From Chloroflexota bacterium (GTDB lineage: Bacteria > Chloroflexota > Anaerolineae > UBA1429), in contig JAAYDC010000006.1 of the NCBI GenBank assembly GCA_012729455.1, forward strand, positions 27,782 through 91,781: a stretch of 64,000 nucleotides of DNA, read 5' to 3'. The position numbers and the translations under genes are program-made. Positions within the stretch are counted from its first letter, which is position 1. Each line of letters opens with the position of its first letter. Shown here in pieces: positions 1 to 64,000 of this stretch. The notes beneath the pieces are model-generated. The model had not been told where the DNA came from. It did not search any database and saw only the letters and a list, made by a program, of their open reading frames with translations.

Positions 1-1045
1 CTTCGCGCCACTCACGGATCTGCTCGAGCCAGCTGGTGTGGTCAGCCTTGTGCACCATCTTTACCAGTTCGCGCAGCACATTTCGGGCATCGCCCACCAC
101 CGGCAGGTCGACCCGCACGCGCTTGCCGATCTCAGCCGGGTCGATATCGACATGGATAATTTTGGCATTCGGCGCAAATGTCTCAGCCGAGCTGGTCAGG
201 CGGTCGTCAAAGCGTGAGCCAATGCCGATGATCAGGTCGGCGTTTTGCATCGCCAGGTTGGCGTAGGATTCGCCGTGCATGCCGCCCATCCCTAGGCATA
301 GCGGATGGGTCTCGGGCAGGCCGCTCTTACCCAGCAGGCTGGTCACCACCGGCAGCTGAGCCTGTTCCACAAGGGCGAGCAGCTCGTCAAAGGCGTTGGC
401 AATGATCACCCCGCGCCCGGCGATCACCAAGGGTCGGTGGGCATGGTTGATCATCTCGGCAGCCTGGCGGATCTGGCGGGCGTTGCCGTGCACGTGCGGT
501 TTGTAGCCCGGCAGGTTGACGCTTTCGGGATAGGCAAACTCAGTCACGCCCTGCTGGGCGTCTTTTGAAATATCTAAAAGTACCGCTCCAGGCCGGCCGG
601 TGCTCGCCAGATGAAAGGCTTCGCGCACCGCCTGGGCCAGATCGTTAACAGAGGTGACGAGATAGTTGTGCTTTGTAATCGGCATGGTAATGCCGGTGAT
701 GTCGACTTCCTGGAAAAAGTCGGTGCCCAGCACACCCGAGGCCACCTGGCCGGTGATAGCCACCACCGAAGAGGAATCCATCTGGGCGTTGGCGATGCCC
801 GTCACCAGGTTGGTCGCACCGGGGCCCGAGGTCGCCAGGCACACCCCCACCTTGCCGGTCGCGCGCGCATAACCATCTGCGGCATGCGCAGCAGCCTGTT
901 CGTGGCGCATGGTGATCGAGCGGATCGAGTAGTTGGACAGTTCGTGATAAAGGGGCATGACGGTACCGCCAGTGATGCCGAAAAAGACATCGACGCCCTC
1001 GCGCATCAAACACTCCCACAAAATCTGGGCACCGTTCAACTTCAT
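1..1045 (-). CDS. ilvB: acetolactate synthase large subunit (TPP enzyme), N-terminal part; gene continues past the window 5' edge
   Basis: The reverse-strand translation starts MKLNGAQILWECLMREGVDVFFGITGG and contains SGPGATNLVTGIANAQMDSSSVVAITGQV, which is typical of ALS/TPP enzymes. An AGGAGG RBS lies 8 nt upstream of the ATG at 1045. The gene sits next to ilvD. Confidence 0.85.
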   Translation of the reverse strand, partial: MKLNGAQILWECLMREGVDVFFGITGGTVMPLYHELSNYSIRSITMRHEQAAAHAADGYARATGKVGVCLATSGPGATNLVTGIANAQMDSSSVVAITGQVASGVLGTDFFQEVDITGITMPITKHNYLVTSVNDLAQAVREAFHLASTGRPGAVLLDISKDAQQGVTEFAYPESVNLPGYKPHVHGNARQIRQAAEMINHAHRPLVIAGRGVIIANAFDELLALVEQAQLPVVTSLLGKSGLPETHPLCLGMGGMHGESYANLAMQNADLIIGIGSRFDDRLTSSAETFAPNAKIIHVDIDPAEIGKRVRVDLPVVGDARNVLRELVKMVHKADHTSWLEQIREWRE

Positions 1046-1080
1046 AACGCTGTCCTCCTAAAGACCAACATAAACTCGCG

Positions 1081-2763
1081 TTATTCGCTCAGCACAGCGC
1101 CAGTGCTGGCCGAAGTCACCGCCTGGGCATAACGCCGCAGGTATCCGCTGCGCACCCGCGGCTCAAAGGCGGGCAAGGCCTCGAGGCGTGCACGCATTTC
1201 CTCGGGCGAGAGTGCCACCGAGAGGCTGTGGTTAGGGATATCGATACTGATCATGTCGCCATCGCGCAGGGCCGCCAGCGGCCCGCGGGCAGCCGCTTCG
1301 GGCGAGATGTGTCCGATGGCAGCACCGCGCGTGGCGCCCGAAAAGCGCCCGTCGGTCAGCAGTGCGACCTTGTCGTCCATCTTCATGCCCGAAAGCAGCG
1401 AGGTAGGGGTGAGCATCTCGCGCATGCCCGGGCCGCCCTTGGGGCCCTCATAACGGATCACGATCACATCGCCGGGCTTGAATTCGCCGGCCATGATCGC
1501 ACGGGTAGCCTCTTCTTCGACATCATAGACCCGGGCCGGGCCGATGTGCTGCATCATGGCCGGCGCCACAGCGGCCTTTTTCACGACTGCGCCTTCGGGG
1601 GCCAGGTTGCCAAACAGGATCGCCAAACCGCCCGTCTTGGAGTAGGGATCCTGCACGCTGCGCACGACATTACGGTCCACCAGGTTGTAATCGGGCGCCC
1701 AGCGCGAATCCGGGTCGAGGTTCTCGGCCACGCTCTGGCCGGTAACACTGAGAGCTGTGCCATCGAGCAGGCCAGCCCCCAAGAGCTCGTGCAGGATAGC
1801 GCTGATGCCGCCGGAATAGTAGAGGTCTTCGAGGTATTGGTCGCCCGCTGGCGATAACTTGACCAGGTGCGGGGTGCGCTCCGAGTAGGTGTTCAGATCG
1901 GGCAGGTTGATATCCAGCCCCGCCTCATGGGCGATCGCCAGCAGGTGCAGCACCGAGTTGGTCGAGCCGCCCATCGCCATATCGCAGGCAAAGGCATTGG
2001 CAAAGCCCTGGGCATTGAAGATCTGGCGCGCAGTGATGCCCTTTTCCAGCAGCGTTATCACAGCCATGCCGGCCTCTTTGGCCAGGGCCAGGCGCCGCGA
2101 GCTGACGGCTGGAGTTGCGCCGTTGCCGGGCAGTGCCATGCCGAGTGCCTCGCTTAGGCAACCCATCGTGTTGGCGGTAAACATACCCGCGCATGACCCG
2201 CACCCCGGGCAGCAGGCCTGTTCGATGCGCTTGGCGTAGCGCTCGCTGATCTCTCCGGCGGTGAAAGCTCCCACGGCGGTAAAGGCACTGTTGAGGTCGA
2301 GGCGCTGGTCGCCCAAGCGCCCGGCCAGCATCGGCCCGCCCGTCACCACTACGGCGGGGATGTCCAGCCTAGCAGCAGCCATCAACATGCCGGGCACAAC
2401 TTTATCGCAGGAGGGGATCAGCACCATGGCATCGTAAGCGTGCGAGCGTACTACCGTCTCGACCGAATCGGCGATCAACTCGCGCGACGAAAGCGAGTAC
2501 TTCATGCCCTGGTGGCCCATGGCGATGCCATCACAGACGGCGATCACGTTGCTCTCAAAGGGTGTGCCGCCCGCCATGCGCACACCGGCCTTGACGGCCT
2601 CGTTGATCTGGCGCAGGTGCATGTGCCCGGGCACGATCTCGGAAAAAGAGCTGATCACTCCCACAAAGGGCTGCTCCATCTCGCGGTCGGTAGCGCCGAG
2701 AGCCCACAGTAGCGATCGATGCGGCGTGCGGTTGATGCCCTTTTTAACGATGTCGCTCTTCAT
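1081..2763 (-). CDS. ilvD: dihydroxy-acid dehydratase
   Basis: The 560-aa product contains the conserved [16 protein letters not shown] (Fe-S Cys) and [11 protein letters not shown] motifs. A GGGAG RBS precedes the ATG at 2763. Confidence 0.9.
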
Positions 2764-2847
2764 GCTTTCTCCCACAGATAAAAATAGCCAACGCGCACGA
2801 TCCCTTGTGCGGCATTGGCTTCGTCGCGCCTGCCAGATATGCGATTC

Positions 2848-2879
2848 ATAAAAAGAGCCTCACCGGTTGGGTGAGGCTC
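2848..2879 (-). terminator. intrinsic terminator for the upstream minus-strand SBP gene
   Basis: A 10-bp perfect stem (gagcctcacc / ggtgaggctc) with a 5-nt loop is followed on the minus strand by TTTTTAT. Confidence 0.55.
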
Positions 2880-3099
2880 ATAGTTCCGAGTTATATTGCC
2901 TGTTTATGCCTTGCCCAACACCTCTAGCTCCTCGTAATGAGGAGCCCAAAAAGGACGAGCGTAATTCGGCGGTTCAGGCTGCTGTTCATGGATACTTCCA
3001 CTACTGGAATAGACCAAACATAGCACAATCGCGCGAGCTTGTCAAGCTCCTGGATACGACCAAACATAGCGTACCCGCACAGGCTGATAGCGGCTAGCC

Positions 3100-4689
3100 C
3101 TACTTGACCGGATCGCACGGCCAGTGGGTCAGGTCCCAATCGCCCCCCTCAGAATACTGGTGTGCACGAGTCTTGACGACTTCGTGCCCCAGACGAGTGA
3201 TCAGCGCGTCGGATTTGCTGGCCAGGATATCATAGCCGCCAAAACCCGCGTAATACTCTGCCAGGTACCGTTGAACTTCCGAGGCGTACTCGCTGACATC
3301 GCCCAGCCACATATAGGGCACCTGCCAGGTGTGCAGAGGATCCTCCATACCGCGCAGACGGCCGTTCCAGAGCTTGCCAAAGGACGGCAACAACTCAGCC
3401 CCGCGCACCGCCGGCAGCAGCGCGGGCACTTCGTTGACATAGGCGGCGTTGTTTTCCGGCGCAGTGATAAACATCAGCCAGTCCAGGCTGGTCTGAGTGA
3501 GCCCGCGTTCGACACTGATGTGGTTGATTCCTGCAGCATTGACGATCCCGCCGATATCCCTGGGCGCGATGGGCGGATCGGGAGCAAAAGACGAAGTCGC
3601 GCGCGTAACCGGCGGGAACCACAGGCTGGTCCACTCAAAGGGCACCTTGGCGCCCTCAAGGCCGAGCGCCAGGGCATTCGAATCCCACACCATGGCAGTC
3701 TTGCCCTCAATAAACTCCTGCGGGCTGGTGCCGGCCAGGCTGCTGGCGGCTCCCGGCGGCAGGTAGTCAAAAAAGGCGGTGATGACGTCGTACAACGCTT
3801 TGACGGCTGGCTCGCTAAAGGGTTCCCATCCCTGGCAGGTGATCTGCATGACGATCTCTTCGACGCTGATCATCTCCTCCTGAAGGGGTACATCACCTGC
3901 GTCGTGATAGTTCAGCACATCAAATCGCGACGTCAGCCCAGCCAGCAGCTGGTCGACCAGGATACCGGGCAGCCAGCGATCCAGCACGCTGGCTGCCATA
4001 CTAAAGGGCACCGATGAGACGGATCTCAGGCTGGTGATCCAATCCAGCAGGGTCTGCCAATCGGCCGGGGCGTTGGCTTTGGCGTCCAGGCTGCCATCCA
4101 GGTCGATACCCGCCTCGGCGAAAAGGTCTATATTGGCATACAGGCCGGTGGCGTTGCGATCAATTGGTACACCGCACAGCACACCATGCGATCCCGTCTG
4201 CTTGAAATACGAGTCGCTAAAAGACGCCCCCCAACGCTCCGCCTCTTTATGGTAGGGGTTGGGGCTATCCAGGTAGTCGTTGAGCACAACACTGCCGCGG
4301 TTAGCCGCCAGACTATTCAGAAAAGGCAGTGATGTCAGAAAGGTGTCGGGGCCGGTGCCCATCAGGATCTGGGTAGAGATCCAGGTCTCAAAGGTCATGC
4401 GCGGCGGCTCGAGGATAAAGCTGAACTCGACCTCGGGATGCAGGTCAACCCACTTATCCGCCAGGGTTTTCATGGCCTCGCGCACCGGCTCGCCCATGCC
4501 GCGCGCCGAGGTGGGGATGTACTGTGCAGCATAAAACGAAAACTCGCCGGTGAACTCGGCTGCACGCGGGGTGATGATCGCCGGGCTATCGCTAAAGAGC
4601 GGGCGGTTACAGGAGCCTAGGAGCAGACTGGCTGCGGCTCCGGCCGCCAACTGCATAAACTTGCGCCGCGTGATCGCACTCTCAACCAT
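3100..4689 (-). CDS. extracellular solute-binding protein (ABC SBP family 1), TAT signal plus lipobox
   Basis: The N-terminus is MVESAITRRKFMQLAAGAAASLLLGSC, with a twin-arginine motif and an LLGSC lipobox. An AAGGAG RBS precedes the ATG at 4689. No permease or ATPase gene is adjacent. Confidence 0.7.
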   Translation of the reverse strand: MVESAITRRKFMQLAAGAAASLLLGSCNRPLFSDSPAIITPRAAEFTGEFSFYAAQYIPTSARGMGEPVREAMKTLADKWVDLHPEVEFSFILEPPRMTFETWISTQILMGTGPDTFLTSLPFLNSLAANRGSVVLNDYLDSPNPYHKEAERWGASFSDSYFKQTGSHGVLCGVPIDRNATGLYANIDLFAEAGIDLDGSLDAKANAPADWQTLLDWITSLRSVSSVPFSMAASVLDRWLPGILVDQLLAGLTSRFDVLNYHDAGDVPLQEEMISVEEIVMQITCQGWEPFSEPAVKALYDVITAFFDYLPPGAASSLAGTSPQEFIEGKTAMVWDSNALALGLEGAKVPFEWTSLWFPPVTRATSSFAPDPPIAPRDIGGIVNAAGINHISVERGLTQTSLDWLMFITAPENNAAYVNEVPALLPAVRGAELLPSFGKLWNGRLRGMEDPLHTWQVPYMWLGDVSEYASEVQRYLAEYYAGFGGYDILASKSDALITRLGHEVVKTRAHQYSEGGDWDLTHWPCDPVK

Positions 4690-4818
4690 GATGATATCTC
4701 CTTGACGAGTCACCACGGGATACGTTAACCTTATTTTAACACAAATCGGCGCGCTGTACCCAGCCGGTATTCACCGCTACAATACGACAGGCACGATTAT
4801 CTGGCAAGGAGTTACAAC

Positions 4819-5601
4819 ATGGCTTACTCCCCTGAACCGACGGCGACGATCGACCAGCTGCGCGTCTACCGCTGTGAGTCACCTGCCGAGCTGGGTGCTC
4901 TGGCGGCTGATATGCTCACGGATGCCATCCAGAGCGTTGTGGCTGAGCGCGGCAGCTGCAACCTGATCATGGCTACGGGCAACTCCCAGCTGCCCCTCTA
5001 TACGGTGCTGCGCGAGCGCGACCTGCCCTGGGGAGCGGTGCGCGTGCTGCATATGGACGAATACCTTGGACTGGACGAGCACCATTCGGCCTCCTTCCAG
5101 GGCTATATGCGCCGCGAACTGGCCGACCGCGTACCGCTCAAGGCGTTCTATGGCATCCGCGGCGATGTAGCTGATCCAGCTGCTGAGATCGCGCGCTACA
5201 GCGAGCTCCTGCGTACCTATCCGGCGGATGTGTGTGTGCTGGGCATCGGCGAGAACGGTCACCTGGCCTTTAACGACCCGCCGGCCGATTTCACGACGGA
5301 TGCTCTGGTGCACATTGTCACCCTCGACCAGGTCTGCCGCCAGCAGCAGGTGGGCGAAGGCCATTTTGCCAGCCTGGATGCCGTGCCCAAGCAGGCCCTC
5401 ACCCTGACCGTGCCGGCCCTCCTGAGCGCGCGTATGGTGCTGGCGATTGTTCCAGAGGCGCGCAAAGCCGAGATCGTGCGCCGTACGCTGACGGAGCCGA
5501 TCAGCCCGGCGTGTCCGGCCACTATCCTGCGGCGCCAGGCACATGCCCATCTGTTTCTGGATGCCGCCTCAGCCAGCCGCTCGGACGACCTGTTGAACTG
5601 A
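4819..5601 (+). CDS. nagB: glucosamine-6-phosphate deaminase/isomerase family protein (NagB-like)
   Basis: The product contains the GIGENGHLAFNDPPADF motif of the NagB/6-PGL fold. An AAGGAG RBS is present. Confidence 0.7.
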   Translation: MAYSPEPTATIDQLRVYRCESPAELGALAADMLTDAIQSVVAERGSCNLIMATGNSQLPLYTVLRERDLPWGAVRVLHMDEYLGLDEHHSASFQGYMRRELADRVPLKAFYGIRGDVADPAAEIARYSELLRTYPADVCVLGIGENGHLAFNDPPADFTTDALVHIVTLDQVCRQQQVGEGHFASLDAVPKQALTLTVPALLSARMVLAIVPEARKAEIVRRTLTEPISPACPATILRRQAHAHLFLDAASASRSDDLLN

Positions 5602-5616
5602 GCGCAGCGCGGGCAG

Positions 5617-5645
5617 TTGGTTAAATCGCCCAGGCGATGTATAGT
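5617..5645 (+). promoter_or_regulatory. sigma70-like promoter for glnS (TTGGTT-17-TATAGT), spacer contains inverted repeat ATCGCCcaGGCGAT
   Basis: The -35 element is at 5617–5622 and the -10 element at 5640–5645, with a 17-nt spacer. An AGGAGG RBS and the ATG at 5677 follow. Confidence 0.45.
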
Positions 5646-5676
5646 TTGCGGTACTGCAACGCTCAGGAGGGATGTG

Positions 5677-7383
5677 ATGGCTGACGAATCGACCACCATG
5701 CCGGCTGCCGAAGAGGCGGCGCCGCTCGACTTTATCCGTACGATCGTCAACCAGGACGTCCAGCAGGGGATTAACGACGGGCGCGTGCACACGCGCTTCC
5801 CGCCCGAACCCAACGGTTACCTGCATATCGGCCACTCCAAGGCCATCACGCTCGATTTCGGGATCGCCGCCGAATATGGCGGCCTGTGCAACCTGCGCTT
5901 TGACGACACAAACCCAACCAAGGAAGAGGTCGAATACGTCGATAGTATCCAGGAGGATATCCGCTGGCTGGGCTTTGACTGGGACGATCGGCTCTATTAT
6001 GCCTCCAGCTATTTCGGCCGTTTGTACGAGTGCGCCGAGCAGCTCATCCAACTGGGCAAAGCATTTGTGTGCGACCTGAGCCCCGACGAGATGCGCGAGT
6101 ATCGCGGCACCCTCACCGAGCCGGGGCACAACAGCCCCTGGCGCGAGCGCAGCATCGCCGAAAACCTGGATCTCTTTCGCCGCATGAAAGCCGGCGAGTT
6201 TCCCGAAGGCAACCGCGTGCTGCGCGCCAAGATCGACATGGCCAGCCCCAATATGGTAATGCGCGACCCGGTTATCTATCGCATCCTCTACACACCGCAT
6301 CACCGCACAGGCACCGAGTGGTGCATCTACCCGATGTACGACTTTGCGCACTGCCTGTCGGACGCGCTGGAGGGCATCACACACTCGTTCTGCACGCTCG
6401 AGTTTGAAAATAACCGTCCTCTCTATGACTGGTTCCTGGAAGCCCTGTCGGTGCCGCATCGTCCACAGCAGATCGAGTTTGCGCGCCTGAACCTCACGCA
6501 TGTGGTGATGAGCAAACGCCTGCTGCGCCGCCTGGTCGAAGATGGCACGGTGAGCGGCTGGGACGACCCGCGCATGCCCACGTTAGCCGGCATGCGCCGT
6601 TTGGGTTATACCCCCGAGTCGATCCGCGACTTTAACGCCCGCATCGGCGTGGCCAAAGCCAACAGCATGGTGGATTTCTCGCTTCTGGAATACTGCGTGC
6701 GCACCGACCTGAACAAGATCGCCCCGCGGGTGATGGGCGTGCTGCGCCCGCTCAAGGTGATCATCGATAACTATCCCGAGGACCAGGTCGAGGAGCTGCA
6801 GGCGATCAACAACCCCGAAGACCCTTCCGCCGGCACGCGCGCGGTGCCCTTTAGCCGCGAGCTGTACATCGAACAGGACGACTTTCGTATTGACCCCCCG
6901 CCCAAGTATTTCAGGCTGGCGCCTGGCCGCGAGGTGCGGCTGCGCTATGCCTACTTTATTACCTGCAACAGCTATGAGACGGACCCCGCCACCGGCGAGG
7001 TGACTGTGCTGCACTGTACCTATGACCCAGCCACGCGCGGCGGCGATTCTCCCGATGGCCGCAAGGTCAAGGCCACCCTGCACTGGGTCTCGGAACGCCA
7101 CGCTATAGGAGCTGAAGTAAGGTTGTTCGACCGGCTCTTTAGCGTAGCCGACCCGACCGCTGATGCCAGCCAAAGCCTGTCGGAGCAGCTCAACCCCAGC
7201 TCACTCGAGGTGGTGCAGGCCCAGGTCGAGCCCAGCCTCGGCGATGCGCCGGTTGGGGCTCATTACCAGCTCGAGCGCCAGGGCTATTTCACCGTCGATC
7301 GCGATTCGCGCCCCGGCCAGTTGGTGCTCAACCGCACCGTAGCGCTGCGCGATACGTGGGCCAAGATCGAACAAAAAGGTTAA
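5677..7383 (+). CDS. glnS: glutaminyl-tRNA synthetase
   Basis: The product contains the class I HIGH-type motif [14 protein letters not shown] and a VMSKR KMSKS-like loop. An in-frame ATG-TGA lies just upstream, so I place the start at 5677. Confidence 0.85.
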
Positions 7384-7416
7384 GACTACGCCAGCCGGCT
7401 GTTTGGATAGATTGTT

Positions 7417-8703
7417 ATGTCTAGTTATTCGCCCGAAGTCACCGCCTATCTGGCGCGCTATGAACGGCGCAACCTGATCGCCAACTTTCTGGACCTCACG
7501 TTCTTTAGTCTGGCGATGTCGTTCATCTTTGCCTCGACTGTGCTGACGGTCTATATTAGCCGGCTGACGAGTGTGGCCGTGCTGATCGGCTTGGTGACCT
7601 CGATCCAGGGGGTATCGTCGAGCCTGCCGCAGCTCTTTTTCGCCAACAAGGCTGAGCACCTCTCGCGCTACCTGCCCTTTATCCTGCCGATCAGCACACT
7701 GGAGCGCCTCCCCTATGGGGTGATTGGCCTGATGCTGCTGTTGTGGCCGCAGGTACCCAACTGGCTGGCCTATACGGTGCTGATCCTCGGTTTGGCGATT
7801 GCCGCGCTGGCGGGCGGCATCTGCGCGCCGGCCTGGCGCGGGATGATCGCCAAGGTGGTGCACCGCGAACAGCGCGGGATGCTCTTTGGCGTCAGTGCGG
7901 GAGTCGGCGGGTTGCTCGGTGTAGCTGGAGCAGCAGTCTCGCGCCAGATCTTGGCCAACTACCCTTACCCGACCTCGTACGGCATCTGTTTTATGCTATG
8001 CTTTGTGTTTCAGATCTGCTCTTATATCGGGCTGAGCCTGAACCGCGAACCAGCTACGCCGCCGACGGTGGAAAGCCGTTCTGCGCGCGATTATTGGTCG
8101 AGGCTACCCTCGGTGCTACGCGGCAACCGCAATTTTCGGTGCTATCTGACAATCCGTGTGTTGCTGGTTTTGGCGGGCATGGCGGGTGTCTTTACCATGG
8201 TATATGCGCGCCAGCGCTTTGAAGTGAGTGATTCGTTTGCAGCCGACCTGACAATGGTTGCCTTGATCAGCCAGACCATCGCCGCACCGCTCCTGGGGCG
8301 CGTAGCGGACCGGCTCGGTTACAAGTGGCTGCTCCAGCTCGGCACCCTGACGTCCATGTTCGCCATGGTGATCCTGATAGCTGCGCCCGCCCCCGAATGG
8401 TTCTATTTGCTCTACCTGGTGACTAACGCGGGTGGAGCCGGCATGGGTATCGCTGCATCCAACCTGCCTATGGAGTTCTCGGCCACCGAGCTGCCGACCT
8501 ATACCGCCCTCTCGGACACTCTGCTGACTCTGCCGATCCTGCTATCGCCGCTGATCGGGGGCTGGCTGGTGGATACCGTCGGCATGCGCCCCACCTTTGT
8601 GCTCAGCCTGGTGCTGTATGCAGTCGTATATGTGATGCTGCGCTGGTTTATGATCGACCCGCGCCACAACACCCCCACCCCCGAGCCCGAAAGCGCTGTC
8701 TAG
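7417..8703 (+). CDS. MFS transporter
   Basis: The 428-aa protein has about 12 predicted TM segments with the typical 6+6 hydrophobic pattern. Confidence 0.75.
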   Translation: MSSYSPEVTAYLARYERRNLIANFLDLTFFSLAMSFIFASTVLTVYISRLTSVAVLIGLVTSIQGVSSSLPQLFFANKAEHLSRYLPFILPISTLERLPYGVIGLMLLLWPQVPNWLAYTVLILGLAIAALAGGICAPAWRGMIAKVVHREQRGMLFGVSAGVGGLLGVAGAAVSRQILANYPYPTSYGICFMLCFVFQICSYIGLSLNREPATPPTVESRSARDYWSRLPSVLRGNRNFRCYLTIRVLLVLAGMAGVFTMVYARQRFEVSDSFAADLTMVALISQTIAAPLLGRVADRLGYKWLLQLGTLTSMFAMVILIAAPAPEWFYLLYLVTNAGGAGMGIAASNLPMEFSATELPTYTALSDTLLTLPILLSPLIGGWLVDTVGMRPTFVLSLVLYAVVYVMLRWFMIDPRHNTPTPEPESAV

Positions 8704-9458
8704 GCGCTGAGCGAGCTGCGCAATTCCGCCGCCAGCTCCTGAAAGCGCAGCGAATGCTGCTGTTCAATGTGCCGCGGACGCGGCAGATCAATACGCACTT
8801 CGTTCTTGAGCACCCCTGGACGAGCGCTCATCGTCAGCACGCGGTCCGAAAGCAGCACGGCTTCCTGGATATTGTGGGTCACCATCACCACCGATTTGTG
8901 CTGGCGCTGCACTAGTTTGAGCAGCTCTGCATCCATGCGTTCGCGCGTGAGGGCGTCCAGCGCCGCAAAGGGCTCGTCCAGCAGCAGGATCGACGGATCG
9001 TTGACCATGGCGCGCGCCACAGCGACGCGCTGGCTCATCCCGCCCGAAAGCTCAGCCGGGTAGGCGTGCGCAAAGTCATCCAGCCCAACCAAATGCAGTT
9101 GCGCGCGGGCACGTTCCTGTGCCTCCCTGCGCGGTACGCCGGCTACTTCGAGCGGCAGCATAATGTTGGCCAGTACTGTGCGCCAGGGCATCAGGGCGGG
9201 GCGCTGGAAGACAAAACCGATCTCGCGCTGCGGAGCTGTAATGACAGAGCCGCGCAGGATAACACGGCCGCCAGTGGGCTGTAACAGCCCCCCCAGGATG
9301 CGCAGCAGGGTCGATTTACCGCACCCTGACGGCCCGATGATGCAAATGATCTCCTGCGGATACAGGCACATATCGGCACGCGCCAGCGCCTCAAAGGGAG
9401 CTGACTCTTCCGGAAAGGTCATCTGCACCTGTTGGGCGCACAAGAGTGGTTCGCTCAT
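8700..9458 (-). CDS. ABC transporter ATP-binding protein, NitT/TauT (SsuB-like) family
   Basis: The product has a Walker A motif (GPSGCGKST), the LSGGMSQR signature and an LLLDEP Walker B motif. Confidence 0.85.
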   Translation of the reverse strand: MSEPLLCAQQVQMTFPEESAPFEALARADMCLYPQEIICIIGPSGCGKSTLLRILGGLLQPTGGRVILRGSVITAPQREIGFVFQRPALMPWRTVLANIMLPLEVAGVPRREAQERARAQLHLVGLDDFAHAYPAELSGGMSQRVAVARAMVNDPSILLLDEPFAALDALTRERMDAELLKLVQRQHKSVVMVTHNIQEAVLLSDRVLTMSARPGVLKNEVRIDLPRPRHIEQQHSLRFQELAAELRSSLSA

Positions 9459-10447
9459 GGCTGTGGCACAAACTGGTTCGTATAAAGCTGCTCAGGATCC
9501 AGCGGTGCGCTAAGCATACCCAGATCCTGCAGCAAGGTGACTGATTCCTGCCAGGCTTGCGGGTCGCTTGAGCCTAATGGAGTTCCCTGCCAAAAGTTGA
9601 TACACTCCTGCAGCACGGCCATCTGCAGGATCGCGGCCTCGTCATCCATTTCAGGGATCGCGCGGCGGGTGGCCAGCATGGCAGCCTGCGGGTCGGCGAT
9701 AGTATCTGCCAAACCGCGCGTAAAGGCGCGCACCACTCTGGCGACCAGCTCGGGGTCGTCGGCGATCAGCTTGTCGCTGGTGATAATGCCGTTCGAGACC
9801 AGCGCGGTGTATTGGTCGAGGTAAAGCACATCGATCGCTTCTCCTTGCGCCTCGAGCTGCACTGGCTCATTCATGGCATAGCAGATGGCGGCGTCGACAC
9901 GCCCCTCCACCAGGCTGGCTAACTGGGTGTAGCCGATGACCTGCAGCTTGACGGCGTCCGCCACGAGGTTGTTTTCGCGCACAAAAGCCTCCCAGCCGAT
10001 ATAGCTGGCACCCTGCATGGCGGGGGTGCCGACCGTCTTGCCCGCCAATGCACTGGGTGAGGTGATACCCGCCTCGGCCAGCGAGACAATGCACACCGGA
10101 AAGCGCCGATACCAGTTGGCCACATAACGCACCGGCATGCCGCTGGCGCGGGCGATGATCACCTGGTCACCGCTGGCAACCGCGAATTCCAGAGCACCGC
10201 TGCCGACCTGCTGCAGCAGATCGGTCTCCATGCCATAGTCGAGTTCTACTACGAGGCCTTCGTCGGCGAAATAGCCGCGTTCGATCGCAACGTAAAAGGG
10301 CGTGAACTGTACGTTGGGGATAAAACCCATCGCGATTTTAACAACCCGCGCCGACGGCTCCGGGACAGGTGTCGGTGCGGCTGGCTGACAGGCGGTCAGC
10401 ACGCCGATGATCACCAACAGGATTACAAGATTCCAAAAACGTCGCAT
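9455..10447 (-). CDS. ABC substrate-binding lipoprotein, NMT1/THI5-like (SsuA/TauA/ThiY-type)
   Basis: The N-terminus carries a signal peptide and a LTAC lipobox. The product has the NMT1-like fold typical of sulfonate, nitrate or HMP binding proteins. Confidence 0.75.
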   Translation of the reverse strand: MRRFWNLVILLVIIGVLTACQPAAPTPVPEPSARVVKIAMGFIPNVQFTPFYVAIERGYFADEGLVVELDYGMETDLLQQVGSGALEFAVASGDQVIIARASGMPVRYVANWYRRFPVCIVSLAEAGITSPSALAGKTVGTPAMQGASYIGWEAFVRENNLVADAVKLQVIGYTQLASLVEGRVDAAICYAMNEPVQLEAQGEAIDVLYLDQYTALVSNGIITSDKLIADDPELVARVVRAFTRGLADTIADPQAAMLATRRAIPEMDDEAAILQMAVLQECINFWQGTPLGSSDPQAWQESVTLLQDLGMLSAPLDPEQLYTNQFVPQP

Positions 10448-10458
10448 GCGGTCTCCTC

Positions 10459-11259
10459 TCAGGCGCCCGGTTGGCGCCAGCGTACAAAATAGCGCTCCAG
10501 CAGGCTGACAACGCCATAGAGCGACAGCGCCAGGCTCATCAGGATAAAGAGGGCTACAAACATCAGCGGGGTATCAAAAAGTCCGCGCGCCAGGTTGACG
10601 AGAAAGCCCAGCCCGCGGTCGGAGCCAACAAACTCGCCCACCACCGCGCCGATCACCGATAGGGTGACACCGATCTTTAATCCTCCAAAGAGCACCGGCA
10701 GCGAAGCCGGCAGCTCCAGCAGACGAAAGGTAGTCCAACGGTCGGCACGCAGGGCGCTCATCAGCTCGCGCAGGTCGCGCTCAACCCCGCGGATGCCGAC
10801 GATGGTGTTGATCAGCACCGGGAAAAAGAGTGTCAATGCGCACACCAGGATCTTGGAGAGGCTGCCAGCCCCGAACCAGATCACCAGGAGCGGAGCCAGC
10901 GCCACAATCGGGATGGCTTGTGTGGCAACCAGAAAGGGTGCCAACAGGCGCTCGAGGCGCGCCGATTTAGCCAGCAAATACCCCAAACTAAAGGCGAAAC
11001 TGAGCCCCAGCAGCAAGCCTCCCAGGATCTCGTAAAGCGTCACCGCCAGATGGCGCCAGAGCAGTCCTTCGGCGGCAGCGCGCACAAAGCGCTGCCACAC
11101 CTGGCTGGGCGAGGGCAGCAAAAAGACGGGATAGTTGCGCGCCAGCACCAGCAGCTCCCAGGCACCCAGCACCAGCGCGATGATCGTCAGCAGCGCAGCC
11201 AGTTCGAGCCAACGTTCATAGTTGGCACGGTTAGGTTGCTGCGCATCTTTGTTTGGCAT
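10459..11259 (-). CDS. ABC transporter permease, NitT/TauT family
   Basis: The product is a BPD_transp_1-type permease with 6 TM segments. An ATG at 11259 with a GAGGGG RBS is a better start than the upstream GTG at 11313. Confidence 0.75.
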   Translation of the reverse strand: MPNKDAQQPNRANYERWLELAALLTIIALVLGAWELLVLARNYPVFLLPSPSQVWQRFVRAAAEGLLWRHLAVTLYEILGGLLLGLSFAFSLGYLLAKSARLERLLAPFLVATQAIPIVALAPLLVIWFGAGSLSKILVCALTLFFPVLINTIVGIRGVERDLRELMSALRADRWTTFRLLELPASLPVLFGGLKIGVTLSVIGAVVGEFVGSDRGLGFLVNLARGLFDTPLMFVALFILMSLALSLYGVVSLLERYFVRWRQPGA

Positions 11260-11488
11260 AAAAAACACCCCTCGAGCATCAGCCGCGGGGTGCCGAACGA
11301 GACGGCCGTTCACCTTCTTTCATCCGGACTGTACCGTCGGCTCCGGATTCGCACCGGATCTGCCAAAGCTGGCTTGCGGGCTGGCACTGGAAGGTGCATC
11401 ACCGCCGGTAGGGAGTTGGTACTAACCTCACCCTGCCCCGAAGGCTGTCAGAACGTGACTATTATAAAACCAGGCAGGGGTGTGTCAA
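11260..11488 (-). promoter_or_regulatory. consensus sigma70 promoter (TTGACA-16-TATAAT) plus a ~190-nt structured 5' leader of the ABC operon
   Basis: On the minus strand the sequence reads catTTGACAcacccctgcctggtttTATAATagtc. The leader contains mutually exclusive pairings (atccgg / ccggat). A stem-U6 hairpin (cacccc…ggggtgTTTTTT) lies directly before the AUG. Confidence 0.5.
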
Positions 11489-11502
11489 ATGCTCCGGCGG
11501 TG

Positions 11503-12864
11503 CTAAGGCACCAGCAGCAGACGGAAGTCTTCCAGCATGAGCGGAAATTGCGGGTCGAGGGCCTCGAGCAGGCTGGGGAAGGTGTCAATAAACACCAGGG
11601 TACCCCCCATCATCACACACAACACAGCCGGCAGCAACAGCCAGTTCATCGGCGCGCGCACACTGCTGCCGCGCACCGCCAGCGCAAAACGGAACCATCC
11701 CACAGCTGGTCCGATGCCCGCTGCTGCCACCGCTATGGTCATCCCCAGGTGGGCAGTATCGATCTCGCTAAAGATGGTAAAGCGCGTTATAAAACCGGCC
11801 GTCAGCGGCAAGCCGGACAGTGAGAGGCCGCATAAAAAGAGCCCCATTACCGCCAGCGGAAAGCGCTGCCTGGCACCCGAAATCTGCGTGAGCAGGGTAC
11901 CACCATAGTAGCGCCGCAGCACTGCCAGGCCGATGCTGCCGCCCGTCAGAGCGATGCCCGTATAGATAAGGTGGAGCAAGGCCGCGCGAATCGAGATATC
12001 AGTGCCGATGCCCAGTCCCAGCATGGTAATACCCAATGTCGAGAGCACGCTGTAAGCAAAGATGCCGTCAAGGCTGGACTTTAAGAGCGCCAGGAGACTG
12101 CCGGCAATGACAGTGATGAGCCCTGCCCGCAACAAAAGGTTGGCTACCAGCAGTTGGCCCTGCGGCCACAGCAGCTGCGGCAGGATAGCCGCCAGGCGCA
12201 TCACCAGGGCCACCATGGCGATATACACCAGCACAACCGCGATGGGGTTGCCTTTACGCACGATCGGCGGGAACCAAAAGCCGAATGGAAATGCCCCCAT
12301 GCCCAGAGCGAATGTCAGAATCAGGCTGATAACACCAAGCTGCAAGTACGAGAGATCATTCGGGTTAAGCGAGCGGCTCTGTAGCGCCCATACAGCCAGG
12401 AGCAGCAGCGGGCCGATCAGTATCAGCACAGAAAGCACCTGCAGACTGGCCATCTGGTCGTCACGCGAGGGCGAAGCCATCACAAATACCACCAACACCA
12501 GCGCGGCGCCCAACAGGAGCGCCCCGAGGATGCCATCCTGCACACTGATCGCCGCGGTGATAAGCGCAGTGAACGCCATGGTAGAGGCGTACCCGGTGGG
12601 GTTATAGTATGAACGCAGCCCGGACACAGTGACGGCTGTCGTACACACATAACAGAAAGCGAGTATACGGCCATAGATTGGGCGGAACTCGATCAAGCGG
12701 CCCATAAAATAGGAGTAGGCCGGTTCCGAGACGCTGCCGGCGATCACCGCCATAGCCACTAAAATCGCGGTCACCAGCCCCACCACCACGGTCTGCCAAC
12801 GCCGCAGGACGACCACCATGACTACGCCGGCGACGGAGAGCGCCATCAACAGCAAAAAAGTCAC
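11503..12864 (-). CDS. polytopic membrane protein (about 14 TM), possible NuoL/M/N- or MrpD-like antiporter-type subunit (divergent)
   Basis: The protein has about 14 hydrophobic helices. Its W-x-P…P…A…MV segment (GFWFPPIVRKGNPIAVVLVYIAMVA) resembles the conserved WLPDAxEGPTPVSALIHAATMV loop, but the acidic and His residues are missing. The start is a GTG overlapping the upstream TGA (GTGA). Confidence 0.35.
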   Translation of the reverse strand: MTFLLLMALSVAGVVMVVVLRRWQTVVVGLVTAILVAMAVIAGSVSEPAYSYFMGRLIEFRPIYGRILAFCYVCTTAVTVSGLRSYYNPTGYASTMAFTALITAAISVQDGILGALLLGAALVLVVFVMASPSRDDQMASLQVLSVLILIGPLLLLAVWALQSRSLNPNDLSYLQLGVISLILTFALGMGAFPFGFWFPPIVRKGNPIAVVLVYIAMVALVMRLAAILPQLLWPQGQLLVANLLLRAGLITVIAGSLLALLKSSLDGIFAYSVLSTLGITMLGLGIGTDISIRAALLHLIYTGIALTGGSIGLAVLRRYYGGTLLTQISGARQRFPLAVMGLFLCGLSLSGLPLTAGFITRFTIFSEIDTAHLGMTIAVAAAGIGPAVGWFRFALAVRGSSVRAPMNWLLLPAVLCVMMGGTLVFIDTFPSLLEALDPQFPLMLEDFRLLLVP

Positions 12865-13499
12865 CGCACGCTCGCCTTTTGCTGCGCGTCTGCCCAGGAT
12901 TCGATGCTGGCAGCGATCGCCAGGGCGCTGAGCAACTCGATCACCCCCCATAGGCCAATCACCAGCAGTCCCTGCTCCAGCAGGACAGTCGCGGTGGCAA
13001 ACCCGCTGATCGCCATGAGGATACCGATTCCCAGGCGAAGCGGCTCATTGCCGGTAGCTGCCAAAAAGATGCCCGACAGGATCAGTGCATAGGTCACCAA
13101 ACCGTCGGCAGGCGAGAGATGCAAGAGGTTAGCCTGCCACACCGCATAGACGGCTAACGCGCTAAATACCAGCGTGAGGATCCGGTACAAGATGACGGCC
13201 AGTGAGCTCCGTTGGGCAGCCAGGGTCGAGGCGGCATACACGCGCGCGTGCCGGATCGTCACCAGCAGGATGGCACAGATAGCGATACCGATGCCGATGC
13301 GCAGGATCGTAAGGGGACCATATACGCGCGGACCGATCAGGATCGCCAACAAAGTATACTGAACCAGCAGCGCGACCACGGCGCGCCGCACATCGCTGGT
13401 GAGCATCAGGATCACAGCGGTGATCACGATCAAGATAGCGGTCGATTGTGGAGAAAAGCTTTGCAGTTTCTCGAATAATGCTATCAGGGTATTGTTCAT
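12861..13499 (-). CDS. small hydrophobic membrane protein (about 6 TM), unknown function
   Basis: The 212-aa product is MNNTLIALFEK… with about 6 TM helices. Its start lies 1 nt after the stop of the upstream gene. Confidence 0.45.
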   Translation of the reverse strand: MNNTLIALFEKLQSFSPQSTAILIVITAVILMLTSDVRRAVVALLVQYTLLAILIGPRVYGPLTILRIGIGIAICAILLVTIRHARVYAASTLAAQRSSLAVILYRILTLVFSALAVYAVWQANLLHLSPADGLVTYALILSGIFLAATGNEPLRLGIGILMAISGFATATVLLEQGLLVIGLWGVIELLSALAIAASIESWADAQQKASVR

Positions 13500-13500
13500 G

Positions 13501-15138
13501 CTAGCCCACCAGCAACAGCGCAACCAGGGCTATCGACCACAACACAATCCATGACAGCAGGTAACGCGTTTCGATCGCAAAAACAAAATTGCCCACCATT
13601 TTAGCGCCGGCAGTCGCAAAGCGCTGAACCAGCCCATAGAGCCAATCAAAGCTGAGCAGCCCCAGGTTGCCAGATGACTCGCGCAATGGACGACCATTTT
13701 GACTGCACAGGCTAAAGACAAAAAAGGCGCCTGCCAGTGGGATCACGATGGTCGTCACCAGCGGATAGATCCAGGTAGAGATACCGCCAGCAAAAAGACT
13801 CCGTATGGTGGGCATGGTGAGGGGCAGTGCCAGGATCAGGTTCAGGGTGCCGGGGTGGATTCCCAGTGCAAACAGCCATGCCACAGCCAACAATGCCAAT
13901 ACGACAGTCACATGGGCGAGCACGCGATGCATGTCACCGGCTGGGCGCCGGGTCCTGCCAGACAGGCGCAGTTGGGAGAAACACTGCCAAGCGGCCAGAG
14001 TAGTCTCGACATAGGTAATCGCGAGCAGCACCACCACCAGGATGTAACGACTGCTGATCAGAATCTGCAGCTGCCAGCGCAACACCAGGCTGAGCGCGGC
14101 GGGCGCACCCATCACGATCAGCAGCGCCCCGATTTTTGCCAACGCTACCAGCCTCCGCTGGCGACGGGTATAACCTGCAGCGGAGATCATCAGGATCGCC
14201 GGGGCGATCAGAATCAGTTGCAAGCCCAGCACTGAAAGCCCTACCCCCAGCATCGGTTCAACCAGCGCCCCTAACGGCGCCAAGCTTATCAGGCTCAGGT
14301 AGATCAGCTTTAAGCGGCTTTCCAGGTCACGGCCTAAGACGGCCGCGATGCCCGCCAGCAAGGCGCTGGCTGCCAGCATCGGCCCTAACCAAGCCCAGCC
14401 TGGCAGGGTGAGGGTGCTATAGGTTGCCATACGCAGCCAGACGGCACTGCCGGCACACACCAGGGCGGCCTGTACCAGCCAGGGGCGCTCACGCCAACCC
14501 AGTAACGGAAAGGGCGCCATGCGGATGATGGACGCAACGACCAGCAACAGCACCAATATGGGGGCGCTGACCAGCTCTGGCAGCGTGTTCAACCCACTGT
14601 GCACTATGGCGCTCGAGTTGACCACACTAATCAGCACCACAGGCAACAGGTGCAGTGTCACAATCCAAACCGCGTGGGATTCCTGTATGTCGGGGTTGGA
14701 TAGCATCTCTGCCGCGATCGCCACCAATGAGAGCAGGAACCACATCATGGTAACCGTCATCAGGTTGCTCGCCAAGCAACTGCCGTTTACCAAAGCCAGC
14801 AAAACCAGCTCGCGCCAATGACACTGCGAACCGGTTTGCGAATGGCCTGTACCCGTCAGCCACAGCAGCCAGGCAAAAGAATAAGCCTGCGCCACCGCCA
14901 GGCCGGTGCTCGAGTAACTGAAACTGAGCGGTGGCAGCGGTAAGAGTCCAGGCAGCCCCAGCGTAATGGTGTATCCTGACGGGGCATAGCGCGGCAGGAA
15001 TAGCAGCCCTACCATCAGCACGAGGACGCCAGTCATATGCACCGCCCAGACCCAGGGGCGTCCCTGGTGCTTGACCAAACAATCGATCAGCGCCATTAAA
15101 AGTGGCACTGCCACAGGCAAGAGAATAGTAAAGGCCAC
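13501..15138 (-). CDS. polytopic membrane protein (about 14–16 TM), possible antiporter/complex-I-membrane-arm-like subunit (divergent)
   Basis: The 545-aa protein is strongly hydrophobic and starts with GTG. It is the first gene of a tightly coupled three-gene membrane module. Confidence 0.35.
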   Translation of the reverse strand: MAFTILLPVAVPLLMALIDCLVKHQGRPWVWAVHMTGVLVLMVGLLFLPRYAPSGYTITLGLPGLLPLPPLSFSYSSTGLAVAQAYSFAWLLWLTGTGHSQTGSQCHWRELVLLALVNGSCLASNLMTVTMMWFLLSLVAIAAEMLSNPDIQESHAVWIVTLHLLPVVLISVVNSSAIVHSGLNTLPELVSAPILVLLLVVASIIRMAPFPLLGWRERPWLVQAALVCAGSAVWLRMATYSTLTLPGWAWLGPMLAASALLAGIAAVLGRDLESRLKLIYLSLISLAPLGALVEPMLGVGLSVLGLQLILIAPAILMISAAGYTRRQRRLVALAKIGALLIVMGAPAALSLVLRWQLQILISSRYILVVVLLAITYVETTLAAWQCFSQLRLSGRTRRPAGDMHRVLAHVTVVLALLAVAWLFALGIHPGTLNLILALPLTMPTIRSLFAGGISTWIYPLVTTIVIPLAGAFFVFSLCSQNGRPLRESSGNLGLLSFDWLYGLVQRFATAGAKMVGNFVFAIETRYLLSWIVLWSIALVALLLVG

Positions 15139-15275
15139 CTGCTCTAAACTGCACCTTCTGGACCGATTATCGGGATTGTAACATCAAGGGATATCCGCGC
15201 CAAACCGCTACTTGGCGCGGGTTTTGACGTATAGCATGCAGATAACGCCGCGCGAGTTACTACGGGGAGCGAACT

Positions 15276-15794
15276 ATGGTGTTTACCAACATCCTAAACA
15301 GGCTCAAGCGCCTCCTGCGCAAGGACCTCGAGGTTTTCAGCGAGCTGCGTCGTGACGAATCTGCCAATGTCGAAGCATTGCTGATTGTCGTGGTCACATC
15401 AGTGCTGGCGGGCCTGGTAGCGCTTATAAATGGCAGTAACGCCCTCAGCATTGTGTTTACTATCCTCTCGGGGATCGTCATCAGTTGGTTGGGCTGGAGC
15501 TGGTTTACCACCCTTTTGCTCACCAACCTGTATGGTGTAAACGCCGAGTTCTGGCAGGTTGCTAGGCTGCTGGGCTATGCTACCTTGCCGATGATATTGG
15601 TGTTGGCGGGGTTGCTGGGTTGCCTGGGCAGCCTGGTTGCCAGCCTGGCATGGATCGGCGTGCTGGTTGCCGGTGTCTTTGCCATCCGTGAGGGTTACCA
15701 GCTAGCCACCGAAAAGGCGATCATTGCCGTAATCGTAGGCTGGGCCGCCATCCTGGTCTTTAACCTGTTAATCAAGCTGGTGCTGCCGTTTTAG
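15276..15794 (+). CDS. Yip1-family membrane protein
   Basis: The 172-aa protein has 5 TM segments and the Yip1-like pattern EALLIVVVTSVLAGLV…. Confidence 0.45.
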   Translation: MVFTNILNRLKRLLRKDLEVFSELRRDESANVEALLIVVVTSVLAGLVALINGSNALSIVFTILSGIVISWLGWSWFTTLLLTNLYGVNAEFWQVARLLGYATLPMILVLAGLLGCLGSLVASLAWIGVLVAGVFAIREGYQLATEKAIIAVIVGWAAILVFNLLIKLVLPF

Positions 15795-15812
15795 TCGAAC
15801 GGCAGTCCGCTG

Positions 15813-18128
15813 CTAGGCCGGCTCGAGCTTGGCAAAGCTGGCCATCAGGCGCTTTAGGCCGGCACTTTCGAATACCACACTGACCTCTTCATCGTCGGCG
15901 ACCACACGGCTGTTCAGCACCGTGCCGCGGCCAAAGACGCTATGGCGGACCTTGTCGCCCACATGAAAGCTGGCCTGACGCTGCGGCTGCGCGGATGGCT
16001 CAGGGTAGGCATCCTCGATCAGGATCTCTCGCGGACGTGCCGGGCGCGGACGCTCCGGCCTAGCAGGCTCTCGCGCGGGCTGGCGGTAGCGATCGATGCT
16101 TTGGCGGCGCGCGGCATAAAGCTCCTGGCGGCTCTCGCGATTCATGCTCGGCCGGCGAGTAGCCTGGGATGGCAGCGCCTGGCGCAGGGTATTGCCCTCA
16201 CAAAGCGCCGTGGGGACATCCAGTAAAAAGCGCGACGGGTCGCGCAGCGACGACGCGCCAAACTGGGTGCGCCGAAATGCCCGCAGCAGATATAGCCGTC
16301 GCTTGGCGCGCGTCATGCCCACATAGCACAGGCGCCGCTCTTCTTCCACCGCTTCGGGGTCATCCAGCGAACGCGCGTGCGGACAGAGGCCTTCTTCCAT
16401 CCCCACGATAAAGACAGTGTCATACTCGAGCCCCTTGGCGGCGTGCAGTGAAAGCAGTGTGACGGCATCGCCGCTCCCATCCAGCTCGTCGGTATCGGCT
16501 ACCAGGGCGACATCCTCCAGAAAGGCCGCCAACGCCTCCTGCGGGCTGAACGTATCATAGCGGCTTGCCACCGAATCAAGCTCGCGCACGTTGGCGATGC
16601 GTTCGTTGCCCTCATCGGTGCCATCGTCGAGGCTTTCGAGGTAATGTGTTTCCGCCAGGATGCGATGCAGCAGCTCGACCAGCGGGAGGTTCGCTTTGGC
16701 TTCGACCCAGCCGGCCAATAGCTCGCCAAAGCGTGCCAGTTGGACAGCCTGCCGCCCGCGGATGGCGCTGGCGTTGAGCACCGCCACCTGGTCCTCAGCC
16801 TGGCCCAGCTTGAGCAACGCCTGCCCGGGGGAACGGCTGATCGACTCTGCCCAGGCCACCAGATCCTGCAGGGTTTTGTTGCCGATTTGCCGCGTGGGCA
16901 CGTTGATAATGCGCTCCAAGCTGACCTGGTCGTCGGGGTTGTGCACCAGCCGCAGATAGGCGAGCACATCCTTGACCTCGCGGCGGCGATAGTAGCGCGT
17001 ACCGCCCACCAGGCAGTAGGGCGTGGCACTGCACACCAGTGCATCTTCGATCGGGCGCGACTGGGCGTTGGTGCGAAACATCACCGCACACTGCTCGAGG
17101 CGCACCGCCCCACTGCGCTTGAGGCGCAGCAATTCATCGACAACAAAGCGTGCCTCTTCGTTCTCGTCATAGGCCTCCAACAGCTGGACGGGATGCCCAG
17201 AGCTGTTCTGGGTCCACAGCTTTTTAACGGTGCGCTGCTGATTGCGATCGACCACTGCTTGGGCAGCCGCAAGGATTTTGCCGGTAGAACGATAGTTCTG
17301 CTCAAGCATGATGACCCTGGAGGCTGGGTAGTCGGCTCGAAAACGCAGGATATTATGGTAATCGGCTCCGCGCCAGGAATAGATCGACTGGTCTTCGTCG
17401 CCCACCACGAACAGATTGCTCTGCTCGCCGGCCAGCTGGCGCACGATATTGTATTGCGCCTTGTTGGTATCCTGGAACTCGTCCACTAGCAGATAGCGGT
17501 AGCGCTGCTGATATTGCTGCAGGATCTCGGGATGGCTGTGGAACAAGAGCTCGACCTCCAGCAGCAGGTCGTCGAAATCCAACGCGCCGTTGGCGCGCTT
17601 TTCAGCCTCGTAGGCAGTATAGACACGTTGTATTTCGGCGTGCCAGGCGCTGGATGGGGCAAACTCTACCGGGGTGACCATCTCGTTCTTGGCATTTGAG
17701 ATTGTTGAGAGCACACCAGCAGGTTTAAAGAGCGACGGGTTCAGGTTCATCGCTTTGATGATGCGGTTGATCAGCTGGCGCTGGTCATCCTCATCAAAGA
17801 TCACAAACGACCGGCTCAGGCCCAACACCTCGGCCTCGCGCCGCAAGACGCGCGCACAGAAAGCGTGAAAGGTGCCGATCGTGAGGCCTTTGGCATCCGA
17901 GCCCAACAGAGCCTCCAGACGCGCCAGCATTTCGCGCGCCGCCTTGTTGGTAAATGTTACCGCCAGGATGTGATAGGGAAAGATGCCGCGCTCTTGCACC
18001 AGGTAGGCGATACGGTGGATGAGGACACGCGTCTTGCCCGAACCAGGCCCGGCCACCACCAGCACAGGGCCTTCGGTGGCACGCACCGCTTCAGCCTGGG
18101 GCGGGTTGAGATTTGCAAAGAGATCCAT
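15813..18128 (-). CDS. pcrA: ATP-dependent DNA helicase PcrA/UvrD (SF1)
   Basis: The product has a Walker A motif (AGPGSGKTRVL), a DEFQDTN Walker B motif and the VTFTNKAAREM motif. The ATG at 18128 gives MDLFANLNPPQ. An upstream GTG at 18167 is an alternative start. Confidence 0.85.
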   Translation of the reverse strand: MDLFANLNPPQAEAVRATEGPVLVVAGPGSGKTRVLIHRIAYLVQERGIFPYHILAVTFTNKAAREMLARLEALLGSDAKGLTIGTFHAFCARVLRREAEVLGLSRSFVIFDEDDQRQLINRIIKAMNLNPSLFKPAGVLSTISNAKNEMVTPVEFAPSSAWHAEIQRVYTAYEAEKRANGALDFDDLLLEVELLFHSHPEILQQYQQRYRYLLVDEFQDTNKAQYNIVRQLAGEQSNLFVVGDEDQSIYSWRGADYHNILRFRADYPASRVIMLEQNYRSTGKILAAAQAVVDRNQQRTVKKLWTQNSSGHPVQLLEAYDENEEARFVVDELLRLKRSGAVRLEQCAVMFRTNAQSRPIEDALVCSATPYCLVGGTRYYRRREVKDVLAYLRLVHNPDDQVSLERIINVPTRQIGNKTLQDLVAWAESISRSPGQALLKLGQAEDQVAVLNASAIRGRQAVQLARFGELLAGWVEAKANLPLVELLHRILAETHYLESLDDGTDEGNERIANVRELDSVASRYDTFSPQEALAAFLEDVALVADTDELDGSGDAVTLLSLHAAKGLEYDTVFIVGMEEGLCPHARSLDDPEAVEEERRLCYVGMTRAKRRLYLLRAFRRTQFGASSLRDPSRFLLDVPTALCEGNTLRQALPSQATRRPSMNRESRQELYAARRQSIDRYRQPAREPARPERPRPARPREILIEDAYPEPSAQPQRQASFHVGDKVRHSVFGRGTVLNSRVVADDEEVSVVFESAGLKRLMASFAKLEPA

Positions 18129-18202
18129 GGGTTGGCAATACTCGTTGAGGTCGCGAGAGTGTAGCACAGCGCCGGCGATCCGACAAGCCTGCCGCCGGCG
18201 TG

Positions 18203-18949
18203 CTACATGCTCATGCCGCCATCCAGGGCGATCACCTGGCCAGTGATGTAGGCCGCCGCGTCGGATGCCAGGTAGCCCACCAGGCGCGCGACTTCGTCGG
18301 GCTTGCCGAGGCGCTGCAGAGGGATGAGAGCCTGCACCTTGGCAAGTATCTCTTCGCCTAACGAGGCCGTCATATCGGTGGCGATGAATCCGGGCGCCAC
18401 AAGGTTGACGGTGATGCCCCGCGGCGCCAGCTCACGCGCCAGCGCTTTGGTGAGGCCTACCAGCCCGGCTTTGGCGGCCGAATAGTTGGCCTGCCCGGCG
18501 TTACCCATCAGGCCCGCCACCGACCCGATGCTGATGATGCGCCCCCAGCGCTGGCGCAGCATGCTGCGCTGCACAGCCTTGGCACAGTTAAAGGCGCTCT
18601 TTAAGTTGGTAGCCAGCACCTGATCCCAGTCTTCTTCGGGCATGCGCATGGATAGCCCATCGAGGGTGATGCCGGCGTTGTTGACCAGGATGTCGACACG
18701 CCCAAAAGCCGCCAGAGCTGCCTCGACCAGGCCGCTGGCCTCCTGGGCGATGCTCACATCCGCCTGATGCACGAGCGTACGCGAAGGAGCTGCGATCTGT
18801 GCGGCGGTCTCCTGAGCAGATGCGATATTGCTGTGATAATTGATCACCACGTCGCAGCCGCGCTGGCCCAACTCGAGGGCGATGGCGCGCCCGATCCCGC
18901 GCGAGGCACCGGTTACGAGCGCTACTTTACCAGTGAGGTCGTTCATCAA
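18203..18949 (-). CDS. fabG: 3-oxoacyl-ACP reductase
   Basis: The SDR product has the TGASRGIGRAIA Rossmann motif and the YSAAKAG catalytic triad. Confidence 0.9.
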   Translation of the reverse strand: MMNDLTGKVALVTGASRGIGRAIALELGQRGCDVVINYHSNIASAQETAAQIAAPSRTLVHQADVSIAQEASGLVEAALAAFGRVDILVNNAGITLDGLSMRMPEEDWDQVLATNLKSAFNCAKAVQRSMLRQRWGRIISIGSVAGLMGNAGQANYSAAKAGLVGLTKALARELAPRGITVNLVAPGFIATDMTASLGEEILAKVQALIPLQRLGKPDEVARLVGYLASDAAAYITGQVIALDGGMSM

Positions 18950-19884
18950 TCCTCCCAGGTGATTGTCGTGAGCGCATTATAGTCACTCAGGCTGGTGACG
19001 GATATCTCGCGGGTAATGCGCTGCACCAGGCCAGCCAACACAGCCTTGGGCCCCAGCTCAAGCATGGCCGTCACCCCGCACGCGTGCATAGCTAAAACCG
19101 ACTCGACCCAGCGCACCGGAGAGCTCAGCTGGCGGATTAAGGCATCGCGGATGGCATCAGGCTCACACAAGGGGGTGGCATCGGCATTGCAGACCACCGG
19201 CACCTGCGCCTCTCGAAACGTTACCGACTCCATCGCCTCAGCCAGTCCCTCTGCGGCGGATGCCATCAGCGGCGTATGGCAAGCCACACTTACCGCCAAA
19301 GGGATGCAGCGCTTGGCTCCGAGCTCAAGAGCTCTGGGTTGCAGAGCCGCCAATCCGGCGGCTGAACCGGCCATCACCACCTGTCCGGGGGCGTTATAGT
19401 TGGCTGCCCAGACCTGCTGGCCTATAGCGCGCAAGTCTTCCACCAGGGCATCGGCCGCGGCATCTTCCAGCCCCAGCACCACCAGCATGCCGCCCGGTTC
19501 CTGCTGGCCGGCTGCACGCATCGCCTGTCCACGCGCCATCACCAGGCGCAGGCCATCGGAAAAGCCAAACACGCCGGCCGCTGCCAGGGCGCTGTATTCG
19601 CCCAGGCTGTGGCCCGCCATCAGCGCGATGTCGCACAAACGCACGGTATAACGTTCAGCCAGGGCGTGCCAGAGGGCCATCTCGACGACATAGATGGCCG
19701 GTTGGGTGTTGGCGGTATCGTTAAGCGCCTCGACAGGCCCGTTCAAGCACTGGTTGGTAATGCCGGGCATCACCGCTTCAGCCTCCGCCAGAATCGCGCG
19801 CGCGGCGCTGGAGTGCTCCGCCAGATCCGCCCCCATGCCCACAAACTGCGAACCCTGGCCGGTAAAAATTACTGCTTGCGGCAC
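18946..19884 (-). CDS. fabD: malonyl-CoA:ACP transacylase
   Basis: The product has a GHSLGEYSA active-site Ser and a GQGSQ motif. Confidence 0.9.
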   Translation of the reverse strand: MPQAVIFTGQGSQFVGMGADLAEHSSAARAILAEAEAVMPGITNQCLNGPVEALNDTANTQPAIYVVEMALWHALAERYTVRLCDIALMAGHSLGEYSALAAAGVFGFSDGLRLVMARGQAMRAAGQQEPGGMLVVLGLEDAAADALVEDLRAIGQQVWAANYNAPGQVVMAGSAAGLAALQPRALELGAKRCIPLAVSVACHTPLMASAAEGLAEAMESVTFREAQVPVVCNADATPLCEPDAIRDALIRQLSSPVRWVESVLAMHACGVTAMLELGPKAVLAGLVQRITREISVTSLSDYNALTTITWED

Positions 19885-19886
19885 GC

Positions 19887-20837
19887 TCAGGCCTCCACGA
19901 CGTATTGGGGGGCGGTGGCTAGCAGCGCCTGTGCCTGAGCGACCGTGCGCTCTATCACCGTCTGCGCGCTGACAATATCATGTACCATGCCAGCGCTTTG
20001 GCCTGCCATCAGTGAACCGTTGATAACGTCGCCATCGATCACCGCGGCGCGCAGGCGCCCGGTGCCAAAGGCGATCACCTCTTCCTCGCTGGTGCCGCGC
20101 CGTTCGAGTTCTTCAAAGCCAATGCTGCACTGGTTGCGCAAGGAGCGCACCGGGTGCCCCAACGAATAGCCCGTCACCATGGTAGAGCGTTCGTTGGCCT
20201 TGACGATCGCCTCTTTATAGAGCGGATGCGCAATGCACTCGTCGGTGGCGATAAAGCGCGTGCCCATCTGCACACCGGCTGCACCGAGCGCCAGGGCAGC
20301 CGCCAGCCCGCGCCCGTCGGCAATACCGCCCGCAGCGATGACCGGGATCGAGACCGTATCGACCACCTGTGGTACCAGCGCGAGGGTCGATACCGTGCCG
20401 ATGTGTCCGCCGGATTCCTCACCTTCAGCGATGAGCGCATCTGCTCCCGAACGCTCCAGACGGCGCGCCAGGGCTGTGGATGCCACCACCGGAATGACGA
20501 TAATACCGGCGCTCTTGAGCGGTTCGATGTAGGGCACCGGGTTGCCGGCGCCAGTGGTCATGACACTGATGCGCTCCTCGATACATACCGCGATGACTTC
20601 ATCGGCGAACGAGTTAAAGAGCGGCACGTTCACACCAAAGGGCTTGTCGGTCGCCCGCCGCAGTTGTGTGATCTGCTCGCGCACAAAGGATGCCGGCGCG
20701 CTGCCGGCGCCGATTATCCCCAAGCTCCCGGCGTTGGAAACCGCTGCGGCCAGTTCCCAGGTAGCCACCCACGCCATCCCGCCTTGCAGGATCGGGTGGG
20801 GAATCTTGAGCAGCTTGGTAAGGGGTGTTTGCAGCAT
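19887..20837 (-). CDS. fabK: enoyl-ACP reductase II (FMN, nitronate monooxygenase fold)
   Basis: The product matches the NMO/FabK family (GGMAWV…, GAGVQMGTRF). The start is placed at MLQTPLTKLL. Confidence 0.8.
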   Translation of the reverse strand: MLQTPLTKLLKIPHPILQGGMAWVATWELAAAVSNAGSLGIIGAGSAPASFVREQITQLRRATDKPFGVNVPLFNSFADEVIAVCIEERISVMTTGAGNPVPYIEPLKSAGIIVIPVVASTALARRLERSGADALIAEGEESGGHIGTVSTLALVPQVVDTVSIPVIAAGGIADGRGLAAALALGAAGVQMGTRFIATDECIAHPLYKEAIVKANERSTMVTGYSLGHPVRSLRNQCSIGFEELERRGTSEEEVIAFGTGRLRAAVIDGDVINGSLMAGQSAGMVHDIVSAQTVIERTVAQAQALLATAPQYVVEA

Positions 20838-20976
20838 CTCGAGCCTCCGATCGCAAATTATAAGTAATAACACATCCGCCTGGCACTGGTTGCGAAATGT
20901 CAGCCTCTGGCACAGGTGTAACTATCCAGATGAGCCAGTGTTAAATTATATAACCACTCAACACGGAGATTGTACC

Positions 20977-22212
20977 ATGACGAGACGCGTCGTCGTGACG
21001 GGTTTAGGTGCGGTCAGCCCGGTCGGGCTCACAGCTGCCTCAGCCTGGGAGAGCGTCTGCAGCGGACGCAGCGCTGTCCAACCTATTACCCGTTTTGATA
21101 CCACGGGCTATGGCTCGCGCATTGCTGCGCAGCTACTGTCGTTCAACCCGCTCGAGCATTTTGACGCCCGGGAAGTGCGCCGCCTCGACCCCTATATGCA
21201 GTATGCGATCGTAGCAGCGCGCGAAGCCTACCGTGACGCCGGCCTGCCAGCTGATGTCGCGACAAGCGCGCGCACCGCCGTGATCATCGGCTCGGGGGTA
21301 GGTGGCATGACCACGCAATCCGAACAAATGCTGACGCTGCACGACCGCGGCCCCTCGCGGGTGAGCCCCTTTGGCGCCTCGATGATCCTGGTGGATAGTG
21401 CCGCCAGCAGCGTGGCGCTCGATCTGAAACTGCGCGGCCCCAACATGGCGATCGTCTCGGCGTGTGCAAGCGGTACCAACGCGATCGGTGAAGCCTATGA
21501 AATGATCCGCCGCAATGCCTGCGACGCCGCCCTGGCTGGCGGGGCGGAGGCATGCATCATCCCGCTGGCTGTCTCGGTGTTTTCGATCATGCGCACCCTC
21601 TCCGAGCGCAACGACGATCCCGAGCACGCCTCGCGCCCCTTTGACAAGGACCGCGACGGCTTTGTGATGGCCGAAGGCGCTGCTGTACTGGTACTTGAGG
21701 AGCGTGAGCATGCCCTGGCGCGCGGCGCGACCATCTACGCCGAGGTGAGCGGCTATGGCTGCACCGACGATGCCTACCACATCGTCGCGCCCGACCCGGA
21801 GGCGCGCGGGGCGATCGAATGTATGCGTATCGCTCTCCAATCAGCCAACTTGCAGCCGCAGGATATCGGCTACATCAACGCGCACGGCACCAGTACGCCG
21901 CTCAACGACACCACCGAGACGTTGGCGATCAAGGAAGTGTTTGGGGCGCACGCCTACCGGCTGGCGGTCAGTTCGACCAAGTCAATGACCGGGCACCTGC
22001 TGGGAGCTGCCGGCGCGCTTGAGGCCGTCTTTACCGTCAAGTCGCTGCAGGAGGGCATCCTGCCGCCGACCATCAACCTAGATCATCCTGACGAAAAGTG
22101 CGACCTGGATTACGTGCCGCACACCGCACGCACCCAACAGGTTGCTCACGCGCTCTCCAACTCGTTTGGCTTTGGCGGGCACAATGCTTGCCTTATCTTT
22201 AGCCAAGCCTAA
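20977..22212 (+). CDS. fabF: 3-oxoacyl-ACP synthase II
   Basis: The 411-aa product has the active-site Cys in SACASG and the HGTSTP / GHLLGAAG His motifs. A GGAGA RBS is present. Confidence 0.9.
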
Positions 22213-22231
22213 GCGGCCGTCCGCCGGGCGC

Positions 22232-23352
22232 ATGGCTGAAGTCGTCGGCTGGGGAATGTATGCACCCAGCCGCGTCGTCACTAACGACGAGTTGGCGCGC
22301 CAGATGGATACTTCGGACGAATGGATCCGCACGCGCACCGGCATCTCGCGCCGCCACATAGCTGGTAAGAACGAGACCACCGCGCAGATGGCGGCTGCTG
22401 CAGCTCGGGCAGCGTTGCAGACCGCCGACGAAGACCCGCATCGCATCGAGCTGATCATTGTCGCCACTACCACGCCCGACTATCTGCTGGCTCTACTGCC
22501 TGCCAGGTGCAAAACGCGCTCGGGGCGATCAACGCCGGCGCCTATGATCTGAATGCCGGCTGCTCGGGGTTCATCTATGCCCTGGTGGCCGGGTCGCAGG
22601 CCATCGCCTCGGGCGAATGCGAACGCGTGCTGGTGATCGGCGCAGATACGCTCTCGCGCACCGTAGACTGGGAGGACCGCTCCACCAGCGTTCTGTTTGG
22701 AGATGGTGCCGGCGCTGTAGTGCTGCGCGCCTCTACGGGCAGCGCCGGTGTGCTGGCCAACGTCCTGGGTGCTGATGGCTCGGGTTGTGAGATGCTCTAC
22801 ATCCCCGCGGGCGGCAGCGCCAAACCTGCCTGCCAGGAGACTATCGACCAGCGCGAGCACTATATCCGCATGAACGGCAGCGCAGTATACTACTTTGCAA
22901 CGCGCATCCTGCCAAATGCCACCGAACAGGTGCTGCGTAAAGCCGGGCTGACGCTCGACCAGATCAACCTGCTTATCCCGCACCAGGCCAACCGGCGCAT
23001 CATCGAGAGTGCCGCCAAAAGGCTCAAGCTGCCGATCGAGCGCTTTGCCATGAACCTGCAGGAATATGGCAACACTTCGGCAGCTTCAATCCCGATCGCG
23101 CTGTGCGAAGCGCACAGCGAGGGACGCATCCAGCCGGACGATAACCTGCTGATGGTAGGTTTTGGGGCCGGGTTAACCTGGGCAGCCGGCGTAGTGTGCT
23201 GGAGCGCCGCCCAGGGCGGTGAGCAGCGCAGTGCGCGCGGCATCTGGCGTTGGATGGTCTACACGACGGCGCGTTTACGCAGCCTGACACGTTCCGCCAC
23301 TATTCGCACCATCCGCAAGATGGACGAATGCACCCGGCAGCGCAAGCACTAG
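22232..23352 (+). pseudogene. fabH: 3-oxoacyl-ACP synthase III, interrupted by a frameshift (or sequencing error) at about 22478–22500, with an atypical 47-aa Arg-rich C-terminal tail
   Basis: The N-terminal part (MAEVVGWGMYAPSRVVTNDEL…TTPDYLL) and the C-terminal part (…STACQVQNALGAINAGAYDLNAGCSGF…HQANRRI…GFGAGLTW) are typical FabH. They lie in different frames that overlap at 22507–22552. Confidence 0.6.
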
Positions 23353-23807
23353 CTCTGGGGACGTCCGCGCATCACCAGCGACCATTCGCCCTGCTGGACG
23401 ACCTCGTCGCGCTGGTTGAGCACGCGCATTTCCAGGTACACCAATCCGCCGCCCATAGCCACCACGGCGCGCACCCGCGTCACGGTTGCCTGCACGCGAA
23501 TGGTATCGCCGATCAGCACCGGCGCACGAAAGCGCCAGTCGAGGGTGGTAAAAGCCTGGGCGGTGCCATCGATAAAGCCGTTGCGCGCTGCCAGCCCCGA
23601 GGCGATCGAGAGCACTAACAGACCATGCGCGATGCGCTGCCCAAAGGGCGAGCTGCGCGCGAACTCTGCGTCAGTGTGCAGGGGATTGTAATCGCCCGAG
23701 AGGGCAGCAAAAGCGACGATATCGGCCTCGGTGATAGTGCGAGCCATGCTGTCAAAGGTATCGCCGACTGTGAAATCCTCAAAGAAGCGCGCGTTGGGGC
23801 CGACCAT
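23349..23807 (-). CDS. MaoC-like (R)-specific enoyl-CoA/ACP hydratase (hotdog fold)
   Basis: The product has the MaoC dehydratase motif DYNPLHTDAEFA. Its stop shares a CTAG with the fabH stop. Confidence 0.7.
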   Translation of the reverse strand: MVGPNARFFEDFTVGDTFDSMARTITEADIVAFAALSGDYNPLHTDAEFARSSPFGQRIAHGLLVLSIASGLAARNGFIDGTAQAFTTLDWRFRAPVLIGDTIRVQATVTRVRAVVAMGGGLVYLEMRVLNQRDEVVQQGEWSLVMRGRPQS

Positions 23808-23899
23808 GATGTACCTCACTGTGTTGGTAAGCATAACACCACTGCAAGGTATTAGCAACGCTATTTGCATGCACCGGAGGAGGGTGATACTCTAACCCC

Positions 23900-24577
23900 A
23901 TGCATGATAAGCAATCTACTCTGTTGACCCGCCAGGCTGCCAAACACTGGGGCACAGCCGGCTTGTTTGGTCTGCTGGGGTTGCTGGCACTGACAGCCGG
24001 CGTGGGGGTGGCCTATACCACCAGTTACCGCAAACTGATCTATAGCGCCTCCAATGTGCCTGTTAAGCCGGTGGCGATCGTCTTTGGGGCGGGAGTCTGG
24101 CGCGATGGCACCCTCAGCCCGATCCTCTTGGACCGGGTAGAGACAGCCATCGAGCTATACCAGGCTGAACGGGTGAGCAAGCTGCTGATGACCGGCGATA
24201 ACCGCTATATCGACTATAACGAACCCCAGGCAATGGCCAACTATGCCATCAGCCGCGGCATCCCGTGCGAGGATATCGTGCTGGACTTTGCCGGTCGGCG
24301 CACCTATGACAGCTGCTACCGTGCAGCCTATATCTTTGAGGTGCAGGAGGCCATCCTGGTGACGCAAGCCTACCACCTGCCGCGCGCGCTCTACACCGCG
24401 CGCCATCTGGGCATTGACGCGGTGGGAGTAGCAGCCGATCGGCAAAGTTACCAGTTCATGCGTCAATATCAGTTGCGCGAAGTCACCGCTACGCTGGTGG
24501 CCTGGTGGCAGGTGATGATCAGTAAACCGATCCCGGTTTTGGGACCTGTTATGCCGATTATTGCAGAGAAATCCTGA
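23900..24577 (+). CDS. DUF218/SanA(ElyC)-family membrane-anchored protein
   Basis: The protein has an N-terminal TM segment followed by a DUF218-like domain (VIVFGAGVWRDG…LLMTGDN). Confidence 0.55.
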   Translation: MHDKQSTLLTRQAAKHWGTAGLFGLLGLLALTAGVGVAYTTSYRKLIYSASNVPVKPVAIVFGAGVWRDGTLSPILLDRVETAIELYQAERVSKLLMTGDNRYIDYNEPQAMANYAISRGIPCEDIVLDFAGRRTYDSCYRAAYIFEVQEAILVTQAYHLPRALYTARHLGIDAVGVAADRQSYQFMRQYQLREVTATLVAWWQVMISKPIPVLGPVMPIIAEKS

Positions 24578-24602
24578 TCGTCGCGTGTTCCTTGGAGGTA
24601 CG

Positions 24603-25073
24603 ATGCAGCCGTCAATGTTGACACTGGATGCCTTTACTGTCGTTGGCCCGGTGTATCGCGGCCATAATCAGGCCGGCGAAATCCCCGCGATGTGGCAGAA
24701 CGTTTACCTGCCGCGTATGGACGAAATCCGCCATGTGATTGATGGCGACGAATCGTGGGGCGTGTTCGGCAACCACCAGCCCGATGGCAGCTTGACGTAT
24801 ATGGCGGGATCTCGGGTCGAAAAGGCCGAAGATATCCCCGAAGGTATGCAGGCCTGGGAGCTGAAAGCGCAGACCTATGCTGTCTTCCCTTGCACCCTCG
24901 CACAGATCGGCAAGACGCTGGCATATATCCATCAGGAGTGGCTGCCGGCCTCCGGCTACCTGCACGCCGCCGCACCAGAACTGGAATACTATGGCAAAGC
25001 CTTCTTAGAGGCGCCTGACGGCGTCGGCCAGATCGAGTTGCTGATCCCGGTGGTACCCCACGACCAGACCTAG
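24603..25073 (+). CDS. GyrI-like small-molecule-binding domain protein
   Basis: The product has an AraC_E_bind/GyrI-like fold pattern. A GGAGG RBS precedes the ATG. Confidence 0.55.
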   Translation: MQPSMLTLDAFTVVGPVYRGHNQAGEIPAMWQNVYLPRMDEIRHVIDGDESWGVFGNHQPDGSLTYMAGSRVEKAEDIPEGMQAWELKAQTYAVFPCTLAQIGKTLAYIHQEWLPASGYLHAAAPELEYYGKAFLEAPDGVGQIELLIPVVPHDQT

Positions 25074-25128
25074 GCTGACAAGCACGCCAGATGCGGATAT
25101 ACTCGCCTTTACCAGAGGAATGTGAGCC

Positions 25129-26400
25129 ATGAGAGTTGAACTTGCCTATGGGCAGGAACGTCTGAGCGTCCAGGTGCCCGACCATGCCACCGTGCTGCGG
25201 CCACATGCGGCCCCTGGGCTGGCCGACGAATGCCAGGCGATCCGCGAGGCGCTGCGCAACCCCTTGGGCACCGCCCCGCTGCGCGAGTTGGTAAAGCCCA
25301 GCCAAAAGATCGTGATCCTGTTCAGCGATATCACCCGCCCGATGCCCAGCGACCGCGTCTTGCCGGTGCTGCTCGAGGCGCTTGAGCACATCCCGCGCGA
25401 GCAGATCACGCTGATGAACGCGGTCGGCACGCACCGCGCCAACACCCCCCAAGAGCTGGAGCATATGCTGGGCAGTGAGATCGCCCACGGCTACCGCATC
25501 CTGACTCACGACGCCTTTGATGCTGCCAACCTGGTAAACTTGGGCACCTCGTCGCAGGGCAATCCGCAGCTGGTCAACCGCATCTGGCACGAGGCGGATT
25601 TCAAGATCGCCACCGGCTTTATCCAACCACACATCTTTGCCGGGTTCAGCGGCGGTCCCAAGGCCGTGCTGCCGGGCGTGGCCGGTTTCGAGACGATCAT
25701 GCCCAACCACGGCTATGCGATCCTCAACAACCCGCGAGCCACCTGGGGCGTGACAGAGGGCAACCCGGTGGCGGCTGAGATGCGCGAACTGGCACTGAAG
25801 AGCAAGCCCGACTTTCTGCTCAATGTGACCTCGAACCGCGACAAAGAGATCTGTGCAGTGTTTGCGGGCGAGATGCTGCAGGCGCATCGCGCCGGCATCG
25901 AGTTTGTGCGCCGCACCTCGATGGCTCCCTTTGACGAACCCTTTGATATTGTGGTCACCTCCAACGACGGTTATCCGGCCGATATCAACCTTTATCAATC
26001 CGTCAAGGGTATGTCGGCTGCCGCGCAGATCGTCAAACCCGGCGGGGCGATCATCATTGCCGCCGAATGCCGCGATGGCGTGCCCGATAACGGCCAATAT
26101 CGCAAGCTGGTGGAGCGCGCCGGCAGTCTGGCCGGCATGCAGGCCATGCTCTCGCAACCCGGCTTTCAGGAATATGACCAATGGCAGGTGCAGCTGCAAG
26201 CTGGCGTGATGGCCAAGGCGGATGTTTACGTCTACAGCGAGCTGGCCGATGCCGACGTGCGCAGCATGCTGCTCAACCCGACCCATTCGGTCGAGACCAC
26301 GCTCGACGCCCTGCTGACGCGTTACGGCGCCGATGCCAAGGTGTGCGTGATGCCCGAAGGCCCGCTGGTGATCCCTTACCTCGCCCAACAGGAGGGCTGA
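25129..26400 (+). CDS. LarA-family protein (Ni-pincer-nucleotide-dependent 2-hydroxyacid racemase/epimerase homolog, DUF2088), paralog 1
   Basis: The 423-aa product has an N-terminal DUF2088 pattern (KIVILFSDITRP…VGTHR) that is shared with the second paralog at 54416–55669. Confidence 0.65.
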   Translation: MRVELAYGQERLSVQVPDHATVLRPHAAPGLADECQAIREALRNPLGTAPLRELVKPSQKIVILFSDITRPMPSDRVLPVLLEALEHIPREQITLMNAVGTHRANTPQELEHMLGSEIAHGYRILTHDAFDAANLVNLGTSSQGNPQLVNRIWHEADFKIATGFIQPHIFAGFSGGPKAVLPGVAGFETIMPNHGYAILNNPRATWGVTEGNPVAAEMRELALKSKPDFLLNVTSNRDKEICAVFAGEMLQAHRAGIEFVRRTSMAPFDEPFDIVVTSNDGYPADINLYQSVKGMSAAAQIVKPGGAIIIAAECRDGVPDNGQYRKLVERAGSLAGMQAMLSQPGFQEYDQWQVQLQAGVMAKADVYVYSELADADVRSMLLNPTHSVETTLDALLTRYGADAKVCVMPEGPLVIPYLAQQEG

Positions 26401-26401
26401 C

Positions 26402-28446
26402 ATGACCCGTGAACTGGCTTTGATCCCGCAGCCAAAACAGCTCGAGCGCGGCAAAGGGGTTTTTCAGCTGCAACCGAACACCCGCATCGCCCTGCTGGCG
26501 CCCAATGCGCAGGCGGACCTGGTTGCAGCCGAGTTGCTGTAGCAGGAAATCGCGGCGGCCAGCGCCCTCGAGCTCGAGATCGTAGCCCTCGCGGAGCGCA
26601 ATCTACAGACCAACCAGATCATGCTCGACTCGCAGGGGCTATGCCAAGCTATCCCCGAGCTGGAGAGCCCGCAGGCCTATCTGCTGGTAATCGAGCCGGG
26701 GCGCATCTGCTGCGGCGCCAGCAGCCTGACGGGCCTGTTTTACGCCGTTGCAGACCCTGCGCCAGCTGGTGCGCACCTTTGGCGCCGAACTGCCGGTGCT
26801 GAGCATCCGCGACTGGCCATCGCTTGAGCATCGCGGCGTGATGATGGACGTTTCACGCGGCAAAGTGCCGACCGTTGCGACCATCAAACAGGTGATCGAC
26901 TAGATGGCGCTCTTTAAGATGAACGTGCTGCAGTTTTATACCGAGCATACCTTTCACTTTGCGCGCCACCCGCGCATCGGCCAGGACTGCGGCTCGCTCA
27001 CACCACAGGATATCCTCGAGTTGGACGCCTACTGTCGTGACCGTCATCTCGAACTGATGCCGAACCTGCAATCTTTCGGCCATTGCGAGCACATCCTCAA
27101 CCTGCCCGAATATCGCCCACTGGCCGAATCAGCCGCCCTGTGGTCGCTTTCGCTGGCGGATGAGGGCAGCTATCAGCTGCTGGACGAGCTCTATGGCGAC
27201 ATGCTGCCCAGCTTTACCTCGCGCACGCTCAACATTGGCTGCGACGAGACCTATGACCTCGGCAAAGGGCGCAGCGCCGCAGTGGTCGAGGCGCAGGGGT
27301 TAGGTAGGGTTTACCTGGGACACATCCTGCGTCTGCGCGAGCTGGCGGCACACTACGGCTTCCAGATCCAGCTGTGGGGCGATATCCTGCTGCACCACCC
27401 CCAGCTGGTGAGCGAGGTGCCCGACGACGTAACCTTGCTCGACTGGCACTATGAGGCCGCCGACGATTACCCTTCGACAAAACTGTTTGGCGAACACCAG
27501 CGCCGCTTTTGGGTATGCCCGGACACCTCGTCGTGGAACACGCTCTTTCCGCGTATCGAGAATTCGAACGGCAATATCAAGACCCTGGCACGGGTAGGCA
27601 TCGAGCACGGCGCCGGCGGTATGCTCAACACCGATTGGGACGATGGCGGCCACTACCAGCCGCTGGGGCAATGCTAGTATGGCTATATTTATGGAGCTGA
27701 GCAATCGTGGAGCGGAGGCCGGAGCGAGGATGCTGCCTTTGACAAGGCTTTTGGCAGCCTGGTTTTCGGTACCGGCGGTCAAACCGTCGTGGAGGCCATC
27801 CGCGCGCTCGGGCGCATCAATATCCTGCAGGACATCGCTATCGGCAACGGCAGCCGCACAATCCACAGCCTGCTGGATGAGCCGCTCAACGGCAAGCTGG
27901 CCGACGAGATCCCGCCCGAGACCGTTATGCAGATGATCGACATCACCCAGCGCTGCGAGGCAGCCCTGCGCCAGGCGTATGCGACCGTGCGCGACCAGGT
28001 AAGTGTGGAGGAGCTCTTGTACAGCACGCGCCTGATCAACCTGACGGCGCAAGCTGGCGGCATCGCGGGCTCTGCGCGAGACCATTGCGCAGTTGCCAGA
28101 GGATACGCAGCAGGCTGCCATGGCCTTGCGGAAGGCCATGGCAGGATGGTTGGCGATCGAACGCGAGATCCCAGCCTTTGTCGAGCTCTTTCGCGAGCAG
28201 TGGCTGCAGCGCGCGCGGTATTCAGAAATACGCATCACCCTGCACCACTTTAGCCGGCTGCTGGAGCGCTACAACTTTGCACACGAATGGCTGGCCATTA
28301 AGCTCGCCAGGCTCGAGGCGGGCGAAGCGGTCGCCCTCGACCTGGAGGAATACACGCAGCGTACTGGCCGCTATGAGATCCTTTACCAGGCCTGGGTACG
28401 CCACATTCAGGAGCTCGGCTTCGATTTGGGCCGAGCGCCAGCCTGA
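26402..28446 (+). pseudogene. GH20 beta-N-acetylhexosaminidase, degraded (3 in-frame TAG codons plus 2 frameshifts)
   Basis: GH20 motifs are spread over three frames: IPQPKQ, GLFYAV[Q]TLRQL, HRGVMMDVSRGK…IKQVID*MALFKMNVLQFYTEH and NIGCDETYDLG. In-frame TAG codons lie at 26539–26541, 26901–26903 and 27675–27677. A +1 frameshift lies at about 26745 and a second frameshift at about 28055. Confidence 0.7.
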
Positions 28447-28478
28447 CTTACAGGGCAGGCATCCCCTACCCTGTTTTG

Positions 28479-28739
28479 TTACCTGGGCTCAATCACGCGC
28501 TCGACCAGGATTGAGCAATTGGTAGCCAGGGCAGCCACCGCTCCTACCGCGGTGAGTACCGGCGCGATGATGGCGCCCGCCGCCGCCAGGGTGAGCGGCA
28601 GCTCGACAAGGGTGCGGTCGCCCTGCTTGACGGTGATGCGCCGGATGTTGCCCTCGTGGACCAGCTCTTTGACTTTGTCAACCAGTTGGTTGCCGGTAAC
28701 CTTGATCTCTTCCTGCGTGGTTTGTTCACTAGAACTCAT
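28479..28739 (-). CDS. DUF4342-family small protein
   Basis: The 86-aa product has the DUF4342-like pattern VKELVHEGNIRRITVKQGDRTLVELPLT. Confidence 0.5.
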   Translation of the reverse strand: MSSSEQTTQEEIKVTGNQLVDKVKELVHEGNIRRITVKQGDRTLVELPLTLAAAGAIIAPVLTAVGAVAALATNCSILVERVIEPR

Positions 28740-28796
28740 GCTTGTCCTCGAATTCCACTACATGTACCCTTTACGCAGCCTCATCGGTGCGGTTGC

Positions 28797-29489
28797 TTAC
28801 GCCAACGGCACCAGCACGATATCGTCGCCATCCAGGCCGGGATAGGCCCCCTTGGCAACCTCTTCGGTCTGGTCCGGATGGATCAGCAGCCACTTGTTGA
28901 CGGCATACAGCAGGCGGTTCTCGCCCTGCGGTTTGACCGTATAGGGCAACGGATAGTTGGTTCCGCGCGGTAGATACACCAGCGTAGCGAACGAACCATC
29001 TCGGGTGGTTTGCAGCGGGGCGTAATGCAGGCACCAGGGGGCCATCTCAAAGGCCATGCCGGCTGGCACAAAAAACGCCTCAGCCAGCCTGGTGGGATAG
29101 CTGATCGTCTCGCCGCGCACGATGTCGAGCTCGCTGCCCAGCAGTAGGATCATGTCGGTCAGCGCCACATTTACCTCGCTGCCCTTGTGGTACTCGAGTC
29201 CAGCCATGCGTAGGTTGCGGCCATAACACCAGCCCACCTGCACCGGCATGCCGCCAAAGACCTCTTTTTCGATGCGTTCGTTGATCTCGGCATACACCTC
29301 GAGTGCTGGCACAGCCGGCTCATAGACCACCGCGTCAGTGGGCGGCACCAGCGCCTGAGCGCGTGCTACTATCTCGCGGGTATCATAGTCGGCTAAAACC
29401 TGGCCATAACGCAGATAGACCGGGTCGGTGATCGGGCGAATCTGGAGCTGTGGGTTAACCGCCTGCAGCTGACGGATTTTATCTTGCAT
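28797..29489 (-). CDS. hypothetical protein, DUF4867-like (cupin-like)
   Basis: The 230-aa product resembles the DUF4867 pattern (…YGQVL.DYD…, GMP.Q.GWCYG.N…EYH…). I am assigning the family from memory. Confidence 0.4.
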   Translation of the reverse strand: MQDKIRQLQAVNPQLQIRPITDPVYLRYGQVLADYDTREIVARAQALVPPTDAVVYEPAVPALEVYAEINERIEKEVFGGMPVQVGWCYGRNLRMAGLEYHKGSEVNVALTDMILLLGSELDIVRGETISYPTRLAEAFFVPAGMAFEMAPWCLHYAPLQTTRDGSFATLVYLPRGTNYPLPYTVKPQGENRLLYAVNKWLLIHPDQTEEVAKGAYPGLDGDDIVLVPLA

Positions 29490-29556
29490 GGGGCTCTCCT
29501 TGTATTGATGCCGTCAGTGTAACGCGCTTAAAGCGCGCTGCCAAGCAACCGCGGGT

Positions 29557-29585
29557 TTGACCAGCCCACCGCTCGGACCTACAAT
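29557..29585 (+). promoter_or_regulatory. sigma70-like promoter TTGACC-17-TACAAT ending 7 nt before the EamA ATG (leaderless or near-leaderless mRNA)
   Basis: The -35 element is at 29557–29562 and the -10 element at 29580–29585. The ATG is at 29593. The near-palindrome acgcgcttaaagcgcgct lies just upstream at about 29522–29540. Confidence 0.4.
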
Positions 29586-29592
29586 CCCGCAC

Positions 29593-30525
29593 ATGCACGC
29601 ATCAGGCGCAACACCGATCAGCCCGCCCAAACCACACAAACCGCCCAGCCTGGCCTGGCCTACTCTGGCAGCCGGCATCCTGGCGATCTCTTCGGCCGCG
29701 ATCCTGATCCGCAAAGCGGAGGCACCCGCGCTGGTGATCGGCACGGTTCGGCTGCTCACTGCTGCCATCCTGCTCTCTCCCGCGGTGCTGATCATTGCCC
29801 CCAGGGAATGGGCGGGACTACAGGCGCGCGAACGCTGGGCACTGCTCGCCTCGGGTGCGGCGCTGGGGCTGCATTTTGTGCTGTGGATCCAGTCGCTCAA
29901 ACTCACCACCGTAGCCAGCTCGGTGGTGTTGGCCACCACCAATCCGATCTTTGTGGGGCTGGCTTCACGCCTGATCCTGCGCGAAGCGCTTTCGCGCCGC
30001 CAGCTGCTGGCGATTGTCCTGGCGATGGCGGGCTCGGTGATCATTGCAGCCGGCGACCTGGCCGTCACCGGTGAGGCGCTGCTGGGAGACCTGATGGCCC
30101 TTGTGAGCGCCATGGCGATCTCGGTGCACCTCTTGCTGGGACGCTACCTGCGGCGCCGGTTGAGCAACCTGGCATATATCTGGCCGTGCTACAGTATCGC
30201 GGGTGTGTTGTTGTTGGCGGCAACCCTTCTGGCAGGCCTGCCCTTGTTCGGCTATACCACTGCGACCTATGGCTACATGGCGCTCCTGGGGATTATCCCG
30301 CAGCTGATCGGCCACAGCGCTCTGAATTGGGCGCTGGGATACTTTAGCCCGTTGTTTGTAACCATCGCGATCCTTGGCGAGCCGCTGGGCGCTAGTGCCC
30401 TGGCCTTTATCCTGCTGGACGAAGTGCCCGCGCCGACCGTCCTGCTGGGCACGGTGCTGATCATAGCCGGCATCATCTTGGCAGGCCTGGCCGAACGCGC
30501 AAAATCATACACCATAGAGGGATAA
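29593..30525 (+). CDS. EamA/DMT-family transporter (10 TM)
   Basis: The product has two EamA repeats. I place the start at the ATG directly downstream of the promoter, because the longer ORF would overlap the promoter. Confidence 0.7.
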   Translation: MHASGATPISPPKPHKPPSLAWPTLAAGILAISSAAILIRKAEAPALVIGTVRLLTAAILLSPAVLIIAPREWAGLQARERWALLASGAALGLHFVLWIQSLKLTTVASSVVLATTNPIFVGLASRLILREALSRRQLLAIVLAMAGSVIIAAGDLAVTGEALLGDLMALVSAMAISVHLLLGRYLRRRLSNLAYIWPCYSIAGVLLLAATLLAGLPLFGYTTATYGYMALLGIIPQLIGHSALNWALGYFSPLFVTIAILGEPLGASALAFILLDEVPAPTVLLGTVLIIAGIILAGLAERAKSYTIEG

Positions 30526-30528
30526 CTC

Positions 30529-31746
30529 ATGCAAGTAAACTGGAACGACCGTTTCGCTACGCGCCTCGAGTGGATGACCACTTCGGCTATCCGCGACATC
30601 TTAAAGTGCGCCCAAACGCCCGGGTTGATCTCGATGGCCGGCGGATGGCCCGAGGCCGAGCTCTTCCCTACCGCGCAGCTGGCTGAGATCGCTCAGCAGG
30701 TGCTGACGCAGTCGCCGCGCGACTCGCTGCAATATGGCCTGACGGACGGTCTGACGGTGTTGCGCGAGCAGCTCGCCAAGATGAGCACTGCACAGGGCAT
30801 CCCTGCGCAGCCCGAAAACATTGTGATCACCTCGGGCACGCAGCAGTCGCTCGACCTGCTGGGGCGCATCCTGCTCAACGAGGGGGATACGTTGCTGGTG
30901 GAAAACCCCACCTTTTTAGGGGCATTACAATCGTTCAAGGCCTACGGGGCGCGCTTTCGCGCCGTGCCGATGGACGATCAGGGAGCCATCCCCGAGGAAC
31001 TGGATGGGCACGACGCCAAGTTTTACTATGCCTTGCCGACCTTTCAGAACCCCACCGGCGTGACGACCACTCTCGAGCGCCGCAAAGCGCTGCTTGAACG
31101 CGCCCGCGAGCAGAACCTGGTGATCGTCGAGGATGACCCCTACGGCGTGCTGCGCTTTGAGGGGCAGCCGCTGCCGACCCTGGCGCAGCTGGCGGCCGAA
31201 GAAGACATCGCCAGAGGCGGCTCGGGTCTGCCGCAGCGCGTGATCTATTGCAGCTCATTTTCCAAGATCCTCGCGCCCGGTCTGCGCCTCTCTTGGATTG
31301 TAGCACCGCGTGAGCTGACGGGTCCGCTGGTGATGGCCAAGCAGGGCGCCGACTTGCACACCAATGCCCTTGCGCAATCAATGGCCAGCGAATTCATACG
31401 CCGCGGCTGGATGCCCGCGCAGATCGAACGCATCCGCGAGACCTATCGTGTACGCCGCCAAGCCATGCTGCAAGCCATCGAGGCCTACTTCCCCAGCGGT
31501 ATCTATTACAGCCGCCCGGAAGGTGGGTTATTCATGTGGGTGGAACTGCCTGGCGAGGTCGAGACGATCCCGCTTCTGCCGAAAGCCGTCGAGCAGCAGG
31601 TCGCTTTTGTGCCCGGCAAGCCCTTTTACATCACCGATGCCGGCGACAGCACGATGAGATTGACCTTTGCCAGCATCCAGCCGGAGCTGATCCACGAGGG
31701 CATCCGCCGCCTGGGCGGGCTGATCAAAGCCCACCTGGGAGCCTGA
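30529..31746 (+). CDS. PLP-dependent aminotransferase, class I/II (Aro8/LysN-type 2-aminoadipate/aromatic aminotransferase family)
   Basis: The 405-aa product has an SFSKILAPGLRLSW region carrying the PLP-binding Lys. A GAGGGA RBS is present. Confidence 0.75.
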   Translation: MQVNWNDRFATRLEWMTTSAIRDILKCAQTPGLISMAGGWPEAELFPTAQLAEIAQQVLTQSPRDSLQYGLTDGLTVLREQLAKMSTAQGIPAQPENIVITSGTQQSLDLLGRILLNEGDTLLVENPTFLGALQSFKAYGARFRAVPMDDQGAIPEELDGHDAKFYYALPTFQNPTGVTTTLERRKALLERAREQNLVIVEDDPYGVLRFEGQPLPTLAQLAAEEDIARGGSGLPQRVIYCSSFSKILAPGLRLSWIVAPRELTGPLVMAKQGADLHTNALAQSMASEFIRRGWMPAQIERIRETYRVRRQAMLQAIEAYFPSGIYYSRPEGGLFMWVELPGEVETIPLLPKAVEQQVAFVPGKPFYITDAGDSTMRLTFASIQPELIHEGIRRLGGLIKAHLGA

Positions 31747-31803
31747 CACTTGACGGATTGGGCGCACATCCCTAAACTGCCAAGAGCGTGGAGGTCGGTA
31801 CCC

Positions 31804-33003
31804 TTGATAAAACGCGTGTTTGTAACGCTGCTCCTAGTTGCCCTGATCTTGAGCTCACAAGGCTGTGCGGCAGGGGCGTTGATCCGTGATGTCGAGATCC
31901 GCCCGGCGACGATTTCGCCCAACGCGGATGGCTCGGATGACATCGCCGAGATCAAGTACACCCTCACCGACCAGTCGCAGGTGACGATCTACTTTGTAGA
32001 TAGCGCCGGCAACAAGCACGTCTTTCGCGACGACAAGCGCCGCTCGGCTGGTCCGCGTACCACCTACTTTTCCGGTATCATCGACGGCAGCCTGCTGCCG
32101 GATGGCACCTACACGGTGGTGATCGAGGCGGTCAGCGCGCGCAAGACGGAGTCGATCCAGCGCGAACTGGTGATCACCAATGGCGACCCTGTGCACATCG
32201 AGATTCAGAACCTCTCCGTGTTTCCGCGCGAGTTTACCCCCAACCGCGATGGTATCACCGACCGCGTCACGATCAGCTACAGCCTCAACAAGGAAGCCAG
32301 TCGGGTCGAGGTCTACCTGCTGGATGAAGAAGGCATCAAGTATCCCGTGGCGGAGGATAAAATCCGTGCCTTTGGGGCAGCCGGTGCGCACGAGCACGAC
32401 TACGACGCCGGCATCGACCTGGGGGCGACCCCGCCGGCAGATGGCACCTATACGCTGGTGGTCGAGGCTGAGGACGCCGTGGGCAACAAGGCGCGCGTCG
32501 AGGATAGCATCACCATCACCGGCGGCGGTGTGCCGCGCGTCGAGATCGCAAACGGCGCCGCCCAGTTTTCGTCGACCACCGTGCCCCTAGGCGGGACGCT
32601 GACGTTTACCTGCACAGTGCGTAATATCGGCACAGTGCCGGTGCGTACCAAGGGGCCGGCATCTGGTTACGTCTATACCACCTCAGAAAACTATAACACG
32701 CTCGAACAATACGAAGAGCCTGGCATCTTTCGCATCGGGCTCGATTTCGAGGGCAACAGCGCTGGGCGCAGCTATACCTTTCGTTGGCAGCTGGGCAGCG
32801 ACGAAGAGCTCACCACCGTCCAGACCGATATCGGCCCGCAAAAGTACCTCATGCCCGGCCAGACCGTTACGGTGGTTGGGCACCTGAAAATCGATGACGC
32901 GCCGCCCAAGGCTGCCCCCTATTACTGGATCGGCCTGATCCAGGAACAGGTGCAGATGGTGCAGGACCGCGTCGAGGCTACGCCGATCACTATCGGGTTC
33001 TAG
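31804..33003 (+). CDS. secreted/lipo-protein with two tandem FlgD-Ig-like domains and a C-terminal about 170-aa domain
   Basis: A TTG start with a GGAGG RBS gives the signal peptide MIKRVFVTLLLVALILSSQGC. Two repeats begin ISPNADGSDDIAEIKYTL…DGTYTVVIEA and FTPNRDGITDRVTISYSL…DGTYTLVVEA, which match the FlgD_ig pattern. Confidence 0.6.
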   Translation: MIKRVFVTLLLVALILSSQGCAAGALIRDVEIRPATISPNADGSDDIAEIKYTLTDQSQVTIYFVDSAGNKHVFRDDKRRSAGPRTTYFSGIIDGSLLPDGTYTVVIEAVSARKTESIQRELVITNGDPVHIEIQNLSVFPREFTPNRDGITDRVTISYSLNKEASRVEVYLLDEEGIKYPVAEDKIRAFGAAGAHEHDYDAGIDLGATPPADGTYTLVVEAEDAVGNKARVEDSITITGGGVPRVEIANGAAQFSSTTVPLGGTLTFTCTVRNIGTVPVRTKGPASGYVYTTSENYNTLEQYEEPGIFRIGLDFEGNSAGRSYTFRWQLGSDEELTTVQTDIGPQKYLMPGQTVTVVGHLKIDDAPPKAAPYYWIGLIQEQVQMVQDRVEATPITIGF

Positions 33004-33004
33004 C

Positions 33005-33943
33005 ATGGACCTGGCTGTCGCGATCGTCAGTTACAACACCCGCGAGCTGACGCTGGGATGCCTGGGCTCGCTCTATCGTGAGCTGGACGCAGCCGGCATA
33101 GACGCGGCGGTGACGGTGGTCGACAATGCCTCGTCGGATGGCAGCGCGGCTGCTATCGCAGAGGCGTATCCGCAGGCGACCCTCATCGCCAGTCAGGAAA
33201 ATCTCGGATTCGCGCGCGGCACCAACCTGGCCGTCGCCCAGATGCTGGATCAGGCGCCCGACTATCTGCTGCTCCTCAACCCGGATACCCTGATCAAGCC
33301 TAAAGCGCTCGAATACCTGATGTCGTTCATGCGCGCCGCACCGCGCGTGGCGATGGCAGGCGCTCAGCTCGAGTATGGCGATGGCTCGTTCCAGCATTCC
33401 GCCTTTCGCTTTCCGACGCTGTTGATGGCAGCCTTTGATTTTTGGACGGTCAACCACCGCCTGATCGAATCGCGCCTGAATGGCCGCTACCCGCGCGCCC
33501 TTTACGAGGCCGGCAAGCCTTTCTTGGTCGACCACCCGCTGGGAGCCGCCATGCTGGTAAACACGGCTGCCTGGCGAGAGCTGGGCGCGCTCGACGAGGG
33601 CTATTTCATGTACTGCGAAGAGATCGACTGGTGCAAACGCGCTAGGCTGGCTGGCTGGGAGGTAGCCTGCGTGCCCAAAGCGCGCATCGTGCACTTTGCC
33701 GGCCAGAGCAGCCGCCAGTTCCGGCCGCAGATGTTTACCGCCCTGTGGGCCAGCCGCTTTCGCCTGTTTGCACGCTATTATGATAAAACCTACCAACGCC
33801 GCGTAAAGCGCATCGTGCGGGCTGGGCTGGATAAACTCATTCTCCAGGCGCAGGCGCAACAATCAAGCGGCGAGCTCTCATACCCCGATCTGGAGGCCAT
33901 GCTGGGCGCCTATGCGCAGGTGAGGGAAATAACATGCGCCTGA
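33005..33943 (+). CDS. glycosyltransferase family 2
   Basis: The product has a GT-A fold with the VSYNTRELTLGCLGSL motif, DNASSDGS and a DxD motif. Confidence 0.8.
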   Translation: MDLAVAIVSYNTRELTLGCLGSLYRELDAAGIDAAVTVVDNASSDGSAAAIAEAYPQATLIASQENLGFARGTNLAVAQMLDQAPDYLLLLNPDTLIKPKALEYLMSFMRAAPRVAMAGAQLEYGDGSFQHSAFRFPTLLMAAFDFWTVNHRLIESRLNGRYPRALYEAGKPFLVDHPLGAAMLVNTAAWRELGALDEGYFMYCEEIDWCKRARLAGWEVACVPKARIVHFAGQSSRQFRPQMFTALWASRFRLFARYYDKTYQRRVKRIVRAGLDKLILQAQAQQSSGELSYPDLEAMLGAYAQVREITCA

Positions 33944-34704
33944 GCGCTGTGGTGTTGGCACGCGACAACGAGTCGCAGATCGCCGATTGCCTGCAGAGCG
34001 TCGCCTGGGCTGATGAGCGCGTCGTGATCCTCGACACGCGCTCCAGCGACCGCACCGCGGCCATCGCCGAGGGGTTGGGGGCGCGCGTGGTCAGGCACCC
34101 TTTTGCCAATTTCGGCGCGCAACGCAATGTGGGGCTCGAGCAGGCTTTGGGTGAGTGGGTCTTTTTCATCGACACTGACGAACAGGCCTCGCCAGCCCTG
34201 GGCGAAGAGATCCGGCATGTGGTAGCAGCCGATGGCGCCGAGGCGGGCTGGTGGGTGCCTCGCCATAACTGCATCTGGGGCAGTGTGGTGCGTCATGGCG
34301 GCTGGTATCCGGATTACCAGCTGCGTCTGATCCGCCGGGCCGACGCGCGTTACGACAGTGCCCAGGCGGTACACGAGGTGGTGCAGGTGGCCGGAGAGCA
34401 TGGTTACCTGCGAGAGGTACTCGACCACGATAACTATGCCACCCTGGCGCAGTTTACTGCGAAACAGCGCCAGTACGCTGCCTATGAAGGCCAGATTCGC
34501 TTCGAGCAGGGCGCCCGCCCGCGCCCCTGGACCTGGCTTTCTATGCCAGCGCGCGAATTTGTGCGCCGCTATATCCGGCTGCAGGGGTACCGTGACGGCT
34601 GGCGCGGCCTGGCACTGGCCATCCTGTGCGCCTATTACTATGGCTACGTGGCCACTCGCGTGCTGGCTGATAACGTGCGTAAGGCAAGCAAAGCTGCTGC
34701 ATAA
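33934..34704 (+). CDS. glycosyltransferase family 2 (short)
   Basis: The product has a GT-A fold with SAVVLARDNESQIADCL and IDTDE motifs. It overlaps the upstream GT2 gene by 10 nt. Confidence 0.75.
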   Translation: MRLSAVVLARDNESQIADCLQSVAWADERVVILDTRSSDRTAAIAEGLGARVVRHPFANFGAQRNVGLEQALGEWVFFIDTDEQASPALGEEIRHVVAADGAEAGWWVPRHNCIWGSVVRHGGWYPDYQLRLIRRADARYDSAQAVHEVVQVAGEHGYLREVLDHDNYATLAQFTAKQRQYAAYEGQIRFEQGARPRPWTWLSMPAREFVRRYIRLQGYRDGWRGLALAILCAYYYGYVATRVLADNVRKASKAAA

Positions 34705-34736
34705 AAAAACAGGCAGAGGACATGCCTCTGCCTGTT
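34703..34736 (-). terminator. bidirectional intrinsic terminator (12-bp stem aacaggcagagg / cctctgcctgtt)
   Basis: The hairpin is followed on the minus strand by a T7 run, which terminates hpf. An A7 run precedes it on the plus strand. It lies between the convergent GT2 and hpf genes. Confidence 0.7.
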
Positions 34737-34743
34737 GTGCAAG

Positions 34744-35292
34744 TTATTCCAGTTCGGGAACCAGCAAGCCGTAGCCGGAATCCTTGCGGCGATACACCAC
34801 GCTAAAGGCGTGCGTGGTGGCATCGAAAAAGATGAAAAAGTCGTGCCCCAAGAGCTCCATATGCTCGATGGCTTCCTCAAGTGTCATGGGGCGCGTCCTA
34901 AAGGTCTTGCGGCGCACCACTTGCTGCTCCAGCTCTTCGGCCAGCGAATCGTCAACGGGAAAATCTGGCTGCCCGCTGCCTGTACGCGCCAGCGAACGCC
35001 AATGGCGTCCCTTGTAGCGCTCAATCTGGCGGGTTATTTTATCGAGCACGGTATCGAGGGCGGTGTACAGATCGGCATTGCGCTCTTCGGCGCGCATGAT
35101 CGCGCCGTTGGCGCGTAACGTCAGCTGCACAATCATGCTATCTTCGGTGCTCTTGGTGGCTTGGGTGCCGAGATCTACCCGGGCCTCGTCAATCGAGGGC
35201 AGAAAACGCTCGAGTTTGCTGACCTTTTTCTCGATGTGGGTGCGCAGATGCTCTGTAACATCAAAGTTGCGGCTCTTGACCTGGATATCCAT
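34744..35292 (-). CDS. hpf: ribosome hibernation promoting factor (long HPF)
   Basis: The N-terminus is MDIQVKSRNFDVTEHLRTHIEKKVSKLERF and the protein has a C-terminal dimerisation domain. Confidence 0.85.
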   Translation of the reverse strand: MDIQVKSRNFDVTEHLRTHIEKKVSKLERFLPSIDEARVDLGTQATKSTEDSMIVQLTLRANGAIMRAEERNADLYTALDTVLDKITRQIERYKGRHWRSLARTGSGQPDFPVDDSLAEELEQQVVRRKTFRTRPMTLEEAIEHMELLGHDFFIFFDATTHAFSVVYRRKDSGYGLLVPELE

Positions 35293-35473
35293 GATGACTC
35301 CTTTCGTATCTGCAGCCAGTGCGGCGTCGAGGAATCAGTTGCGGTGTGTGGGGTTGCTGCAGCTACCCTGATGGTATCATGCCCGCGGACTTTAGTCAAT
35401 GATTGAGAGCCCACAGCTTGCCTGTTGGGCGCGGCACGCTTATACTGGCGCTATCCTGATCAAGAGGTTTTGC

Positions 35474-36556
35474 ATGGAGCAAGAATCCCAGGCCCCCGAG
35501 ACTGTCACTATGGCACAGGGCTGGGAGCATTACAACGCCCTGCGGATGGACCAAGCCAAAGACGTCTTTCAGTCTTTGGTCGACAAAGACCCCAGCAACT
35601 ATGAAGCGCGCCTGGCACTGGCACGCACCTATATCCGCATGCGCCGCGAGGATGACGCCTATGAGCAGGCCGAAGCCTGCGCGCGTATGCAGCCGGAACG
35701 AGCTGAAGCTTATACCTGCCAGGGGATGGTGCGCTTTTTGCAGGATGACCTGGATGAGGCGCGCGACAGGCTGCAGCAGGCAATCCTGCTAGACCCGGAT
35801 GACCCCGAACCGTACCTGACGCTCGCACAGGTCATGACCGACCTGAAGTTGTATGCTGAATCGGCTGCCGAGCTGCAAACCGCCCGCAAACTGGTCGCGC
35901 ATATCACTGATGATAACCAGCGCCGCCAGCTGGAGGCCTCCGAACTGCACGCGCGCACCTATGTGCTGCTCAACCAGAACAAGGTACCTGAGGCAATGGC
36001 TATCGCCAAAGAGCTGGCCGAGTATGAGGACGAAACCCCCTACGCCGCCTGTCTGGCCTACTCCAACCTCGGCCTGATGGAAGCGCGCCTCAAGCATTAT
36101 GACAAGTCGATCGAGTATCTCGAAAAAGCCTACGCGATGAACCCCTACTTTTATCGGGCCGGCAGCGCGCTCGGGCGTATCTATCTGGTGCGCGGGGTAG
36201 TCACCAAGGCTGCCGAAGTGCTCGGTACGGTGGTGGCCAACTCGCCGGAAGTCGATGCGCACACCCGCCACGCCTATGCCGCGTCGTTGGCCAAGATCGG
36301 CCGGCGCGCCGAGGCCATCGAACAATACCGCACCGCTCTGCAGGCTGGTCTCAAAGGGCTGGAGCGCCTGATGGCTTGTTGGCAGCTGGTGTGGCTTTCG
36401 AACGTGGGCCGCCTGGTGGTGATTGCTCTCGCCCTGGCTGCCCTGGCTGCCTGGCTTATCTTTGGCAAGCCTGACGGTTCAACCCTGGCCTTTGTGGCAG
36501 TGTTGCTGATCCTGTTTGTGATGCAGCGCCTCTTGGGCCGCAAGCGCTACCACTAG
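35474..36556 (+). CDS. TPR-repeat protein with C-terminal TM anchor
   Basis: The product has several 34-aa TPR-like repeats and a C-terminal hydrophobic segment. An AAGAGG RBS precedes the ATG at 35474. Confidence 0.6.
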   Translation: MEQESQAPETVTMAQGWEHYNALRMDQAKDVFQSLVDKDPSNYEARLALARTYIRMRREDDAYEQAEACARMQPERAEAYTCQGMVRFLQDDLDEARDRLQQAILLDPDDPEPYLTLAQVMTDLKLYAESAAELQTARKLVAHITDDNQRRQLEASELHARTYVLLNQNKVPEAMAIAKELAEYEDETPYAACLAYSNLGLMEARLKHYDKSIEYLEKAYAMNPYFYRAGSALGRIYLVRGVVTKAAEVLGTVVANSPEVDAHTRHAYAASLAKIGRRAEAIEQYRTALQAGLKGLERLMACWQLVWLSNVGRLVVIALALAALAAWLIFGKPDGSTLAFVAVLLILFVMQRLLGRKRYH

Positions 36557-36572
36557 CGCGCGGAGGTAGCAC

Positions 36573-37367
36573 ATGACGAAAAAAGCGATCCTGCTGTTCG
36601 TGCTGGTCGCCCTGCTGTTGATGCCAGCCGCCATCACGCACGGCGATGGCGAAGTCTGGCATACCCACACCGTCACCTCCGGGCAGACGCTCAGCTATAT
36701 CGCTTCGCTGTATCGCATCAGCCTGAGCCAGCTGCGCCAGGCCAATGGGCTGCGCTCTGATATGATCGTGACAGGGCAAACCCTCGAGATCCCCCTGTCG
36801 GCGCCGCTCGTGGCATACCGCATCGGCGTGGGAGACACGCTCTCGTCGGTAGCACGCCGTTACGGCGTGAGCGTGTGGCAGATTCAGGCCGTTAACGGGA
36901 TGGGCACTTCTACAATCGTCTACCACGGCCAGACCCTCTACCTGCCGCCATCGGTAGTGCCGACACCCGCACCCAGCGCCTCCCCAATACCCACTCAGCC
37001 ACCGGCAACGCGGGTGCCCACGCGCTCTTTTACCGCGACGCCTGCCAAGCCCGTGGTACAGGAAGCCATCGTGATCACCAGCCCGGTGTTGAATTCTCGC
37101 GTCAAGAGCCCGTTGGTGGTAACCGGCTGGGGCTCGGGGTATGAGAACCGCCTGTCGGTCAAGGTGCTGGATGAAGATGGCAAGAGCCTGGGCGGCGGAA
37201 GCGTGACAGTCGACGCGCCCTTTGGCCAGTACGGCATCTTTAGCGGGACGATTACCTTCCGCGCGCCCACCAAGGCCGAAGTGCTCAGGGTGCAGGTCTA
37301 CAGCACCAGCCCACGTGACGGGGCAATAGAACATCTCAACTCGGTTTTGGTCAAGTACCAGCCCTGA
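36573..37367 (+). CDS. secreted 2xLysM plus Gmad2 Ig-like domain protein
   Basis: The product has a signal peptide and two LysM motifs (HTVTSGQTLSYIA…, YRIGVGDTLSSVA…). Its C-terminal ITSPVLNSRVKSPLVVTGWGSGYENRLSV region matches the Gmad2 pattern. Confidence 0.7.
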   Translation: MTKKAILLFVLVALLLMPAAITHGDGEVWHTHTVTSGQTLSYIASLYRISLSQLRQANGLRSDMIVTGQTLEIPLSAPLVAYRIGVGDTLSSVARRYGVSVWQIQAVNGMGTSTIVYHGQTLYLPPSVVPTPAPSASPIPTQPPATRVPTRSFTATPAKPVVQEAIVITSPVLNSRVKSPLVVTGWGSGYENRLSVKVLDEDGKSLGGGSVTVDAPFGQYGIFSGTITFRAPTKAEVLRVQVYSTSPRDGAIEHLNSVLVKYQP

Positions 37368-37369
37368 CC

Positions 37370-38341
37370 TCAGGCCCCTCGTGCCAGGCTGCTCGCTGAG
37401 GGCAAGCCACCGGCAGGTTCAGCCGCCAGGATGGCATTAACGATAGCATTGCTGACGGCCTGCGCCGCCAGGACGTTGACCAGCAGGGCATTGGTTTTGA
37501 CATCACCGGTCGCCAGCGCAAAGAGCGTGTCACCATCGTAGAGGGTATGCGCAGGACGCACCGCCCGCGCCAGCCCGTCGTGCGCGGAGGATGCCAGGTT
37601 GTTGGCCTGAGCGCAACTCAGGCGCGCATTGGTCGCCACCACCCCGATCACCGTATTGCGCATGCGCATCGCCAGACGCACCATCGCGGTGCGCAGCAGC
37701 GCAGAGGTATCCGCCATCTGTTCGGAGCGCAGTTTACGCACGCCAGCGAGCAGTGCGCCGGTATCCGGATCGATGACATCGCCCAGGGCGTTGACGGCCA
37801 CCAGCGCACCCACTACCAGGCGGCCAGCGCTCAGGCTGGCGGTGCCGATGCCGCCTTTCATGGCACGGCGGATACCATAGAGCTTGCCGACGGTCGCCCC
37901 TGTGCCAGCCCCCACATTGCCCTGCGCAACCGCGTTCCCGGCCGCCTGGCAGGCAGCGTAGCCGGCGGCTGCGTCGGGGCGATGCGCGGCTGAGCCCAAC
38001 TCGAGGTCATACAGAACTGCCCCGGGCACGATCGGCACGAGCGCGGCGCCGGCGTCATAACCAATATGGCGCTCTTCGAGGTAACGCATCACACCATCGG
38101 CGGCAGCCAACCCAAAGGCGCTGCCGCCCGTAAGCAACACTCCATGCACGGCCTCGACCAGACTTCCGGGACGCAGCGGGTCAGTCTCGCGCGTGCCGGG
38201 CGCAAAACCGCGCACTGCTACACCGCCCACCGCACCGCGCGCTGCCAGCACCACCGAACAGCCCGTCAGGTGCTCGAGGTCGGACCAGTGGCCGACCTGG
38301 ATGCCGGCCACATCGGTGATCGCCCCGGGATAGCGCGTCAT
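37370..38341 (-). CDS. P1/S58 (DmpA-like) family peptidase/aminopeptidase
   Basis: The product contains the GxGTGAT motif region AGTGATVGKLYG and a C-terminal GDTLFALATG self-processing-type motif. Confidence 0.65.
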   Translation of the reverse strand: MTRYPGAITDVAGIQVGHWSDLEHLTGCSVVLAARGAVGGVAVRGFAPGTRETDPLRPGSLVEAVHGVLLTGGSAFGLAAADGVMRYLEERHIGYDAGAALVPIVPGAVLYDLELGSAAHRPDAAAGYAACQAAGNAVAQGNVGAGTGATVGKLYGIRRAMKGGIGTASLSAGRLVVGALVAVNALGDVIDPDTGALLAGVRKLRSEQMADTSALLRTAMVRLAMRMRNTVIGVVATNARLSCAQANNLASSAHDGLARAVRPAHTLYDGDTLFALATGDVKTNALLVNVLAAQAVSNAIVNAILAAEPAGGLPSASSLARGA

Positions 38342-39552
38342 GCCCGCCTCCAGAGCTCGACCACGCGTGCCAGGATGTGCTCTGCCGCCTCGCTCTTGGG
38401 CATCAGGCTCAGCACCTCTTGCTTTCCGTCGGGCTGCAGCAGGATGACGCGGTTCTGGCCAACCTCAAAGCCGCTGTCGCTGCCCGAGACATCGTTGGCA
38501 ACCATCAGGTCGAGGCGCTTTTTCGCCAGCTTGACCTGCGCGTTGGCGATCAGGTCCTGTGTCTCAGCCGCAAAGCCCACCACAAAGCCGGGATTGCCGC
38601 TGGCGGTGCGCTGGTCGGCGACAGCCTGCAGGATATCGAGAGTGCGTTCCAGCTGCAGCGTCAGGTCGTCGGCATCCTTTTTGATCTTGTGCTCGGCGCG
38701 CTGCACCGGCCGATAGTCAGCCACGGCCGCTGCCATGATCAGCAGATCAGTGTGCGGCACGCGCTCCAGCACCGCCTGATGCATCTCGGTAGCCGTCTCG
38801 ACGGCGAGCATCTCGATGCCGCAGATCGCCGGCAACTGAGTGTTGGCATGCACCAGAGTGACCTTGGCGCCCATATCGCGCGCGGCTTCTGCCAGTGCGT
38901 AGCCCATCTTGCCCGAAGAACGGTTGCCAAGGTGGCGCACCGGGTCGAGCGGCTCACGCGTTCCGCCCGCTGTCACCAGCACATGTGTACCAGCCAGTGC
39001 TCCCTGACGCCCGAGGGTGGCGCGGATTGCCGCCAACAGTTCACTCGTGTTTACTAGCCTGCCGCGGCCGATGCGCCCCGAAGCAAGGCGCCCCTCATCC
39101 GGCCCCACGATGGTTGCCCCGCGCTCGGCCAAGACGCGCAGGTTGGCCTGGGTGCTTGGGTGGGCATACATGTCAGCATCCATGGCGGGCGCCACCACCA
39201 GCGGCGCCGGACAGGCCAGAGCGGTGCTCAACAGCAGGTTATCGGCGATCCCATGCACCAGCTTGGCAATGGTGTTGGCGGTAGCCGGGGCGATCACCAG
39301 CACATCCGCCCAGGCTGAGAGTGAGATGTGTGCCATATCGGTATCGCGCAAGAGTTGAAAGGTGTCGATCGAGACCGGTCTGGCAGTGAGGGTCTGAAAG
39401 GTCAGGGGCCCCACAAAATGCACCGCGGCGGGGGTCATCACCACCTGCACCTCGGCACCGGCCTTGATCAGGCTGCTGCACAACTCGACCGCCTTGTAGG
39501 CGGCAATCCCGCCCGTCACACCCAGGACGATATGCTTACCCTCCAGGATCAT
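38338..39552 (-). CDS. coaBC: bifunctional phosphopantothenoylcysteine decarboxylase / phosphopantothenate-cysteine ligase
   Basis: The N-terminal flavoprotein domain has KHIVLGVTGGIAAYKA. The C-terminal domain has the DFPA-like motif VLVTAGGTREPLDPVRHLGNRSSGKMG. Confidence 0.9.
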   Translation of the reverse strand: MILEGKHIVLGVTGGIAAYKAVELCSSLIKAGAEVQVVMTPAAVHFVGPLTFQTLTARPVSIDTFQLLRDTDMAHISLSAWADVLVIAPATANTIAKLVHGIADNLLLSTALACPAPLVVAPAMDADMYAHPSTQANLRVLAERGATIVGPDEGRLASGRIGRGRLVNTSELLAAIRATLGRQGALAGTHVLVTAGGTREPLDPVRHLGNRSSGKMGYALAEAARDMGAKVTLVHANTQLPAICGIEMLAVETATEMHQAVLERVPHTDLLIMAAAVADYRPVQRAEHKIKKDADDLTLQLERTLDILQAVADQRTASGNPGFVVGFAAETQDLIANAQVKLAKKRLDLMVANDVSGSDSGFEVGQNRVILLQPDGKQEVLSLMPKSEAAEHILARVVELWRRA

Positions 39553-40322
39553 GCTGCACCTCGATTCAACTCATAGATCAGCCGCAGACCTTTGAGCGTC
39601 AGCCAGGGTTCGATGTAGTTGAGCACCTCGGTCTCGCAACCGATCACCTCGGCCAGGCCGCCAGTCGCCACCACCACCATCTCTGGGCCCAGCGCCTGGC
39701 GGAAGCGCTGTACCATGCCCTCAACCAAGCCGACATAGCCGTACAGGATCCCAGAACGCATCGCGTCCACCGTGTTGGTGCCGATGGCGTTGGGCGGACG
39801 CTGGAAATCGATGCGCGGCAACTTGGCAGTGCCGCGGAAGAGCGCATCAGCTGCCAGACGGATGCCCGGCGCGATGGCCCCGCCCAAATAGTCACCGGTG
39901 GCAGACATGGCATCAAAGGTGGTGGCTGTGCCAAAATCCACGATGCAGGCCGGCCCGCCATATAGCTTGTAAACCGCCGCCACATTGATGATGCGGTCAG
40001 CACCGACCTCGCGCGGGTTGTCAATGCGGATCGCCACCCCCGTACGCACCCCACTGCCAACCACCAGCGGCTCGCGGCCGATGTAGCTGAGGAGCATCTC
40101 TGAGATCGTCTCGGTGAGGGGCGGCACCACACTGCTCAGCGCCACACCGCCGATATCTTGAATGCTGTAACCCTGATGCGACATCAGTGCCATCAGCACC
40201 AGACCATATTCGTCGGGCATCCGCGCCTGGTCCGAGTTGACGCGCCAGTGAGCCACCAGCTCATTGTTCCGATAGAGGCCGAACATGATATTTGTGTTTC
40301 CGATATCAATACACAGCAGCAT
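39549..40322 (-). CDS. coaX: type III pantothenate kinase
   Basis: The product starts MLLCIDIGNTN, which is the CoaX ASKHA motif. Confidence 0.85.
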   Translation of the reverse strand: MLLCIDIGNTNIMFGLYRNNELVAHWRVNSDQARMPDEYGLVLMALMSHQGYSIQDIGGVALSSVVPPLTETISEMLLSYIGREPLVVGSGVRTGVAIRIDNPREVGADRIINVAAVYKLYGGPACIVDFGTATTFDAMSATGDYLGGAIAPGIRLAADALFRGTAKLPRIDFQRPPNAIGTNTVDAMRSGILYGYVGLVEGMVQRFRQALGPEMVVVATGGLAEVIGCETEVLNYIEPWLTLKGLRLIYELNRGAA

Positions 40323-40332
40323 CTCGTACCTC

Positions 40333-41094
40333 CTACAAGCGCGCTTTACGGCGCCCAAACTGGCGCACCGCTGCAACAACCGCCACCACGACCACCACCG
40401 AAACAATCATCTCGGGGATGCCCTGCGCCAGGGCAATCACCAGCGACATCCCTGCGGTAAAGTACCCGCGCAGTGTAGCCATTCCCAGCACCAGGACGGT
40501 GTTGGTGAGTGACCCAACCGCAGTCGCCAGGGCAGTCGCCACAATACCGCGGTCTTCGTTCTGCAGCCAAACCATCAGCCCAGCCGCTAGACCAACCATG
40601 ATCAGCGCGATCAAACCGCCCTGCCACCACGTAAAGGCGGCCGATCCGGCGGTGGTTTCGGAAAGGCCCTGCAACCAGCCCAGGGCACCGGGGCTGGCAC
40701 CGGTCAGCAGAGCTACCACCACCAGCGCGACCACTACCAAAATGGTCAGCCCCGCCATCAGGGTGCGCTTGCTGGCGTGGTAAAAGCCCGAAAAAACCCA
40801 TGCCGAAACCAGTCCAATAAACAGCCTCGGCAGGATCGCCACGAGCGGGTCTTTAAAGGCTGGGATGGTAGCCCGCATCAGGCTGGCAAAGCCAAAACCG
40901 AGGCCGATCACCAGGCCCACCAGCGAGCCTTCCAAAATACCGCCAATGATCGCCGGAATATGCACGATGGTGGCATTGCCGGCTGGGGTCGGCACCGGAA
41001 TAAAGCCGATACCTGGTATTAATGCCAGCAACAGTGTGAGAGCCAGCAATAACCCGGCGATGATCACGCGGCGGATGCGTCCATGTTCAGTCAT
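40333..41094 (-). CDS. ECF transporter S component (candidate pantothenate-specific, PanT-like by genomic context)
   Basis: The 253-aa product has about 6 TM segments. A GGGAGG RBS is present. The gene lies between ecfT and coaX. Confidence 0.55.
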   Translation of the reverse strand: MTEHGRIRRVIIAGLLLALTLLLALIPGIGFIPVPTPAGNATIVHIPAIIGGILEGSLVGLVIGLGFGFASLMRATIPAFKDPLVAILPRLFIGLVSAWVFSGFYHASKRTLMAGLTILVVVALVVVALLTGASPGALGWLQGLSETTAGSAAFTWWQGGLIALIMVGLAAGLMVWLQNEDRGIVATALATAVGSLTNTVLVLGMATLRGYFTAGMSLVIALAQGIPEMIVSVVVVVAVVAAVRQFGRRKARL

Positions 41095-41111
41095 GATACC
41101 TCCCGTGGTAC

Positions 41112-41957
41112 CTAAGGTAACGGTAAACGATGCAGAATCAACACCGTCATCAAAATTATTACCGCCAAAGCCAGAGATAGCGTATCCAGCACCTGCCATC
41201 GGCGCACATTCAGTTGCGTGCGGCCGCGTCCTCCCTGGTAGCAGCGCGCCTGCATGGCAAAGGCCATCTCATCGGCATGCCGCAGGGTGCTGACAAAAAG
41301 CGGTACGATCAGGTTGGCGGTGCGTCGTGCACGGCGGATAAACTGCCAGCGCGAACGGCGTTCGGCCACCAGGGTGCGCGCCGCTTGGGCGTGCGATATC
41401 GCCTCAAGCTCCTCGCCCAGGATTGGCAAAAAACGCAGCGCGATCGCCATGACCATTCCCAGCTCGTGACCGGGCAAGCCGACGGCCGTCAACGGCCGCA
41501 GCCACCATTCGACGCCATGGTGCAAAGCCGAGGTCGTGGTGGTGTTGGTTAACAGGCTGACGAGTGCCAGTAAGCCGCCAAAACGCAGCAGTGAAATGAC
41601 CACCATGCGCACCCCAGCCGATGAGATCACCAGCGCCCCCCAGCGCAGATAAACAGTACTGCCGGCCGGCCCCTCACCGTAAAACAAGAGCTGCATGAGG
41701 GTCAACAGCAGGATTAACGGCAGCGCTGGTTTGACGGTGCTGGCCACAAAGCGCGGCGAGAGGCGTGCCAATTTGAGGAACGCCACCAGCAGCAGCACCA
41801 ATGCCAGGTTCACGAGATAGCCATTGGCGGCAAAGATGGCCACCCCCAGGATCAGGCTGATCAGCAGCTTGGCGCGCGCGTCAATGCGATGCACCACCGA
41901 GCCTGTGGGCAGATACTCGCCGATGCTGACCGACCTCAGGCTCTCCAGGCTTGCCAC
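41112..41957 (-). CDS. ecfT: ECF transporter transmembrane (T) component
   Basis: The product is a CbiQ-family protein and is coupled to the ecfA genes. Confidence 0.75.
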   Translation of the reverse strand: MASLESLRSVSIGEYLPTGSVVHRIDARAKLLISLILGVAIFAANGYLVNLALVLLLVAFLKLARLSPRFVASTVKPALPLILLLTLMQLLFYGEGPAGSTVYLRWGALVISSAGVRMVVISLLRFGGLLALVSLLTNTTTTSALHHGVEWWLRPLTAVGLPGHELGMVMAIALRFLPILGEELEAISHAQAARTLVAERRSRWQFIRRARRTANLIVPLFVSTLRHADEMAFAMQARCYQGGRGRTQLNVRRWQVLDTLSLALAVIILMTVLILHRLPLP

Positions 41958-42748
41958 AGAGCCTCCTCCAGATCATCCAGCGAGTCGATCATGTCATCCA
42001 ATGGAGTGCCGGCCGCGCGCAGGGTGTCGCGCATGGCGATCACCGCGGGCGGCACCAATCCCCAGGCAGCTAGGTCGTCGCGGTTAAAGAGCGCCTGACA
42101 ACTGCCCTCAAACACACTGCGCCCTCGGTTCAACACCACAACGTGACTTGCGAGTGCCAAAACTTCGTCCATGTCGTTGGAGACGATCAGCACGGTGGTG
42201 CCACCCACTGCCAACTGGCGCAGAAGGGTATGCATTTGCTGGCGCCCCAGCGGATCGAGCCCGGTCGTGACCTCATCGAGGATCAACAGCTCGGGCTGAG
42301 TAGCCAGCACGCCGGCGATGGCGGCCCGGCGCATCTCTCCGCCGGATAGAGAAAAGGTATGGCGATTGCTGAACGCCTCGGGATCCAGCCCGACAACGCG
42401 CATCACACCATAGACGCGCTCGCGCAGCACGTCACCTGTTAACCCGAGCTGGCGCGGCCCGTAAGCGATGTCATCGCCGACGAAACGCTCAAAGAGCTGC
42501 TGCTGGGGATATTGCATCACCAGCCCCACACGCTGGCGCAGCATCCCCAAGTCGAGATCGGCGGCGGCCAGATCCTGGCCCAACACCTGCACCACGCCCA
42601 GTGAACGCGGCAGCAAGAGGCCGTTGATAAAGTGCAACAGGGTCGACTTGCCGGCGCCATTTTCGCCCACCAGGGCACTGATCTTGCCAGAGGGCAGCGT
42701 CAGGCTGGCATCCTGCAAGGCCACTTGGGCCAGTGGGCTGTCGGCCAT
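41936..42748 (-). CDS. ecfA2: ECF transporter ATPase A2
   Basis: The product has a Walker A motif (GENGAGKST), the LSGGEMRR signature and an LLILDE Walker B motif. Confidence 0.8.
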   Translation of the reverse strand: MADSPLAQVALQDASLTLPSGKISALVGENGAGKSTLLHFINGLLLPRSLGVVQVLGQDLAAADLDLGMLRQRVGLVMQYPQQQLFERFVGDDIAYGPRQLGLTGDVLRERVYGVMRVVGLDPEAFSNRHTFSLSGGEMRRAAIAGVLATQPELLILDEVTTGLDPLGRQQMHTLLRQLAVGGTTVLIVSNDMDEVLALASHVVVLNRGRSVFEGSCQALFNRDDLAAWGLVPPAVIAMRDTLRAAGTPLDDMIDSLDDLEEALWQAWRA

Positions 42749-42782
42749 ATAGGTATGCGCCAGGCGGCTGATGCACACGGCC

Positions 42783-43625
42783 TCAGGCACGGCGCGCCTC
42801 GCCCATAGCTGCGAGCAACTCGTCGACATTGAGCGGCAAACCGATATCCCAGCCGCGGCGGCCAAAGGCGAGCGCCAGTTGGGTAACGAGCGGCAGTTCG
42901 AGGCTGAGCGCTTGCAGCTCTGGCTCGTGGGCAAACACCTCACGCGGGGTGCCCGCCAGCGCCTGGCGGCCGTCCTTGAGCACCAGGATGCGCTGAGCAT
43001 CGAGGGCTTCGTGCATATAGTGGGTTACCAGGATGATCGCCAGTCCCCGCTGGTGCAGGTCGCGCAGCAGGCTCAGCAGCGCCAGGCGGTTGATCGGATC
43101 GAGCATAGCGGTGGATTCATCCAGAATGATGCCGCGCGGCTGCATCACTAGCACATCGGCGATCGCGAGGCGCGTCTTTTGCCCCGCCGAGAGAGTGTGC
43201 ACCTTGGCATCCCTGAGTTCCAACAGACCGGTAGCCTGCAGGGCCGCATCCACGCGTTCGCGCAGCTCGGGCAGCGGTACCCCCAGGTTCTCAGCACCAA
43301 AGGCGACTTCTTCCTCAACCACGGTCGAGACGAACTGGTTATCGGGGTTCTGAAAGACCATGCCAACCTGGGCGCGTATCGCCACCAGGTTGGACGGCTG
43401 GCGGGTATCCAGACCGGCTACGCTCACCGAGCCGCTGGTAGGCACCAGCAACCCGCACAGGCACTTGGCCAGGGTGGATTTCCCCGAGCCGTTATGCCCA
43501 ACCACCGCGAGGTACTCGCCGACCGCCACCTCCAAAGAGAGCTCCTTGATGGCACTGATCGACTCGCTGCCCTCGAGGGCATAACTAAAAGACAGGTTTT
43601 CGGCGCGAATCAGAGTCTCGGGCAT
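42783..43625 (-). CDS. ecfA1: ECF transporter ATPase A1
   Basis: The product has a Walker A motif (GHNGSGKST), the LSAGQKTR signature and an ILDEST Walker B motif. Confidence 0.8.
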   Translation of the reverse strand: MPETLIRAENLSFSYALEGSESISAIKELSLEVAVGEYLAVVGHNGSGKSTLAKCLCGLLVPTSGSVSVAGLDTRQPSNLVAIRAQVGMVFQNPDNQFVSTVVEEEVAFGAENLGVPLPELRERVDAALQATGLLELRDAKVHTLSAGQKTRLAIADVLVMQPRGIILDESTAMLDPINRLALLSLLRDLHQRGLAIILVTHYMHEALDAQRILVLKDGRQALAGTPREVFAHEPELQALSLELPLVTQLALAFGRRGWDIGLPLNVDELLAAMGEARRA

Positions 43626-43817
43626 GAAAAAAGCCTCGCCCCAAGACGGAGCAAGGCCAACTGACTGCCCGCTATAGCCGTCTCGGTCTAAAGATCCAAG
43701 CGACGTTTATGGGTACTGTAGCAAGTTTGGTGCCAGTAACTGGTCACCGACAAGCGGATTGTAAGCCAAAGCTGCCCTGATGTAAAATGTTAACATCATG
43801 AAACGACAGGGGGCGTA

Positions 43818-44810
43818 ATGCGCGCAGCAGTTTTTCACGCCGTCGGTGATATCCGCATCGAACCCCGCGAGGTGCCAGAGCCCGGCAAGGGCGAGGTACT
43901 CGTGCGCGTGGCAGCCTGCGGGATATGCGGTACCGATCGGCACATCCTGCATGGCGAGTTTGATGTAGTACCGCCGATCATCATCGGGCACGAGTACTCT
44001 GGCGAGATCACTGCCGTCGGCCCGGATGTGACCGATTTCCGCGTCGGAGAACGCGTCGCCATGGACCCCAACATGCCCTGCGGAGTGTGCCGCCCCTGCC
44101 AGCGCGGACAGGTACACCTTTGCGATAACCTCACCGCTTTAGGTGTGAACTATGACGGCGGCTTTGCCGAATACAGCGTGGTGCCTACCGCCCAATGTTA
44201 TAAACTGCCCGAGCACGTCTCCCTGCTGGAGGGCTCGCTGGCCGAACCGCTGGCTTGTTGCCTGCGCGGCATCCAGCAGGCTCACATCCAGCCGGGCGAC
44301 CGCGTGGCGGTTATCGGCGGCGGCGCGATCGGACAGATTCTGGCGCAGCTGGCACGCCTGACCGGCGCCGGTAAACTGGTACTCTCGGATCTGATTGAAG
44401 AGCGCCGCAGCATGGCCGAACAGCTCGGTTACGTGGACGAGACGGTCGACCCGCACACATCGGACGCCCTGCTGGGCTGGGCCGATGTGGTGCTCGAGGC
44501 GGTCGGCTCGGTCACCACCACCCAGCAAGCCCTGCAATGGGCTGCCCCGGGAGCGACCATCGTATGGTTCGGGGTCACGCCCCCGGGCGACATGGCGGCT
44601 ATCGAGCCCAACCTGGTTTTTCGCAAAGAGCTCACCATCCGCGGGGCGCGCATCAACCCCTTTACCCATACGCGCGCCATCGCCATGCTTGACTCTGGCC
44701 GCCTGAACCTGGAACCGCTGATCACCAAACGCATCAGCCTGGATGAACTGCCCGGTTTTCTGGCGGCTGCTCCGGGCAAGGATACCAAGACGGTTGTGAT
44801 CCCGGCCTAG
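43818..44810 (+). CDS. Zn-dependent alcohol/polyol dehydrogenase (MDR; sorbitol/threonine-DH-like)
   Basis: The product has catalytic Zn ligands in CGICGTDRH and GHEYSG, a structural Zn-binding Cys cluster and a GGGAIG Rossmann motif. Confidence 0.8.
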   Translation: MRAAVFHAVGDIRIEPREVPEPGKGEVLVRVAACGICGTDRHILHGEFDVVPPIIIGHEYSGEITAVGPDVTDFRVGERVAMDPNMPCGVCRPCQRGQVHLCDNLTALGVNYDGGFAEYSVVPTAQCYKLPEHVSLLEGSLAEPLACCLRGIQQAHIQPGDRVAVIGGGAIGQILAQLARLTGAGKLVLSDLIEERRSMAEQLGYVDETVDPHTSDALLGWADVVLEAVGSVTTTQQALQWAAPGATIVWFGVTPPGDMAAIEPNLVFRKELTIRGARINPFTHTRAIAMLDSGRLNLEPLITKRISLDELPGFLAAAPGKDTKTVVIPA

Positions 44811-44889
44811 AGGGCTTGACAGCGTGCTGCTGGCCGTTTAGGATAGCTTGGAGTTTATTAAATCGTTCAATGACTCGCTGAGGAGGCAC

Positions 44890-45648
44890 ATGATGCAGGT
44901 TCCGATCGCGCTACAGCTCTACACCGTCCGTGACGAAACGGCCAAGGATTTCGTGGGCACCGTCAAAAAAGTCGCCGCGTTGGGCTACAAGGGCGTCGAG
45001 TTTGCCGGTTTTGGCGGACTTACCCCGCAGCAACTGGCAGATCTGTTGGCTGAGACTGGCCTCAAGCCGGCTGGTATGCACATCAGCCTCGACCAGTTCG
45101 ACGCGAATCTCGACAAGATCATCCAGGATTGCAAGGCGATCGGCAGCAAGTTCGCCGGCGTGCCCTTTTTGCCCAACGACCTGCGCAGCGCGCAAGGTTA
45201 TCGCCAGGTAGCCGCCAAACTCAACAAATATGGCGCCGCCTTAAAGGCCGAAGGCCTGTCGCTTTATTACCATAACCACGCCTTTGAGTTCGAAAAGATC
45301 GAGGGCTTGCGCGGGATCGACATCCTCCTGGCAGAGACCGACCCGAGCGCGGTGGGGTTTGAGGTGGACGTTTATTGGGTCAAGTACGGCGGCGATAACC
45401 CGGCTGACTTTATCAAAACCTACAGCGGACGCTTCCCGCTGGTGCACCTCAAGGACATGAAGGGCGAGGGCGACCAGCGCACATTTACCGAGGTCGGCAA
45501 CGGCAACATCGATTTCAAGCCGATTTTTGCCGCCGCCGAAGCGCAGCCATTGTCCTGGTATATCGTCGAGCAGGATACCTGCCCGGGCCCGAGCATCGAG
45601 AGTACCAAGATCAGCATCGATAACCTGACCAAGTGGGGCAAAGGCTAA
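44890..45648 (+). CDS. sugar phosphate isomerase/epimerase (xylose isomerase-like TIM barrel)
   Basis: The product has AP_endonuc_2/XylI-like TIM-barrel motifs (YKGVEFAG, HLKDM). A GGAGG RBS precedes the ATG at 44890. Confidence 0.7.
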   Translation: MMQVPIALQLYTVRDETAKDFVGTVKKVAALGYKGVEFAGFGGLTPQQLADLLAETGLKPAGMHISLDQFDANLDKIIQDCKAIGSKFAGVPFLPNDLRSAQGYRQVAAKLNKYGAALKAEGLSLYYHNHAFEFEKIEGLRGIDILLAETDPSAVGFEVDVYWVKYGGDNPADFIKTYSGRFPLVHLKDMKGEGDQRTFTEVGNGNIDFKPIFAAAEAQPLSWYIVEQDTCPGPSIESTKISIDNLTKWGKG

Positions 45649-45671
45649 GGCTAAGTCCAAAGCAATCCGTC

Positions 45672-45702
45672 AGCGCCGCGTGGCAACCACGCGGCGCTTT
45701 AT
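45672..45702 (+). terminator. intrinsic terminator (12-bp GC stem agcgccgcgtgg / ccacgcggcgct, followed by TTTAT)
   Basis: The hairpin lies between the convergent sugar-P isomerase (+) and ARH-fusion (−) genes. Confidence 0.55.
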
Positions 45703-45707
45703 GATGC

Positions 45708-47780
45708 TTACGGGCGAATGCATACCTCGCCGCAACCCACACGCCCTTCTTCGACCATCAGGCCGATCGCCCCTTCGGCCAAGCCTTGGGGGTCGTCGAC
45801 CTCACAGATCAGCTCACCATCCACCCAGGCGCTGATGCAGCTGCCGGCCACCTGCAGCGTGAGGGCATAGTCGCGGTACAGTTCCCAGTTGAATGCAGTG
45901 GTATAGAGCACGCGCGTGCCATCCAGCTCGCGTATCAGGCTGATGTTACCATCGGCAGCCAACTGTAGGGCATAATAGCGCTTTAATCCCTGCACCCTGG
46001 CGGCCAGCCCAAAGGAGCGCGCCAGATGCGGGCGAAAACAGGCCGAGATCGTATAGTCGCGCCATTCGCGCAGACCCTGGATCACCATGCCCGTGCCAGT
46101 GTTTTGCCAGAGCCAGTATTCCGGCTCACCGCCAGGTATAAAGTCATCGGCGGCCAGCACCCAGGCTTGCATCCAGCGCGCGTTCTGGGCTTTGGGCGCT
46201 GTAAAGCGCACCTCAGGCGCGCCCTCCCAGGTGAGCCAGTCGAGGTAAAGCGTGCCGGCCTCATCGCCGGAGGCAGCCAGTTCCAGCCCCACCCAGGCGA
46301 TCGGGCAGCCATCCGGAACACGCACGCGCCAGGAGAGCTCGCGCACCTCGCCGGGCTTGACACACACTGCCTCACCGCGAGCGGTCGCCAGCTGCTCACT
46401 GGCATCGTAATACTGCACTGCCAGCGCCAGGCTCAGATCGGCGCAGTTGGCGGCATCTGAACTGACCGCTGCCCAAAGCAGCTGACCGCTGTAGAGCGTG
46501 GGCGAGGCCTCTATATGGTAGCCTCCGCCGCGCGTCGCCGGATAGGCCTCGCGCCCTACGCTCACGCCCGATTGCGACGCAAGCCGGTCATAGCGAATCG
46601 CCAGCGCATGCGCGCCTGTGCCAGAGTGGCCGGCGACATTCTCTACCTGGCAATTGGTCCCTGCAAAGCCCTGCAGTGCCCCGGGCAGATCAAAGTGAAA
46701 GCGCGCGCCGCCCTTGGAGGCACTAAAGGGCACCCCAGCCAGGGCGCAGCCCGCCGCGGCTACTTCAACCGCCTCGCGCACCGCGTCCGTCACCACCCGG
46801 CCACCGTCGGCAGTGGGGATATAGATGCGGTCGGCCACTGGTGTACGGAAATCCACCTCGGCGTTGATGCCCTCCAGCCCAAGGCGCACACCCATCAGGC
46901 AGCCGACGTTGGCCGAGTTACAATCGGTATCCCAGCCGCTGGTGTTGACGATCATCAGCGCGCGCTGAAAGCTCTCGGCGCCATATAAAAGTGCCATGAT
47001 CACCAGGGCGTGGTTGGGGATGATGTGGCAGCCCCCGCCATAGCGATCATAACCGTAATGGGATTCGATCAACGCGCGGGTGGCGTGCCAATCCGGATTG
47101 GCAGCGTGCCAGGCACGGATATCGGCGATTAAGCGTGCGATCAGGCAGTCCTCAGGGATTTGCGCCAGGCCGATATCCAGCAAACGCCCCATATCGCGCT
47201 CGTTAAAGGCGGCTGCCACCATGGCAGCAATGACCTGGGCGCCATAAACGGCCTCGCCGTCGTGGGAGACCCTCGCAGCCAGGTAAGCCAGCTGTGCCGC
47301 GCGTGCCGGATCGCCGGGGGCTGCCAACCCCCAGGCGTCGATAAAAATCTGCGCGCCGATCTGTTCGGCTACCACCGGTCCGTTCAAGGCGATCGAGCCG
47401 CTCTCGGGCGCCTGGATGCCGGCCCTGAGCCGCAGGTAGGCGGTATGCTCGGTCGAGCGCCCCATTCCGCCCCACCACAGCACCGACTTGTTCTCTACCA
47501 GATAGTTCAACCAGGTTTGGGCGACCTGTTGAGAGGTGATCTCGGCGGGATAGCCATAATCCTGCAGAGCTCGCACAAAGGTAAAGGTCCCCGAGATGTC
47601 GTCATCCGGCAAGATCAGCGAGCGCCCAAGGCGCTCCTGCAGATAGCCGTTGACCTCACCCACCTCACGCATGATGCGCGCATAATCCCAACCCTCGATC
47701 GGGCTGCCCACATACACGCCGATGACTTTACCGAGCACCCCGGCATAAACCCGCTCCAGATAATCCGACGGGATCGGCAT
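45708..47780 (-). CDS. ADP-ribosylglycohydrolase-family domain fused to a C-terminal concanavalin/LamG-like jelly-roll domain
   Basis: The N-terminal about 400 aa match the ARH fold (GKVIGVYVGSPIEGWDY…, GWDTDCNSANVGCLMGVRLG). The C-terminal about 280 aa have a beta-sandwich/DUF1080-like pattern. A GGGAGGTGG RBS is present. Confidence 0.6.
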   Translation of the reverse strand: MPIPSDYLERVYAGVLGKVIGVYVGSPIEGWDYARIMREVGEVNGYLQERLGRSLILPDDDISGTFTFVRALQDYGYPAEITSQQVAQTWLNYLVENKSVLWWGGMGRSTEHTAYLRLRAGIQAPESGSIALNGPVVAEQIGAQIFIDAWGLAAPGDPARAAQLAYLAARVSHDGEAVYGAQVIAAMVAAAFNERDMGRLLDIGLAQIPEDCLIARLIADIRAWHAANPDWHATRALIESHYGYDRYGGGCHIIPNHALVIMALLYGAESFQRALMIVNTSGWDTDCNSANVGCLMGVRLGLEGINAEVDFRTPVADRIYIPTADGGRVVTDAVREAVEVAAAGCALAGVPFSASKGGARFHFDLPGALQGFAGTNCQVENVAGHSGTGAHALAIRYDRLASQSGVSVGREAYPATRGGGYHIEASPTLYSGQLLWAAVSSDAANCADLSLALAVQYYDASEQLATARGEAVCVKPGEVRELSWRVRVPDGCPIAWVGLELAASGDEAGTLYLDWLTWEGAPEVRFTAPKAQNARWMQAWVLAADDFIPGGEPEYWLWQNTGTGMVIQGLREWRDYTISACFRPHLARSFGLAARVQGLKRYYALQLAADGNISLIRELDGTRVLYTTAFNWELYRDYALTLQVAGSCISAWVDGELICEVDDPQGLAEGAIGLMVEEGRVGCGEVCIRP

Positions 47781-47895
47781 TACCCCACCTCCCTGCGTTG
47801 TTTTGTTTGTTGTAGCCCAGTGCCGGGCCCGCGTCAAGGGGCTGGTTTGACATCCACCGGGCTTTCGGGCATACCTAGGTCATACTACCTGATGG

Positions 47896-48960
47896 ATGGG
47901 TATGCGAAAGCTAACAATGCGCGAGCGCCTGCTGGCCGTGATCCACGGTAAGCCGCTCGACCGCGTGCCGCTGATCATGTACGAGGGGGTGATCCCCACT
48001 GATCAGGCCTGGCAGCTGCTGGGGCGCGAGCGCCTCGGGTTCTTGCGCTGGAGCGCGGTGCACCGTGTCGACACCCCGCACTGCCGTTTTGAGACGATCG
48101 AAAAGCGCGTCAATGGCCAGCGCCAGCAGCGCATCGTACTGCATACCCCCAAGGGCGACCTGTACGAAGAGCGTACCTTTGAGCCGGTGTATAATTCCAG
48201 CTCGATCCACAAGCACTTTGTGGAGGAACCTGAGGATTATGACAAGTTGTGGGCTTACCTGGAGGATGGCATCGTCGCGCCCGATTACGAGCGTTATCTA
48301 AAGGATGCAAGCGATCTGGGCGACGATGGCCTGCCCCTCACGGCTGTCGAACGCAGCCCCTACCAACAGCTATGGATCCAATGGGTCGGGCTCAGCACAC
48401 TCGGTTACCACTTTGCGGATATCCCCGAGCGCGTCGAGCATACCATGGCGCTCCTGCGGGCTCGCGCCCTGCAGATTTTCGAGATCGTGCGGCACTCGCC
48501 CACCGAGTTGATCGACTTTCCGGATAACATCACCGCGCCGCCGCTCGGCCCGCGCCGCTTTGCCGAGTATTGTGTGCCGCAATACAACCTGCTGGCCGAA
48601 ATGCTGGAGGGCAAGGGCGTCCCCGTGTTTGTGCACATGGATGGCGATCTCAAGCCCTTCTGGGAGATGATCGCTGCCTCCCGCGTTGACGGACTGGATT
48701 CGTTCGCCCCCGCACCCGATAACGACACCACCGTGGCGCAGGCGATCAGCATGTGGCCCGAAAAGCGGTTGTTTGTGAACTTTCCCTCTTCGGTGCACCT
48801 GCGCCCCTACGAGCAGGTGCGTGCCGAGGCCGAAGCAATCCTCGAGGCGGGCGGGCATACCGGCCGGCTAGAGATTCAGATATCAGAGAACGTGCCGCCC
48901 TTTGCATGGCCGACCAGTCTGCCGGCCATTGCCGACGCGATCGACGCGTTTCGCCCGTAG
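47896..48960 (+). CDS. uroporphyrinogen decarboxylase (URO-D)-family protein (MtaA/CmuA-like methyltransferase fold)
   Basis: The N-terminal RERLLAVIHGKPLDRVP matches the URO-D family signature. The product is 354 aa. Confidence 0.55.
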   Translation: MGMRKLTMRERLLAVIHGKPLDRVPLIMYEGVIPTDQAWQLLGRERLGFLRWSAVHRVDTPHCRFETIEKRVNGQRQQRIVLHTPKGDLYEERTFEPVYNSSSIHKHFVEEPEDYDKLWAYLEDGIVAPDYERYLKDASDLGDDGLPLTAVERSPYQQLWIQWVGLSTLGYHFADIPERVEHTMALLRARALQIFEIVRHSPTELIDFPDNITAPPLGPRRFAEYCVPQYNLLAEMLEGKGVPVFVHMDGDLKPFWEMIAASRVDGLDSFAPAPDNDTTVAQAISMWPEKRLFVNFPSSVHLRPYEQVRAEAEAILEAGGHTGRLEIQISENVPPFAWPTSLPAIADAIDAFRP

Positions 48961-48977
48961 GCGCAGGAGCAACACGC

Positions 48978-50042
48978 ATGACGCACTATGACGGCGGAGC
49001 TCACCAGCGGCCAGATCGGCCGCCGCACACCGCCTGGGTGTTTGGGATCCTGCTGGCGGCAGCTCTTCTGGCAGCCGGCCAGTTGATCGCCCTGGCGCGC
49101 TCGACCGGTCGATCCGATATAGCCATGCTGGCCGCCACTGGCACCTTTACCTGGCCGACCACGACACCGACGCGATTACCCACGTCCACCGCGACGTCCA
49201 CGGCGACACCCAGTCCGACGGCGCTGCCTCCGGTGGTGCAACTACCCAGCCGTGGGGTAACTGCCATGCCGTTGCCAACTTTGGCGCGTGACGCCTCACC
49301 GGTGATGCCGCGCGAGGGTACGCCCATCGCGACGCGTACCCCACTTCCACCCCTCCCGCCGGTTGAGTCGCAAGAGCCCTACCCTGCCCCCGACGTGGGC
49401 AATGTGCCGGCCGCCACCTTTACGCCGCGGCCGCCTTTGCAGCCATCTGGTTCGGGAGAGCCCTATCCACCGCCGGCATCCGGCGTTACCCACACAGCGG
49501 TGCCGGGGGTGCCGAACAGCACGCCCAGCTCGTCGGCTGAGGTGATCGAGCGCGTGACGGTGAATAACGGCGAATGGGGCGAGCGTGAGATCATTGTGCG
49601 CTATGACGAAACCGCCACCAGCGACGTGATGTATTTCCGTGCCGCCGACGGGGCACAGTACCGCGTGGTATTTGGATTCATCAATACCCCCGAGGCCCTG
49701 GCTGCTGTGCGGACCGCCTGGGCGGAGGCCAAGCGCGGCTCTGCAAACTGGGGCATGGTAATCACGGTGCGCAAGAGCGTCTCGGACTGGTACCAGTGCA
49801 CCGAGAGCATGCCGGTGTGCTATACCTCGCGCATCGATAGCGGCCAGGCGGTCGTATTTGTTGATGTTTATCTGCGTAACGCGGCCTGGCAGTCGCTCCT
49901 GAACGACTATTTGGCCATTGGATTACCAAAACTGATAGAAAACGCCAACTATCCCAAACTGCAGGAAGCTGTGTTTGAGCCGATGGTCGGCTCAGTGCCG
50001 GCTACCAGATGCATCGGGGTGACCTTTACGCGGGTGAACTGA
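48978..50042 (+). CDS. membrane-anchored hypothetical protein with Pro/Thr-rich linker and C-terminal globular domain
   Basis: An AGGAG RBS is present. One TM helix (WVFGILLAAALLAAGQLIAL) is followed by a (T/P/S)-rich stretch of about 150 aa and then a domain of about 170 aa. Confidence 0.5.
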   Translation: MTHYDGGAHQRPDRPPHTAWVFGILLAAALLAAGQLIALARSTGRSDIAMLAATGTFTWPTTTPTRLPTSTATSTATPSPTALPPVVQLPSRGVTAMPLPTLARDASPVMPREGTPIATRTPLPPLPPVESQEPYPAPDVGNVPAATFTPRPPLQPSGSGEPYPPPASGVTHTAVPGVPNSTPSSSAEVIERVTVNNGEWGEREIIVRYDETATSDVMYFRAADGAQYRVVFGFINTPEALAAVRTAWAEAKRGSANWGMVITVRKSVSDWYQCTESMPVCYTSRIDSGQAVVFVDVYLRNAAWQSLLNDYLAIGLPKLIENANYPKLQEAVFEPMVGSVPATRCIGVTFTRVN

Positions 50043-50043
50043 T

Positions 50044-50083
50044 TAAAAAAAGGCCGCTCCCCTGGTCATAATCAGGGGAGCGG
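50044..50083 (-). terminator. bidirectional intrinsic terminator (11-bp stem ccgctcccctg / caggggagcgg), T7 on minus strand
   Basis: The hairpin lies downstream of the B12-rSAM gene on the minus strand and of the hypothetical gene on the plus strand. Confidence 0.7.
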
Positions 50084-50106
50084 TTCGGCTGCACAGCCGC
50101 TACACG

Positions 50107-51600
50107 TCAGGCGGCAAAGCTAGAGCCGAGCACATTCTCGCAGATGCGGCGGAAGTGAAAGCCATAGATAGCATAGGTGATCGCCTGAGCAAAAAGCCTG
50201 GGGCGATGTGTCAGGGTCCACCATACCAGTTTCCAGAATTCCTTGCGTTCTTTGCCCATACCGATCAAAAACACGGCTTTGAAAAAGGCTTTGATATAAG
50301 CCCAACTGAGCGGGAACTTGCTGGTCACGCGCTGCCGGTACTCGCTCAGGAAGGTGTGTACACGCTGGTAATAAGCCTTGGGGGCATAGATGGTCGCCAG
50401 GATACGCTCATAGCCCTTGTGCAGTACCTTGGGATCCATTTTAGGAATAAAGTTAATCGTGGCGTCGACGTTATCGCCCGACGGGTTCATCAAGAGACGT
50501 CCTTCGGATTTCAGGCGCTTGTAGAGCTCGGTGCCGTTGATGGCCTGCAGCAGACCCACCATGGCCGTCACAATCCCCGAACGCTGGATAAAGTCGATCT
50601 GGCGCTGGAAAATCGTCTCGTCGTCGCTATCAAAGCCGACGATAAAACCGCCATCGACCTCAAACCCGTTGCGCTGCAGGGTCTTGACGGATGCGAGCAG
50701 GTCGCGCTCGAGGTTTTGCGCCTTCTGGCACTCGTTCAGGCTATCAGCGTCGGGGGTCTCGATGCCCACAAACACCGAGTTAAAGCCCGCTTCGCTCATC
50801 ATGTCCATCAGTTCCTGGTCATCTACCAGGTTGATGCTCACTTCTGTTTTAAAGGCAACTTCGGGGTGATCTTTGCGCCACTCGATCAGTGCTGGCAGGA
50901 CCTCGTTTTTAAGCTGGCGTTTATTGCCAATAAAGTTATCGTCGACAAAAAAGGCGCCTTTGGTCCAGCCGGCATCGTACAGCGCATCGAGCTCCACAAT
51001 CACCTGGGCAGCCGTCTTGGTGCGCGGACGGTGCCCGAGCATCGAGGTGATGTTGCAGAAATCGCAGGCAAAGGGGCAGCCGCGTGAATATTGCAGGCAC
51101 ATGTCGGAGTATTTATCGAGCTTGGCCAGGTGCCAGAGCGGTACCGGCGTCTTGGTGACATCGGCGAATTCCTTTGTCTCGTAGAGCGGTTTAGGATTCC
51201 CGGCTTTTAGATCCGCCAAAAAGAGCGGCAGGGTGATCTCGCCCTCGTTGAGCACAAAATGGTCAACTTCGGGGAAATCCTGATGCTCGCCTAGAAAAAG
51301 CGGCCCACCCGCCACGACCTTTTTGCCTGCCTGCTTGCAGCGATGGATCAGGGCGCGTACTGAATCGCGCTGCACCACCATGGCGCTTACAAAGCAATAG
51401 TCGGACCATTGCAGGTCGCTCTCGGAGAGCTCTTCGACGTTCAAATCGACCAGGCGCTTTTCCCAGGATTCCGGCAGCAACGCCGCTATAGTCAGCAAGC
51501 CAAGCGGTGGCAAGCTGGCCTTTTTACTGATAAAAGGCAAGGCGTAACGAAAGCTCCAAAAAGTATCCGGATTCTCTGGGTACAGCAGCAAAGCACGCAT
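50107..51600 (-). CDS. B12-binding-domain radical SAM protein with C-terminal DUF4070-like region (class B rSAM)
   Basis: The product has an N-terminal B12-binding domain and the CxxxCxxC motif QYSRGCPFACDFCNIT. It is 497 aa. It is the last gene of the GRE operon. Confidence 0.75.
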   Translation of the reverse strand: MRALLLYPENPDTFWSFRYALPFISKKASLPPLGLLTIAALLPESWEKRLVDLNVEELSESDLQWSDYCFVSAMVVQRDSVRALIHRCKQAGKKVVAGGPLFLGEHQDFPEVDHFVLNEGEITLPLFLADLKAGNPKPLYETKEFADVTKTPVPLWHLAKLDKYSDMCLQYSRGCPFACDFCNITSMLGHRPRTKTAAQVIVELDALYDAGWTKGAFFVDDNFIGNKRQLKNEVLPALIEWRKDHPEVAFKTEVSINLVDDQELMDMMSEAGFNSVFVGIETPDADSLNECQKAQNLERDLLASVKTLQRNGFEVDGGFIVGFDSDDETIFQRQIDFIQRSGIVTAMVGLLQAINGTELYKRLKSEGRLLMNPSGDNVDATINFIPKMDPKVLHKGYERILATIYAPKAYYQRVHTFLSEYRQRVTSKFPLSWAYIKAFFKAVFLIGMGKERKEFWKLVWWTLTHRPRLFAQAITYAIYGFHFRRICENVLGSSFAA

Positions 51601-51699
51601 TTCACAAACTCCCATTTCACTTAAACGAGCTATCTATAAGACACCGAATCCCCCAGGCAGGTTACGCCTGAGGGATTCGAATTGCAGAAATGGGAGTTT
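51601..51699 (-). promoter_or_regulatory. structured intercistronic RNA element that sequesters the rSAM RBS in a perfect 13-bp long-range helix around a nested hairpin
   Basis: On the mRNA, AAACUCCCAUUUC lies directly after the pfk UAA stop. It is complementary to GAAAUGGGAGUUU, which contains the GGGAG Shine–Dalgarno 7 nt upstream of the rSAM AUG. A nested hairpin (cgaatccc-c-caggc-aggttac-gcctg-a-gggattcg, 51645–51679) lies between the two segments. Confidence 0.5.
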
Positions 51700-52986
51700 T
51701 TACTTGCGGTAATCCTGCGGGGTATACACCTCGAGCACCTGACGCACCTGCTGAGCGCCGAGTTCGGCGAAACGCAGCCGGCCATGCTCCAGGATGACCT
51801 CGGGCCAGCCATCACCCAGTAACGGCTGGGCGTAGCGGATAAAGTCATCCGTCACGTCACAATGGTCGCGGTCGATCCATTCCTTTGGAAAGGTGCGTTC
51901 AGAGTTGGCCATCTCGCCCAGCGGCACGCTGGTATAGCGCACCGTATAGGGCGCATCGGATGTGCGCACCAGGCTGGCCATCTTGCCGGATATGTGTTGC
52001 GCAGCCAACCCCGCGGCCTGCTGCCCGACGGCACGCGCCTCCGCCAGGTCGACGGTCGAGGCATACACGATATCGTGGCGCTGCTGCGTGCCAGGGATAT
52101 TGGCGCGCGCCGAGCCGCGCGCTGCCAGCCCTGCCTGGTTGAGATAGTTGACCAGCAGCTGTGCAGCGGTGCTGGCACTCGACGAGAACTGGGTATGCCC
52201 AAAGGCATCCTGACGTTCTCCCAGTGAGCCCAGATCAAGCCCTTCGCTCAGCACCACTATGGCGCGCCCAGCGCGCCGCAGGGTGTCATTGATCAGGTCG
52301 GCGAGCTCGGGCAGCGTATAGCTGCTTTCGGGCAGCAGCAGCAACATCGGTAACTCGCGCTGCGGATCTGCGAGCCGAGCCGCCGCCGGGATAAAGCCAA
52401 TCCGGCGTCCCATGGCTTGCAGCACCAGCACCGGGTCGGCTGGGAACGAACCGCGGTTTTCCTGATCGGCCTGCTGCACCGTCAGCGCCCAGTAGCGCGC
52501 ACAGCTGCCGTAACCGGGCGAGTGATCCAGCAGTTGGAACGCCTGGTCGCCCAGGTCGTTATCGATCGTCTTGGGTACACCCACTGCCACCAGGTCGGGC
52601 CCGCGCTGGTGCGCCAGGTCGGCAATCTTGTTGGCGGTGTCCATCGAGTCGTTACCGCCGATGTAAAACAGATAGCCCACTTCATGGGCTTGCAGCACGG
52701 CAATGACGCGCTCGAAATCCTGCTGGTTGGCCGAGCGTAACTTGTAGCGGCAGGTGCCGATCACCCCGGCAGCCGGCGTGGCTGAAAGCAATTCCACCTC
52801 GCGCGCTAGGGCAGCGCTGAGATCAAGCAGTTCTTCGCGCAGAAGACCCTCGACGCCGTTGGCTGCGGCATATAGCTTGCCAAAGGCGCGGCTGGCACGG
52901 CAACCCTCGATGATGCCGCGCAACGAGGCGTTGATCACCGGCGAGGGCCCGCCCGATTGCGCTACCAGCACATTACGCGCCGCCAT
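51700..52986 (-). CDS. pfk: 6-phosphofructokinase-family sugar-phosphate kinase; PPi-type signature (Asp104/Lys124 equivalents) but GGNDS instead of GGDGS/GGDDS
   Basis: The product contains the motifs [16 protein letters not shown] and [11 protein letters not shown] place the start at [20 protein letters not shown], with an AAGGGGG RBS. The start overlaps the gnd stop. Confidence 0.7.
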
Positions 52987-54406
52987 CGTGGCTGCCCCCT
53001 TGCAGACCCACCCAATCGGTGTGGAAGGATCCCTCACGGTCGGTGCGGCGGTAGGTGTGCGCGCCAAAGTAATCGCGCTGCGCCTGGGTCATGTTGGCAG
53101 GCAGGCGCTCGCTGCGATAGGCATCGTAATAAGCCAGCGCCGAGCTGAGCGCCAGACAGGGAATACCCAGCCGCACCGCCACCGTGACTACCTCACGCAG
53201 GGCCGGCACGCGCTCGATCATCGCCTGGCGGAAGAAGGGATCCAGCATCAGGTTGGTGAGCTTGGGGTCGCACTTATAGGCCGCGGTAATGTCGTTGAGG
53301 AAACGCGCCCGGATGATGCAGCCGCCACGCCAGATGGCGGCGATGCGCCCATAGTCCAGGTTATAACCAAACTCATCCGAGGCTGCGTGCAGCAGGCTCA
53401 TGCCCTGCGCGTACGAGCAGATCTTGGCCGCGTACAGCGCCGCGCGCACCTGGCTGATCAACGTCTGACGGTCGCCCTCATAGGCAGCTTGCGGACCCGG
53501 CAGCACCTTGCTGGCTGCCACGCGTTCGGCCTTGTATGCCGAGATAATGCGCGATTCGACGGCTGCGTTGATTGTAGGTGTGGGGGCGCCCAGATCCAGG
53601 GCGCTCTGCGAGGTCCACTTGCCAGTGCCTTTTTGCTGGGCTTCGTCGAGGATCACATCCACGAGCGGTACGCCCGTCTCGACATCCGATACAGCCAGGA
53701 TATCGGCGGTGATCTCGATCAGATACGACTGCAGCTCGGCCTGGTTCCACTCGCTGAAAATGCTGTGCAGTTCGGACGCCGAAAGGTTCAGGGCACGATG
53801 CAGGATATCGTACGATTCGGCGATCAGCTGCATATCGCCATACTCAATGCCGTTGTGCACCATTTTGACATAGTGCCCCGCTCCGCGTGGGCCGATGTAG
53901 GTGACACATGGTTCGCCATCCACCTTGGCGGCGATGGACTCAAAGATCTGCTGCACGAGCGGGTAGGCATCGGGCTGGCCGCCAGGCATGATAGCTGGCC
54001 CCCGCAGGGCACCCTCCTCACCGCCCGAGACGCCCGTGCCGATATAGCGCAAGCCGGCCTTTTCGAGCGCGGCGGCGCGCCGTTCGGTATCCTGGTAAAA
54101 CGAGTTGCCGCCGTCGATAATCAGGTCGCCGGGTTCGAGCACCGGCACGAGCTGGTCGATTACCGCATCAACCGGCGCTCCTGCCTTGACCATCAGCATC
54201 ACCCGGCGCGGGCGCTCCAGGGCAGCCGCCAGCTCTTCAAGGGTAGCGCAGCCAGTCAGCTTTTTGCCGGGATGCTCAGCAATAAAATCTTCCGTTACGC
54301 TGGTGGTACGGTTGTATACCGCCACGTGGTAACCGTTGCGCTCCATGTTCAAGACCAGGTTCTGGCCCATTACAGCCAGGCCGATCAAACCGATTTGGCT
54401 TGCCAT
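52973..54406 (-). CDS. gnd: 6-phosphogluconate dehydrogenase (decarboxylating)
   Basis: The 477-aa product has [15 protein letters not shown] and IDGGNS motifs. A TAGGAGG RBS is present. Confidence 0.85.
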
Positions 54407-54415
54407 AAGTACCTC

Positions 54416-55669
54416 CTAGGAGCCCTTGAGTTTATAAAGCAGTTCGCCGGCGCGAGGTACCACCAGGATACCCTCGTCTTCTTTGCCGGCCAGATCAGCT
54501 GGGTTAAAGCTATTGGGGTCGAGATAACCCAGGTTAATACGCTCACAACGTTCTCGCGGGATGCCCGTCGCCAGCACCACGTTCACGCGCGGATGCTCGA
54601 CGCCATCCGTATAAGTGCCGTCACCCTTTACGTGGCAGGCATGTGCCAGAACCGCCTGCGGCTCGTTGGCCACCTTATCCCAGTTGCTAAGGAAGTAGTC
54701 GCGCACATGGTAGCCCACATGATCGAGCACCTTGCCATGCACGTAGGATACTTCGGTAATATGTGGTGCATAGATCACCACGGTGCCGCCATCCGCCACC
54801 GCCGGCTCGACCTTGTACATGCCCTTGGAGCCGGTCCACAGGTCGTCGTACAGTTTCGGCATCACCGAGATCACCTTGTTAAAGGGTTTATCAACCCACA
54901 CCACGTTCCACAGCGCCGAAAGCTCGGCGGCCTTGGCTTGTGATTCTTCGGGCGTGCCGTAAAAGACGCCCGCAAGGTCATGATGACCTTTGACCACCAG
55001 GCTAAAGCAGCGCCGCTCGGTGGGGATCATGGTGGCAGCCTGATCAAGCATACGGCGCACCGCCGTATGCTGGTTGCCGATTATGGCGTGGCAGGTGATC
55101 AGCGCGGAGAGCCAGTGGGTCTGGTCGATCATGTTGCCGCCACTGATGCCCGGGAAAAAGTACTTGTTGCCGCCCGAAAAGCCGACCACCTCGTGCGGGA
55201 AAACCGGCCCCAGCACGATCAGATAGTCGTAATCCCTGACGCGGGCATTGATCTGCACGTTGATAGGCTCATGCATACGTCCGTCGGAGATCTCGGCCAC
55301 CTGCTCGGCACGGATGGTGCCGATATCCATCAGGCCGTGCTGCCAGTCGTGGTTGTAGATGCCCACTTCGGCATAACGGCCGGCACGCTCTTCGGAGCTA
55401 AAGCCAAAATGGCGCTCCAGCACCTCGCCCGTCATGGGGATGTGCGTGCCTGTGGCGATCAGAAAATCCAGCTTGGACGCCACTCCCAAGAGCTCATCGG
55501 TGATGATGCGAAAACAGAGCGGCAGCGGCAGACTGCGCGTGCCATCCGGCACGATAAAGAGCACCCGCTTGCCCTTTAATGGTGTGGCGGCAAAAGCCTC
55601 GCTAAAGACCTGCCGCACCTCATCATCCGTCAGAAACCGAGCGGTGCAACCTTTGCCAATCACCATCAT
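54416..55669 (-). CDS. LarA-family protein (Ni-dependent 2-hydroxyacid racemase/epimerase homolog, DUF2088), paralog 2
   Basis: The product contains the patterns RVLFIVPDGTRSLP and ATGTHIPMTGE. Its start overlaps the upstream stop in a TAATG arrangement. Confidence 0.65.
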   Translation of the reverse strand: MMVIGKGCTARFLTDDEVRQVFSEAFAATPLKGKRVLFIVPDGTRSLPLPLCFRIITDELLGVASKLDFLIATGTHIPMTGEVLERHFGFSSEERAGRYAEVGIYNHDWQHGLMDIGTIRAEQVAEISDGRMHEPINVQINARVRDYDYLIVLGPVFPHEVVGFSGGNKYFFPGISGGNMIDQTHWLSALITCHAIIGNQHTAVRRMLDQAATMIPTERRCFSLVVKGHHDLAGVFYGTPEESQAKAAELSALWNVVWVDKPFNKVISVMPKLYDDLWTGSKGMYKVEPAVADGGTVVIYAPHITEVSYVHGKVLDHVGYHVRDYFLSNWDKVANEPQAVLAHACHVKGDGTYTDGVEHPRVNVVLATGIPRERCERINLGYLDPNSFNPADLAGKEDEGILVVPRAGELLYKLKGS

Positions 55670-56568
55670 TACCCTGCCTTTCTCCATGGAGGAACCTCGG
55701 GCAAAAGACGTTCAAACTCGCTGACCAACTCGGCCTCATAGCTGCCGGCATAATCGAGTGCCAGAAAGCGCGGCAAACCCTCCTGGTAAAAGCGCTCCCA
55801 CGACTGTTCTTCATGGCCGGGGTTGATGGGAAAAAAGAGGGCCTGGTTATCGCGCGCGGCTTTCAGGTCGCCGGGCGCATCGCCGATCATCAATACATGC
55901 TCGGGTGCGTAACGGCCCTGCGAGCTCAGGCGGATATGTTCAGACTTGGTGCCCATCTCCTGGCCGGCGATCACCCGAACCAGGCCATCCAGGCTGTGTT
56001 CCTGCCATTCGCGGCGCAGCGCCTCGAGAGGCGTCTGCGACACCACAACAATATCGGCGCGCTCGTGCAGGGTGCTGAGTGATTCGCGCACCAGCGGGAA
56101 GGGCGGCACTCCGTGCACCATATCGGCGATGGTGGCGTTGACAGCCTTGCTCCAGGCCAAGGCGCGTTCCAGCTCGATACTGGGGTGCTCGCGAAGATAG
56201 CTGGCCAGAAAGTCGTTGCTGAGCCCACCCCCCTCGGCGATAAAGGCCCTGACATCGGTAAGCGGATGCACCACCGCGTTGCGCGCCTGCACCTCGGGGC
56301 GCTCGCGCAAGAGGTCAAGCACCTTGACCAGCGCCGGCCAGCGATTTACGCCGCGCCACTTGCTGTAGAGGTTGACGAACTCGGCCGCCTCGCGCGCGTA
56401 CTTTGATACGGACTGCAACTCCCAATAGTTGATGATGTTGGGAATAAAGCATTCCTTGTGCTTGATCTCCATAGTATCAAACACGCAGCCATCCGAGTCA
56501 ATCCCCACGAAAAAGGGGTGTTCAGCCTGCAACTCAGTCAGATGGGCAGAAAACTGTGTCAAGCTCAT
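55669..56568 (-). CDS. HAD-superfamily hydrolase (probable phosphatase)
   Basis: The product has HAD motif I (FFVGIDSDGCVFDT) and the C-terminal MIGDAPGDLKAA motif. Confidence 0.6.
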   Translation of the reverse strand: MSLTQFSAHLTELQAEHPFFVGIDSDGCVFDTMEIKHKECFIPNIINYWELQSVSKYAREAAEFVNLYSKWRGVNRWPALVKVLDLLRERPEVQARNAVVHPLTDVRAFIAEGGGLSNDFLASYLREHPSIELERALAWSKAVNATIADMVHGVPPFPLVRESLSTLHERADIVVVSQTPLEALRREWQEHSLDGLVRVIAGQEMGTKSEHIRLSSQGRYAPEHVLMIGDAPGDLKAARDNQALFFPINPGHEEQSWERFYQEGLPRFLALDYAGSYEAELVSEFERLLPEVPPWRKAG

Positions 56569-56583
56569 GCATGCCCCCTTGTG

Positions 56584-57417
56584 CTATACACCGCTGAACG
56601 CCGCAAAGCCGCCATCCACTACTGTGGTAGTGCCGTGCACAAAGGCGGATCCGGGCGCAAGCAGCCAGAATATGGTGCTGAGCAGCTCCTGCGGATCGCC
56701 CAGACGGTGCATGGGGGTATGCCCGACCACCGACTGCCCGCGCGCTGTAAGCTCGCCAGTGCCTTCGACGGTCATCAGGTAGCGGTTCTGCTCGGTAAGA
56801 TAAAAACCGGGGGCAATGGCGTTAACGCGGATGCGCGGCGAATAGTTATGCGAGATGTGCACCGCCAGCCATTCGGTAAAGTTGCGCACGGCTGCCTTGG
56901 CAGCTGAATAAGCCGGGATGTTGGTGAGGGGTTTGATGGCGTTAATCGAGGCGATGTTGATAATCGAGCCCTCGCCGCGTTCGGCCATATGCTTGCCAAA
57001 AACCTGACAGCAAATCAAGGCCGTTTTAAAGTTGAGATCAAAGACGCTCATAAAGGTGTCGAGCGGCAGATCGAAAAAGGGCAGCTCCGCGCTGGTAGTG
57101 GCTTCTTTGCGGTTGCCGCCGGCACCGTTAATCAGCGCATCGACGCAGCCATAAGCCTCAAGGGCGCGCGCAAGGGCTGCCTCGACATTGGCTTTATCCA
57201 GACAGTTGACCTCGAGTGCCATGGCCTGGCCGCCTGCCTGGGTAATGCGATCGACGACTGCCTGCGCCTTGGCTGGGTTATAGTCCATCACCAGGATACG
57301 TGCGCCTGCTCTGGCAAGCGCGTCAGCCATGGCACCGCACAGGATGCCTCCTCCGCCGGTGATGGCAATCACTTTGTCTTGTACTGAAAACAACTCGGCC
57401 AGATAGTCATTTGACAT
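56584..57417 (-). CDS. SDR-family oxidoreductase (gluconate 5-dehydrogenase/KduD-like)
   Basis: The product has the TGGGGILCGAMA Rossmann motif and the YSAAKAAV catalytic motif. An AGGAG RBS is present. Confidence 0.8.
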   Translation of the reverse strand: MSNDYLAELFSVQDKVIAITGGGGILCGAMADALARAGARILVMDYNPAKAQAVVDRITQAGGQAMALEVNCLDKANVEAALARALEAYGCVDALINGAGGNRKEATTSAELPFFDLPLDTFMSVFDLNFKTALICCQVFGKHMAERGEGSIINIASINAIKPLTNIPAYSAAKAAVRNFTEWLAVHISHNYSPRIRVNAIAPGFYLTEQNRYLMTVEGTGELTARGQSVVGHTPMHRLGDPQELLSTIFWLLAPGSAFVHGTTTVVDGGFAAFSGV

Positions 57418-57427
57418 GCGAGTACTC

Positions 57428-59590
57428 CTAAAGCGATTCGTGTTCGGTGCGAAGGATAATTTCTTCCTGCATGCGCGGCGAGAGCCCGACGAAATAGTCG
57501 CTGTAGCCGCCGATGCGCACCACCAAGTCGCGATATTGTTCGGGGTGCGATTGGGCAGCCAAAAGGACCTCTTTATCGACCACATTGACCTGGATCTCAA
57601 AACCGCCGCGCTGGATAAAGGTATCCACCAGGTTGCACAGACTTTGCGCAAAAGTGTCGCGCTGGCCAGTGCGAGCGAATTTGAGGTTCACGGCGATGCC
57701 GCCCAACATGGGGGTGTGGTCCCATTTGGTCGACGAGAGCACCGCTGCAGTCGGCCCCAGCCGTTCACGCCCCTGAGCAGGGCCCGAGCCGTCGCCCAGG
57801 GCTTGGGCGGCCAAGCGGCCATCGGCTGAGGCAGCCGTCACCTCGCCAAGGCGTTCGTGCATAATCCAGCAAAACAGCCCGGGATGGTAGTCGTCCCCCA
57901 AAAAGGTGCGGTAGCGTGCGCACTCGGCCCTAATGCGCTCGGTCACGCGCACCGCCAGCTGGTCGACCGAATCGTCGTCGTTGCCGTACTTGGGTACCTG
58001 GTTGAGGAACATCAGCCGCAGGTCTTCGCGTCCGGCATAGTTGCTGGCCAGCACCTCGGCCAGTTCGCTCAGGCTGATGCGCGGCTCGTCGTAGACAAAC
58101 TTGCGGATCACAGCCAGGGTATCCACCAGGTTGGCGAGCCCCACAAAGGAGGGCTCGATCCAATTGTGGCGGGCGCCGCCGCGGTCGATATCCAATCCGC
58201 GTGCCAAGCAGTCATTGACAAAGCACGAGAGCAGCGGCCATCCGCCATGATAATAACGCGTCATCTGGTTGGTGTTTTCACCGATCACGCCATGCAGCAG
58301 GAGCTCGGAGAGCTGCGCCTCGTAGGCTGCCAGCAGGCTCTCGAAATCCGGGTAGTCGGCCGGCTGGCTGGTAAGCCCCTGGGTTTGCGCTGCCCCAGCT
58401 CCGCGCGCCAGCGGGGCAATGCCCAACAGGTCGTGCAGGGGCTCCAGAAGGTTTATGTAGGGGCTTGCAACATAGACATTGGAGGAGGCAACCGGCGTCA
58501 TCTCGACGCAGGTGCTGTGCTGGTAAAGGCAGGCTTCGGCGGGCGGCAAACCGGCCTCGAGCATCCCCTGTGTGATGACCTCATCGTTAAAGATGGCCGG
58601 GTGGCTGAGCCCCTCGGACAAGAGCTCGCTGGCCAGCTGTTTAATATCCTCAGGCATCTCGGGCGTCCAGCACAGGCCGATGCCCGGATATGCCAGACGC
58701 GTATGGCGGATGGAACGCAAAAAGAGGCGCGTCAGATCGTTGCAGATATCCTTACCGCTGCCATCGCGCCCGCCCACCATGAAACCCACCGCCAGGCTGC
58801 GCGGTGTATAGACGTTAAAGAGCATGCACAGGCAGTCGATCAGTTCCTGCGCGCCGGCCTCGTCGATGGTGCCGTTCTTCAAATCACGCTCGTAATAGGG
58901 GAGCAGGTAACGGTCGGGGCGCCCCAGCTGGAAGAGCAGCATCATCTGGCTGGCGCACAGCGCAAAGGTCACCAGATGGATGGCCTGCATCGCCTCGTAA
59001 AAGCTGGTCGCCGGGTGCTCTGGCACGCGCCGGCAAATGTTGGCGATCTCGTATAGCTCCATGGCGCGCCTGGAATCGGCACGCGCTGCCAACTCTTCGG
59101 CATGCACCGCATAACGCTCCGAAAACGTCGAGAGGCCGTCCAGGGCGATCAAACAGGCGCGGTAAAAGGCATCCTTTTCGAGCTCGGAGGGCACCGTCAG
59201 GTTGAGGCGGCTGCGGAAGACGGCGATGCGTTCGCGGATGCCTACTAACCCGTGGCGCAGCAAGAGCTCATAGTCGATCGCCATATGCGCCCTTTGCCCC
59301 AGGACGGGCGAGGCAGCGCGGGAGGCATCTTTTTGCCAATGGGTCAACTCTTCTTGTTCGGCATCCGTGAGCTTGCGGCTGGGGAACTTGCCCACCAGGA
59401 GCTCGTCGTCGCCAATCTCGGGCGTCAGGCCGGTTAGCACCGCGGCGGTCGCCTGAGCACGCCGCACCAGCGGCCAGGGCTCGCGCGTGGTCGCAAGCCA
59501 CGAGCGTCCCCACAACAGCTCTGGCTCGCTGCTGTGGACCGAGCCCTGTTCCAGAAATGCGGCGCGTAACCGCTCGATGCGTTCCGTCAT
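57428..59590 (-). CDS. glycyl radical enzyme, PFL2/eliminase clade (C-x-E active-site loop), substrate unknown
   Basis: The C-terminal glycine-radical loop is VRIGGYSDYFVGL. The Cys loop is STCVEMTP, which has the Cys-x-Glu arrangement seen in GDH, CutC, HypD and PD rather than the Cys-Cys of PFL. The product is 720 aa. A GAGAGGAG RBS is present. Confidence 0.8.
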   Translation of the reverse strand: MTERIERLRAAFLEQGSVHSSEPELLWGRSWLATTREPWPLVRRAQATAAVLTGLTPEIGDDELLVGKFPSRKLTDAEQEELTHWQKDASRAASPVLGQRAHMAIDYELLLRHGLVGIRERIAVFRSRLNLTVPSELEKDAFYRACLIALDGLSTFSERYAVHAEELAARADSRRAMELYEIANICRRVPEHPATSFYEAMQAIHLVTFALCASQMMLLFQLGRPDRYLLPYYERDLKNGTIDEAGAQELIDCLCMLFNVYTPRSLAVGFMVGGRDGSGKDICNDLTRLFLRSIRHTRLAYPGIGLCWTPEMPEDIKQLASELLSEGLSHPAIFNDEVITQGMLEAGLPPAEACLYQHSTCVEMTPVASSNVYVASPYINLLEPLHDLLGIAPLARGAGAAQTQGLTSQPADYPDFESLLAAYEAQLSELLLHGVIGENTNQMTRYYHGGWPLLSCFVNDCLARGLDIDRGGARHNWIEPSFVGLANLVDTLAVIRKFVYDEPRISLSELAEVLASNYAGREDLRLMFLNQVPKYGNDDDSVDQLAVRVTERIRAECARYRTFLGDDYHPGLFCWIMHERLGEVTAASADGRLAAQALGDGSGPAQGRERLGPTAAVLSSTKWDHTPMLGGIAVNLKFARTGQRDTFAQSLCNLVDTFIQRGGFEIQVNVVDKEVLLAAQSHPEQYRDLVVRIGGYSDYFVGLSPRMQEEIILRTEHESL

Positions 59591-59606
59591 ATCCCCATAT
59601 CTCCTC

Positions 59607-60509
59607 TCAGCTGTGCTTGACCTGAATGCCCGCCTGAGCGGCAATCTCAGTCAGCTCATCCATCAGCTCTTTAGCGGGACGTTTGATCTCACGGGCACGG
59701 TAATCCATGCCCAGGCTATCGTACTTACCGGATGCCATCGGATGAAACGCTAGCAGCTCGTAATAAAGCAGGTTGGGCAACTCGGCCGCAAAGTGCGCAA
59801 TAGCGCTGATCTCCTCGGGAGTATCGTTAACGCCCGGCACCAGCGGGGTACGGATGATCAGTGGTTTGCCCTGCGCAGCCAGGGAGCGCAGGTTCGCCAG
59901 GATGCGCTCGTTCGAGACACCAGTGCATTCGCGGTGGCGGGCGTCGTCCATCAGTTTGACGTCCGCCATCACGAGGTCGGTGACGTCTAAAATCGCCTCG
60001 ACGCGGGCCCATGGGAAATGCAGCGCCGTCTCGATGGCAGTATGCAGACCCTGTTCGCGGCTCAATCGCAGGATCTCGTGAGCAAAGTCGAACTGCAGCA
60101 GGGGTTCGCCGCCCGAAAGAGTGATGCCGCCCTGTGAAGTCTCGTAAAAGGGCTTGTCGCGCAGCACCTCGTCAACGACTTCCTGAGCCGTCTTGACCTC
60201 GCCGGCGATGACCAGCGCTTCAGCATAACAAGTCTCAGCACAGCGCCCGCAGGCCTCGCAGCGCTCGCGATGATAGGCGCGCCCGTCGAGCAACTGCTCG
60301 TGAGCTGCGTTCGGGCAGCGCTCAAAGCAGGCGCCGCAGCCGATGCAGCGGTTCGGGAAAATCTGCAGCTGGCGTTTGGGTTCGAGCGTCTCGGGATTGT
60401 GGCACCAAAAGCAACGCAGGTTGCAGCCCTTGAAAAAGACGGTCGTGCGGATGCCCGGGCCATCGTGAATTGAAAAACGCTGAATATTGGTAACGATGCC
60501 GTTGACCAC
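59607..60509 (-). CDS. glycyl-radical enzyme activating protein (radical SAM, with inserted 2x[4Fe-4S] ferredoxin-like domain)
   Basis: The rSAM cluster lies in GCNLRCFWCHNPE and additional CxxCxxC(x)nCP clusters follow. The start codon is GTG. Confidence 0.85.
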   Translation of the reverse strand: MVNGIVTNIQRFSIHDGPGIRTTVFFKGCNLRCFWCHNPETLEPKRQLQIFPNRCIGCGACFERCPNAAHEQLLDGRAYHRERCEACGRCAETCYAEALVIAGEVKTAQEVVDEVLRDKPFYETSQGGITLSGGEPLLQFDFAHEILRLSREQGLHTAIETALHFPWARVEAILDVTDLVMADVKLMDDARHRECTGVSNERILANLRSLAAQGKPLIIRTPLVPGVNDTPEEISAIAHFAAELPNLLYYELLAFHPMASGKYDSLGMDYRAREIKRPAKELMDELTEIAAQAGIQVKHS

Positions 60510-60671
60510 GATCCCCTCGCCCTATGAGATGCTGCGTACTAGGATCACATATTACCCCGAACCCACGAAAATGACCACTCCGCAATTCTCAGGGCGGATC
60601 GAACGGGCGCACTGGCGGCGCGAATGTCGTATAATGGAGCCAGACGGTCTTGCGCGCAGGGAGGATCGCTC

Positions 60672-62351
60672 GTGGCACGCATTTATCCGCAACGCCTCAG
60701 CCCCGAAACAAATAGTTATGCCGAGCGCCAGCTGTACGAGGCTCTGGCCGACACATTGCCCAACGACTATTGCGTATTCCACAGCGTGCGCTGGCTGCTG
60801 CGCGACGGATACAGCGGTACTCGCGACGGCGAAGCCGACTTTGTGGTAGCACACCCGGACAAAGGCTTGCTGGTGATCGAGGTCAAGGGCGGCAGCATCG
60901 GCTACGACGGCGCGCTCGACCAGTGGAGCAGCAACGGCAACCCGATCAAAGACCCCTTTGCGCAGGCACAGAATAACAAATACAGCCTGTTGAGCAAGCT
61001 CAAGGAAGCGCCCTTTTGGCGCGACCGCTTTATCAGCCTGGGACACGCGGTAGCCTTCCCGGATGTCACCGTTCGCGGCGATCTGCGCATGGACGCACCG
61101 CGCGAGATCATCCTGGATCGTGCCGACATGGCCGACCTGCCGGCCGCCATCGAGCGTATCTACCGCGCCTTCGCCGATGATCGAAGCGATGTCCTTGGCA
61201 GCGCCGGCATCACTGCGCTGATCGATGTGCTGAGCCCGTCGCGCGAAATCAGGCGCCTGCTCTCGGCCGATATCAGCCACGAAGCTCAGGAGATGCTAGA
61301 GCTCACGGATAACCAGTTCCGCCTGCTGGATATCCTCACTTACCAGCGGCGTGTGGCTGTTTCGGGCTGCGCCGGCTCGGGCAAGACCACCTTGGCCATC
61401 GAGCAGGCCCGCCGGCTGCACGCCCAGGGCTTTCGTGTGCTGCTGACCTGTTTTAACGTGCATATGGCAGAGTATTTCCGCAGTCTCGGTCTGCCGAGTG
61501 AGATCGTGATCGACCATTTCCACCATTTGGCAGCTGATTATTGCCGGCAGGCCGGCATGGCGCTGCAGGAACCGAGCGATGATGAGGCAGCCAGGTTCTA
61601 TGACGAGCTGCCAGAGCGCCTGATGGAGGCGATCGAGGTGATCGGCCCGCAGTTCGATGCTATCGTGGTAGATGAAGGCCAGGACCTGGATTTGCTGGCG
61701 TGGACCAGCCTGCAGGCTCTGCTGTGCGAGCCGGATACCGGTATCCTGTACGTCTTTTATGACGACAATCAGACGCTTTATCCGCGTGCCGGCGCGATCC
61801 CCAGCGAGCTGCGACAGGCGGCCTTGTCGCTCACCGATAATCTGCGCAACACTCAGGCGATCCACCAGGCGTTTTTACCCTTTTACCACGCAGAGCGCAT
61901 GCCGCGTTCGGTGGGGCCGGCCGGGCGTGTGCCCGAAATCCAATACTACCAGAACGAGGTCCAGCTAAAATCCCAGTTGCGGGGGCTGCTCAATCGGCTG
62001 CTGGTGGCCGAACTGGTGCCGGCAGGTAATATCACCATACTGACGCCGCGCAGTGCAGAAAATAGTCCCATGGCGAGCTGGAAGATCCTGGGGAATAACC
62101 GATTTAACCTGAGCGGCTCGCTCAAGCCCGGCGAGATCCGTGTGCGCTCGATCTACAAGTTCAAGGGGCTGGAGAGCGCGGTAGTGATCGTGGTAGGCCT
62201 CAGCACGCGCGACTTTCAGGATCTTAACAAGCTGCTGTATGTAGCCTGCTCGCGAGCCTGCAACCACCTGTTTATCCTGGCAGAAGAGGGCTTGCCCGAT
62301 GAGTATCGCGCCCGTCTGGCCGCCCCCAGATGGCAACTGACCGAAAGCTAG
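60672..62351 (+). CDS. NERD (nuclease-related) domain fused to SF1 UvrD-like helicase core
   Basis: The N-terminal NERD domain is ERQLYEAL…DGEADFVVAHPDKGLLVIEVKGG. It is followed by a Walker A motif (GCAGSGKTTLA), a DEGQD Walker B motif and C-terminal helicase motifs. A TATAAT -10 element lies at 60630–60635. A GGGAGG RBS precedes the GTG start. Confidence 0.7.
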   Translation: MARIYPQRLSPETNSYAERQLYEALADTLPNDYCVFHSVRWLLRDGYSGTRDGEADFVVAHPDKGLLVIEVKGGSIGYDGALDQWSSNGNPIKDPFAQAQNNKYSLLSKLKEAPFWRDRFISLGHAVAFPDVTVRGDLRMDAPREIILDRADMADLPAAIERIYRAFADDRSDVLGSAGITALIDVLSPSREIRRLLSADISHEAQEMLELTDNQFRLLDILTYQRRVAVSGCAGSGKTTLAIEQARRLHAQGFRVLLTCFNVHMAEYFRSLGLPSEIVIDHFHHLAADYCRQAGMALQEPSDDEAARFYDELPERLMEAIEVIGPQFDAIVVDEGQDLDLLAWTSLQALLCEPDTGILYVFYDDNQTLYPRAGAIPSELRQAALSLTDNLRNTQAIHQAFLPFYHAERMPRSVGPAGRVPEIQYYQNEVQLKSQLRGLLNRLLVAELVPAGNITILTPRSAENSPMASWKILGNNRFNLSGSLKPGEIRVRSIYKFKGLESAVVIVVGLSTRDFQDLNKLLYVACSRACNHLFILAEEGLPDEYRARLAAPRWQLTES

Positions 62352-62363
62352 AGAGAGGAGATC

Positions 62364-63143
62364 ATGCAGCAGATCATACGAGAAGCCGCCTCAGGAGACG
62401 GCTTTCCGCCAGGCACCGAACATATACGGTTTATCAGCGACTGTGATGGAGCAGCCGACTGGTTTTACCATACCCCGGGCAATCCCCAACGGCGTACGGT
62501 GGTTTTCCTGCACGGCGCCCTCAGCCAGGGCGATCAGATCTACACCCGCGCGGATGTGCGGGCCTTTTGGCTTGAGCGTGTGCTGGCGGGGAGCCACCCC
62601 CTGCTGGCGCTTAATGTGCGCGGTACCTCGTACATGAACCCGGCAACCGCGGCGGATACCCACGCGCTACTGGGGTGGGCACGCCGCGAACTGGGCTTGA
62701 ACCAGATCACGCTGCTGGGCGGCTCCGGCGGGGCGATCAGCGCGTTGATCTATGGCCTGCTCTACCCGGACGACGTGCAGGGCATCATCACGCTGGGGGC
62801 CTGCGACCTTGCACGCTGGTATGCCTTCCTGGCGCGCGGCGGGGCGCCCATCCTGGATACCCTCGCCGAGACGGTGCGTGCGGCATACGGAGGCACCCCT
62901 GACGAGGCGCCAGCCTTGTATCAAGCCCACTCGGTGCTGGCACACGCCGACCGCATCACGGTGCCGACCGTGCTGACGCATGGCGAGGCGGATACGCTCA
63001 TCCCGGTAGAGGAAGCCCGTGCGGTGGCGGCGGCGCTGGCGGGGAATGCAGAATTTCGCTACATCGAGGTGCCGGGCGGCGACCACGACTCAGCGGTGTG
63101 GGTGGATGTGGATCTGGAGACGCTGGAGGTGCGGGAAGGTTAA
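62364..63143 (+). CDS. alpha/beta hydrolase (Ser hydrolase; dienelactone hydrolase/peptidase S9-like)
   Basis: The product has a nucleophile elbow (GGSGG) and a C-terminal HGEADTLIP…GGDH motif. A GAGGAG RBS is present. Confidence 0.7.
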   Translation: MQQIIREAASGDGFPPGTEHIRFISDCDGAADWFYHTPGNPQRRTVVFLHGALSQGDQIYTRADVRAFWLERVLAGSHPLLALNVRGTSYMNPATAADTHALLGWARRELGLNQITLLGGSGGAISALIYGLLYPDDVQGIITLGACDLARWYAFLARGGAPILDTLAETVRAAYGGTPDEAPALYQAHSVLAHADRITVPTVLTHGEADTLIPVEEARAVAAALAGNAEFRYIEVPGGDHDSAVWVDVDLETLEVREG

Positions 63144-63387
63144 TACTGGCTGCTGTTTGACAAGCTTTGTCGTACGGTCTTTTGCCGGTGCAACCATTAT
63201 CGGCAGGATGATATCACTGCACGGGCCGCCGGCGCCTGACGGTACCTCCACCGAAGAGCTTACACAGTCGACTGGCTGATTGAAACCGATTGCCCCAAAG
63301 ACGGCGAGTTGTATGCCGGCACATCAGAACACGTCAGCCTTTATGCTCCCTGCCGACGCCTCGACTAGCTAACAGTTATAGATTTTC

Positions 63388-63428
63388 CCGCTCCAGACCT
63401 GCGGCGTGGGTCTGGAGCGGTTCTTGTT
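63388..63428 (+). terminator. orphan intrinsic-terminator-like hairpin (12-bp stem ccgctccagacc / ggtctggagcgg, followed by TTCTTGTT)
   Basis: The hairpin lies 245 nt downstream of the nearest plus-strand gene and just beyond the stop of the minus-strand gene at 63439. Confidence 0.35.
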
Positions 63429-63438
63429 GCCGAACGCC

Positions 63439-64000
63439 CTACCTGGCCTGGTACACCCGCACTTCACCGACGATGCCCGTCGGGTCGATGGCGGGCTGGT
63501 CCATCCAGAAGCGGTTCTGCACGCCGATCTTGCGCACCTTGCGATCCAAAGTGGTAGCCACCTCGATGCGCAGCTTGTTCATCCCTGGCTGCGCCAGGTT
63601 CCCAAGATCAAACAGATAGGGCGGGGTGATGCGCATGCCGGCGTACTGGCCGTTGCACCACACCTCGACGCCCTCGTATGCCTCGCCAATCTCGAGCAGG
63701 GTGCCGGCGGCGGCATCGAACTCGGTCTCGTAGGCCAAAAAGCCGCTGAAATCCGGATCGTGTGCGGCATAGCTCTCGAGCACGTCGACCTGATAGGCTG
63801 GGGTAAAGTGCGGATAAGCCTTGCTCTCTGCCGATGAGACCTGCCAGCCCGCCAGCAGCGTGCCCTCACCCTGTTTGACAGGTTTGGCCACCAGCTCTTG
63901 TGTGACCTCACCCACCACTACGACGGCTAGCTCGTAGGGCGAGATCGTCAGGTGAAAGCGCGTGCCGTCAGCGCTGGTGGACTGCTCGAGCGGGCGCATC
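63439..64000 (-). CDS. hypothetical protein, C-terminal part only (gene continues past the window 3' edge); possible glycoside-hydrolase sugar-binding jelly-roll-like domain
   Basis: The open frame runs to the window end. EGVEVWCNGQYAGMRITPPYLFDLGNLAQPGMNKLRIEV resembles the GH2-type sugar-binding domain pattern. Confidence 0.35.
   Translation of the reverse strand, partial: MRPLEQSTSADGTRFHLTISPYELAVVVVGEVTQELVAKPVKQGEGTLLAGWQVSSAESKAYPHFTPAYQVDVLESYAAHDPDFSGFLAYETEFDAAAGTLLEIGEAYEGVEVWCNGQYAGMRITPPYLFDLGNLAQPGMNKLRIEVATTLDRKVRKIGVQNRFWMDQPAIDPTGIVGEVRVYQAR

Follow-up and report, generated by a model that had tools for sequence, protein, structure and literature searches.

A GH20 β-N-acetylhexosaminidase pseudogene with five small lesions in an Anaerolineae-related Chloroflexota bacterium

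The window, by which we mean the whole 64,000-nucleotide stretch of Chloroflexota DNA analyzed here, contains a gene for a GH20 β-N-acetylhexosaminidase that is interrupted five times. Very probably it is a unitary pseudogene, a gene from which selection was lost and in which neutral mutations have since gathered. Three-frame translation of positions 26402-28446 reveals three in-frame TAG codons and two frameshifts, and an alignment of the repaired protein with 120 homologues was used to score the residues expected at each site. The features of the locus are as follows.

26390..26404, forward strand: intact translation start, read from the sequence (AGGAGG at 26390-26395, ATG at 26402-26404)
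26402..28446, forward strand: GH20 β-N-acetylhexosaminidase pseudogene; when repaired, 680 aa comprising a GH20b N-domain, a TIM-barrel catalytic domain and a helical C-terminal domain
26540..26542, forward strand: TAG no. 1 (AELL*QEI); the column holds Gln in 89 of 120 homologues, Lys in 13 and Arg in 12, and fits CAG to TAG (C>T)
26750, forward strand: frameshift 1, an extra G between GTT (Val116) and CAG (Gln117); frame 0 to frame +1
26901..26903, forward strand: TAG no. 2 (KQVID*MALFK); a variable column among the 120 homologues (Glu 45, Gln 22, Val 16, His 12)
27522..27524, forward strand: Gly374 to Asp (GAC) in the CPGTSSWN motif; Gly in 120 of 120 homologues, fits GGC to GAC
27639..27641, forward strand: Gly413 to Asp (GAC) in the TDWGD motif; Gly in 120 of 120 homologues, fits GGC to GAC
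27675..27677, forward strand: TAG no. 3 (GQC*YGYIYG); Trp in 114 of 120 homologues, fits TGG to TAG (G>A)
28047..28053, forward strand: frameshift 2, GCG-c-AAG at 28050 (ACG GCG c AAG CTG); frame +1 to frame +2

The coding sequence can be followed through the three frames in order. Frame 0 runs from the ATG at 26402 through the first TAG to GLFYAV, frame +1 begins with QTLRQLVRTF and carries the second and third TAG codons, and frame +2 encodes the C-terminal part, ending at the TGA at 28444-28446. The ATG itself sits one base past the TGA stop of the upstream larA gene (26398-26400). An initial annotation of this DNA, made from the letters alone, had described the same architecture. Its three stop strings are exactly reproduced by our translation, its two frameshifts and the GH20 motifs that it had traced across three frames are seen both in the translation and in the tblastn matches described below, and its lesion coordinates (26539, 26745, 26901, 27675 and 28055) fall within about 5 nt of the positions refined here.

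For repair, one G was dropped at 26750 and the base at 28050 was treated as an orphan, which joins the pieces into the 680-aa protein. The repaired protein matches both Pfam domains of the family, PF02838 (Glyco_hydro_20b) with 63.2 bits against a cut-off of 26.1 and PF00728 (Glyco_hydro_20) with 53.0 bits against a cut-off of 22.3. It is 54-56% identical to GH20 proteins of about 688 aa from Chloroflexi/Anaerolineae MAGs, with 97-99% of its length aligned. Conversely, a tblastn search of the window with an intact homologue of 687 aa (P0002) gives three collinear matches in frames 2, 3 and 1 that together span residues 6-685, and finds no second GH20 within the 64 kb.

The best sequence matches in the PDB are GH20 enzymes of the GcnA/GH20C type (5A6B and 5A69, labelled GH20C, and 2EPK, presumably from S. 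pneumoniae and S. gordonii), with E = 1e-19 over the barrel. The repaired protein resembles these enzymes in its size (~630-690 aa), in its GH20b N-domain, in the stretch that follows the barrel at the C terminus and in the G-x-D-E motif of the TIM barrel, which reads IGCDET here and IGMDEA in 5A6B. The catalytic pair of this motif, D281-E282 (NIGCDETYDLG), is kept, is invariant in the homologue alignment and aligns with the IGMDEAH of 5A6B. Outside the barrel, however, identity to the PDB entries is low, and the family to which the repaired protein truly belongs is a Chloroflexi clade (45-56% identity). More importantly, unlike these enzymes the copy in the window is interrupted five times and cannot encode an enzyme. 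No uninterrupted frame covers the whole barrel, the longest fragment being 257 aa, and three invariant or near-invariant residues of the family are lost, as Gly374 and Gly413 have become Asp and Trp425 has become a stop.

The nature of each lesion can be read from its context. Frameshift 1 lies in GCC GTT g CAG ACC (GLFYAV/QTLRQL) and is a 1-bp insertion, because the homologues have no matching insertion column; dropping the base restores the YAVQTLRQ motif. For frameshift 2, loss of 2 bp from a (GC)3 run (GCGCGC) is a better reading than an insertion, because putting GC back gives GCG CGC AAG and thereby the Ala-Arg-Lys of the homologues, 93 of 120 of which have Arg at the central position. 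Each of the three stops had been called consistent with a CAG-to-TAG or TGG-to-TAG transition. This agrees with the columns at TAG no. 1 (CAG) and TAG no. 3 (TGG), whereas TAG no. 2 fits an origin from either CAG or GAG. The ancestral codons at the lesions are those that we infer from the alignment, as the closest homologues, at about 55% identity, are too distant for rigorous reconstruction.

In addition to the five interruptions, the gene carries substitutions that would be expected to harm the protein. Each of the two Gly-to-Asp codons is a single G>A step from GGC, and the change at Gly374 is likely a damaging missense mutation. A further departure from the consensus is Pro251Leu (CCG>CTG). 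Overall, if only columns with 95% conservation or more are counted (162 in all), the repaired protein differs from the consensus in 10 of them; the 120 homologues differ in 2 on median and in 14 at most. The signal of relaxed constraint is moderate, in that two intact homologues have 13 and 14 departures against the 10 of the pseudogene. A single base change would account for 11 departures, and 10 of these run from GC to AT, the direction typical of unselected bacterial DNA. These extra damaging substitutions may point to neutral decay.

The extent of this decay is modest. Between 3.5 and 4.6% of the possible mutations in the gene are nonsense, so the presence of three stops implies roughly 66-85 substitutions, or 3-4% neutral divergence since inactivation, a figure with a wide Poisson error. 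No large deletion is found in the gene and its full length is kept; GC3 ranges from 0.75 to 0.86, and the codon-usage score still resembles that of neighbouring genes. Heavy erosion is not seen, and the pseudogene is moderately young. The description of the gene as heavily decayed was thus too strong for a sequence that retains its full length, its GC3 and its catalytic D-E, has no large indels and, from its lesion count, would have diverged neutrally by a few percent.

The corresponding gene is intact in relatives. Two neighbours serve to locate it.

25129..26400, forward strand: larA-family gene (nickel-dependent lactate racemase, LarA), intact, directly upstream of GH20 and its operon partner
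28479..28739, reverse strand: DUF4342 gene, convergent with GH20 and used as a synteny marker

The nine closest genome relatives among the matches listed (L011-L019, GTDB representatives), whose GH20 proteins are 45-53% identical, each carry, at the corresponding position, a single GH20 ORF that is uninterrupted and measures 674-732 codons from stop to stop. In four of them (L011-L014) the GH20 start comes just after the end of a LarA homologue that is 57-60% identical to the product of window 25129-26400; DUF4342 is convergent downstream of GH20 in L011, L012 and L014, and DUF4867 is nearby in L011, L012 and L013. Because L011-L014 share LarA upstream and DUF4342, DUF4867 or both downstream, the GH20 of the window sits in the orthologous, syntenic position and is dead only in this lineage. 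Comparison with orthologous loci, which the initial annotation had proposed as a check, thus yields nine intact relatives, four of them with LarA upstream.

The larA-GH20 pair recurs in four distant Anaerolineae genomes (loci L011-L014, at about 6700-10450). In the window LarA is intact although its partner GH20 is dead; any functional link would join a nickel-pincer racemase homologue and a hexosaminidase. A search for a closer relative or a less-decayed allele among 5.8 billion proteins found none, the best full-length match being 56% identical, and a repaired N-terminal query spanning three of the lesions found no longer near-identical protein and nothing above 58% identity. In the metagenome contig collection a single identical copy was found, after which the nearest relative shares 71% identity over the catalytic core. 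None of the relatives found is close enough to support a dN/dS estimate.

A second gene is disrupted 4 kb upstream of GH20.

22232..23352, forward strand: fabH (KAS III), with a 1-bp deletion at 22490/22491 (TPDYLL/gc/STACQVQ)

The native fabH needs a repair of 1 bp, after which its product matches TIGR00747 and NF006829 over positions 2-324 with 429 and 388 bits, above the cut-offs. By eye, the motifs that normally hold the catalytic Cys, His and Asn are still present. Past the last position of the FabH profile the frame stays open for another 49 aa, until it meets the stop of MaoC, a convergent gene; this tail may reflect a stop-loss. The frameshift in fabH had been noticed initially, and it stands; the same split is found in two other assemblies. 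Apart from the proximity of fabH and GH20, for which there is no demonstrated cause, nothing supports the suggestion that local relaxed selection joins the two genes.

The two disrupted genes lie in a region that is otherwise intact and dense, as had been claimed. Pfam scans and database gene-call records covered most gene calls of the window, up to about 57.4 kb; every matched domain is near full length, the gene set is a normal one, and among the gene calls scanned only fabH and GH20 are broken. Two broken genes among the ~57 of the window is within the usual bacterial range. The scanned genes include ilvD, a solute-binding protein (SBP), a Glucosamine_iso-family protein (NagB/Pgl-like), an MFS transporter, an ABC transporter, a UvrD/PcrA-type helicase and a class I aminoacyl-tRNA synthetase of the Glu/Gln type (GlnRS-like). 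There is also a fab cluster with fabG, fabD, a fabK-like gene and fabF, along with MaoC, DUF218, GyrI-like, LarA and EamA, and further genes encode an aminotransferase, GT2 glycosyltransferases, a ribosome hibernation factor, CoaBC, CoaX, an ECF transporter, PFK and 6PGDH. Several ORF arrangements were considered as broken genes and rejected as separate normal genes: the same-frame pairs 60543-62351 with 62352-63143, 56584-57687 with 55669-56583 and 54416-55711 with 52973-54415, the same-frame ORFs at 29509-33003, and the overlapping pairs at 40333-43706, 47893-50042 and 51700-54415.

A few other features of the window deserve mention. A second LarA-like gene lies at 54416-55687 on the reverse strand; only its Lar_N domain matches Pfam, and it clusters with a HAD hydrolase, an SDR, a 6-phosphogluconate dehydrogenase and a phosphofructokinase-family (PF00365) gene. 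Three consecutive membrane-protein genes occupy 11503-15138 on the reverse strand, of which one matches Proton_antipo_M weakly and the other two (12861-13529 and 13501-15138) match nothing in Pfam. At 3100-5601, 21 kb upstream of GH20, the solute-binding protein gene accompanies the intact Glucosamine_iso-family gene, which could encode NagB or a 6-phosphogluconolactonase. In the NagB case, the organism would have lost the hexosaminidase but kept part of an amino-sugar pathway.

Could the gene be intact in the organism, with the stops and indels being errors of the MAG? Errors can occur in MAG consensus sequences, and the presence of two disrupted genes within 5 kb would fit this reading. The lesions, however, recur elsewhere. 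Eighteen contigs carry the exact 257-aa fragment that lies between the second and third TAG, and 10 of them were fetched and compared. These were separately deposited, in several contig-naming styles, at NCBI (GCA_036800065.1), JGI (3300009652, 3300009680, 3300026311 and 3300026255), ENA (ERZ773285, ERZ747221, ERZ27268596 and ERZ27268617) and Logan (SRR5007708). They count as independent sequencing and assembly events, not as evolutionary lineages, and some may share reactors or reads. In all ten the pseudogene is 100% identical to the window (eight span all 2045 bp and two span 1772-1781 bp), and all ten give the same fragmented gene calls of 46, 51, 257 and 108 aa. The flanks, compared over up to 12.7 kb (window 20904-33677 against L001-L005), show 0-1 base difference, for example A/T at 31663, which indicates one near-clonal lineage across the sampled metagenomes. 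In one JGI contig (L006, Ga0123335_1035291), bases 1-480 are unaligned or divergent and resemble a different LarA homologue while the remainder is identical to the window; we considered a strain variant and rejected it, the divergent stretch apparently being a chimeric contig end. Searching the literature for the sample and assembly accessions gave no match. Identical lesions in ten assemblies with different sample accessions from four data providers are difficult to reconcile with error, as is the identical split of fabH in L001 and L002, the two assemblies that reach that gene. Moreover, three of the lesions are base substitutions, which is not a typical short-read assembly error, and neither indel lies within a long homopolymer. 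The initial annotation had allowed for local sequence errors in this neighbourhood; these are excluded by the agreement of the ten assemblies over GH20 and of the two over fabH, and an intact gene hidden by artefact is extremely unlikely.

If the lesions are real, the gene might in principle still yield protein, either by recoding or through one of its fragments. Recoding would require that TAG is read as an amino acid, by a suppressor tRNA, a pyrrolysine-like system or readthrough, and that programmed frameshifts complete a full-length enzyme. That the three premature stops share one codon, and that the ribosome-binding site, start codon and catalytic D-E motif are intact, would be in keeping with this. 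Such reassignments are known, as in pyrrolysine decoding and the use of TAG for Gln in some phages, but the likeness is superficial, amounting to several in-frame TAG codons in a conserved gene. Unlike in those systems, TAG is the main terminator here: the window has 52 complete gene calls, of which 21 stop at TAG, 17 at TGA and 14 at TAA. In three clear cases the ATG of an unrelated gene comes only a few codons after a TAG, which is then an unambiguous gene end (a NERD/helicase-like gene then a hydrolase-like gene, an SDR then a HAD gene, and a LarA-like gene then 6PGDH). The SBP gene (3100-4716, reverse strand) and the MFS gene (7417-8703, forward strand), cited initially as examples of TAG as an ordinary stop, both indeed end in TAG. 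The in-frame TAG codons, for their part, align with differing residues in the 120 homologues, namely Gln, a variable Glu/Gln/Val/His column and a near-invariant Trp, and they occur alongside frameshifts. Nor is it remarkable that all three stops are TAG, because 63-67% of the possible single-base nonsense mutations in the gene yield this codon, given its usage of 35 CAG, 40 GAG, 12 TGG, 6 CAA and 1 CGA; with transition and GC>AT biases varied over a range, the probability that three of three stops are TAG is 0.25-0.31. On inspection no slippery heptamer is visible at either shift site, no tRNA gene is found in the 64-kb window, and the Gly-to-Asp changes at invariant positions speak for a function already lost. 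To our knowledge, a gene with five separate recoding events would have no precedent. Recoding, which had been judged unlikely from the outset on the strength of TAG usage, has a probability that we regard as close to nil. Retention of a single expressed piece with residual or new function is very unlikely as well. The most plausible candidate is the 257-aa ORF at 26904-27677 (forward strand), which starts with an ATG directly after TAG no. 2, covers the D-E catalytic motif, has a codon-usage score typical of real genes and is annotated by NCBI as a normal protein (NLV73403.1). The good codon usage is simply a legacy of the parent gene, though, and no apparent Shine-Dalgarno-like motif precedes the ATG (by inspection only). 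The ORF lacks the first barrel strand region, the conserved HRG..D.SR lying upstream of TAG no. 2, as well as everything past Trp425, and both Gly-to-Asp changes at invariant positions fall inside it.

We therefore return to the unitary pseudogene, for which the earlier phrase, a genuine multi-lesion pseudogene, is borne out by five lesions identical in ten assemblies, by TAG as a normal stop and by intact syntenic orthologues. Its history very probably ran as follows. The ancestor was an intracellular β-N-acetylhexosaminidase of the GcnA/GH20C type; its gene stood last in a larA-GH20 operon of an uncultured Chloroflexi bacterium related to the Anaerolineae. Once selection on it was lost, neutral mutations accumulated: three nonsense substitutions (two fitting CAG or GAG to TAG and one TGG to TAG), one 1-bp insertion, one 2-bp deletion by slippage in a GC repeat, and several missense changes at otherwise invariant residues, with most of the inferred changes running from GC to AT. 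Ribosomes starting at the intact ribosome-binding site and ATG would stop after 46 codons, and therefore no functional enzyme would be made. Many metagenomes sample the near-clonal population in which the lesions would be fixed. For the order in which the lesions arose, and for their age, the scheme gives what we infer from the sequence.

Unitary pseudogenes that arise by point nonsense mutations and small indels are familiar in bacteria, for example in Mycobacterium leprae and host-restricted Salmonella. The GH20 locus resembles them in having several independent lesions, a GC>AT bias, length and synteny that are kept, and intact orthologues in relatives. It differs from them in that there is no evidence of genome-wide reductive evolution, with 2 of ~57 genes broken in the window (fabH and GH20). 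The loss of GH20, and perhaps of fabH, could instead have been adaptive or driven by a bottleneck, in a single clone that spread across many bioreactor or digester metagenomes while its sequence hardly varied. We consider this improbable. If true, it would mean an unusually high and recent genome-wide pseudogene load and early-stage genome reduction in a free-living member of the Anaerolineae, but nothing in the 64-kb window requires a genome-reduction reading.

The GH20 pseudogene is a real feature and a case of ordinary biology. It opens no new biological question, and its value is mainly practical, as a clean worked example of how a real pseudogene can be told from assembly error and from recoding using public assemblies alone. 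In the public record, exact sequence matching leads to a Chloroflexi MAG contig of 303,673 bp, whose proteins for this region of the window are NLV73400.1-NLV73408.1, among which the 257-aa fragment, NLV73403.1, is listed as an ordinary 'family 20 glycosylhydrolase', and the locus is not flagged as a pseudogene. The 46-, 51- and 108-aa pieces have likewise been called as genes by gene callers. Metabolic reconstructions of digester communities that rely on such fragment records would mistakenly assign the organism a hexosaminidase capacity, and annotations of this kind overstate its glycan-degrading repertoire.

Follow-up and report, generated by a model that had tools for sequence, protein, structure and literature searches.

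The locus studied here raises the question of whether eight consecutive genes on the minus strand (positions 50107–60509 of the window, the 64 000-nucleotide stretch of Chloroflexota DNA that was analysed) encode a single pathway built around a glycyl radical enzyme (GRE), as a sequence-only reading had proposed. Our study indicates that what had looked like an ‘eight-gene radical-enzyme pathway’ is a juxtaposition specific to one lineage. We consider it probable that the array comprises three separable units that are neighbours in one Anaerolineae lineage: a GRE with its activase, a five-gene cassette leading from hexuronate to the pentose phosphate pathway, and a gene for a B12-binding radical SAM (rSAM) protein.

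Architecture of the array and its last gene

A check of the open reading frames confirmed eight genes, all on the minus strand. Gene starts were refined using ribosome-binding sites and N-terminal agreement with homologs, and the junction gaps, from the activase to the rSAM gene, were 16, 10, 15, -1 (TAATG), 9, -14 and 84 nt. The earlier statement of gaps no larger than 16 nt is thus correct for six of the seven junctions (-14 to +16 nt) but not for the last, the spacer between the phosphofructokinase (PFK)-family gene and the rSAM gene being 84 nt. Pfam and NCBIfam upheld the family assignments of all eight genes, with a correction to the subtype of the short-chain dehydrogenase/reductase (SDR). 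The tight, co-directional array of seven genes is typical operon architecture, neither a chance pattern nor unusual, and the array as a whole is ordinary and operon-like.

The 84-nt spacer contains a GC-rich hairpin (51644–51680, minus strand), which was detected by a terminator-like scan and by RNA folding and has a stem of 15–16 bp. The 96-nt interval that includes it folds at a dG of -40.2 kcal/mol (z = -6.39), and none of 200 shuffles was as stable; the hairpin is likely a transcript boundary or a stabiliser. Beyond it lies the rSAM gene (50107–51615, minus strand), whose 502 aa product carries the Pfam domains B12-binding, Radical_SAM and DUF4070 and reaches no NCBIfam equivalog, and another terminator-like hairpin follows downstream at 50054–50083. 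A single pathway and transcript comprising all eight genes, as first proposed, is consistent with their common strand and with the presence of an rSAM ortholog after the cassette in the closest relative (locus L001). However, this explanation is highly improbable given the hairpin, the lower GC content of the rSAM gene (54.6 % vs 58–64 % in the other seven genes) and its absence after the cassette in four other relatives (L003, L005, L007 and L010) and in all 80 loci examined around the LarA-like gene. The rSAM gene adjoins conserved units without belonging to them and is unrelated to the GRE and the cassette; in the proposed arrangement it would constitute a third unit, set apart by the strong hairpin.

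The glycyl radical enzyme and its activase

The first gene (59607–60509, minus strand, GTG start) encodes a GRE-activating radical SAM enzyme of 300 aa, assigned by TIGR02494 (359 bits, cutoff 174) and by Pfam Radical_SAM, Fer4_12 and Fer4. The motif CNLRCFWC (CX3CX2C) is found at residue 29, the protein also has a two-cluster insert of the ferredoxin type, and it reaches no substrate-specific activase equivalog cutoff in NCBIfam. The GRE itself (57428–59590, minus strand, 720 aa) matches Pfam PFL-like and Gly_radical at 392 and 84 bits, respectively, is 100 % identical to the NCBI metagenome-assembled genome (MAG) protein GXY52_01925, and starts at an ATG at 59590 that is preceded by GAGAGGAG. 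Its cysteine loop reads C361-V-E363, which agrees with its earlier description as a C-x-E enzyme, and its glycyl motif, RIGGY, occupies residues 692–696, with the radical glycine G695 lying within RIGGYSDYF.

The earlier placement of this GRE outside the characterised families was also supported. It scored below the cutoff of every curated NCBIfam GRE family, the best equivalogs giving 310–356 bits against cutoffs of 1000–1100, and it is therefore regarded as uncharacterised. CutC, HypD, HpsG/HpfG and IslA share its superfamily, its Cys/Glu catalytic pair and its activase type, but scores against cutoffs were only 310/1050 for CutC, 347/1100 for HypD, 356/1000 for HpsG and 313/1000 for HpfG, and nothing in the window suggests a cut, hyp or sulfonate context. 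No solved structure was nearer than E-100 (~335 bits vs a self-score of ~1650 bits), the best PDB matches being CutC and glycerol dehydratase at that value. A search for homologs returned 1153 at E≤1e-10, of ~715–735 aa among the matches listed, and C361, E363, H102 and G695 were invariant in an alignment of 24 diverse clade members. The 78 loci studied derive from Chloroflexota, Armatimonadota, Clostridia, Planctomycetota, Lentisphaerota and Spirochaetales, and all are from MAGs or uncultured bacteria. By sequence, the GRE belongs to a large uncharacterised clade so far met only in uncultured anaerobes, and the clade is an interesting orphan.

The C–O-cleaving 1,2-eliminases glycerol dehydratase (Clostridium butyricum, PDB 1r8w) and 1,2-propanediol dehydratase (5i2a) share with the window GRE a PFL-like barrel, a glycyl radical domain and a dedicated activase carrying extra Fe–S clusters. 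Residues C433, E435 and H164 of glycerol dehydratase correspond to C361, E363 and H102; catalytic roles have been described for His164 and Glu435, His164 protonating the leaving hydroxyl (PMC13450708). However, the match to glycerol dehydratase is only ~335 bits (E-99), the window GRE is ~65 residues shorter at its N-terminus, and the pocket residues H281/S282, Y339 and D447 are replaced by L218/L219, A267 and A375, with an 11-residue deletion just before A267. Furthermore, there are no microcompartment, aldehyde dehydrogenase or 1,3-propanediol genes near the window GRE. The pocket is predicted to be larger and more hydrophobic than that of glycerol dehydratase, and the enzyme probably acts on a larger hydroxylated molecule, perhaps one derived from a carbohydrate. 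On established GRE chemistry, we propose that the activase would place a radical on G695, from where it would move to C361; the C361 thiyl radical would take hydrogen from a hydroxyl-bearing carbon, E363 would deprotonate the hydroxyl on the radical-bearing carbon, and the beta C–O leaving group would depart with the aid of H102, the counterpart of His164.

The sugar-acid cassette

Among the next five genes, those for the SDR, the LarA homolog, 6-phosphogluconate dehydrogenase (Gnd) and the kinase share the aldonate theme noted earlier. The SDR (56584–57417, minus strand, 277 aa) is a UxuB-type D-mannonate/fructuronate oxidoreductase by NF006132/PRK08277 (337.8 bits, cutoff 281); its earlier labelling as 5-ketogluconate-reductase-like was rejected (158 bits vs a cutoff of 279). 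It is followed by an HAD-superfamily subfamily IA (HAD-IA) protein with an enlarged cap (55669–56568, minus strand, 299 aa), which has a DSDG motif, a weak match to Pfam HAD_2 and no NCBIfam match. There were at least 8000 homologs of this protein, with 64–76 % identity among the 120 matches listed, and the best Foldseek matches of its AF2 model (pLDDT 92.6) were HADs of the phosphoglycolate phosphatase and beta-PGM type. The LarA-superfamily protein (54416–55669, minus strand, 417 aa; Pfam Lar_N), whose start overlaps the HAD stop, is a GntE-like (hexonate 2-epimerase-like) NPN enzyme, in which PHEVVGFSGGNK holds the H-E-V loop signature and the NPN-tethering lysine. Gnd (52973–54406, minus strand, 477 aa) is a decarboxylating, NADP-dependent enzyme, scoring 723 bits against NF006765 (cutoff 413) and 718 bits against TIGR00873 (cutoff 427). 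The PFK-family protein (51700–52986, minus strand, 428 aa), whose start overlaps the end of Gnd by 14 nt, belongs to the PRK14072 (PPi-PFK-type) subfamily by NF010675 (358 bits, cutoff 273) and matches PDB 3hno and 3k2q at E-65. Its variant GGNDS motif, recognized in the earlier reading, aligns with GGGDS in 3hno and was found in 14/14 cassette-linked sequences (13 orthologs and the window's own).

Nearest to this cassette are the Thermotoga maritima hexuronate locus (GntE, also LarAH20, PDB 4NAR; GntK; Gnd), where a UxuB-type reductase, a LarA-family 2-epimerase and Gnd are likewise clustered, and the mannonate-kinase/6-phosphomannonate-2-epimerase route of L. suebicus. The net logic, from hexuronate through 6-phosphogluconate to ribulose-5-phosphate, is the same (PMC7583248, PMC6978723). 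GntE has demonstrated D-gluconate/D-mannonate 2-epimerase activity and is proposed to channel mannonate into the pentose phosphate pathway (PMC7583248); the route from hexuronate via mannonate, GntE and Gnd is proposed and partly demonstrated (PMC7583248, PMC6978723). The LarA-like protein has its best PDB match in T. maritima GntE2 (4NAR), over its full length and with an H-E-V/S loop signature, yet it is only a remote relative (E = 7.5e-53; LarA itself E-11 only), scoring 190 bits against the ‘NPN hexonate epimerase’ model NF052594 (cutoff 500). It could act on either the free or the 6-phosphorylated hexonate. There is no recognizable counterpart to the gluconate kinase GntK; the cassette instead has the GGNDS PFK-family protein and the highly conserved HAD-IA protein.

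We propose that the UxuB-type SDR would convert fructuronate to D-mannonate, that the GntE-like nickel-pincer epimerase would invert C2, yielding gluconate (or 6-phosphogluconate, should it use the phosphorylated form), and that Gnd would convert 6-phosphogluconate to ribulose-5-phosphate. The HAD-IA and PFK-like proteins are inherited together with the cassette, and between them they presumably serve to phosphorylate and dephosphorylate the sugar acid. Among 80 metagenome loci of the LarA-like gene, Gnd co-occurred in 24, the SDR in 20, the HAD in 17 and the PFK-like gene in 11, and UxaC, UxaE, a KdgK-like kinase and LacI were also recurrent. The recurrence of UxaC and UxaE, a further likeness to the T. 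maritima locus, identifies the cassette as a variant, of moderate interest, of the described hexuronate route. A GRE was present in one of the 80 loci and was unrelated (27 % identity, opposite strand); the cassette is widespread without any GRE of this clade.

Association of the GRE with the cassette and with other neighbours

The neighbourhoods of the 78 homologous GRE loci gave a corresponding picture. The cassette adjoined the GRE in five of them (L001, L003, L005, L007 and L010), all closely related Anaerolineae, and was absent at L004, L011, L012 and L016, where the GREs are equally similar and the flank is sufficient. Conservation of the neighbourhood in relatives, a check suggested by the sequence-only reading, is thus confined to these five, and together with the single GRE among the LarA loci and the hairpin before the rSAM gene this leaves a pathway ‘built around’ the GRE unsupported. 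The synteny of the cassette-bearing relatives extends to the unrelated opposite-strand genes rSAM_N2 and DUF2344, which suggests that the GRE–cassette adjacency reflects common descent and not selection. The immediate and second neighbours of the other clade members represent 130 and 134 Pfam families, respectively, none occurring more than five times.

A reduced form of the earlier model, in which the GRE is a working member of a sugar-acid pathway in this lineage, is unlikely, although several observations point towards it. The GRE would cleave a C–O bond in, or isomerise, a uronate- or aldonate-type or related carbohydrate and pass a carbonyl product to the SDR, GntE-like protein and Gnd in place of UxaC/UxaE. 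The GRE–SDR spacer ranges from 39 nt (L001) to ~3 kb in the cassette-bearing relatives; in the window it is 10 nt with no predicted terminator, and therefore the first two units are probably co-transcribed here and in L001, as judged from junction length. A single transcript is usually a sign of shared function. The adjacency is retained at 60–75 % protein identity in six Anaerolineae genomes. No UxaC/UxaE gene occurs within 10 kb in the GRE-linked cassettes, but in other cassettes one of the two often immediately precedes the SDR (L079, L082, L100 and L134, with no GRE there), so the GRE could supply the SDR substrate. In other phyla, clade members are found alongside UxuA/UxuB (GRE–IclR–activase–UxuA–UxuB in L029 and L063) or UxaC (LacI–UxaC–GH4–GH20–GRE in L076), in independent same-strand clusters from two Clostridia lineages, and in L011 the distance between the GRE and UxaE is 6 kb. 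That a GRE can use a sugar phosphate has precedent (PMC13450708): YbiW/PflD, the 1,5-anhydroglucitol-6-P and 1,5-anhydromannitol-6-P isomerases of ‘anhydroglycolysis’, are C-x-E enzymes sharing GGA(K/R)xxW, RSR(I/L)NLTV and the conserved histidine with the window GRE. However, the match to them is 303 bits (E-89; PRK09983 equivalog 314 vs a cutoff of 1109), and the window has no PTS, aldolase or anhydro-sugar genes. Moreover, 79 of the 80 LarA-cassette loci lack a GRE, ~65 of the 78 GRE loci are devoid of hexuronate genes over a distance of 10 kb, and four independent hexuronate-linked lineages are about what chance would give at ~5 % per locus, a rough estimate rather than a computed value. 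Clade neighbours are otherwise heterogeneous, including the housekeeping genes CarB, RtcB and GlnA3, and the GRE of L007 is separated from the cassette by a LacI regulator and another GRE. We therefore prefer separable units, with a weak residual link between the GRE and hexuronate metabolism.

The true partners of the GRE may instead lie elsewhere, the cassette adjacency being incidental and the substrate tied to URO-D/MtaA-like proteins (corrinoid-type methyl transfer or a decarboxylase-like function) or to general oxidoreductases; we consider this improbable. URO-D-like genes were the most frequent non-activase neighbours, with 19 hits in 14/79 GRE loci vs 1/80 control loci (Fisher p = 2.7e-4), although the control set differs in taxonomy from the GRE loci. 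Most lie 1–8 kb from the GRE, about half on the opposite strand, their products match MtaA models weakly (37–66 bits vs cutoffs of 235–400), and no corrinoid protein or MttB-type methyltransferase was found among recurrent clade neighbours. Nevertheless, a URO-D-like gene directly adjoins the GRE in L018 and L069, the window has one at 47896–48960, and genes for Zn-ADH, GFO/IDH/MocA and IclR are found repeatedly in the vicinity of clade members.

Organization and conservation of the eight-gene array

The eight minus-strand genes at 50107-60509 are best interpreted as three modules brought together in one lineage, namely an activase and glycyl radical enzyme (GRE) pair, a five-gene cassette and a B12-binding radical SAM (rSAM) gene, and not as a novel eight-gene pathway centred on the GRE. 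The array that the sequence-only reading described is largely real, as all eight ORFs are present in this window of 61 % GC from a Chloroflexi MAG, with starts adjusted from ribosome-binding sites and homologue N-termini. From the activase end, these encode the activase (59607-60509, 300 aa), the GRE (57428-59590, 720 aa), an SDR (56584-57417, 277 aa), a HAD protein (55669-56568, 299 aa), a LarA-like protein (54416-55669, 417 aa), Gnd (52973-54406, 477 aa), a PFK-like protein (51700-52986, 428 aa) and the rSAM protein (50107-51615, 502 aa). With the exception of the SDR subtype, every proposed family assignment was upheld by Pfam and NCBIfam.

The junction gaps in the same order are 16, 10, 15, -1, 9, -14 and 84 nt. 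The described spacing of at most 16 nt is therefore accurate for six junctions and breaks down at the seventh, between the PFK-like and rSAM genes, where the 84 nt spacer contains a GC-rich hairpin of 15-16 bp; a 96 nt interval across it folds at -40.2 kcal/mol (z = -6.4). The rSAM gene has a GC content of 54.6 % vs 58-64 % in the other seven genes, is followed at its 3' side by a second terminator-like hairpin and was found after the cassette in only one (L001) of 78 GRE loci. Its product, a class B radical SAM protein, matched the B12-binding (38.9 bits), Radical_SAM (54.8 bits) and DUF4070 (132.8 bits) Pfam models and attained no NCBIfam functional equivalog. This gene is most likely a bystander. 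A search for sigma-70 promoters in the region gave 3 sites vs 4.8 expected and was not informative.

Across the whole window, Rfam models gave no regulatory RNA in the eight-gene region, the sole match being an FMN riboswitch (RF00050, 97.7 bits) at 11308-11449 on the minus strand, directly 5' of an ABC transporter operon encoding a permease (10459-11313), an NMT1/THI5-like binding protein (9455-10447) and an ATPase (8700-9458). Divergent from the activase, with 114 nt between them, lies a gene for a NERD-domain/UvrD-like helicase (60624-62351, plus strand), which is missing from that position in syntenic relatives.

To assess how far the gene set is conserved, the eight window proteins were searched by tblastn in the 78 GRE loci. 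The SDR-HAD-LarA-Gnd-PFK cassette was seen downstream of the GRE in only five of these (L001, L003, L005, L007 and L010), all from close Anaerolineae relatives with GREs 66-75 % identical to that of the window. The GRE-SDR spacer of these relatives is as short as 39 nt and as long as about 3 kb, and the GRE of L007 is separated from the cassette by a LacI regulator and a second GRE. Four further loci with equally similar GREs and adequate flanks (L004, L011, L012 and L016) do not have the cassette. The synteny of the five relatives extends to unrelated opposite-strand genes, encoding a Radical_SAM_N2 protein and a DUF2344 protein, which suggests inherited gene order and not selection for adjacency. 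Conversely, a GRE accompanied the LarA-like gene at one of the best 80 cassette loci, and that GRE is unrelated, sharing 27 % identity and lying on the other strand. The notion of a conserved operon built around the GRE finds no support from either direction.

Identity and clade of the glycyl radical enzyme

The GRE matches NCBI entry GXY52_01925 at 100 % identity and was placed in the superfamily by a C-terminal motif of the RVxG(F/Y/W) type together with the glycine radical domain (Pfam Gly_radical, 84 bits). Its glycyl motif is RIGGY at residues 692-696, and the radical glycine, G695, is unchanged in 24 clade members. The Cys loop reads C361-V-E363, with C361 and E363 invariant throughout the clade alignment, which bears out the eliminase type proposed for this enzyme; a C-x-E loop defines the 1,2-eliminase/isomerase class of GREs (PMC13450708). 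The activase, encoded 16 nt upstream, scored 359 bits against TIGR02494 (cutoff 174), has its CX3CX2C motif as CNLRCFWC at residue 29 and also contains a ferredoxin-like insert.

The GRE fell below every curated NCBIfam cutoff. Pyruvate formate-lyase was rejected, as the Cys loop (S-T-C-V-E) has no Cys-Cys pair and TIGR01255 gave 103 bits vs a cutoff of 994. A B12-independent glycerol/diol dehydratase was rejected both by TIGR01774 (PFL2-3 subfamily, 450 bits vs 678) and by the incomplete diol-binding set of 1r8w, in which S282 and D447 are replaced by L219 and A375, and H164 is kept as H102. Equivalogs for CutC, HypD, HpsG, HpfG, PflD and the indoleacetate and HPA decarboxylases all gave 222-356 bits vs cutoffs of 1000-1150, including HpsG (356/1000), HypD (347/1100), PflD (314/1109) and CutC (310/1050). 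Sulfonate, choline and hydroxyproline chemistries were discounted on these low equivalog scores. The same three were also rejected on the GRE histidine, which stands at what we take, going by descriptions (in part PMC13450708) and not by alignment, to be the position where CutC has Asp and IslA has Arg or Gln.

The closest solved structures were CutC, glycerol dehydratase, propanediol dehydratase, YbiW and HypD (296-338 bits), and the GRE shares GGA(K/R)xxW and RSR(I/L)NLTV with YbiW. Glycerol dehydratase Cys433, Glu435 and His164, thought to deprotonate the C1 hydroxyl and protonate the leaving hydroxyl (PMC13450708), are retained as C361, E363 and H102, whereas H281/S282, Y339 and D447 are replaced by L218/L219, A267 and A375. 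These replacements imply a pocket both larger and less polar. The radical glycine, the thiyl cysteine, a Glu/His acid-base pair and a cognate activase are all present by sequence. By analogy with established GRE eliminase and isomerase chemistry, the enzyme would abstract hydrogen from a carbinol carbon, a ketyl would form via E363 and the beta C-O group would leave with the assistance of H102.

GRE discovery is an active field, and a 2026 review of characterized GREs describes entire clades that still lack assigned chemistry, while none of the characterized enzymes it covers corresponds to the window GRE (PMC13450708). A literature search for links between GREs and LarA or 6-phosphogluconate gave nothing usable. 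The window GRE is an orphan-clade variant of a known enzyme class. There were 1153 homologues at E<=1e-10, of about 715-735 aa among the matches listed, and the 78 clade loci in species-representative genomes all derive from MAGs or uncultured bacteria of the Chloroflexota, Armatimonadota, Clostridia, Planctomycetota, Lentisphaerota, Spirochaetales and Latescibacterota. A large clade across several phyla of uncultured anaerobic polysaccharide degraders, with a distinct active site, is a legitimate target for functional discovery.

Neighbours were surveyed by de novo ORF clustering of the 78 loci and by running Pfam on 215 adjoining genes (113 first neighbours, 102 second). The activase was the only conserved partner, clustering in 30 loci and lying within the 10 kb flanks of the GRE in about 30-37 of the 78. 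No other family occurred more than five times among the first and second neighbours (130 and 134 different families), and the families beside the remaining clade members include the housekeeping genes CarB, RtcB and GlnA3. The genes around this enzyme give a weak indication of its chemistry. IclR regulators beside some clade members could not be typed as KdgR or any other specific regulator, all scoring below cutoff.

The most enriched non-activase neighbours were URO-D/MtaA-like genes, with 19 matches in 14 of 79 GRE loci vs 1 of 80 control loci of differing taxonomy (Fisher p = 2.7e-4). These were found in the window (47896-48960, plus strand) and in L004, L012, L016, L018, L026, L030, L044, L048, L056, L064, L069, L072 and L077. 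They lie mostly kilobases from the GRE on either strand, immediately beside it in L018 and L069, and their products match MtaA-type models weakly. In the window, a Pro/Thr/Ser-rich ORF of 429 aa with no Pfam match (48753-50042, plus strand) overlaps the end of the URO-D-like gene as called and probably begins at a more downstream start.

One recurrent protein (about 721 aa) adjoins the GRE/activase pair in three lineages (L003:6197-8359, L010:6019-8181, L015:6075-8339, L043:5975-8143 and L072:14304-17594); in L003, L010 and L015 it is encoded 5' of the activase. It was rejected as a degenerate GRE paralogue (hhalign probability 3 %) and has no Pfam or PDB match. Two clade GRE paralogues occur in tandem, or around one activase, in L007, L020, L065, L070 and L072, which suggests substrate diversification within the clade.

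The cassette and its probable hexuronate route

Metagenomes scanned with the LarA-like alignment as the seed yielded at least 566 relatives, of which the best 80 loci (47-59 % identical) were examined. At these 80 loci the LarA-like gene was partnered by Gnd (24), the SDR (20), the HAD protein (17) and the PFK-like protein (11). Other recurrent neighbours were UxaC (glucuronate isomerase), UxaE (tagaturonate epimerase), a KdgK-like kinase, LacI regulators, a PdxB-like dehydrogenase and an inositol-monophosphatase-family protein, and in four loci (L079, L082, L100 and L134) UxaE or UxaC is the gene directly 5' of the SDR. This context indicates that the cassette is a hexuronate catabolic module. 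As the aldonate genes form an autonomous, widespread cassette, they are an unreliable clue to the GRE substrate.

The SDR had been likened to 5-ketogluconate reductase; instead, it matched the UxuB-type D-mannonate oxidoreductase model PRK08277 (337.8 bits vs a cutoff of 281), while gluconate 5-dehydrogenase models fell below cutoff. Gnd, proposed as a 6-phosphogluconate dehydrogenase homologue, passed two equivalog cutoffs for the decarboxylating enzyme (723 vs 413 and 718 vs 427 bits). The LarA-like protein has PHEVVGFSGGNK, kept in six orthologues, and its PHEV-GFSGGxK segment combines an H-E-V/S loop signature with the NPN-binding lysine; this signature is that of LarA superfamily groups 18-20, the hexonate epimerases (PMC7583248). 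Its best PDB match, over its full length, was Thermotoga maritima GntE2 (4NAR, E = 7.5e-53), compared with E-11 for LarA itself, and it matched the 'NPN hexonate epimerase' model NF052594 weakly (190 bits, cutoff 500). By its NPN lysine, catalytic histidines and loop signature, the protein is GntE-like and a predicted epimerase.

The PFK-like protein scored 358 bits against the PPi-PFK subfamily model PRK14072 (cutoff 273). The canonical PFK active-site motif is GG(D/G)(G/D)S, and the solved homologue 3hno has GGGDS. The variant GGNDS noted from the sequence is indeed present and recurred in 14 of 14 cassette-linked sequences examined, with orthologues in the GRE loci L001, L003, L005, L007 and L010 and the metagenome loci L083, L088, L095, L100, L112, L115 and L137. 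It may mark a specialized sugar-acid kinase and not a glycolytic PFK. The HAD protein matched no curated family, and a PDB sequence search found nothing. Its D24-S25-D26 motif is invariant in a 26-sequence alignment, and its AlphaFold (AF2) model (pLDDT 92.6) has the fold of subfamily IA with an enlarged cap; the cap accounts for TM values of 0.43-0.50 to phosphoglycolate phosphatase and beta-PGM type HADs, which Foldseek matched at probability 1.0. The family has at least 8000 homologues (the best 120 at 64-76 % identity), lacks a curated model or solved structure and is repeatedly tied to the GntE-like epimerase.

Based on family membership and recurrent context, hexuronate would be converted to fructuronate by UxaC/UxaE, and fructuronate to D-mannonate by the UxuB-type SDR; C2 epimerization of D-mannonate by the GntE-like enzyme would then lead to 6-phosphogluconate, from which Gnd would yield ribulose-5-P. 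Rodionova (2012; cited in PMC7583248 and PMC6978723) proposed a hexuronate-GntE-Gnd route for Thermotoga, and GntE activity has been demonstrated (PMC7583248). The cassette is a variant of this described route, from which it differs in having no recognizable gluconate kinase, with a strongly conserved HAD-IA protein and a PFK-family protein instead. The pairing of a GntE-like nickel-pincer epimerase with Gnd, alongside a conserved HAD and an unusual-motif PFK-family protein, is a useful lead, and may point to genes for the conversion of phosphorylated mannonate to 6-phosphogluconate in redox-neutral uronic-acid fermentation. Both this uronate shunt and the orphan GRE clade merit experiments.

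A second recurrent context places a PdxB-like 4-phosphoerythronate-dehydrogenase-type gene before the LarA-like and PFK-like genes (L083, L088, L112, L116 and L086), in some loci with Gnd close by, and an inositol-monophosphatase/HisN-like gene follows the LarA-like gene in eight other loci. These contexts hint at phosphorylated sugar acids as possible substrates of the epimerase.

Ties between the GRE clade and uronate genes

The sequence-only reading proposed that the GRE takes part in the sugar-acid pathway of the cassette, a role to which we assign a low probability. In this genome the 10 nt GRE-SDR junction makes co-transcription very likely, and the GRE-linked cassettes have no UxaC or UxaE within 10 kb. 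Two near-identical Clostridia loci (L029:2747-8572 and L063:10001-15826) hold GRE, IclR, activase, UxuA and UxuB-type SDR genes on one strand, a cluster which is a second, independent tie of the clade to mannonate metabolism. An Oscillospiraceae locus (L076:4299-13474) encodes LacI, UxaC, GH4, GH20, GRE and a Na+/H+ exchanger, all on one strand, with no activase nearby, and in L011 UxaE lies 6 kb from the GRE. However, by a rough estimate, four independent lineages in roughly 65 is near chance for genomes rich in uronate genes, and the strongest non-activase enrichment belongs to the URO-D/MtaA-like genes instead. The GRE as a stand-in for mannonate dehydratase was rejected, since UxuA itself sits with the GRE in the two Clostridia loci.

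In its fullest form, this reading gives the clade (>1000 sequences, all of uncultured members of the Anaerolineae, Armatimonadota, Clostridia, Planctomycetota and Lentisphaerota) a novel radical reaction, either C-O cleavage or isomerization, on a uronic-acid- or aldonate-related carbohydrate; in the Anaerolineae lineage the GRE would replace UxaC/UxaE as the entry to the UxuB/GntE-like/Gnd shunt, the PFK-like protein with its GGNDS motif and the HAD protein would process phosphorylated sugar acids, and the shunt could supply the missing 6-phosphomannonate-route genes. We regard this as unlikely and favour the three-module reading of the array.

Three further genes of the window encode a Zn-dependent alcohol dehydrogenase (43818-44810), a xylose-isomerase-like TIM-barrel protein (44848-45648) and a 709 aa protein with an ADP-ribosylglycohydrolase domain (45708-47837). 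The alcohol dehydrogenase family was also seen near GRE-clade members of other phyla (L019, L020, L040 and L047), and the TIM-barrel family near the Oscillospiraceae member, L076.

Follow-up and report, generated by a model that had tools for sequence, protein, structure and literature searches.

What controls the expression of a B12-binding radical-SAM gene whose Shine-Dalgarno sequence (SD) can be folded into an RNA helix that reaches back to the stop codon of the preceding gene? The question is raised by a short spacer within a stretch of 64,000 nucleotides of DNA, called the window throughout, whose source is an uncultured Chloroflexi/Anaerolineae-type MAG. A first-pass annotation had read the spacer as a candidate riboregulator, thermosensor or riboswitch-like element. 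Three features of the spacer have to be accounted for: (i) a perfect helix over the SD, (ii) a strong hairpin nested inside that helix, (iii) a two-box sequence motif shared with relatives.

The pfk-rSAM junction

The two genes that flank the spacer, and the terminator that follows the second of them, lie on the minus strand:

51700..52986, minus strand: PFK-family gene (pfk; Pfam PF00365, E = 5e-37), with its stop codon TAA at 51702-51700
50107..51600, minus strand: B12-binding/Radical_SAM/DUF4070 gene (rSAM) of 497 aa (Pfam PF02310, PF04055 and PF13282), with its start codon AUG at 51600-51598
50054..50083, minus strand: canonical intrinsic terminator of rSAM, an 11-bp GC-rich stem followed by UUUUUUU

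The pfk gene is the final gene of an upstream GRE-SDR-HAD-LarA_N-6PGD-PFK cluster, and its coordinates are matched by a gene call of 428 aa on identical public contigs. The rSAM protein has an identical counterpart in a Chloroflexi MAG, and the start at AUG 51600 is the same in gene calls on public contigs with the identical protein. The gene content of the upstream cluster (54416-59644, minus strand) reads glycyl-radical enzyme (PFL-like), SDR, HAD, LarA_N-like protein, 6-phosphogluconate dehydrogenase and PFK. In the related locus L172 (4-2238) the rSAM homologue, there transcribed divergently, also sits beside a glycyl-radical enzyme, which suggests that this B12-rSAM subfamily is functionally linked to a glycyl-radical enzyme/sugar-phosphate pathway.

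The spacer between pfk and rSAM is 99 nt long. Read along the mRNA, the order is the stop codon UAA, AAACUCCCAUUUC, UGCAAUU, a hairpin (51680-51644), UGUCUUAUAGAUAGCUCGUUUAAGU, GAAAUGGGAGUUU, GUGAA and the start codon AUG. Its GC content is 0.42-0.45 against 0.61 for the whole 64-kb window, in agreement with the local drop noticed at first pass. The rSAM gene itself (50107-51600) has ∼54% GC compared with ∼65% in the neighbouring genes (flanks 49000-49800 and 51950-53500); the pfk-rSAM order is nonetheless kept in relatives at 72-76% identity. The low GC content of rSAM may reflect either a compositional constraint or an old transfer.

A 13-bp helix over the Shine-Dalgarno sequence

The helix is formed by two arms at the ends of the spacer:

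51687..51699, minus strand: 5' arm (anti-SD), AAACUCCCAUUUC, running from the first nucleotide after the pfk stop onward
51606..51618, minus strand: 3' arm, GAAAUGGGAGUUU, holding the Shine-Dalgarno sequence GGGAG at 51613-51609

In an inverted-repeat search the arms are 13 nt each and 100% complementary, with 68 nt between them. The first-pass annotation had described a perfect 13-bp helix that sequesters the rSAM SD from a 5' segment right after the pfk stop, and this description is borne out, except that the distance between the segments had been given as 57 nt. It had also correctly located the GGGAG ribosome-binding site (RBS) in the 3' complement; the spacing of 7 nt to the AUG has to be corrected, as the GGGAG ends 8 nt ahead of the rSAM AUG. 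This SD occupies the position homologous to the (G/U)AGGAG of the orthologues.

The leader as a whole folds into the architecture that had been proposed for it, with a free energy of -52 kcal/mol (z = -6.9) that none of 200 shuffled sequences equals. The cost of opening the RBS in the full spacer is about 17.1 kcal/mol, compared with 8.5±2.8 kcal/mol when the 5' part is shuffled, and the value of about 17 is the highest among the 37 SD-led genes of the window (mean 8.1, sd 3.8). For a leader that begins at the transcription start predicted below, the opening cost is 7.4 kcal/mol, an ordinary value. The helix is thus real, and on these folding models it would hide the SD wherever both arms are present on one RNA.

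The SD-bearing arm overlaps a 15-nt tandem direct repeat, GUGAAAUGGGAGUUU / GUGAAAUGCGUGCUU, with 80% identity (51593-51622, minus strand). The 3' arm accordingly resembles a diverged duplicate of the start-codon segment, which yields an in-frame AUG at 51615 that has no SD. This second AUG, within the 3' arm, is not the rSAM start, because every homologue begins with MR[IAV]LL.

How readily such a helix arises by chance depends on how the question is put. Perfect 13-bp inverted repeats as such are not rare on the scale of 64 kb: at least one, with the arms within 120 nt, was present in 16/100 shuffles of the window, and the window itself has three. The other two lie at 1485-1497/1553-1565 and at 28115-28127/28132-28144, the latter with a 4-nt loop. 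The complementarity of these particular segments, one adjacent to the stop codon and the other centred on the SD, was reached by 1/500 shuffles of the 5' segment.

Comparative analysis of the helix

Syntenic pfk-rSAM orthologues with 71-76% protein identity were available for comparison (L083/L084, L085, L086, L167, L168, L169 and L170). The 13-mers of the helix occur in none of them, so that no syntenic orthologue found has the inverted repeat, against what conservation of the proposed element would lead one to expect. The complementarity between the 5' and 3' segments of the orthologous spacers is no different from that of shuffled sequences (fraction at least as good, 0.16-0.80), and the RBS opening cost of the full orthologous spacers is not above the level of the shuffled controls. 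L085 forms a marginal exception, with 13.5 versus 9.6±2.0 kcal/mol; 2/30 shuffles were as high. Outer helices that had been spotted by eye in L083, L085, L167 and L168 were no better than chance when duplexfold energies were compared with those of shuffles, and were discarded.

The only other copies of the spacer, in L001 and L002, carry no information on variation in the helix, because these contigs match the window at 99.92% and 100% identity along 4.6-8.5 kb. L001 stops aligning to the window (below 49102) inside an aconitase-like gene, at 8500-8909 of the contig, after 8.5 kb at 99.92%; the cause is a structural variant or else a break in the assembly. The protein database searched has no relative between 76% and 100% identity. 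In searches of metagenome and genome contigs with the rSAM alignment, the relatives among the matches listed have at most 68% identity and none of them has pfk upstream; these loci provided a negative background for the motif described below. Judged from these sequences, the helix is a lineage-specific addition, found in this one lineage only.

Sensor and repeat readings

A buried SD invites the reading that the leader is a riboswitch-like element or an RNA thermometer, toggling rSAM translation in response to a ligand or to temperature. The long-range helix and the structured insert between its arms are what such a device would look like, and B12 and SAM, which the rSAM product uses, are each a known ligand of riboswitches. 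The insert is, however, accounted for by the hairpin and the two-box motif described below, and the helix is unique to one lineage. A search of Rfam 15 with positions 51300-52000 gave nothing at E<=10, and RNAalifold found 0 consensus pairs over 13 homologous leaders. There is no aptamer, because neither an Rfam match nor a consensus structure exists in the leader. The same Rfam search over the whole window did return an unrelated FMN riboswitch, and nothing else. That riboswitch (RF00050, 97.7 bits, full-length, 11308-11449, minus strand) lies directly upstream of an ORF at 10459-11313 on the same strand.

RNA thermometers are short, imperfect helices of marginal stability. The rSAM helix is far too stable for this role: in the model the SD is >97% paired up to 85 °C, with a probability of being unpaired for GGGAG of <=0.005 at 65 °C and <=0.12 at 85 °C. 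The riboswitch and thermosensor readings that had been put forward for the rSAM leader are therefore rejected, and sensing of a ligand or of temperature in any form is a highly improbable explanation of the helix.

Even slimmer is the chance that the spacer is a mobile or repetitive element of the REP or MITE kind, that is, a 94-bp unit bounded by the 13-bp inverted repeats. Terminal inverted repeats, an internal palindrome and low GC content would all suit such an element. Yet the 13-mer (<=2 mismatches) and the hairpin (<=3 mismatches) each occur only once within the 64 kb, no copy of the element is found among the 82 related loci listed, and the sequence has no target-site duplication or flanking direct repeat. 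The interior, comprising the hairpin and the two-box motif, is moreover orthologous to the spacers of relatives that lack the terminal repeats. The possibility of a repeat family, which the first-pass annotation had named as a reason to abandon its proposal, is rejected as far as the 64 kb and these related loci go.

The nested hairpin

Between the arms of the helix lies a second, local structure:

51644..51680, minus strand: strong terminator-like hairpin of 14-16 bp with a loop of 5-7 nt and the tail UGUCUUAUAG

The stem pairs 51645-51658 with 51666-51679 and can be extended to 16 pairs at 51680-51644, of which 9/16 are GC. A nested hairpin had been noted at first pass and is indeed present; the C·A mismatch ascribed to it exists on the plus strand only. 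On the mRNA strand the stem is uninterrupted, because the same position there is a U·G wobble. The hairpin loop carries the -35-like box of the motif described in the next section, and the 3' arm of the hairpin fills the spacer between the two boxes.

A strong hairpin around the -35-like box is found in four loci only, namely the window and its three closest syntenic relatives:

Window: -27.9 kcal/mol, z = -6.3
L083: -23.6 kcal/mol, z = -4.6
L085: -22.1 kcal/mol, z = -3.7
L168: -14.9 kcal/mol, z = -2.2

Several stem positions have changed on both sides in a compensatory way among these four loci, as read from the alignment, for example from U-A to C-G and from C-G/A-U to U-A/G-C. The hairpin is absent from the other 11 motif-bearing loci. 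Syntenic loci that lack it have a separate stem and U-run right after pfk, as read from the sequences; the pattern scanner gave no confirmation of these, and since it proved unreliable on the orthologous spacers its negatives are not to be over-read. At ∼129-165 of L167, for instance, the scanner misses the obvious terminator GGCCGGC-AACCC-GCCGGCC-UUUUUU, probably on account of a stem that is extendable into A/U tracts.

In the window, the tail UGUCUUAUAG passes the lax scanner rule for terminators; it is U-poor and much weaker than the UUUUUUU of the rSAM terminator. The hairpin most likely serves to terminate or attenuate transcription coming from pfk, and its overlap with the promoter in this clade would be happenstance.

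A conserved two-box motif

What the orthologous spacers share is not the helix but a pair of short sequence boxes. Their alignment has two invariant blocks, CGTAAC in the hairpin loop and, 15 nt further on and just 3' of the hairpin, GGTGTC(T)TATA. In the window the corresponding features are:

51661..51665, minus strand: -35-like box GTAAC, with AAC invariant across 16 homologous upstream regions
51635..51645, minus strand: -10-like box GGTGTCTTATA, with the invariant TGTC (51643-51640) 17 nt after AAC, followed by TwATA
51630..51634, minus strand: predicted transcription start zone of a monocistronic rSAM mRNA, placed from the motif position, ∼6-10 nt past TGTC

The consensus is G[T/C]AAC(C)T - N13 - (G)GTGTC - T(T/A)AT(A/T). 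Both AAC and TGTC are invariant in the 16 upstream regions, with a spacing between them of N17 in 12 instances and N16 in 3. These regions belong to the window, L083/84, L085, L086 (two copies), L167, L168, L169, L170 (two copies), L004, L003, L087, L088, L172 and L173, all of which carry homologues of the rSAM subfamily at >=64% identity; more distant rSAM homologues are without the motif. It lies 63-80 nt upstream of the AUG, or 121-131 nt in two cases. A search with the motif profile gave no other site at E<1 in ∼1.1 Mb of related loci and the 64-kb window.

The genomic settings in which the motif occurs are varied. It closely follows a canonical terminator in L167, after pfk, and in L086, before the second of two tandem rSAM copies; it precedes both tandem copies in L170; it is found in the divergent spacers of L172 and L173; and it is present in the non-syntenic loci L004, L003, L087 and L088. 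The tandem rSAM paralogues, each with its own motif, are located at 5320-6813 and 7125-8507 in L086 and at 1239-2732 and 3001-4497 in L170. In L086 the entire upstream region of ∼110 nt has been duplicated after the canonical terminator.

The motif reads as a promoter and not as a structured RNA, because it consists of two short invariant boxes at a fixed spacing, separated by a freely varying spacer that has no covariation, and because it occurs after terminators and in divergent spacers. A scan of the spacer for sigma-70-type promoters gave no match, and a sigma-A reading was dropped since the invariant GTGTC and the distance of 21-22 nt from GTAAC to TATAnn do not fit it. A better fit is offered by the ECF promoters of the Bacillus subtilis sigma W/X/M/V type, which have the form tGAAAC/TGTAAC - N16-17 - CGTC/CGTA with an AACnTTTT tract (PMC5758882). 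An AACnTTTT tract is also present in L004, L087, L172, L173 and L003. From these sequence features, the motif is most likely a dedicated promoter for an alternative, ECF-class-like sigma factor.

The cognate sigma factor of an ECF promoter usually controls its own gene through the same motif, and that gene is often close by. No sigma-70 r2/r4 domains were found in the 20 window ORFs scanned, small ORFs included, and tblastn with RpoE found no sigma gene in the window or in the motif-bearing loci. This failure to find a neighbouring sigma gene is one argument for reading the boxes differently, as part of a transcribed cis-regulatory leader or as the operator of a transcription factor. The rather constant distance from the motif to the AUG (47-54 nt counted from GTC in most loci) and the conservation that continues 3' of the motif (AGTTT, GTTTGAA) point the same way, and the divergent spacers of L172 and L173 have room for a promoter further upstream. 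If this were so, the real promoter would lie further upstream or the operon promoter would be the only one used in the window; every rSAM mRNA of the window would then include the two arms, with the helix as the main gate to translation. Such a leader or operator is nevertheless improbable, as invariant short boxes held 16-17 nt apart, across a spacer that varies freely and has no covarying pairs, typify a promoter and not an RNA, as the motif closely follows canonical terminators in two loci, and as its features fit the ECF promoter class.

A proposed terminator/promoter junction with a helix on read-through RNA

Taking the boxes as a promoter changes the meaning of the helix. The predicted start falls between the two arms, ∼50 nt past the 5' arm and ∼12 nt ahead of the 3' arm. 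Since the 5' arm is upstream of the predicted start site, read-through RNA from pfk would then be the only RNA on which the helix could form. This leads to a composite model, in which the spacer is a terminator/promoter junction plus a read-through insulator or coupler, and which we regard as having about an even chance of being correct. The model has three layers: (i) a conserved layer, in which the motif promoter would produce a monocistronic rSAM mRNA running from about 51634-51630 to the terminator at 50083-50054, (ii) a clade layer, restricted to the four closest relatives, in which the GC-rich hairpin around the -35 box would terminate or attenuate transcription from pfk, (iii) a species layer, in which the 13-bp helix on read-through pfk-rSAM RNA would lock the rSAM SD. 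With the SD locked on read-through RNA, rSAM output would depend on the gene's own promoter. We infer the identity of the promoter, the start site, the activity of the terminator, the read-through RNA and the effect on translation from the arrangement of these elements. The suggestion made at first pass, that rSAM may be regulated independently of the rest of the operon, fits the model as far as independent expression is concerned, which is probable; the means would be the conserved promoter-like motif and not a riboregulator.

The position of the 5' arm also bears on the polycistronic mRNA. A ribosome terminating at the pfk stop would be expected to melt the helix, because the arm starts at the first base after the stop codon. 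Melting by the terminating ribosome would allow translational coupling of the 'RNA-unfolding' kind on the polycistronic mRNA. Occlusion was modelled with the general reach of a ribosome at a stop codon: when the stop codon and the following 6-12 nt are forced to be unpaired, the modelled opening cost of the RBS falls from 17.1 to 8.6-7.0 kcal/mol. The helix may be a selected dual-mode gate, with free translation of the mRNA that comes from the gene's own alternative-sigma promoter and translation of the read-through mRNA only during ribosome termination at the pfk stop; this reading as a whole is unlikely. Should the hairpin terminate efficiently, the helix would rarely form and may be irrelevant.

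It is also possible, though less likely than the composite model, that the helix is a neutral and recent by-product with no regulatory role, arising in a single step, for instance through a template-switch (quasi-palindrome) mutation near the hairpin, or through drift. The helix would have no role because transcription of rSAM begins past the 5' arm and transcripts from further upstream stop at the hairpin; the conserved promoter motif does predict a transcript that lacks the 5' arm. A recent origin is consistent with the absence of the helix from all orthologues, with arms as perfect as those of a young repeat (no wobble and no mismatch) and with the fact that all available copies come from one population, and the shuffles of the 64-kb window have already indicated that 13-bp perfect inverted repeats are not rare. 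Against a neutral origin stands the very specific placement of the repeat, with one arm starting right behind the stop codon (+1) and the other centred on the SD, together with a segment complementarity that only one shuffle in 500 could match. The arms are also 8 nt and 26 nt away from the hairpin, unlike the usual signature of quasi-palindrome correction.

Implications

On the sequence comparisons taken together, the evolutionarily kept control of rSAM is most likely the promoter, and the helix a lineage-specific extra. The more solid by-product of the analysis is accordingly a gene-specific promoter-like motif, GYAAC-N17-TGTC-TwATA, ahead of one B12-radical-SAM/DUF4070 subfamily in uncultured Anaerolineae. 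The motif offers a handle on the sigma factor or regulator, and hence on the physiological signal, for an enzyme of unknown function that is linked to the glycyl-radical enzyme and sugar-phosphate genes.

If the helix is functional, the spacer would be a compact natural arrangement, with the insulation of transcription and that of translation overlapping where the operon ends, and a clear test case for RNA-unfolding coupling at long spacing. A true dual-mode gate would mean coupling over a spacer of 99 nt with both a terminator and a promoter inside it, and would provide an unusually clean natural anti-SD, placed precisely at +1 of the upstream stop codon, from a phylum that has hardly been studied (Chloroflexi/Anaerolineae).

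Comparison with known systems

A long-range helix that sequesters an SD and an ECF-like promoter are both of known kinds, and the spacer is not a new kind of element. RNA thermometers such as ROSE and fourU likewise keep the SD base-paired in the 5' region; in the rSAM leader, by contrast, 13 perfect pairs close a stable multiloop. The expression platforms of riboswitches, of which the cobalamin and SAM classes are the obvious candidates, share with the rSAM leader an SD-sequestering helix, here ahead of a gene for a B12- and SAM-using protein, and differ from it in having an aptamer.

The likeness to promoters of the ECF-sigma class (PMC5758882) lies in the invariant AAC of the upstream box, the T-tract that follows it in several loci, the 16-17 nt spacer, the GTC of the downstream box and the confinement to a very small set of genes. 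The differences are the -10 box, which is TGTC plus TwATA instead of the CGTC/CGTA of the characterised Bacillus promoters, and the host, an uncultured Anaerolineae-type member of the Chloroflexi in which no cognate sigma/anti-sigma gene was found nearby.

Operon-junction insulators, in which an intrinsic terminator is laid over a downstream promoter, resemble the spacer in that a GC-rich hairpin right after the last gene of the operon overlaps the promoter-like boxes of the next gene. The hairpin of the window differs in its U-poor tail (UGUCUUAUAG), which makes its efficiency uncertain.

The closest parallel to the helix on read-through RNA would be the RNA-unfolding model of translational coupling, described for Escherichia coli rpmI-rplT, where the spacing is +52 nt, for the phage MS2 coat-lysis/replicase genes and for f1 genes VII-IX (reviewed in PMC12548453). 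In the rSAM leader the anti-SD lies just outside the upstream ORF, from +1 after the stop, and the loop holds a terminator-like hairpin and a probable internal promoter; the helix here is also without conservation, and the dependence on upstream translation is a predicted one. The principle is the same: the downstream RBS is paired with a segment that would be occupied by the ribosome of the upstream cistron. The spacing of +99 nt, compared with +52 nt in rpmI-rplT, is ample for the downstream RBS to be free during upstream termination, and modelled ribosome occupancy brings the opening cost of the rSAM RBS to the genome average.

Follow-up and report, generated by a model that had tools for sequence, protein, structure and literature searches.

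A member of a compact, uncharacterised glycyl radical enzyme family in a candidate sugar-acid operon of an Anaerolineae bacterium

The window, which is the whole 64-kb stretch of DNA analysed, carries on its reverse strand a gene that belongs to a large, widespread and uncharacterised family of compact glycyl radical enzymes (GREs). The best overall explanation, which we regard as fairly probable, is that the gene encodes a functional member of this family that cleaves a C-O bond in a carbohydrate-derived compound. The compact family, an operon pointing to sugar-acid metabolism, and conserved pocket-aligned residues that differ from those of glycerol dehydratase (GDH) are more informative than the RIGGY sequence of the Gly loop. 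RIGGY, and the short length when read as a truncation, are unimportant in themselves.

GREs carry out chemically difficult anaerobic reactions, and newly assigned GRE clades have each yielded a new pathway, as for choline to TMA, hydroxyproline, sulfonates and anhydroglycolysis. According to a 2026 review, whole GRE clades are without any experimental validation. The compact family is one such clade, with a trimmed architecture and conserved but distinct pocket-aligned residues, and the operon in the window provides a concrete, testable substrate lead, namely sugar acids.

Identification of the gene as a glycyl radical enzyme

The gene and its predicted catalytic elements are located as follows:

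57428..59590, reverse strand: GRE gene, 720 aa, of the compact (about 715-735 aa) uncharacterised family
57503..57517, reverse strand: Gly loop R692-I-G-G695-Y696, aligned to GDH R760-V-A-G763-Y, with Gly695 as the predicted radical glycine
58493..58516, reverse strand: Cys loop S359-T-C361-V-E363-M-T-P366, with Cys361 as the predicted thiyl radical site and Glu363 as the predicted general base
59285..59287, reverse strand: His102 in the beta1 motif RAHMAIDY, counterpart of GDH His164 by alignment

The initial annotation gave the correct coordinates and left the strand unstated. The longest open reading frame (57428..59644, reverse strand) begins with TTG and encodes 738 aa, and the ATG at 59590 gives the 720-aa protein. 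This ATG is the supported start, with a GAGGAG ribosome-binding site 10 nt upstream, the stop codon of the activating enzyme (activase) gene located 5' of it at 59607-59609, and more than 100 homologues starting at the same position. A longer protein with a wrongly called start, which the initial annotation had considered, was excluded; the sole upstream extension consists of 18 codons from the TTG and overlaps the activase gene.

The protein matched the Pfam families PFL-like (PF02901, 392 bits, E 9e-117) and Gly_radical (PF01228, 84 bits, E 1e-23), which excludes a chance match. The AF2 model of the GRE (pLDDT 84.8, pTM 0.88, with pLDDT of 54-63 in the Cys-loop region) was compared with solved structures by Foldseek, and it superposed on GDH, 1,2-propanediol dehydratase (PD), CutC, HypD and YbiW with TM values of 0.88-0.91, the identity to every solved GRE being only 24-29%. 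The structural comparison proposed at the outset, with GDH, CutC and HypD, thus agrees with the Pfam domains on the identity of the protein, and the model (TM about 0.9 to solved GREs) displays the PFL-like ten-stranded barrel followed by a C-terminal glycyl radical domain. The gene is a member of the PFL-like branch of the GRE superfamily, and its product is a predicted oxygen-sensitive radical enzyme. None of the NCBIfam equivalog cut-offs was passed by the GRE: the scores were 310.5 bits for CutC (TIGR04394, cut-off 1050) and 346.7, 355.8 and 312.7 bits for HypD and the sulfopropanediol dehydratases HpsG/HpfG (cut-offs 1100 and 1000).

Distribution and compact length of the family

Members of the compact family were found only in metagenome-assembled genomes of Chloroflexota, Armatimonadota, Clostridia, Planctomycetota and Lentisphaerota, and a genome scan recovered 78 family loci from at least six phyla. 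The wider compact group accounts for 67 of the best 149 cluster representatives at 50% identity. So far the family is confined to uncultured anaerobes, many of them from digesters and sediments, and literature searches for the compact clade returned no paper. Tandem GRE paralogues occur among the family loci.

The GRE is unusually short, as initially annotated, at about 70 aa below GDH, CutC, HypD and YbiW, and this shortness is family-wide, with lengths of about 715-735 aa. The initial annotation ascribed it to a trimmed N-terminal region, but the GRE retains its N-terminal helices, which can be aligned with GDH residues 8-97; the missing segments are instead three internal deletions of about 30, 25 and 12 aa, located after residues 72, 94 and 260. 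Both RIGGY and the shortness are family traits without demonstrated mechanistic consequence.

Operon structure and gene context

In the window, the GRE gene lies in a run of seven same-strand genes that are separated by gaps of at most 16 nt or overlap, and that are followed by a hairpin. The other features of this run are:

59607..60509, reverse strand: radical SAM activating enzyme, 300 aa; cluster motif CNLRCFWC; ferredoxin-like 2x[4Fe-4S] domain inserted
56584..57417, reverse strand: SDR oxidoreductase, 277 aa, of the D-mannonate oxidoreductase (UxuB-type) subfamily (NCBIfam NF006132, 336 bits, cut-off 281)
55669..56568, reverse strand: HAD-like protein, 299 aa, with a DSDGCV motif and a weak Pfam HAD_2 match (E 7e-6)
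54416..55687, reverse strand: LarA-superfamily (nickel-pincer-nucleotide) enzyme, GntE-like; best PDB match 4NAR, T. maritima GntE2 (E 8e-53)
52973..54406, reverse strand: Gnd, NADP-dependent decarboxylating 6-phosphogluconate dehydrogenase (NCBIfam NF006765, 723 bits, cut-off 413)
51700..52986, reverse strand: PPi-dependent 6-phosphofructokinase-type kinase (PPi-PFK), 428 aa, last gene of the run, start confirmed (NCBIfam NF010675, 358 bits, cut-off 273)
51644..51680, reverse strand: hairpin with a 16-bp stem, 20 nt past the kinase stop codon

The activase gene ends 16 nt upstream of the GRE, and its product contains the Pfam domains Radical_SAM, Fer4_12 and Fer4 and scores 359 bits against TIGR02494 (PFLE_PFLC, cut-off 174), as befits a cognate activase; in NCBIfam it reached no substrate-specific activase equivalog. 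The SDR start codon lies 10 nt past the GRE stop codon, is preceded by an AGGAG site and agrees with an independent gene call. For the HAD-like protein, no NCBIfam match, PDB match or named phosphatase family was found. The LarA homologue scored 190 bits against the NCBIfam family 'putative hexonate epimerase' (cut-off 500) and is therefore a relative, not a member, of that family; an activity of the D-gluconate/D-mannonate 2-epimerase type has been reported for GntE2 (PMC7583248). Gnd contains the Pfam domains 6PGD and NAD_binding_2. The hairpin is the probable end of the transcription unit, and because its tail is not T-rich we treat it as a putative terminator. Among the operon genes, no gluconate kinase, UxaC or UxaE was found. 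The remainder of the window consists of ordinary chromosomal genes with no bearing on the GRE.

This gene content points to sugar-acid metabolism in the window operon, a context that is not kept family-wide. The gene order of the window is kept in five Anaerolineae loci, and the HAD-like gene stays beside the SDR in loci L001, L003, L005, L007 and L010; this synteny could reflect shared ancestry rather than shared function. A tblastn search with the window neighbours revealed the SDR link in only 7 of the 78 loci. Gnd and PPi-PFK belong to central metabolism, and their presence may be no more than co-transcription. In two Clostridia loci (L029 and L063) the GRE is followed, in this order, by an IclR/KdgR-like regulator, an activase, UxuA and a UxuB-like SDR; other loci contain sugar ABC transporters and GH38, GH3, apiosidase-like, CBM9 and GFO_IDH_MocA genes. 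Among the 123 immediately flanking open reading frames, a Pfam census counted 21 activases, four SDRs, four IclR regulators, three GFO_IDH_MocA proteins and three URO-D proteins. Neither this census nor tblastn nor all-against-all clustering of the open reading frames of the 78 loci revealed a universal partner gene other than the activase. URO-D-like genes occur in 16 of 87 loci and directly adjoin the GRE in four; we assign them no role as a partner.

The carbohydrate-related context that runs through these loci would also suit an isomerase of the YbiW/PflD type, in which radical C-O cleavage opens the ring of an anhydro-sugar or its phosphate and gives a deoxy-ketose for reduction by the SDR. 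The CxE motif and the beta1 His are common to YbiW, PflD and the compact GRE. The E. coli order ybiY-ybiW-ybiV (activase, GRE, HAD-family sugar phosphatase) resembles that of the window operon, where activase and GRE are likewise followed by a HAD-family gene, and GFO_IDH_MocA oxidoreductases adjoin the GRE in three loci. We nevertheless consider this reading unlikely, given that a MAFFT alignment shows only 31% identity with YbiW and PflD, the annotated neighbours include no FsaA-type aldolase or PTS genes, and the HAD-like protein of the window fits no named phosphatase family.

The Gly loop

The sequence VRIGGYSDYF is the translation of 57491-57520 on the reverse strand. When aligned with GDH (1R8W), RIGGY places its second Gly (Gly695) at the position of the radical Gly763, which settles the initial annotation's concern that the loop might not align to the radical glycine. 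The published GRE fingerprint is RVxG[FWY]x6-8[FL]x4Qx2[IV]x2R, and the segment R-I-G-G-Y-SDYFVG-L-SPRM-Q-EE-I-IL-R fits it throughout except for a conservative V-to-I change. Residue conservation was counted in 69 full-length family members. R692, G695 and Y696 are kept in all 69, while 43 have I and 26 have V at position 693, and 48 have G and 21 have A at position 694; the canonical RVAGY is therefore present within the same family, in which relatives bear RVAGY, RIAGY or RVGGY. The initial annotation had called the loop atypical: the sequence RIGGY is indeed there, but the atypicality is not borne out. Because the fingerprint fits apart from the V-to-I change and these variants occur in relatives, RIGGY is clade-typical drift, the Gly at its x position being a tendency of the short clade; it is a harmless variation and not a functional departure.

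It is highly improbable, in our judgement, that the Gly-Gly pair, the Ile and the loss of about 70 residues attributed to the N-terminal region alter radical storage or installation, through the activase docking mode or the radical-bearing residue. Such a change would accord with the enrichment of Gly at the fingerprint x position in the short clade (29 of 66 representatives versus 1 of 57 long GREs), with the 10-kb surroundings of the GRE containing an activase in only 32 of the 78 loci, with the tandem GRE paralogues and with the non-glycine radical reservoirs that a review reports in the superfamily. Against it, family members with RVAGY or RIAGY have flanking sequences that are otherwise identical, and neither the radical glycine, nor the aromatic residue after it, nor the remaining fingerprint positions vary. 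The activase is an ordinary TIGR02494 protein, and the deletions before beta1 are distant in sequence from the C-terminal glycyl radical domain.

The Cys loop, the beta1 histidine and the pocket-aligned residues

The Cys-loop sequence STCVEMTP is the translation of 58493-58516 on the reverse strand, and its Cys361 and Glu363 fall on GDH Cys433 and Glu435 (1R8W alignment). All 69 family members have both residues (66 have S359 and 64 have T360), Cys361 is also invariant in 67 of 67 short-clade representatives, and the loop is fixed in the family as [HNQ]-S-T-C-V-E-[ILM]-[TS]-P. A two-residue insertion in this loop, suggested by the pairwise HMMER alignment with CutC, was dropped, the loop lengths being equal in the MAFFT alignment with YbiW, PflD, PD-like and CutC-like sequences. 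By alignment, C361-V-E363 corresponds to the CxE of GDH, PD, CutC, YbiW and PflD, the motif that defines the GRE eliminase and isomerase classes (PMC13450708). The eliminase-type arrangement noted in the initial annotation, with a single Cys followed by Val-Glu in place of the Cys-Cys pair of PFL, is thus upheld, with the addition that isomerases also use it.

His102 is likewise present in all 69 members and aligns with the His of YbiW, PflD and a PD-like representative, which makes it a candidate beta1 general acid; in GDH, the role of general acid toward the departing hydroxyl has been proposed for His164 (PMC13450708). The aligned Gly695, Cys361, Glu363 and His102 support a C-O-cleaving eliminase or isomerase mechanism, and it is from them that we infer the reaction class.

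The glycerol-binding residues of GDH, which we take from the 1R9D literature to be Ser282, Tyr339, Asp447 and Tyr640, correspond in the sequence alignment to L219, A267, A375 and F573. Each of these four residues, and likewise W575 and H578, is kept by 59 or more of the 69 family members. Such conserved, non-GDH residues suggest one shared substrate across the family that differs from that of GDH, and the fairly hydrophobic character of the aligned Leu, Ala, Ala, Phe and Trp would also fit a less polar substrate.

The replacement of the diol-binding residues weighs against the proposal that B12-independent glycerol dehydratase or 1,2-propanediol dehydratase has a diverged orthologue in this GRE, which would dehydrate a small vicinal diol. 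Foldseek and HMMER both place GDH (1R8W) and PD (5I2G) at the top, and His102, Cys361 and Glu363 correspond to the GDH catalytic triad by alignment. The identity is nonetheless only 27-29%, with CutC, HypD and YbiW equally distant, and the best NCBIfam score, to TIGR01774 (PFL2/glycerol dehydratase), is 449.7 bits over model positions 155-785 only, under the cut-off of 678.2. The flanking-gene checks revealed no diol-pathway or microcompartment genes near compact GREs (microcompartment shell, aldehyde dehydrogenase or 1,3-propanediol dehydrogenase genes), and we give this proposal very little credence. Decarboxylation, X-succinate synthesis or formate-lyase cleavage would suit the fairly hydrophobic pocket-aligned residues but is most improbable, as the PFL Cys-Cys pair is missing, the PFL score is far below its cut-off (TIGR01255, 103 bits versus 994), no small accessory subunit genes were found among the annotated neighbours, the decarboxylase and BSS structures are the weakest matches, and CxE with the beta1 His suits the eliminase and isomerase classes.

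Proposed mechanism and substrate

In the C-O cleavage that we favour, the adjacent radical SAM activase would take a hydrogen from Gly695 to leave a stable glycyl radical, which would then move to Cys361, as in GDH, HypD and YbiW. By homology, the Cys361 thiyl radical is predicted to abstract a hydrogen from the hydroxyl-bearing carbon of the substrate, and Glu363 to deprotonate that hydroxyl, giving a ketyl radical. The neighbouring C-O bond would break, with loss of the hydroxyl as water or of a ring or ether oxygen and with His102 as the acid, and the hydrogen would come back from Cys361, the expected product being a keto or deoxy-keto compound.

Gene context is the basis for the substrate. 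It suggests, speculatively, that the substrate is probably carbohydrate-derived and, in this organism, most likely a sugar acid of the hexuronate or hexonate type. The hexuronate-to-fructuronate step and mannonate dehydration are already performed by the non-radical UxaC and UxuA, and because these steps need no radical chemistry the simplest sugar-acid substrates are disfavoured. The keto product may then be reduced by the co-transcribed mannonate-oxidoreductase-like SDR and channelled into the pentose phosphate pathway by way of the GntE-like epimerase and Gnd.

A more specific and only tentative proposal, which we hold to be doubtful, is that the compact STCVE family catalyses an undescribed GRE reaction. 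Radical C-O cleavage, by ring opening, dehydration or ether elimination, would act on a hexuronate- or hexonate-type sugar acid or on a modified sugar released from polysaccharide, and the keto product would pass to the fructuronate-reductase-like SDR, the GntE-like epimerase and Gnd. If true, strict anaerobes, the Anaerolineae, Armatimonadota and Clostridia included, would possess a radical entry from uronic and aldonic acids to the pentose phosphate pathway.

Comparison with known systems

The compact GRE resembles GDH (C. butyricum DhaB1, 1R8W/1R9D) and PD (R. inulinivorans, 5I2G) in the ten-stranded barrel (TM about 0.90), in the aligned radical Gly, catalytic Cys, CxE Glu and beta1 His, and in an activase with an inserted ferredoxin-like domain. 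It differs from them in its low identity and its three internal deletions, and the residue preceding the catalytic Cys is Thr in place of the usual Gly.

With YbiW and PflD of E. coli (8ID7, 8YJO, 8ID0), it shares CxE, the beta1 His and a carbohydrate context, the beta1 motif being DAHLAVNF in YbiW, QGHIIIDY in PflD and RAHMAIDY in the compact GRE. YbiW carries the segments of about 30, 25 and 12 aa that the compact GRE lacks, and a pocket-aligned stretch reads ESNGHS in YbiW versus Leu-Leu-Phe-Gln in the compact family. CutC, HypD and the sulfonate lyases IslA, IseG and HpsG share the fold and the CxE loop (HMMER E values of 1e-70 to 1e-100), whereas CutC Asp216 and Thr502 are replaced by His102 and Val374.

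The closest parallel to the downstream genes, though not to the GRE, is the hexuronate/gluconate module of T. maritima, in which mannonate oxidoreductase, GntE and Gnd presumably lie together. The window operon similarly clusters a mannonate-oxidoreductase-type SDR, a GntE-like LarA homologue and Gnd, but has instead a GRE, an activase, a HAD-like protein and PPi-PFK as further members. For T. maritima, PMC7583248 suggests that GntE2 gives D-mannonate access to the pentose phosphate pathway.

The 720-residue GRE and its start site

Direct translation of the minus strand, a strand left unstated in the initial annotation, yielded the described 720-aa open reading frame and both of its motifs:

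57428-59590, minus strand, glycyl radical enzyme (GRE), 720 aa
59273-59293, minus strand, RAHMAID motif
58493-58516, minus strand, STCVEMTP, Cys loop
57491-57520, minus strand, VRIGGYSDYF, Gly loop
59607-60509, minus strand, standard GRE activase (TIGR02494)

The GRE identification first proposed holds: the protein is of the PFL2 type, Pfam finds a PFL-like domain (E 9e-117) and a Gly_radical domain (E 1e-23) in it, and the activase gene lies directly upstream. The longest frame at the locus (57428..59644, minus strand) comprises 738 aa from a TTG. The ATG at 59590, which gives the 720-aa protein, is the credible start, because GAGGAG lies 10 nt upstream, the preceding gene (the activase) ends with its stop codon at 59607-59609 and would be overlapped by the TTG extension, and more than 100 homologues share this start to within a few residues. 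A mis-annotated start concealing a longer protein was thus excluded.

The unusual shortness of the GRE is real. Close homologues are all 712-738 aa long, and of the 149 best cluster representatives from an exhaustive search, 67 measure 680-765 aa, indicating that the length is a trait of a broad clade. Alignment with E. coli YbiW, PflD, and longer representatives placed the missing residues in three internal gaps (30, ~25, and 12 aa, following residues 72, 94, and 260, respectively), while the N-terminal helices (residues 3-92) are intact and align to residues 8-97 of glycerol dehydratase (GDH, PDB 1R8W). The shortness therefore reflects internal deletions in the N-terminal third, not the trimmed N-terminal region previously suggested.

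Predicted fold and catalytic residues

An AlphaFold model built from 24 family sequences (pLDDT 84.8, pTM 0.88) was superposed on GDH, CutC, and HypD, as had been proposed, and on propanediol dehydratase and YbiW/PflD, giving TM values of 0.86-0.91 at only 24-29% identity. On this model, the protein is a complete GRE barrel, about equidistant from every characterised eliminase and isomerase. Model confidence falls to 54-63 around the Cys loop (residues 351-370) and below 50 in a variable loop (residues 397-407), the most length-variable segment of the family alignment. HMMER alignment with 1R8W placed Gly695 on the radical Gly763 of GDH, confirming the correspondence of the Gly-Gly-Tyr loop to the radical glycine, and Cys361, Glu363, and His102 on Cys433, Glu435, and His164, respectively. 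According to a 2026 review, all C-O, C-N, and C-S eliminases and the new isomerases retain the CxE motif, and GDH His164 donates a proton to the leaving hydroxyl (PMC13450708); the earlier assignment of an eliminase-type Cys loop agrees with this rule.

Taken with the presence of the activase, the fold and catalytic residues support a canonical eliminase/isomerase cycle, which we infer the GRE follows. By homology, the Gly695 radical would generate a thiyl radical at Cys361, which would take a hydrogen from the carbinol carbon of the substrate. Glu363 would then remove the hydroxyl proton to give a ketyl radical, the neighbouring C-O bond would be cleaved with His102 as the acid, and return of the hydrogen would yield a keto or deoxy-keto product.

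Family distribution and signature

Scanning one genome for each species identified 78 family loci, every one in a MAG, spanning Chloroflexota, Armatimonadota, Clostridia, Planctomycetota, Lentisphaerota/Victivallales, Spirochaetales, and Latescibacterota. An entry identical to the GRE already exists, labelled hypothetical protein and originating from a Chloroflexi MAG. A literature search on the compact GRE clade found no paper, and whole GRE clades still lack validation (PMC13450708).

RIGGY had been regarded as atypical; it is indeed uncommon in canonical GREs, but its significance was over-read. Against the published fingerprint RVxG[FWY]x6-8[FL]x4Qx2[IV]x2R, the loop reads R-I-G-G-Y-(6)-L-(4)-Q-(2)-I-(2)-R, the sole departure being a conservative V-to-I change. 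The 120 closest homologues include RIGGY (91), RIAGY (19), RVAGY (6), and RVGGY (3). In the 69 full-length members recovered from genome loci, position 693 is I in 43 and V in 26, position 694 is G in 48 and A in 21, and R692, G695, and Y696 are invariant (69/69). Comparison of 50%-identity cluster representatives revealed Gly at the x position in 29/66 short GREs versus only 1/57 long ones. RIGGY is thus a tendency of the clade, alternating with canonical loops among members of a single family, and it offers no evidence of altered chemistry. The most distinctive family motif is instead the Cys loop, [HNQ]-S-T-C-V-E-[ILM]-[TS]-P, in which Thr precedes the catalytic Cys, a position occupied by Gly in nearly all other GREs.

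Paired same-family paralogues occur at several family loci (L065 9848-15166, L080 8001-12337, L081, L082, and L084 4703-10169). A Victivallales genome has the order GRE, activase, GRE; two GREs adjoin without an activase in Armatimonadota; and another contig carries a split GRE, a 277-aa ORF without a Pfam match, a GRE, and an activase.

Operon and gene context

Between 60509 and 51700, the minus strand carries seven genes arranged head to tail, with gaps of at most 16 nt or overlaps. The activase (359 bits against TIGR02494, cut-off 174), which carries an inserted ferredoxin-like domain, and the GRE are the first two, followed by:

56584-57417, minus strand, gene 3, SDR, D-mannonate oxidoreductase subfamily (336 bits, cut-off 281)
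55669-56568, minus strand, gene 4, HAD-like protein, 299 aa, DSDGCV motif
54416-55687, minus strand, gene 5, LarA-superfamily protein
52973-54406, minus strand, gene 6, bona fide Gnd
51700-52986, minus strand, gene 7, PPi-PFK
51644-51680, minus strand, hairpin with a 16-bp stem

Five Anaerolineae loci, with GREs sharing 66-75% identity with the one here, preserve this order. The HAD-like gene, for which no NCBIfam or PDB relatives were found, is kept in them between the SDR and LarA-like genes. The best solved relative of the LarA-superfamily protein is the T. maritima D-gluconate 2-epimerase GntE2 (4NAR, E 8e-53), while the NCBIfam hexonate-epimerase model gives only 190 bits (cut-off 500). 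By analogy, this protein would require the nickel-pincer nucleotide cofactor; none of larB, larC, or larE is among the annotated ORFs. GntE2 is thought to give mannonate entry to the pentose phosphate pathway (PMC7583248).

Clostridia loci L029 and L063 provide an independent sugar-acid context, with the GRE followed by an IclR/KdgR-like regulator, an activase, the mannonate dehydratase UxuA, and an SDR resembling UxuB. Elsewhere neighbours vary, though many have carbohydrate-related functions: a sugar ABC transporter alongside a sugar-binding-type regulator, GH38, apiosidase-like and CBM9 genes, or GFO_IDH_MocA and GH3. Among 123 immediately flanking ORFs, the activase alone is frequent (21 cases; SDR 4, IclR 4, GFO_IDH_MocA 3, URO-D 3). 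Family activases lie on either side of the GRE (L001-L078) and within 10 kb in only 32/78 loci. Many family GREs look like orphans, with the caveat that some contigs are short.

With its start 10 nt past the GRE stop codon, the SDR is the natural candidate to reduce the keto product, and a connection with mannonate and gluconate is suggested by the GntE-like and Gnd genes. This contextual route is weak, because the link occurs in only 7/78 loci, the obvious sugar-acid conversions need no radical chemistry, and the pocket-aligned residues are rather hydrophobic. The substrate is probably carbohydrate-derived.

URO-D-like genes (PF01208, without an NCBIfam name) lie within ~10 kb of family GREs in 16/87 loci, directly adjoining the GRE in four phylogenetically separate ones; examples are at 47896-48960 (plus strand) in the window, L016 12271-13455, L018 12126-13280, L026 11977-13308, and L069 8744-9811. 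A B12-binding radical SAM protein with DUF4070 (50107-51615, minus strand) lies just downstream of the hairpin, and such a gene also adjoins the cluster in L001. Divergent from the activase is a NERD-domain and UvrD-like helicase protein (60624-62351, plus strand), conserved in no related locus. The window also encodes a 709-aa ADP-ribosylglycohydrolase-family protein (45708-47837, minus strand) whose C-terminal part gives a weak lectin-like match (Glyco_hydro_59_C), and two ORFs without a Pfam match at E <= 1e-5 (13501-15138, 545 aa, and 24634-26454, 606 aa, both minus strand). Where AT skew is strongly positive (0.21-0.29), at 10001-14000 and 40001-42000, the minus strand encodes membrane proteins (BPD_transp_1, Proton_antipo_M, and ECF/CbiQ transporter components), and the skew is probably a coding-composition effect.

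Comparison with characterised GREs

The GRE reaches no NCBIfam equivalog cut-off, scoring 450 bits against TIGR01774 (cut-off 678), 356 against HpsG (1000), 347 against HypD (1100), and 311 against CutC (1050). Positions aligned with the substrate-binding residues S282, Y339, D447, and Y640 of GDH carry other residues here, and these are strongly conserved within the family, as follows.

Pocket-aligned positions and their conservation among 69 family members
GDH S282: L219, 59/69
GDH Y339: A267, 62/69
GDH D447: A375, 65/69
GDH Y640: F573, 66/69
Two positions past Y640, same stretch: W575, 63/69
Five positions past Y640, same stretch: H578, 66/69

The same positions are variable across the wider short clade, a pattern that fits one family with one specificity within a diversified group. 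The GRE is real and mechanistically ordinary-looking, and belongs to a widespread, compact, uncharacterised family. What gives it value is the defined signature of that family and a substrate lead from the operon that can be tested, rather than the RIGGY motif.
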